The notes: generated by a model from the sequence alone, not told the origin. A DNA stretch of 19,985 nt from Deltaproteobacteria bacterium (GCA_033763315.1 JANRKS010000010.1:1-19985); one strand, 5' to 3'. Positions 1 to 19,985 are shown, counted from the first letter of the stretch. Numbers and translations are program-made.

Positions 1-537
1 CCCGACGATCCGGCTTTCTACGAGAAGTTCTATTTCACGCCGGGTGATCTCGGGTTCAAAGCCTTCGACACGCAAGCCGGCCGCATCGGCACACTGATCT
101 GTTGGGATCAGTGGTACCCCGAAGGCGCGCGCCTGACGGCCTTGCAGGGCGCGATGGTGTTGTTCTACCCCACGGCGATCGGCTGGCATCCCGGCGAAAA
201 AGCCGAATATGGCGTGCAACAACGCCAGGCATGGCAGCTGGTGCAACGCGGGCACGCGGTGGCCAACGGGGTGTATGTGGCGGCGGTCAACCGCGTGGGG
301 CATGAAGCCGGCCCTCCCGGCCAAGCGGGGCTTGAGTTTTGGGGCACATCGTTCTTGTGTGATCCGCAGGGCCAGATCATCGCGGAGGGCTCCACAGACA
401 AAGAAGAGACGTTGATCGCGGAAGTGGACCCTCAGCGCATTGAAGATGTGCGTCGCGGGTGGCCGTTTTTGCGCGATCGCCGCATCGACGCCTACGGCGA
501 CATCACAAAGCGCTTCATCGACGCCCCACAAAAATAG
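1..537 (+). CDS. aguB: N-carbamoylputrescine amidase / carbon-nitrogen hydrolase (nitrilase family), 5'-truncated by the window edge
   Basis: Frame 1 is open from base 1: PDDPAFYEKFYFTPGDLGFKAFDT..IGTLICWDQWYPEGARLTAL..LFYPTAIGW..AVNRVG..FWGTSF..WPFLRDRRIDAY. ICWDQW holds the nitrilase catalytic Cys. Stop TAG at 535-537, 2 bp before aguA. Confidence 0.93.
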   Translation, partial: PDDPAFYEKFYFTPGDLGFKAFDTQAGRIGTLICWDQWYPEGARLTALQGAMVLFYPTAIGWHPGEKAEYGVQQRQAWQLVQRGHAVANGVYVAAVNRVGHEAGPPGQAGLEFWGTSFLCDPQGQIIAEGSTDKEETLIAEVDPQRIEDVRRGWPFLRDRRIDAYGDITKRFIDAPQK

Positions 538-539
538 CC

Positions 540-1607
540 ATGGCACCGCGCACAGCAAAGCCTTTGGGCGTGATGCCCGCCGAATGGGAGCCCCACGCCG
601 CCACGTGGCTGGCCTTTCCGCACAACAAACAGGATTGGCCCGGCAAATTCGGCGGCATCCCCTGGGTGTGGGCCGAGATCATCCGCCACTTGGTGCCAGG
701 CGAAATCGTGAACTTGCTGGTCAACGACGCCGCCTCGGAAAAGAAGGTGCAGCGGATCTTGGCGGCCGCGCATGTGGATCTCGCGCGCGTGGTGTTTCAC
801 CGCTTCCCCACGGATCGCGTTTGGGCGCGGGATTTTGGCCCGATCTTCGTGCGCACAGGCGCCGGAAAAAAAACCACCACAGCGATTGCGGGCTTCAAGT
901 TCAACGCTTGGGCCAAGTACGCCAATTGGAAAAAAGACACGCGCGTCGCTGCCAAGGCGGCCAGCGCGTTGGGCGTACCCCTTCTGGATGTGGAACACAA
1001 GGGCAAGCCCGTGGTGCTTGAAGGCGGCGCCATCGATGTCAACGGGCAAGGCACCATCCTCACCACCGAAGAGTGCATGCTCGATCCCAAAGTGCAGGTG
1101 CGCAACGCAGGTTTTTCGCGCGCCGATTACGAGCAACTGTTTGCGCGCACCTTGGGCGCCACAAACACGCTGTGGTTGGGGCACGGCATTGCGGGCGACG
1201 ACACGCACGGACACGTCGATGATTTGTGCCGCTTCGTAAACGAGAGCACCGTTGTGCTGTGCCAAGAGCCCGACGGCCGCGACGCCAACCACGCGCCTTT
1301 GGCTGAAAATTGGGAGCGCCTGCAAGACGCGCGCTTGCAAGACGGCCAGCGCCTGCAGGTTGTGCCCCTGCCGATGCCGCGCCCGCTTTATTTTAAGGGC
1401 GTGCGCGTGCCCGCCAGCTACGCCAATTTCTACATCGGCAACGCAGCAGTGTTGGTGCCCACGTTCAACGATCCGCGGGATCGAACCGCAATGGGGATCC
1501 TGCAAGAGCTGTTTCCCACCCGGCAAATCATTGGGATCCACGCGGTGGATCTGGTGTGGGGCTTCGGCACGTTGCATTGCCTCAGCCAACAACAACCGCT
1601 CGCCTAA
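540..1607 (+). CDS. aguA: Agmatine deiminase (peptidyl-arginine deiminase, PAD_porph family)
   Basis: Motifs MPAEWEPH..TWLAFP, WARDFGP, LEGGAIDVNGQGTILTTEECML, GDDTHGHVDDLCRF, ASYANFYIGN and GTLHCLSQQQP (catalytic Cys). ATG 540 chosen because it directly follows the aguB stop. Confidence 0.95.
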   Translation: MAPRTAKPLGVMPAEWEPHAATWLAFPHNKQDWPGKFGGIPWVWAEIIRHLVPGEIVNLLVNDAASEKKVQRILAAAHVDLARVVFHRFPTDRVWARDFGPIFVRTGAGKKTTTAIAGFKFNAWAKYANWKKDTRVAAKAASALGVPLLDVEHKGKPVVLEGGAIDVNGQGTILTTEECMLDPKVQVRNAGFSRADYEQLFARTLGATNTLWLGHGIAGDDTHGHVDDLCRFVNESTVVLCQEPDGRDANHAPLAENWERLQDARLQDGQRLQVVPLPMPRPLYFKGVRVPASYANFYIGNAAVLVPTFNDPRDRTAMGILQELFPTRQIIGIHAVDLVWGFGTLHCLSQQQPLA

Positions 1608-1653
1608 CAATCGGCCTTGCCAAGCGCGCGTCAAGCCCGAAAAATCCTGTCGT

Positions 1654-2502
1654 ATGGCAAATGAACTCCCCCTCGCGGGCCGCGTGATTGCGCTTCCTGA
1701 AACCCGCGAATTGGATCGCTTGGTGGCGCTGCTGGAGGCCGATGGCGCCACCACACTCAGCTGCCCGTTGGTTTCAATTGTCGACGCTCCGGATGGAACA
1801 GCTGTGGACGCTTGGCTGCACACGCTGGCCACGGGCGGCTTTGACGACTTGATCTTTTTGACAGGCGAAGGCCTGCGTCGCTTGTTGGCACGGGCTGAAC
1901 GTATTGGTTTGGCAGCCGAAGTTTTGGCGGGATTGCGGCAGGCTCGTCGGATCACACGCGGCCCCAAGCCGGCGCGCGCGCTTCACGAGCTGGGGCTGGC
2001 CACCGACGTGCCCGCCTCCTCACCCACCACCCAAGGCATCATCGATACTTTGTCGCCGATGGATTTGTCCGGCCGCCGCATCGGCGTGCAGCTTTACGGC
2101 ACCGATCCGAACGAACGTTTGATGTCGTTCTTGCAGCAAGCCAAGGCCATTGCCACGCCGGTGGCGCCTTACGTTTACGCGCCCGCGTCTCACGAAGACA
2201 AGGTGGCCGGGCTTATCGAAGGCCTGGCCAGCGGCGCCGTGGACGCGATCGCGTTCACCAGCGCGTCTCAGGTGGATCGTTTGTTTGCCGTCGCAGAAAG
2301 CCGGCAATTGCTCGATGTGCTGCAGGCGGGCCTCGCGCGCTGCCAGGTGGCGTCCGTGGGCCCCATCGTCTTTGAAGCCCTAGCCGATCGAGGCGTAAAA
2401 ACCGACATCATGCCGGAGAAGAGCTTCGTCATGAAGCGCCTGACCAACGCGATGGCCGAATCGTTGGGGCGCACCACACTCGCCCAAGCGAGTGAGCCCT
2501 AG
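1654..2502 (+). CDS. hemD: Uroporphyrinogen-III synthase (HemD) domain protein, NnaR/YjjA-like subfamily, 282 aa
   Basis: [69 protein letters not shown] are HemD-fold motifs. ATG 1654 avoids overlap with aguA. Confidence 0.85.
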
Positions 2503-4739
2503 GGGCCCGGGCGCGCCACCGACACGGCGCACGCCTTATACGCTGGCTGCCGCGAATAGGGATCGAACGCGGCAAACGTGAGCACGTTCATCTCTTCGTA
2601 GTGCATCGGCATAAACACCTGCCCCGGCTGCACGTTGTTGGTGATGAACGCGCGTGCGTCCACCATGCCCCGTTCCGAACGCACCTGCACCCATTCGCTG
2701 GGGGCGATCTTGAGCTTCTTGGCGTCAAGCGGTGAGATCTCAACGTAAAGGTCGCTGGGCGCAAGTTTGTTCAGCACCGCTGACTTCTTCGTGCGCGTTT
2801 GCGTGTGCCATTGGCTGCTGCTGCCGCGGCCTGTGAGCAGCGTAAACGGAAACCGCGCGTTGGCGGGCTCGGGCAACGCACGTGGCTCCTCGAACACAAA
2901 CTTGGCCTTGCCATCGGCGTGAAAGAAACGACCGTCCGCGAACAAACGGCGCTGCGCATCCGAGAGCGCTTCGCCTTCTTTAAGTGGCCACTGCACTCCG
3001 CCTTCGCGGTCCACCATCGTGTGATCTTCGATGCCGCTGATGTCACATGGGCGCCCTTTGGACAGCCGCTTGAGGATCTGGAACGCCGCCGCTGGGCTGG
3101 TCCATTCCTTGAACATCTCGCCGCAGCCCCAGGCTTCTGCCACCAAGCGGAAGATGTGGAAATCAGCCAAGGCCTGCCCTGGGGCGCGGGCCACGCGCTT
3201 CATGATGCCGAACCGGCGTTCGGAATTGATGAATGTGCCTTCCTTTTCACCCCACGCCGCCGCCGGCAACAGCAACGACGCGAACGCCGCCGTTTCCGTT
3301 GTGCTGTACATGTCCTGCACCACCAAGTAATCGAGGCGGCTCAGAATGTCTTTGGCGAAGCCTTGGTTGATCCACGAGTGCGCGGGGTTCGTGGCGATCA
3401 CCCACAGTCCCTTGATGTCACCACGCAAGATGCCTTCGAAGATCTGATCGTAGGCCCAGCTGCCCTGTGTGGGGATCGTGGCTGCATCGATGCCCAGGAT
3501 CTGGGCCACGTCGTTGCGATCTGATTCACTTGTGAAGTCACGGCCGCCCAACAAGTTTGTGGTGTTGGAATAAAGCCGCGAGCCCATGGCGTTGCATTGG
3601 CCCGTGATCGAATTGGCGCCCGTGCCTGGGCGTCCGATGTTGCCCGTCATCAGTGCCAAGTTGATCAGCGCCTGGGCTGTGCGCACGCCTTGATGGCTTT
3701 GGTTTACGCCCATCGTCCACCAGAATGAAACGCGCTTGCCCGCGGCGATCAAATCCGCGAATTCGGTGATCTGTTCTGCCGTCAGCCCCGTTTCTTTGGT
3801 GGCGCGTTCGAGCGTGAACGCCTGCACGTGCGCTTCAAACTCCGCAAACCCCGTGGTGTGCGCGGCCACAAACTCACGTTTGATTTGGCCACGTTCAACC
3901 AGCAACCGCGCCACCGCATAGAACAACGTCAGATCCGACTTTGGCAGGGGCGCGTAGTGATGGGTGGAAGCCATCGCCGTTTCGGTGCGGCGCGGATCCA
4001 CAACAACGATGGCGGGCTTGTGCTTGTTGCGCACGATGCGCTCCCACATGATCGGGTGCGCAATACACAAATTAGAGCCCACCAACACGATCACGTCCGA
4101 CTCTTCAAAGTCTTGATACGTATACGGCGGTGCATCGAAACCAAACGCTTGTTTGTAAGCCACCACGGCCGTGGCCATGCACTGGCGGGTGTTGCCATCA
4201 CCATGCACCATGCCCATGCCGAACTTGGCCACCGATCCCAACAGTGCCATTTCTTCGGTGGCGATTTGTCCGGTGGAGATGAACGCCAACGCCTGCGGCC
4301 CGTGCTTCTCCGCAATGGCTTTGAAGTTGCCCACCATGTGGGCCATCGCCTCTTCCCACGACACGGGCACCAACTTGCCCTTCTGTCGCACCATCGGTGT
4401 GGTGGCACGATCGCTCGCGCGCAACGGCGTCAGCGCTTCCCACCCCTTGGGACACGCCATGCCCAGGTTCACGGGGTAATGCGTGTTTGGCGACAGGTTC
4501 ACGGCTTCGCCGTTTTTGATGTGCACGGTAAGGCTGCAGCCCGTCGAACAAAAACCACACGTCATATTGGTGGTTTGATCGGGTTTGAGGCGCGCCGGCA
4601 CTTTGCCCAAGCCAAACGAGGCCGGCTCCAACAGCAAATCACGCGTGAGCGCGCCGCTCTTGTTCACCAGCAAGTCTTCAGCTTTGTGCCGCCACGACGC
4701 ATCCGTTGGGGCGCCCGCGGGGTCGGACTTTTCAGCCAT
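2499..4739 (-). CDS. nasA: Molybdopterin nitrate reductase catalytic subunit (assimilatory NasA/NarB type), 746 aa
   Basis: N-terminal [12 protein letters not shown] [4Fe-4S] motif, [76 protein letters not shown]. Lies in an operon with nirBD. No twin-arginine signal seen. Confidence 0.9.
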
Positions 4740-6472
4740 TACTGCAAGCCTCCGGGCATCCTTGACCCCGGTGCCGCGCGAAAGAACAAATAGCGTTCGG
4801 TCAATTCACCCACCATCAGCAAGCCCAGCGACAGCACCGCACCCACCACCGCGACCGAGGCGTTCGGAACGCTGCCTTGTTTCGCGCTTAACGCTAGCAG
4901 CGGCAAACCAACCCCGCCTGCCAGGCCCGCGGCAAAACGCAGGAAACTGAACTTGGCCAGTTCGCCCGACATCAGCAGCGCCATTCGTCGCAGCACCGAA
5001 TGATGGCGAGCGTTGCGATGCCGGAACACACCTGCCTCGAACAACATCTTCATCACCGACAAGCCAACCACCGACATCAACAGCGCTTTGATCACCGCCG
5101 GGGCGCCCCCCGTGGCGGTGGCCACAGCGGCCACGGCGGCGGCGCCCAAGATCAAGGTGGTGCAAATGAACTTCATGCCGGTGATGGCGCCGCTCCAATG
5201 GGCGCGCTTGGTGGCCGCATAAACCATCACCGAACAAAACACGCCCAAGGCGCCGGCGCCTGCCGCGCCATAGCGAATGAGGGGAGCCGCCCTCAACAAC
5301 ACGTCTTTGCCCGGCACAGCGGGCCACAGATGCGGCACCAAGCACACGGCATACAGCAACCCCAAACCAGCAAACGCACCGAACGCCAAGATTTCACGGC
5401 TCAACCACGACGTGCGCAGACCCAAGAACGCCTTCCACGCGTGTTGTGGCCGCCCCAAGTGAAACACGCTGGCCGCGATCGCCACAAAGCCCAGCCCCAG
5501 CGACAACGCCGCTTGCGCCAAGGCGCCACCGGCCAACTTGCCTGCCCAGGTATCCACCAACGTGGCCACCGCGAACGCGCCCGCCGCCAATTGCGTGAGC
5601 GTCAGCATCACCACCAACGGCGGGTGCGAATGTTCGGGGTGCGCGCTGTAAAAATCCGCCGGCAACATGTTCCCCGGCAGACCACGCTTGGTCTTGTAGA
5701 CCGTGGTGGGCATCGTTTGATCGGGGGCCGGCGCGCCAGGCAAGAACGTGCCGGCTTCACCTCGTTGCACTGATTCGGACACATCCACAACCGCGATTTT
5801 GATTGCGCCGTTGGGGCAAGCCTGGACGCACGCAGGCGCTTCACCCACCGACAATCGATCGCTGCACATATCGCACTTGCGCACGATGCCCAGCTTCGCG
5901 TTGTACTTGGGCGCATCATACGGGCACATCAGCGAGCAGTACTGGCAACCGATGCACTGGTCGTCCAGATGCTTGACGATCCCTGTGACAGGATCTTTTT
6001 CGTAAGCTTTCACAGGGCAGCCCAACATGCACGCGGGCTCCACGCAGTGATGGCAGGACGTGGTCACGGTTTGTTGCGCTGGCTCCTTGGCCGTGCCGCC
6101 GTGAAGCAAGCCCACCGTGCGCCACGCTTCGTTGTCATCAAGGCCGTTCAAGCTGTGGCAAGCGGACACGCACGCCTTGCAGCCCGTGCATACGTCCATG
6201 TCCACCTCAAACGCGTATTGTTGCCCGGGCTCTGGTTTCGCCAGTGGCAGCAAGTCACGATAATATCGCGCTTGGGCGGGCACACCGCCGTTATCGTGCA
6301 GACGCGCAAATGCGGTGACCGCCGTCAACGTTTGCTGTTCGGCCAGCAGCCCATCCAACAACGTCAGCCGCGGCGCTTTCGCTTTGCCACCACCAAGCAC
6401 TTTGAGCGAAGCGGATCGAATGGCGGGCGCAGCCCCCGCGGACTCTTTGCCCAGCGTGGCGGCGTCGCTCAT
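4739..6472 (-). CDS. Fusion of DmsB/NrfC-like 4x[4Fe-4S] electron-transfer domain and DmsC/YnfH-family membrane anchor (~577 aa)
   Basis: Four cluster motifs: [49 protein letters not shown]. These are followed by several hydrophobic helices with DmsC signatures ([46 protein letters not shown]). ATG 6472 overlaps the nirD stop (ATGA) and its TAA overlaps the nasA ATG (TAATG). Confidence 0.88.
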
Positions 6473-6825
6473 TCGGCGTCCGCGCGGGGCGAAGACAGTT
6501 CGCCCGCCAATACCTCCACGCGACCCTCGTTCACACGAACCGAATACGTGGGCAAGACCACCGCCGGGTCGTCCAAACACACGCCTGTGCGCAGATCGAA
6601 AGATTGCTTGTAAATCGGTGACGCCACTTTGGTCACCCCGGCCCTATCGCCCACGATCCCGCGCGCGATGACGAAGGCCTTACTGAAGGGATCGAAGTTA
6701 GACAGACCAAAGAATTCGTCGCCTTTGGGCGATCTCACAATGGCCACTTGTTCCCCCTGCACCAAAGCGGCCACGCCCGTGCCTGGAACCACATCACTGA
6801 CTGAACAAACCGAAACCCAATGCAT
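6469..6825 (-). CDS. nirD: Nitrite reductase (NADH) small subunit, Rieske-like
   Basis: WVSVCSVSDVVPGTGVAALV..QVAIVR..LSNFDPFSKAFVIARGIVGD..VASPIYKQSFDLRTGVCLDD. GGGAG SD-like motif upstream; directly downstream of nirB. Confidence 0.95.
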   Translation of the reverse strand: MHWVSVCSVSDVVPGTGVAALVQGEQVAIVRSPKGDEFFGLSNFDPFSKAFVIARGIVGDRAGVTKVASPIYKQSFDLRTGVCLDDPAVVLPTYSVRVNEGRVEVLAGELSSPRADAE

Positions 6826-6860
6826 ATCGCGTGTTCTCCCAAGCTTCGTGACGTTTGTGA

Positions 6861-9428
6861 TTAGCCGGCCGAGGCGCGCTTACGCAGCGGCACAAGGCGC
6901 TCTTTCTCGTCCCAGAAAGCGGGGCGGTGTTGCTCGCGCTCTTTGACAAACATGATACTCGGATCGGGCGCATCAGAGTTGACGAACGAGCGGAACATCT
7001 TGCGCTTTTGCGGATCTTCCACCGCTGTTTTCCATTCGCACTGGTACGTGTCCACCAAGTGCTGCATCTCGGCTTCAAGTTCTGCGGCCAAGCCCAGCGA
7101 ATCCTCCACGATCACTTGCTTTAAGTACTTCATGCCGCCCTCCAGGTTGTTAAACCAGGTGGCTGTGCGCTGCAGACGATCGGCGGTGCGCACATAGAAC
7201 ATCAGAAAGCGGTCCACGTACTTAATCAGAGTGTCCTCGTCCAAATCGGAGGCCAAAAGCTGTGCGTGTTGAGGCTTCATGCCACCGTTGCCACACACGT
7301 AAAGGTTATAGCCCTTCTCCGTGGCGATGATGCCGAAGTCCTTGCTCTGGGCTTCCGCACACTCGCGCGCACAGCCCGAAACCGCGGACTTGAGCTTGTG
7401 CGGGCTGCGCAAGCCCTTGTACCGGTTCTCTATGCGAATGGCCAAGCCCACTGAATCTTGCACGCCGTAACGGCACCATGTGCTGCCCACGCAGGATTTC
7501 ACGGTGCGCAGAGCCTTGCCATACGCGTGGCCCGACTCGAACCCCGCGGCAATCAGCTTCTCCCAGATGCCCGGCAACTCTTCCACACGCGCGCCGAACA
7601 AATCCACGCGTTGGCCACCCGTGATCTTGCAGTAAAGGTTGTATTCCTCGGCCACCTGGCCAAGTGCGATCAGCTGCTTCGGCGTGATCTCGCCGCCGGC
7701 CACACGTGGCACCACAGAGTACGTGCCATCGCGTTGCACATTGGCCAAAAAGCGATCGTTCGAGTCCTGCAGACCCACGTGGCTCGATTCAAGGATGTGT
7801 TCGTTCCACGTAGAAGCCAAGATGCTGGCCACGGCGGGTTTGCAGATCTCGCAACCCAGCCCCTGCCCGTGCGCCGCGATCAATGCGTCGAAGCTTTTGA
7901 GCTTGTTCACCTTCACTAAGTGAAACAACTCTTGGCGCGTGAACTTGAAGTGCTCGCAGATCCGGTTGTCCATGACGACGCCGGTTTTCGCCAGCTCAGC
8001 CTTGAGCAAGGGCGCAAGCAGTGTGACGCAAGAGCCGCAGCCTGTGCCGGCCTTTGTGCAGCCTTTCACGTCAGAAACGGTGGATAAGCCTTGCGTCGTA
8101 ATGGCACCGCAAATTGCGCCTTTGGTCACGTTGTGGCACGAACAAATGATCGCCCCTTCGGGCAGGTGCTCTGGCCCCATGCCCGCGGGGGCCTCACCCG
8201 AACGGGCTGGCAAGATCAGTTCTTCAGCGGCGCCTGGCAACGCCACCTGGGCCTGCACCAGCGCCAACAATTGGCTGTAGCTGCTGGCATCGCCGATCAA
8301 CATGCCGCCCAAGAGAAACTTACGGTCCTCGCTCAACACCAGCTTCTTGTAGATGCTGGCCACCGAATCGTAAAACGAGATCACGTGGGCGCCCGGCGTC
8401 TTGGCAAACGCGTCGCCGAAGCTGCCCACGTCCACGCCCATCAGCTTAAGCTTGGTGCTCATGTCGAACCCCAAGAAGCGATCCTTCTCGCTGGCCTGTT
8501 CCAAGATCTGCAGCGCCGCCACTTCGGCCATCTTGTAGCCGGGGGCCACCAAACCGAAGATGCGGCCATCGTAAAGCGCGCACTCGCCCACGGCGTAAAT
8601 GTTGGGATCGCTGGTTTGGCAGGTCTCGGTGACGACGATGCCACCCCGCGGGCCCACGCTGAGGCCAGCGTCGCGCGCCAACTCGTCGCGGGGACGGATG
8701 CCGGCCGAAAACACGATCATATCGGTTTCAAGCGAACTGCCATCGACGAAGTGCATGCGGCACACGGCGCCCGCTTCGTTGCGTTCGATGCGGCTTGTGT
8801 TCTTGTTGGTGTGCACCTTTACGCCCAACGATTCGATCTTTTGCCGCAACAGCGCGCCGCCGACATCATCCACCTGCAGCGTCATCAAGCGCGGCGCAAA
8901 CTCCACAACGTGGGTTTGCAGGCCCATGTTCATCACGGCGTTGGCGGCTTCAAGCCCCAACAAACCACCACCGATCACCACGCCGGTTTTGGACGTCTGG
9001 CTGTAGGCTGACAGCGCCTCAAGGTCGTCGATCGTGCGGTAAACAAAGCAACCAGGGCCGTCTTTGCCTTCGATCGGCGGCACGAAGGGGAAAGATCCCG
9101 TCGCGAGCACCAACACGTCGTAAGGCACGCGCTCGCCAGTCGAGGAAAGCACTTCCTTGGCTTCGCGATCGATCTTAACGGCCTTCTCTCCGCACCGAAC
9201 GTTCACACGGTGGCGTTCGTAAAAGCCTGGCGCCACAAGCGAAAGATCTTCCGCTGTCTTGCCGTCAAAGAACTTCGACAGATTCACGCGGTCGTAAGCC
9301 ACGCGCGATTCTTCGCAAAAAGTGGTGATCTGATAGGTCTCGTTGGCCCCGCGGTTCACAAGCACATCGATCAGCTTGTGCCCCACCATGCCGTTGCCCA
9401 CGACCACCAGATTTCGCAAATTCTGCAT
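6861..9428 (-). CDS. nirB: Nitrite reductase (NADH) large subunit, siroheme/FAD, 855 aa
   Basis: FAD and NADH sites (VVVGNGMVG, YDRVNLS, VIGGGLLGLEAA), BFD-like CSCHNV..AGTGCGSC, CEH..GCEICKP, siroheme-[4Fe-4S] motifs KSCVGSTWCRYG and SGCARECAEA. Confidence 0.97.
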   Translation of the reverse strand: MQNLRNLVVVGNGMVGHKLIDVLVNRGANETYQITTFCEESRVAYDRVNLSKFFDGKTAEDLSLVAPGFYERHRVNVRCGEKAVKIDREAKEVLSSTGERVPYDVLVLATGSFPFVPPIEGKDGPGCFVYRTIDDLEALSAYSQTSKTGVVIGGGLLGLEAANAVMNMGLQTHVVEFAPRLMTLQVDDVGGALLRQKIESLGVKVHTNKNTSRIERNEAGAVCRMHFVDGSSLETDMIVFSAGIRPRDELARDAGLSVGPRGGIVVTETCQTSDPNIYAVGECALYDGRIFGLVAPGYKMAEVAALQILEQASEKDRFLGFDMSTKLKLMGVDVGSFGDAFAKTPGAHVISFYDSVASIYKKLVLSEDRKFLLGGMLIGDASSYSQLLALVQAQVALPGAAEELILPARSGEAPAGMGPEHLPEGAIICSCHNVTKGAICGAITTQGLSTVSDVKGCTKAGTGCGSCVTLLAPLLKAELAKTGVVMDNRICEHFKFTRQELFHLVKVNKLKSFDALIAAHGQGLGCEICKPAVASILASTWNEHILESSHVGLQDSNDRFLANVQRDGTYSVVPRVAGGEITPKQLIALGQVAEEYNLYCKITGGQRVDLFGARVEELPGIWEKLIAAGFESGHAYGKALRTVKSCVGSTWCRYGVQDSVGLAIRIENRYKGLRSPHKLKSAVSGCARECAEAQSKDFGIIATEKGYNLYVCGNGGMKPQHAQLLASDLDEDTLIKYVDRFLMFYVRTADRLQRTATWFNNLEGGMKYLKQVIVEDSLGLAAELEAEMQHLVDTYQCEWKTAVEDPQKRKMFRSFVNSDAPDPSIMFVKEREQHRPAFWDEKERLVPLRKRASAG

Positions 9429-9451
9429 ACGTCTAGTGGTACCGCTTTGCC

Positions 9452-9578
9452 GTTTCGCGGGCGTAAACAGACCGTTAAATACGAGTATAAATGCGCCGTT
9501 ACTGGACTCGTAAACTGCATTGTTTCACCCGGGTTTCGGCGTGCGTAACCAAGTTGTTTCACGCGAAGGCGGCGTAAC
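9452..9578. promoter_or_regulatory. Phased array of GT(A/T)(A/T)(A/C) pentamers upstream of nirB; candidate GlnR/OmpR-type operator
   Basis: On the + strand, GTWWM starts at 9452, 9463, 9474, 9485, 9498, 9510, 9522, 9533, 9545 and 9556 (spacing 11-13 bp), plus an off-phase copy at 9574. On the nirB strand several read GAAAC, GTTAC or GTAAC. A TATACT -10-like hexamer sits on the - strand at 9484-9489. Confidence 0.55.
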
Positions 9579-9816
9579 TGTGGGGGGACTGGGATATGTC
9601 CTTGTGTCACAGGACGGCAGCTTGACCCTCGCTGGGGAGCCGACGTCTCAACGGGGTTACAGGATTGTTGATTGGGTTAGCCACGGCGGCGACAGCAACC
9701 TATTGGAAACCCCTTCATTTGGCCAAAACATGCGTGGGCCGCATAAATTTTGATAGACCCCGACTTTGACGGTGTGATAAGCGCGAGTCTCTATTGCTCA
9801 GCACTTGAGGTCTCTT

Positions 9817-10449
9817 ATGAAAATTAGCCTGGCCCGAGTCCGGCCACCGACTGCACATACGTTAGCGTTCCTTTCGCTGTGTCTTCTTTACAGCCACCAC
9901 GTGAAAGGGGCATTGCGAGAGTTGCCGACATCGAACGAAAAGGCGAAAGGGTCTCAACCTTTGCCGGGCGACCTGGGCCCATCGCCGAAAGCGCCCGAAA
10001 CCAAAACCAAGGATCGCCCCAAGAACGCATTGCATCCTTCGGCTCCTCGCACTGCCCGCACCGCAGAGTTGCCACCCGCTCCCGACGAGGCATGCGCCCT
10101 TGAATCGAAGAGTCTATGCGAAGGCGCCACGGGCCGGGCACTACACAGTTGCCTCGCGCGGCACTCCGACGTGATGTCTCGGCTCTGCAAAAGTGCATTT
10201 CGCCCCTACGTCGTAGCGCTTGTGCGGTCAGCTTGTCAGTCGGAACTACCACTCGTATGTGGCGGAGCGGCGAGCATGGACGCGATTTCCTGTCTCAAAG
10301 AATCAACGGCGATGTTGTCGATGCCTTGCAGAGCCGCGCTGGAACTGTGGCCAGCCCATTTGGGCAACGATTCCCCTTCGGCCCCTGAGATGAGGCAGAG
10401 CCCCCAACATGGCACTGCATCCGGGACGCCTAAGGGAGGCGCCCAATGA
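9817..10449 (+). CDS. Probable secreted protein with two cysteine-rich repeats (GLG1/Cys_rich_FGFR-like), 210 aa
   Basis: GAGG SD at 9807-9810 before ATG 9817. Basic-then-hydrophobic N-terminus (MKISLARVR..LAFLSLCLLY), Pro/Lys-rich linker, then two C-x7-C-x10-CL-x10-C repeats. Its TGA overlaps the next ATG. Confidence 0.7.
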   Translation: MKISLARVRPPTAHTLAFLSLCLLYSHHVKGALRELPTSNEKAKGSQPLPGDLGPSPKAPETKTKDRPKNALHPSAPRTARTAELPPAPDEACALESKSLCEGATGRALHSCLARHSDVMSRLCKSAFRPYVVALVRSACQSELPLVCGGAASMDAISCLKESTAMLSMPCRAALELWPAHLGNDSPSAPEMRQSPQHGTASGTPKGGAQ

Positions 10450-10517
10450 CCGCTCTGTCACGAAGTCCACTTCCGCAGTTTCTGCTTTGCGCATTCGTAT
10501 TGCTCGCCGCGAATTGT
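10446..10517 (+). other. Probable Sec/lipoprotein signal peptide of the giant protein (Cys24)
   Basis: MTALSRSPLPQFLLCAFVLLAAN-C: a hydrophobic core ending in a Cys (10515-10517). The lipobox is non-canonical (Asn at -1). Confidence 0.55.
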
Positions 10518-13500
10518 GGTCGCAGAACGGATGTGGCGCATTCTCCTTCGGGAGCCGTCACTCAAGCTGTGACTGTGGCACAGGCATTTCCGGCGATACC
10601 TGGCAACGGCGGCGAGTTCGCCAAAGCCGTTGCGATCTCGGGAAACTTGGCATTGGTTGGCGCCCCTGGCGATACAAACCCAAGCGGAGAGTACACGGGT
10701 GCCGCCTACGTGCTCGAGCGGCAGCCGGATCAAACTTGGCTTGTAAAGCAGAAGCTACACCCTCCTGCTTCCTCCGTTGATGGCATTTCAGGTCAACGAT
10801 TCGGTGAATCCGTAGCTATTGATGGCGACACTCTCTTCGTTGGCGCCCCTCTGCGACCCGAAGACGGTCAGCCGAGAGGGTTAGTGCACGTTTTTGAGCG
10901 TGAGACGCAAGAAGGATCCTATTGGGTGGAGGATACGACTCTAGGGCAAACCAGGATCTTGACGCCGCACGAGTGGTCGGTCACTGGTTCGCAGGTGGCG
11001 CCAGGTGTGCAGTGGCGACAAATGGGCCCCATGGCCGTGAAAAACGGCGAGTCCTGGACAGTGACTATGAATGGTACAGGCGACGCGGACCTTTTCACCC
11101 GTCGAGGTGCGTTGCCGATGGCGTCGGCGGGGGCCTACGACTGCCGACCGTTCAATGGCAGCTCCAACGAAGCTTGCTCGCTCCTTGGTGTGGGCGAGCA
11201 TTACATCGGTGTTCGAGGCGACAGCGCATACTCCAAGGTCACAATTCAAGCCACCCTCCCCACCCGCAGCGTTGCGCTCAAGGAAGATGCGGTCTTCGGC
11301 CCCTTCACCGTAAAGAATGGCCAGCGACTGCGTGCACAAATCACGGGCACTAACGATCCCGATCTCTATATCCATGCGGCACCGACCCGTACCGATCCCT
11401 CAGCACCAACAAGCTTGAACGCGCTGTTGGTCGTGGGCGCAAACACCTTGAACGCAGCAGATCAAGTGATCCGTGATCGCCTTGTGTCGCTGGGTTACCA
11501 GGTCCAGGTCGTGGATGACGACGCTTGCACCACATCGGATGCCGATGGCAAGCGCATCGTTGTGGTGTCCGAATCGTCTCAATCAGCCAAGATCCTCAAC
11601 AAGTACGAAAGCGTAGCCGTGCCTGTTGTGGCAATGGAAGTGGCTATCTGGGACGACATGGGTATGACGGCAGGCGGTTGGCAGCAAGATTACGGCGATG
11701 CGCCCGGCACCAACACACTGTCGATAACATCAAGTTCGCATCCCTTGGCAGCTCAGCTTTCAGGGAACGTCGTGATTTCAAGCGGAGCGTCCAAAATCAT
11801 GTGGGGCCGCCCCAGCGCCTCAGCCCAAATTGCCGCCACTTTGCCAGGCGACGTCACCAAGGCCACCATCTTCGCCTATACCACCGGCGCCGCGATGGTA
11901 AACGGTGTAGCGCCTGCGCGCCGGGTGGGGTTGTTCGTGGGTGATCCAACCGCGGCCTCGTTCACCACCGCAGGAGGCAGGCTGTTTGATGCGGCCGTTA
12001 TCTGGGCAACACGCAAAACGGACGCGCTCCTTGTTGCAGCCACCATTCCACTGTCACACGCAGACGACGTGATACGCAGTCGAATGACAGAGCATGGCTT
12101 TTCGACGCATTTGATCACAGGCCAAGAGGTGCAGCTTAGCCACACCGTGGGCAAGAAACTGGTGGTGATATCTGAGTCCACAAGCTCAGGCACCGTCGAC
12201 AACAAGCTTACTCAATCTACAACGCCGATCGTTTCACTTGAGCCCGCGCTGTTCGATGAGCTGGGCATGACTGCAAACACGTGGCTCGCAGATTTTGGTG
12301 ATGTGAGCGGGCAGAGCACGATGGTTGTTACGAACGGCAACCATCCGCTTGCTGGTGGATTCACCGGTGCGGTCACTATGACCTCAGCGCCAAGCAAGTT
12401 TATTTGGGGCGTCCCCAACGCCAACGCCGTTTCCATTGCGCACGCCAGCGGTCAGAATCCCGCTTCTTCGGTTCCAGCATCTTCAGCTCTTACGATATTC
12501 GGCTACGACAAAGGGTCGTTGATGTTTGGCCTTTCCGCACCCGCGCGCCGCGTAGGCTGGGGTGCCGGCGATGGCACGGCTTCCGTCTTGACCGCCGACG
12601 GATGGAAGCTTTTCGCTGCCGCTCTCGCGTGGGCTGCAAGTCAACCCGCTGACTGCGAAGGCAACCCCTACGCAGCGGGCTGCAGCTCCCCGCCACCCGC
12701 ACCCGAAGAACCCGACCTCGGTGTGGCCGCTGATTGCGTTTCAGCTTCATCGAGCGCGACTGAAATGTGCACCACCTCGAAACCAGGAAGCTACTACGTC
12801 ACCGTGCACGGCTACAGTGCGGCGACGTACGATCTGCAGGTATTCTTTGAACCTGGCCACGATAACATCACGGCGGGAGGAAGCTACGCGATTCTCGGCT
12901 CCGATGTTTCCGCAAAATCAGGGGTCGTGGCAATTGCTGCCCCAAACGTCTTCGACAACGGCGCTGGCTACGTCCACGTCCTTCGTAAGTCTCACGGAAA
13001 CTGGAAACTAGAGCTGTCACAGAGAGACCCAAGCGCACAAACCACGGGCAGCTTCGGCTCGTCCGTTGCCGTGACAGGTAACCGTTTGGTTGTTGGGGCC
13101 GTCGGCGGCAGAGGCCGGGTGCTTGTGTTCGACTACGATGGAAAGCGGTGGAGCCAAAACGCGAAAACCTGGGAAAGCGCTGACGTCTACGGCACCGACG
13201 GCATGGGCCAAGTCGTGGCCGCGGACGGAAATCGAATCGCGTTTGGTCTCCCCGGAGCGGCAGGCGGCAGAGGCCAGGTCAAGGTTGTGGATTGGACCGG
13301 TGATGGATGGCAGGAGCTCGATCTGTTGAACCCGCAGGGCACTGCCAGTGTTGCGTTCGGCAGCTCCCTGTCGCTCTACCAAGGTCAAATAGCGGTGGGT
13401 GCGCCCGTAGGAACGAACCCAGGCACAGCATACCTATTCGCAAATGTTGGCTCTACGGAGCCTGCAGTCTACAGCCCTACAAACGCAGCAGATTGGGCCG

Positions 13501-16500
13501 ACGTGGGTTCGGCCGTTGCGCTTGGGCCGCTGGCGATGTTGGTGGGCGCGCCCAATGATGGCGTGGAAAACAAAGGCGTGCTCTACGCTATCAAACCATA
13601 TCAAGATGTCTGCGCAGCGTTGGCGAATGGCAGTGCCTGCGAGGATGGCAATGCCTGCACCACGGGTGACACTTGCCAGGCAGGCGCTTGCGTTCCGGGC
13701 AGCGGCCGATTGACCTGCGACGACGGCAACGTGTGCACCGCTGATTCTTGCACTGCCGAACTCGGGTGTGTTTACGACACCAAGCGACCAGAGCAAGAAC
13801 AAACAAGCTGCAACATCACGGGCTGCGGCGCAGGCGTTTGCGCCGCAGGCGCGTGCGCGGCGAATGGATCCGACGCAAATCCCATGTGCAAGCTGCAGCC
13901 GCGCGTCACTTGCGTTGTCGGCCTACCTGACGGCGGCCACCGAGCAATCTTCGGCTACACCAATGCAACAAAGCCAGGTCTCAATCTAAGCATTCCTGTC
14001 GGCAGCAATGATACCGTAGCCTTCAAACGCAACGTTGTGTCCGGAGGACATGCCGCAGAGCAGCCGACGTGGATACAGTCTGGTACGGAGCCGATCGCCT
14101 TCTCGGTCGACATTCCCCCGGGCGGCCAGGCGGTCACATGGGCGCTTGGAAATAAAGTCGCCACAGCCGAGCCCGCCGTGGATGGAAAATGCAACCAGGT
14201 CGACGGCCCCGAAGGCAAGTCAATCGCGTTGAACGGACGAAGCTTACTCATCAAGCCCGATGCGACTAGGATCGCGGCCAACGCCCACCTGGCCACCGGA
14301 GGCCCGATCGGCCCCCTTGCCGGGAGTGGCGACGTTTCCAGCGACGGCAGTTACCAGTACGAGATCCCCATTTGGGTACCGCCCGGAACCAACGGTATGC
14401 AGCCCTCATTGGCCCTCTCCTACAGCAGCCGGGGAGGTAACGGATTGTTGGGCGTGGGATGGTCGCTTAAGGGCTTTTCGCAAATCACCCGGTGCCCCAA
14501 AACGCTTCGCACCGCCGGCGAGGTTCGTCCAGTTAAGTACTTGGGTGACGACGACCAGTTCTGCATGGACGGAAACCCGCTGGTTAGGTTGGCCGACGGC
14601 ACCTATCGAACACAGATCGAAACGTTCTCCAAGATCGAACAAACCGGAACCGGCACGTCGATGAGCTGGCGGGTATCGACCAAGGACGGGAGGATCCTAA
14701 CGTTCGGCCATGACAACGTTCGCAGGCGGTTTCTTACACCCACCAACCGGGTTGGTGCGTTGTCGTCCGAATTCGTGCCTGCTTGGTGGCTCACATCCAC
14801 CCGCGATCGATTTGGTAACGAAATAGCCTACGACTACTCGAACGGGAATGGCCCCAACGCTGACGAAGCAGCGTGGACGCTTGAACGCTACCCAACACGC
14901 ATCCGCTACACGGGTCCCCAGTTTAGCCGTGAAGTGGTCTTCAAACACGAGGATCGTGCAAGTCACGACGTGCTTGAAACTTACGTCTCCGGCGTGAGGT
15001 ACGTGACCACGAAACTTCTAACCGCCGTTGAGCTACGGGTTAAGAACGAGAATGGCTTATGGTCGTCGGTGAAGGAATACCGCTTGCACTACGCGCCGAA
15101 TGCGGGCAATGGGCAGGCGGATTGGTCGCAGACGAGCGGACGCAAGAGCATTACGGGCCGCGCACTGATTGAAAGCGTCAAAGAATGTGAAAGTTCAGCG
15201 GCCGAGGCCAAATGCGGGCCAGCCACGACCTTTGATTGGGAAAGTGGCTCCTGGAACTTTGAACGCAAAGAACTGGGCGGCACACTGCCCGCAGACCAAG
15301 CGTTGCTAGGGCTCTCTGACGTCGACGAAGACGGCAAGCCAGATCTGATCATTGGCGAGCACACGGACCGGGACTTGTGCCCCACAATCGGTCTCAATGT
15401 CTACGCGCCTATCACCAGCATAGGCAATGACGGAATCAGGTACGGTTGCCAGCAGCGGCGGCCCGACGGGACCTTTCCCGACTATCAAACTTGCCAAGAG
15501 AAAGACTCTGGCGACTCGGCGGTGCTCAGCGGTACGCAGCTCTGCGACGTTTATAACCAGTGCGACTACGACGAGTATCGATACGCGCAGGGTAGTACGT
15601 GCGCCAGTAATCCTTGGCAGACTCTGGTCGTGGCTACCCAAGCCCAGTGGGCCAAGTACAGTTATCGGAGGAACAAGTCTATCCTGCAGGCGGGAAACCT
15701 GTCGGTGTCATTAGAAAGCGCCACGCCACTTGTGGACAAATATTTCAGAACGGGCGCCGTCGACGAAGGTTATCTTCCGTCCCCCGTCGTCACGAATCTT
15801 GATGCACAAGGCACAGCCGACGTGTTGGTGGTCGAACAAGAGCCACGTCCTGAGGCGGCCTATCTTGGTAAGTTTGACGACGACTTCATCAACGAGTATC
15901 GCATAAATCTCGAAGCTTGGCCGGTAGGATCATCGAACGATTCCGCCATGAAACTTCTCGGGTTTGTTGACAAGCCAAGTGACATTGAGGCGTTTCCCCC
16001 GGCGTCGGTGGCGGTTGGAGACTACAACGGCGATGGCATCCCGGACGTCTTGTTTCCGAGCGGCTACAGAAGTGCCTTCCTGAACCAGGACTGGCATTGG
16101 TCGATTGCCCTCGGTGGGAGTCAAACGAGCCAGCGAGTGAAACCCATCTTGGGTGATGAGAAGGAGCAAGAAGAAGCGACGTTGCTTGACGTCAACGGTG
16201 ACGGAACCGTTGAACTTGTCACGTGGATGGAGGACGGAAAGCCAACGTCACCGGCCTTCGGTCTAACCTTGAATTTGAACAAGAGCCCCACCTTCGTTGA
16301 CTTCAACGGCGATGGCCTGGTGGATGCACTTGATCGCGGCAAGGTTGGCAGCCAAGACGGCCGCACCATCTTCATAAACACCGGGCTAAGAGCCATCGCG
16401 AAGCACCACTTTGGGACGGCGCACCCCACCGCGTACCTCGCGCCAGAACCGTCCATCATGGACGAGGGCGTGCGCACGGGCGACTTCGACATGGACGGAC

Positions 16501-19500
16501 GCAGCGACGTCATCATGTTCGGTGGCGGATGGGACAAGGGCAATTCCTGGACGCCAACTGTCCTACTGAACAAGGGCAGCGAAACAAGGACGATCGATCT
16601 TGCCAACCTACCTTCGGGGGCCGGACGCGTGCGTCGAGCACGGCGTATGTTGGGCAAGTCCAACGATAAATTCTCGTCAGCCGGCTGGCGACAAGCACAC
16701 GTTGCCGATTTCGATGGCGATGGCCTTATGGACATCGTGCAAGTTGACGAAGACGGTACGTTGGCCCTTTACCGCAGAACGGGCACCAAGCCGGACTTGC
16801 TGAAGTCCGTCCACCGCGGCGAATCACCCATTGTTGCAGCGGAAGTAACCTACAAGGCCATCACAGATACGTCCGGCTCGTATATAAAGGCCACCTGTGA
16901 GGGCAATCTCTCCGCGCCCTGCAATACAAAGCAACAGCAGCTCGCCAACACAGGTCTGTGGTTGGTTAGCCGGTTGACAACTGATTCAGGCGAAGACGAA
17001 GGCCGCAGCAGCAATGGCAAACGCCGACACGTTTACGCCTATGCAGACGCGCGCACGGACCGCGCTAGCGGCACGTGGTTGGGTTTCAGAATCTTCCGAG
17101 ACATAGATCAGGCCACCGGAGAAAGTCGCGAGGTGGAGTTCCTGAACGGCTCCGCGAACACGAATGCTCAAATTCCCTTCGCTGACTCACGCTTCGGCTT
17201 CACTTTGGCAGGCAAAGTAAAGCGAGAAGAGATTCGCGTTCCGGGGGCTAGTGGCACGAATGTGACCCGCAAAACGTTTGATTATGAGTTTAAGACCTTC
17301 AACGAAGGTCAAACAGGGTTGGTCAGAACAAAGACCGCGCGCACAGAGGTGGAAGATCCGCGGCAAGTCTCCTGCCCTGGCGTCAGCAACGTGTCCGAGT
17401 CCGTTGTTACGTACATTCAAAACGGCCCCGGCGCATTGACCGGTGAGGTGCTGACAGAAACAACCACCAAAGCGCCGGGCGCCGGTTGCCAGCCGTCAAA
17501 CATTCGAAGGCATGCCACCGAAGTTGTGTCGAACACCTTCACCTATCACAACGAGGATCAAACAAGCTGGATTGTCGCTCGCGTCAAGGATGCTGAAAAG
17601 ACGGTGACTGTGCAGGCCTCAACAACCAACGGCACGGAGACGACCTCGATAACCAACAAGTCGCGCATCGAGATCGACCCGGTTACGGGCATGGTGAAGA
17701 AGAGCATCACGGAACCAGACCGCGTCAACGAACGTTCCGAGCTTGAATACGAGTATGCAGCCGGCACAGGTCTGCCCGTGAAAGTGACGACGCGAGCTCC
17801 CGGCGTTGCGGATCGCTTCGTCGTGACTTCTTACGATTCGTACGGATTTGTGCGGCACACTGAGAATCAGTTGGGGCACAAAGCGGAATCAATCGCTGAT
17901 CCGGCAACGGGCCAGGCCGTGTGGTCCCGTGACATGAACGGCGCCATCACTCGGCGTTACGTGGACGGGTTTTTCCGGGAGGTCCGTACCGAAGCGCCTT
18001 CATCTGTTCTTGGTGCTTATCTTGTGACAGCCAATGATTACCAAGCTGGCCCCAGCAATCAGAGGCCTCGCCAGGTGGTGACCAGCTCGTACGTGAGACG
18101 ACCGGATGGCACCGAGACCTTGCTGAATTGGTCGATGTCGGTTCTAGATCGTTTCGGTCGGGCTGTTCTAGCGAAGGTCCGAAACTCCAAGGGGCAGGTC
18201 TTGGAGTCCGAGAAGATTTTCGACTGGCGCGGGTGGTTGAGATTCGAAAGCGTGCCCTCAGTTGACCTTGGCTCCCTTGGCTACGCTGCGCATGATTACG
18301 ACGAACTGGGGCGCACGATATCCGTAACGGCCCCCGACGGCGCCACCACCACCACCCAGCGCAGTGAACTGCGTGTTCGCGTAACGGATCCCGATGGTCG
18401 AGTGCAAGAATCCATAACCGACAGCCTGGAGCGCGTGTGGAAGACCCACGCCATCGACAATGCGGGCAGCAGCGTGGGCAGCATGACGTATACCCACGAT
18501 GCGGCTGGCCGGCTCATCACGTCCACCGATTCGCTGGGCAACCGAACCGTTATGACCTACGACGTTTTGGGAAGGCGGCTCACGTTGCTCGATCCCGACG
18601 CGGGCCTGGTCTCCACCGAATACAATGGCTTAGGCGAAGTGACTTCGGAAACCACCGCCGCGGGCGCCACCACAACTTTCGTTCGCGACGTTTTGGGGCG
18701 AACGTTGGAAGAGGTTGTTGTGGAAACGGCGAATGCTGAAAGCGGGCGCCCTGCCCGCACCCGCAAAACGACGTTCACCTTCGATGCGGCACCGAACGGC
18801 ATTGGTAAGCCTGAATCGTCTGTTTCGTATGACGGCGTGGTGAAGGCCTATGGCTACGATGAATTGGGCAGACCCGTCGCGGAATCAACGGTCAAGGCCA
18901 ACGAAGAGTTCAGCGTGCACCGCACGTTCGATGAGGCTGGCCGCTTGGACGTTGTGACATATCCCGAGGTTCGCGGGCCGGCGCAGGAAGACGGCTTGCC
19001 TATTCAAACCCGAGTTCGATACGCATACAATGCCTTCAACAGTTCGTTGGCACGTGTCTCTGATCCGGACACAGATGCTGAATACTGGCGGGTACTTGAC
19101 CGCGATCAGCAAGGCCATGTCACGCAGGAACGATTCGGCAACGGCGTTGTCTCCACGCGCAAATGGAACCTACAGCGGCAGTGGATGACGGGGCTCAAGA
19201 CGACAGTGGACCGCGCGGTGGGCAATCAGATCCTGCAAGAGGCTGCGTATGCGTATTCGGATGGCGGCCAATTGCGCAGCAGATTTGATGCGCAAGCCGC
19301 AGGCGGTGCGCTGAGGGAAAGCTTTCACTACGACGCGCTCAACCGCCTCACACTTTGGTGTGTTAACGATCCTGAACTCAATTCAAACGACTGCACCCAA
19401 TCGCGCTTCGGCGTTCGCTACGACTTCACCGACAACGGCAACTTGACCGAGCGCAGAACATTCGCCAATGGCGCCGTCAACACGCCGCTTGAGTCGATCT

Positions 19501-19985: not shown

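Follow-up and report, generated by a model that had tools for sequence, protein, structure and literature searches.

A Nas-type nitrate reductase paired with a fused iron-sulfur/DmsC-type membrane anchor: a predicted quinol-fed enzyme in a deltaproteobacterial genome

The window analysed here, a stretch of 19,985 nucleotides from a Deltaproteobacteria bacterium (GCA_033763315.1 JANRKS010000010.1:1-19985), encodes a Nas-type molybdoenzyme directly downstream of a protein in which a four-cluster ferredoxin domain is fused to a DmsC-type membrane anchor. The two polypeptides probably form a cytoplasm-facing, membrane-bound (mena)quinol:nitrate oxidoreductase that feeds NirBD, a reading to which we give roughly two chances in three. 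A Nas-type reductase with a fused FeS/quinol anchor in place of its NADH or ferredoxin partner is uncharacterised and recurs in several phyla. No description of the pairing was found in the literature searched, and one MopB phylogeny contains no Nas/Nap-clade member with FeS/membrane-anchor subunits of this kind. An earlier note on this DNA had proposed such an enzyme; its observation was confirmed and its interpretation is supported on every prediction that sequence can test, through the component parts, their motifs and conservation, the predicted topology and the conserved pairing.

All genes and features described below are on the minus strand unless stated otherwise, where the order is nirB (6861–9428), nirD (6469–6825), the fusion gene (4739–6472) and the reductase gene nasA (2499–4739). 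The ORF coordinates bear out the overlaps that had been reported for the last three genes: the nirD stop TGA (6471–6469) shares bases with the fusion ATG (6472–6470) as ATGA, and the fusion stop TAA (4741–4739) shares a base with the nasA ATG (4739–4737) as TAATG. NirB, the large subunit of NAD(P)H nitrite reductase (855 aa), scored 1280 bits with NCBIfam NF011565 (cut-off 883) and 1113.9 bits with TIGR02374, and carries the Pfam domains Pyr_redox_2, two Fer2_BFD and NIR_SIR. The small subunit NirD (118 aa) scored 98.2 bits with TIGR02378 (cut-off 74.65) and matched Pfam Rieske_2. Inspection of the 118-aa NirD sequence revealed no Rieske cluster ligands; its sole His is H2, so that a CxH/CxxH ligand set is impossible, and NirD is unable to relay electrons because it has no cluster ligands. 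On the plus strand, a hemD-like uroporphyrinogen-III synthase gene (1657–2502; Pfam HEM4, 132.9 bits) is convergent with nasA, the 3' ends overlapping by 4 bases. HemD-like genes are also present in the flanks of loci L018, L021, L038, L039, L042 and L102. The window contains no nitrate transporter, though nirBD is there.

The product of nasA, P0002 (746 aa), is predicted from its Pfam domains, motifs and tree placement to be a Nas-type nitrate reductase catalytic subunit. A Pfam search identified Molybdop_Fe4S4 (residues 56–100), Molybdopterin (111–535) and Molydop_binding (632–738), and neither a Fer2_BFD (BFD) nor a flavin domain. The FS0 [4Fe-4S] motif (C61/C64/C68/C96; 4452–4559) is invariant in 24 of 24 rows of the reductase alignment A2. 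Cys187 (4179–4181), the predicted Mo ligand within TRQ-C-M-A-T-A, falls in alignment at the Mo-ligand Cys region of D. desulfuricans NapA; C187-M188 is invariant in A2 and corresponds to C-M in every Nas and NapA row, as against C/U-H in FdhF. With five Nas rows, one NapA row and one FdhF row as references, TRQ-C-M-A-T and a second motif of 11 residues agreed with the Nas/NapA rows (C-M; T-G-Q-P-N-A-M-G-G-R) and disagreed with FdhF (C/U-H; R-G-Q). Both positions that distinguish Fdh from Nas/Nap read as Nas/Nap (C-M; T-G-Q) in 18 of 18 fusion-linked rows. A family-specific N-terminal extension (residues 1–58; 4566–4739), in which G29, T32, G43, L44, G45 and P48 are invariant in A2, is missing from the canonical Nas, mature NapA and Cetobacterium rows, all of which begin at the Cys motif.

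In a quick tree of 24 rows, one of two quick trees with SH-aLRT as the only support, no bootstrap and several long branches, a branch with a value of 100 unites all 20 Nas, Nap and fusion-linked rows, while three FdhF rows and one YdeP-like row fall outside it. The nearest named Nas in this tree is haloarchaeal NasA (support 91, not starred). Searches of plasmid records by tblastn with the reductase gave 31–37 % identity to annotated nitrate reductase genes, 28–30 % to fdhF and 27–31 % to napA, the last covering a smaller share of the query; against the canonical Nas rows fetched, identity was only 33–37 %. No NCBIfam cut-off was reached (NasA_Halo, NF041323, 458.1 against 1000; NasC, NF047855, 442.7 against 1100; the NapA model NF010055, 318.5 against 904); the single best model was Fdh-alpha (493, cut-off 666), and the best solved relatives by sequence were formate dehydrogenases (343 bits), with NapA at 316. 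The motifs and the tree support a place for the molybdoenzyme inside the Nas/Nap group, apart from the formate dehydrogenases. Because both are of Nas/Nap type, placement outside the nitrate reductases, the outcome named in the earlier note as refuting its proposal, was not what was seen. The claim that the enzyme is distinct from canonical Nas is true of the set of subunits it is made of; the molybdoenzyme taken alone still counts as a Nas/Nap-group relative.

The fusion protein P0001 (577 aa) is predicted to consist of an N-terminal docking segment, a four-cluster ferredoxin domain and an eight-TM DmsC-type quinol anchor. Its Pfam matches are Fer4_11 with other 4Fe-4S families (about 87–226) and DmsC PF04976 (285–564; 58 bits, cut-off 22.3), and its best NCBIfam match is DMSO_dmsB, at 129.7 bits under the cut-off of 214.1. 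The AF2 model (pLDDT 87.6, pTM 0.85) resembled PsrB (TM 0.77), FdnH and ArrB in its FeS part and ActC and PsrC in its membrane part when searched with Foldseek. A family-specific N-terminal segment (residues 37–72; 6257–6364) is conserved in the fusion alignment A1, with the consensus LxEQQxLTAVERFSxxH...YxxLIP. The four-[4Fe-4S] domain (residues 85–232; 5777–6220) carries Cys 95/98/101/105, 140/143/148/152, 173/176/179/183 and 200/203/215/219, and all 16 are invariant in the 43 fusions aligned, which span about 40–55 % identity. The DmsC-type membrane domain (residues 284–565; 4778–5623), delimited by hydropathy profile, AF2 and Pfam, has eight TM helices, modelled at 284–310, 317–336, 356–377, 389–419, 428–453, 458–487, 506–532 and 538–565. 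In a pairwise alignment, E. coli DmsC S62/H65/S82/E87/R271 correspond to S335/H338/S355/E360/R560 of the fusion; the roles of these DmsC residues at the quinol site are given in part of a review (PMC8076601). H338, S355 and E360 form a putative quinol site where TM2 and TM3 end on the FeS side (5393–5461) and are invariant in 43/43 fusions, with R560 kept in 42/43. The conserved DmsC residues show a putative quinone site, but indicate neither which quinone is used nor the direction of flow. The fused ferredoxin-DmsC anchor that had been described from this DNA is thus upheld by four complete cluster motifs and the quinol-site residues.

In a survey of gene neighbourhoods, proposed in the earlier note, 79 of 80 loci taken from other species had the reductase directly downstream of the fusion and on its strand; at the 80th, the contig ends 48 bases past the fusion. 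The two genes were also adjacent in all 13 relatives fetched. The arrangement is not a chance juxtaposition, because the pair recurs at this frequency in both sets. The complex prediction called for at the same time gave an ipSAE of 0.90 for fusion and reductase, against 0.00 for the best of three controls. Among solved complexes, 58 of 80 reached this ipSAE mark, as did 2 of 110 mismatched pairs, counts that are only rough here because own alignments were used. Runs of the model agreed in at least 90 % of contacts, with a partner pLDDT of at least 84. In the model, the FS0 loop of the reductase (92–101) faces fusion residues 94–110, which bear the first cluster motif, and both family-specific N-terminal segments sit in the interface (reductase residues 25–51; fusion residues 38–49 and 63–70). 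The two proteins are modelled as docking cluster to cluster, a prediction whose score may also stem from resemblance to MopB/four-cluster pairs already solved, for example PsrAB, FdnGH and ArrAB.

The orientation in the membrane was assessed from charge distribution and export signals. Around the eight helices of the 43 fusions, K+R residues numbered 729 on the FeS side and 78 on the opposite side, with the bias toward the FeS side in every fusion; the corresponding counts for E. coli DmsC are 3 and 5. A strict Tat motif was present in none of 90 reductase and none of 93 fusion N-termini, in a scan that scored the E. coli DmsA control as positive; the N-termini of P0001 and P0002 have no twin-arginine motif. 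The FeS domain is joined N-terminal to helix 1. From the charge bias and the absent Tat motifs, both the FeS domain and the reductase are predicted to face the cytoplasm, as had been suggested. The scan and the Pfam search also agree with the previous description of NasA as having one N-terminal [4Fe-4S] motif, no Tat signal and no BFD domain.

Judged by record titles, the pairing occurs in at least five phyla (Myxococcota, Planctomycetota, Verrucomicrobiota, Acidobacteriota and Poribacteria), in line with the similar arrangements in other phyla mentioned in the earlier note. Sorangium cellulosum and a Gimesia strain are examples of carriers in culture. A nitrite reductase was found in 63 of 80 loci, as NirB in 54 and as a NirA-like protein in nine, and never both; the flanks examined at the other 17 contained none, three of these with 10 kb on both sides. 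A CysJ-like NADPH flavoprotein, which could be another donor, is nearby in six loci and stands beside the NirA-like protein in five of the nine, and an MFS transporter cluster is present in 35. In the window's own genome (90.85 % complete), no match to NarG (TIGR01580) and no NapA over the cut-off were found, and P0002 was the only Nas-like gene. The best NarK-like gene is on another contig (226 bits, cut-off 311.7), and the futalosine menaquinone pathway is represented by two MqnA/MqnD-family genes above their cut-off.

The fusion and the Nas-type reductase would together make up a two-polypeptide membrane enzyme with its catalytic parts in the cytoplasm. [quoted passage not shown] NirBD, encoded just upstream, would use NAD(P)H to convert nitrite into ammonium, so that the operon would serve nitrate assimilation; the hemD-like gene may be tied to the siroheme supply of NirB. 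Canonical Nas receives its electrons from an NADH diaphorase, ferredoxin or flavodoxin, and the fusion would stand in for that donor. We infer that quinol donates the electrons, that they flow in this direction and that the role is assimilatory. The reaction is probably electroneutral, because the protons from quinol would come free on the side at which nitrate reduction takes protons up.

The same complex might instead be mainly dissimilatory: in organisms without Nar and Nap it would serve, together with NirBD, as a terminal quinol:nitrate oxidoreductase in anaerobic nitrate respiration, in DNRA or in redox balancing, and proton pathways through its NrfD-type anchor might make it electrogenic. 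A quinol-fed enzyme wired into the respiratory chain would suit this role, as would the lack of a NarG match and of an above-threshold NapA in the host genome, and NirBD in enterobacteria also carries out fermentative nitrite reduction. The conserved R560 is the counterpart of a mid-membrane Arg that the NrfD review, in the portion cited, describes as the meeting point of two proton half-channels (PMC8076601), but the same portion calls those half-channels poorly defined in DmsC- and SoeC-type anchors (PMC8076601). Quinol site and active site lie on the same side, an arrangement that by itself separates no charge; the module also stands beside assimilatory-type NirA-like/CysJ-like nitrite reductases and MFS transporters. 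The named carriers, moreover, are mostly aerobic heterotrophs, and we consider a mainly dissimilatory role unlikely. Equally unlikely is its energy-conserving form, a cytoplasm-facing functional analogue of NarGHI that combines a Nas-type subunit with an inverted NrfCD-type module and in which quinol protons would exit to the periplasm via the anchor's conserved polar pathway around R560. If it were true, one enzyme would both provide nitrogen and sustain nitrate respiration or DNRA in those Planctomycetota, Myxococcota, Verrucomicrobiota and Acidobacteriota that have neither Nar nor Nap.

That the DmsC domain is a membrane tether only, holding the enzyme for example near a nitrate transporter while NirB, a CysJ-like flavoprotein or a soluble ferredoxin feeds the FeS domain, is improbable. 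NirB does have FAD/NADH and BFD [2Fe-2S] domains, a few loci encode the CysJ-like protein, four-cluster ferredoxins serve soluble formate dehydrogenases in the solved complexes 7qv7 and 7z0s, and in Paracoccus the nitrite reductase module reportedly feeds NasC. However, invariance of H338, S355 and E360 across fusions this divergent is difficult to square with a simple tether, the pair occurs with either type of nitrite reductase and persists at three loci without NirB or NirA-like within 10 kb on either side, and NirD lacks the ligands for a relay. The idea that the molybdoenzyme acts on another substrate (formate, chlorate, selenate, or an N- or S-oxide), with nirBD adjacent for some other reason, draws on the formate dehydrogenases, which supply both the top NCBIfam model and, in overall score, the top solved relatives, and on the Nas equivalog cut-offs that were not reached. 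It is very improbable given the Nas/Nap residues at both diagnostic positions of every fusion-linked row, the tree placement with Nas and Nap, and the frequency of a neighbouring nitrite reductase.

Read as a quinol:nitrate oxidoreductase, the pair has its closest known system in the sulfite:quinone oxidoreductase SoeABC of Allochromatium vinosum and Aquifex aeolicus, to which it is likened by description. The portion of the NrfD review cited presents SoeABC as an NrfD/DmsC-anchored molybdoenzyme with peripheral subunits thought to face the cytoplasm, an inverted anchor and an N-side quinone site, and lists SoeC with His65, as in DmsC (PMC8076601). The two share a four-cluster FeS subunit, the absence of Tat export and cytoplasm-facing peripheral subunits, predicted here from the positive-inside bias of 43/43 fusions. 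In SoeABC, however, there are three separate subunits, the catalytic one is of SoeA type and electrons flow from sulfite to quinone, whereas here a single polypeptide comprises FeS protein and anchor, the molybdoenzyme is of Nas/Nap type with motifs and nirBD context pointing to nitrate, and flow from quinol to nitrate is expected. Enzymes of the DmsABC/PsrABC type likewise combine a MopB subunit bearing FS0 with a four-[4Fe-4S] subunit and an eight-helix quinol anchor; DmsC quinol-site residues are kept here, and PsrB and PsrC are among the fold matches. In enzymes of that type, which are oriented toward the periplasm, the catalytic subunit bears a Tat signal, whereas the present proteins have no strict Tat motif and an inverted charge bias, their B and C parts form one chain, and the molybdoenzyme belongs to the Nas/Nap/Fdh branch.

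Canonical Nas (NasA/NasC with NasB/NirB or a NasC diaphorase; ferredoxin-dependent NarB and haloarchaeal NasA) is also a cytoplasmic, Cys-ligated MopB enzyme, has the active-site motifs seen here as well as an N-terminal [4Fe-4S] cluster, and clusters with nirBD or nirA and a transporter, as seen over the 80 loci, though the window has no transporter. It differs in its soluble donor, replaced here by a membrane quinol module (79/80 loci), and the present reductase has no C-terminal extension but a 58-residue N-terminal one. Nap is set apart by a Tat-exported NapA; no Tat motif is present here and the NapA model cut-off is not reached. NarGHI, which in mycobacteria is also used for assimilation together with NirBD (described in a section of PMC13332983), is similar in being quinol-fed, in having a cytoplasmic active site and in passing nitrite to NirBD, but is built of unrelated parts: NarG is large and Asp-ligated, NarH is larger, and the place of the DmsC-type anchor is taken by NarI, a dihaem cytochrome b. 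The quinol site of NarI is on the outer face, and NarGHI is electrogenic for that reason.

The nitrate operon consists of four closely packed genes, all on the minus strand. nirB (6861-9428; 855 aa) and nirD (6469-6825; 118 aa) were named unambiguously by Pfam and NCBIfam, and are followed by genes for P0001, a 577-aa FeS/DmsC fusion protein (4739-6472), and P0002, a 746-aa molybdoenzyme (2499-4739). Translational coupling of nirD, P0001 and P0002, claimed in the earlier note, was confirmed, with the nirD stop overlapping the P0001 start as ATGA and the P0001 stop overlapping the P0002 start as TAATG. With a single histidine in its whole sequence, NirD cannot ligate a Rieske cluster and cannot act as an electron relay. 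The 3' end of the operon faces a convergent hemD-like gene (1657-2502, plus strand), which is likely linked to the operon through siroheme for NirB.

No promoter-like sites were detected by a sigma-70-type scan of 9300-10500, a sigma-54 consensus search gave seven matches vs 15.4 expected by chance, none upstream of nirB, and Rfam at gathering thresholds had no matches in the whole window. The approximately 1 kb upstream of nirB (9429-10445) has a lower G+C content (0.557 in 9001-10000) and contains neither a sigma-70 or sigma-54 consensus match nor an Rfam family; a 214-aa ORF at 9805-10449 had no Pfam match. One ORF of at least 3180 aa (10446-19985, plus strand) is open at the window end. 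With its FG-GAP, PPC, SpvB and RHS-repeat domains, the product resembles very large Rhs/Tc-like proteins of the surface or polymorphic-toxin type; its C-terminal end lies beyond the window. On the other flank, a carbon-nitrogen hydrolase gene cut at the window start (1-537, plus strand) and an agmatine deiminase-like gene (534-1607, plus strand; PAD_porph 372 bits, under NCBIfam cut-offs) look like an agmatine-to-putrescine route (1-1607) adjoining the operon.

The proposal that P0001 is a ferredoxin-DmsC fusion acting as a membrane anchor agrees with its domain content. Its N-terminal half contains four complete cluster motifs, whose 16 cysteines were invariant in an alignment of 43 fusions (39-54 % identical to P0001), and its C-terminal half matches Pfam DmsC and contains eight hydrophobic helices. 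The AlphaFold2 model (pLDDT 87.6, pTM 0.85) also had eight long helices, and Foldseek matched the FeS half to FdnH, PsrB and ArrB and the membrane half to ActC and PsrC. By pairwise alignment, S62, H65, S82, E87 and R271 of Escherichia coli DmsC correspond to S335, H338, S355, E360 and R560 of P0001. These DmsC residues are exactly the quinol site listed in the available part of a review of the NrfD family (PMC8076601), where mutants of H65 and E87 are cited as blocking quinol oxidation. Among the 43 fusions, H338, S355 and E360 were invariant, while R560 was present in 42 and S335 in 28.

By overall score, P0002 falls between families. Its Pfam domains are Molybdop_Fe4S4, Molybdopterin and Molydop_binding, with neither a BFD [2Fe-2S] domain, as had been read from the sequence, nor a flavin domain. 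A formate dehydrogenase (Fdh) ranked first in two comparisons: NCBIfam scores were 493 bits for Fdh-alpha, 458 for haloarchaeal NasA, 443 for NasC and 318 for NapA, all below cut-off, and the best solved relatives were formate dehydrogenases (343 bits), then Desulfovibrio desulfuricans NapA (316 bits). The active-site motifs tell Nas and Nap enzymes from Fdh, and by these P0002 reads as Nas/Nap. Cys187, the predicted Mo ligand, occupies the Mo-ligand context of NapA when the two proteins are aligned. An alignment was made of 18 fusion-linked rows (reductases of the MopB molybdoenzyme superfamily encoded beside a fusion), five annotated Nas proteins, E. coli NapA and E. coli FdhF. Without exception, the fusion-linked rows had TRQ-C-M-A-[TS] and I-T-G-Q-[CA]-N-A-M-G-S-R; the Nas and NapA rows had C-M and T-G-Q-P-N-A-M-G-G-R, and FdhF had C/U-H and R-G-Q. 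In tblastn searches of plasmid records, annotated nitrate reductases (31-37 % identity) ranked above fdhF (28-30 %) and napA.

A first quick phylogenetic tree of 28 rows, with fewer references, grouped the fusion-linked proteins tightly together, with a protein from Cetobacterium as their sister; its deep forks were unresolved and gave no position for this clade. A second quick tree of 24 rows included nine of the 18 fusion-linked rows, added haloarchaeal, Klebsiella and actinobacterial Nas, two more NapA and two more FdhF, and omitted E. coli DmsA and Shinella Nas. A branch with an SH-aLRT of 100 joined all 20 Nas, Nap and fusion-linked rows, leaving outside it the three FdhF rows and a YdeP/Fdh-like protein from the same genome as the operon. 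The assignment of the catalytic subunit to the nitrate reductases was thus upheld, within the Nas/Nap group and apart from FdhF; this placement is good but not final, because it comes from quick trees with long branches. The only other Nas/Fdh-like MopB gene of the genome (contig C31, 87458-88855) has C-H and R-G-H motifs and grouped with FdhF in the trees, so it was ruled out as a nitrate reductase and assigned as a YdeP/FdhF-type oxidoreductase. The closest outgroup protein to the fusion-linked reductases (44 % identity; 5986-8998 on a Cetobacterium somerae plasmid record) lacks the N-terminal extension and the fusion partner. Next after its gene comes one for a SLAC1/TehA-type anion channel, with mobB and moeA nearby, and the locus may represent another uncharacterized nitrate-reductase arrangement.

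That extension consists of 58 residues at the reductase N-terminus, with G29, T32, G43-L44-G45 and P48 invariant, and is absent from canonical Nas rows as well as from the Cetobacterium sister; the fusions have a conserved segment ahead of the first cluster motif. A complex of the reductase with fusion residues 30-280, the membrane domain being left out, was modelled in three runs with three controls, using our own alignments. The score was 0.90 in the three runs vs 0.00 for the best control, a mark that 58 of 80 solved complexes and two of 110 mismatched pairs attain, a calibration that is approximate since our own alignments were used. The runs agreed in at least 90 % of contacts, with a partner pLDDT of at least 84. 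In the model, loop 92-101 of the reductase, containing Cys96 of its own [4Fe-4S] cluster FS0 (C61, C64, C68 and C96), meets the first cluster motif of the fusion (94-110), and both family-specific N-terminal segments sit in the interface. Solved pairs of MopB and four-cluster subunits exist, so the docking result indicates likeness to such pairs; it supports predicted binding of fusion and reductase but is not proof of it.

Since the FeS domain is joined to the start of helix 1 and the chain crosses the membrane eight times, the FeS side is shared by the C-terminus and the loops that follow helices 2, 4 and 6. Summed over the 43 fusions, this side contained 729 Lys and Arg residues vs 78 opposite, with the bias in the same direction in every fusion individually, whereas E. 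coli DmsC, which has periplasmic partners, had three vs five. The reported lack of a Tat signal extended to the family: a strict twin-arginine motif was found in none of 90 reductase and none of 93 fusion N-termini, taking the longest possible ORF per locus, and was present in the E. coli DmsA control. Under the positive-inside rule, the charge bias predicts a cytoplasmic orientation for the reductase, for the FeS domain and for the quinol site, which lies at the FeS-side ends of helices 2 and 3.

The fusion is widespread, and its prevalence is patchy. Searches gave at least 7999 matches in a 90 %-cluster database (7999 of 8000 scored candidates) and 888 matches at E <= 1e-30 among 50 %-cluster representatives; most of the best 150 of these 888 were about 500-620 aa, aligned over P0001 residues ~35-576. 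Fusions were carried by 14 of 24 genomes of the same taxonomic family (two as frame-shifted pieces) and by 16 of 301 genomes, the present one included, in an even phylum sample; the 16 genomes of other families in the first sample had none. A reductase adjoined the fusion in 13 of 13 relatives, with nirD or nirBD next as well in 11. Scanning one genome per species for the pattern confirmed at least 593 fusion loci, of which the best 80 were examined. Their record titles included Sorangium and other Myxococcota, many Planctomycetota, Verrucomicrobiota, Vicinamibacterales and Candidatus Poribacteria, bearing out the earlier note's mention of similar arrangements in other phyla; Sorangium cellulosum is among the cultured carriers. 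In 79 of these 80 loci a reductase 62-71 % identical to P0002 directly followed the fusion on the same strand, and in the other the contig ended 48 bases past the fusion. NirB was found in 54 of the best 80 and a NirA-like nitrite reductase in nine, never both, indicating that the module accompanies nitrite reduction whichever nitrite reductase is used. An MFS transporter was present in 35 of the best 80, and a CysJ-like flavoprotein adjoined the NirA-like gene in five of the nine NirA-like loci (L051, L061, L063, L077 and L098). These adjacent genes, beside the module and in place of nirBD, suggest an NADPH-dependent CysJI-style nitrite reductase.

Several loci departed from this pattern. A membrane-half search of shorter proteins gave at least 166 matches at E <= 1e-10 (8000 scored candidates); most of these are on contigs of <3 kb and are probably cut genes, while five on contigs of >70 kb may be stand-alone anchors, so the fused form is not claimed as universal. 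Two loci (L021 and L022) had the fusion and/or reductase as adjacent pieces in different frames, and a third (L062, 11704-13860) had a TAA stop in frame at codon 186 within the matched reductase stretch, which could be decay or assembly errors. One locus had two reductase copies downstream of one fusion (L094, 11698-17050), and another had, immediately past the reductase but on the other strand, a second MopB gene that is only distantly related (31 % identity; L030, 14058-16235). An 'alginate export' family outer-membrane protein, which may be a nitrate or nitrite porin, was found in the flanks of ten of the 80 loci (L093 and nine more of cluster 4) and also has an annotated member within a canonical Acetobacter nas cluster.

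The 90.85 %-complete genome yielded no match to NarG, no NapA over cut-off and no second Nas-like gene, and its best NarK-like gene was sub-threshold and on another contig. Two MqnA/MqnD-family genes of the futalosine menaquinone route were over cut-off; menA was not found in the 90.85 % covered. Menaquinol would bind near the cytoplasmic face of the anchor, and electrons would pass through the four fusion clusters to FS0 and the Mo centre, where nitrate would be reduced to nitrite; NirBD would complete the reduction with NAD(P)H. Electron transfer from quinol to nitrate is strongly downhill, and since quinol oxidation and nitrate reduction would take place on the same side of the membrane, the quinol:nitrate step as such should be electroneutral. 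The respiratory chain, not a dedicated diaphorase, would still be the entry point for reducing power. Quinol donor, flow direction, physiological role and energetics are all predictions from sequence, models and context.

Prokaryotic nitrate reductases comprise three textbook systems, Nar, Nap and Nas. If correct, the present reading adds a fourth subunit architecture and a second inverted DmsC/NrfD anchor, after SoeABC. 'nasA' calls from the carrier phyla probably denote a quinol-linked enzyme, which would change the reductant cost assumed for nitrate assimilation. In full-text literature searches no description of a Nas-type reductase with a DmsB/DmsC fusion was found; Duarte et al. 2021 (BBA Bioenergetics), on the NrfD family, lay outside the material covered and may bear on this. 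A MopB phylogeny (PMC7331816) describes, in the part available, the Nas/NapA/AioA/Fdh clade as devoid of canonical four-cluster or membrane-anchor subunits, and argues from that absence that the association of MopB with such subunits arose once; a Nas-type reductase paired with a four-cluster/anchor fusion is a counter-example to that statement. In the accessible portion of a later survey from the same group, Nas is presented solely as a cytoplasmic, assimilatory enzyme. The NrfD review (PMC8076601) presents SoeABC as the only complex whose anchor is inverted and whose partners are cytoplasmic, and nitrate reductase is absent from the complexes listed in the part available. The present system is of the same kind as the complex iron-sulfur molybdoenzymes, here built on a Nas-type subunit; it is predicted to face the cytoplasm as SoeABC does, and would work like mycobacterial NarGHI in assimilatory use, as described in the available part of PMC13332983.
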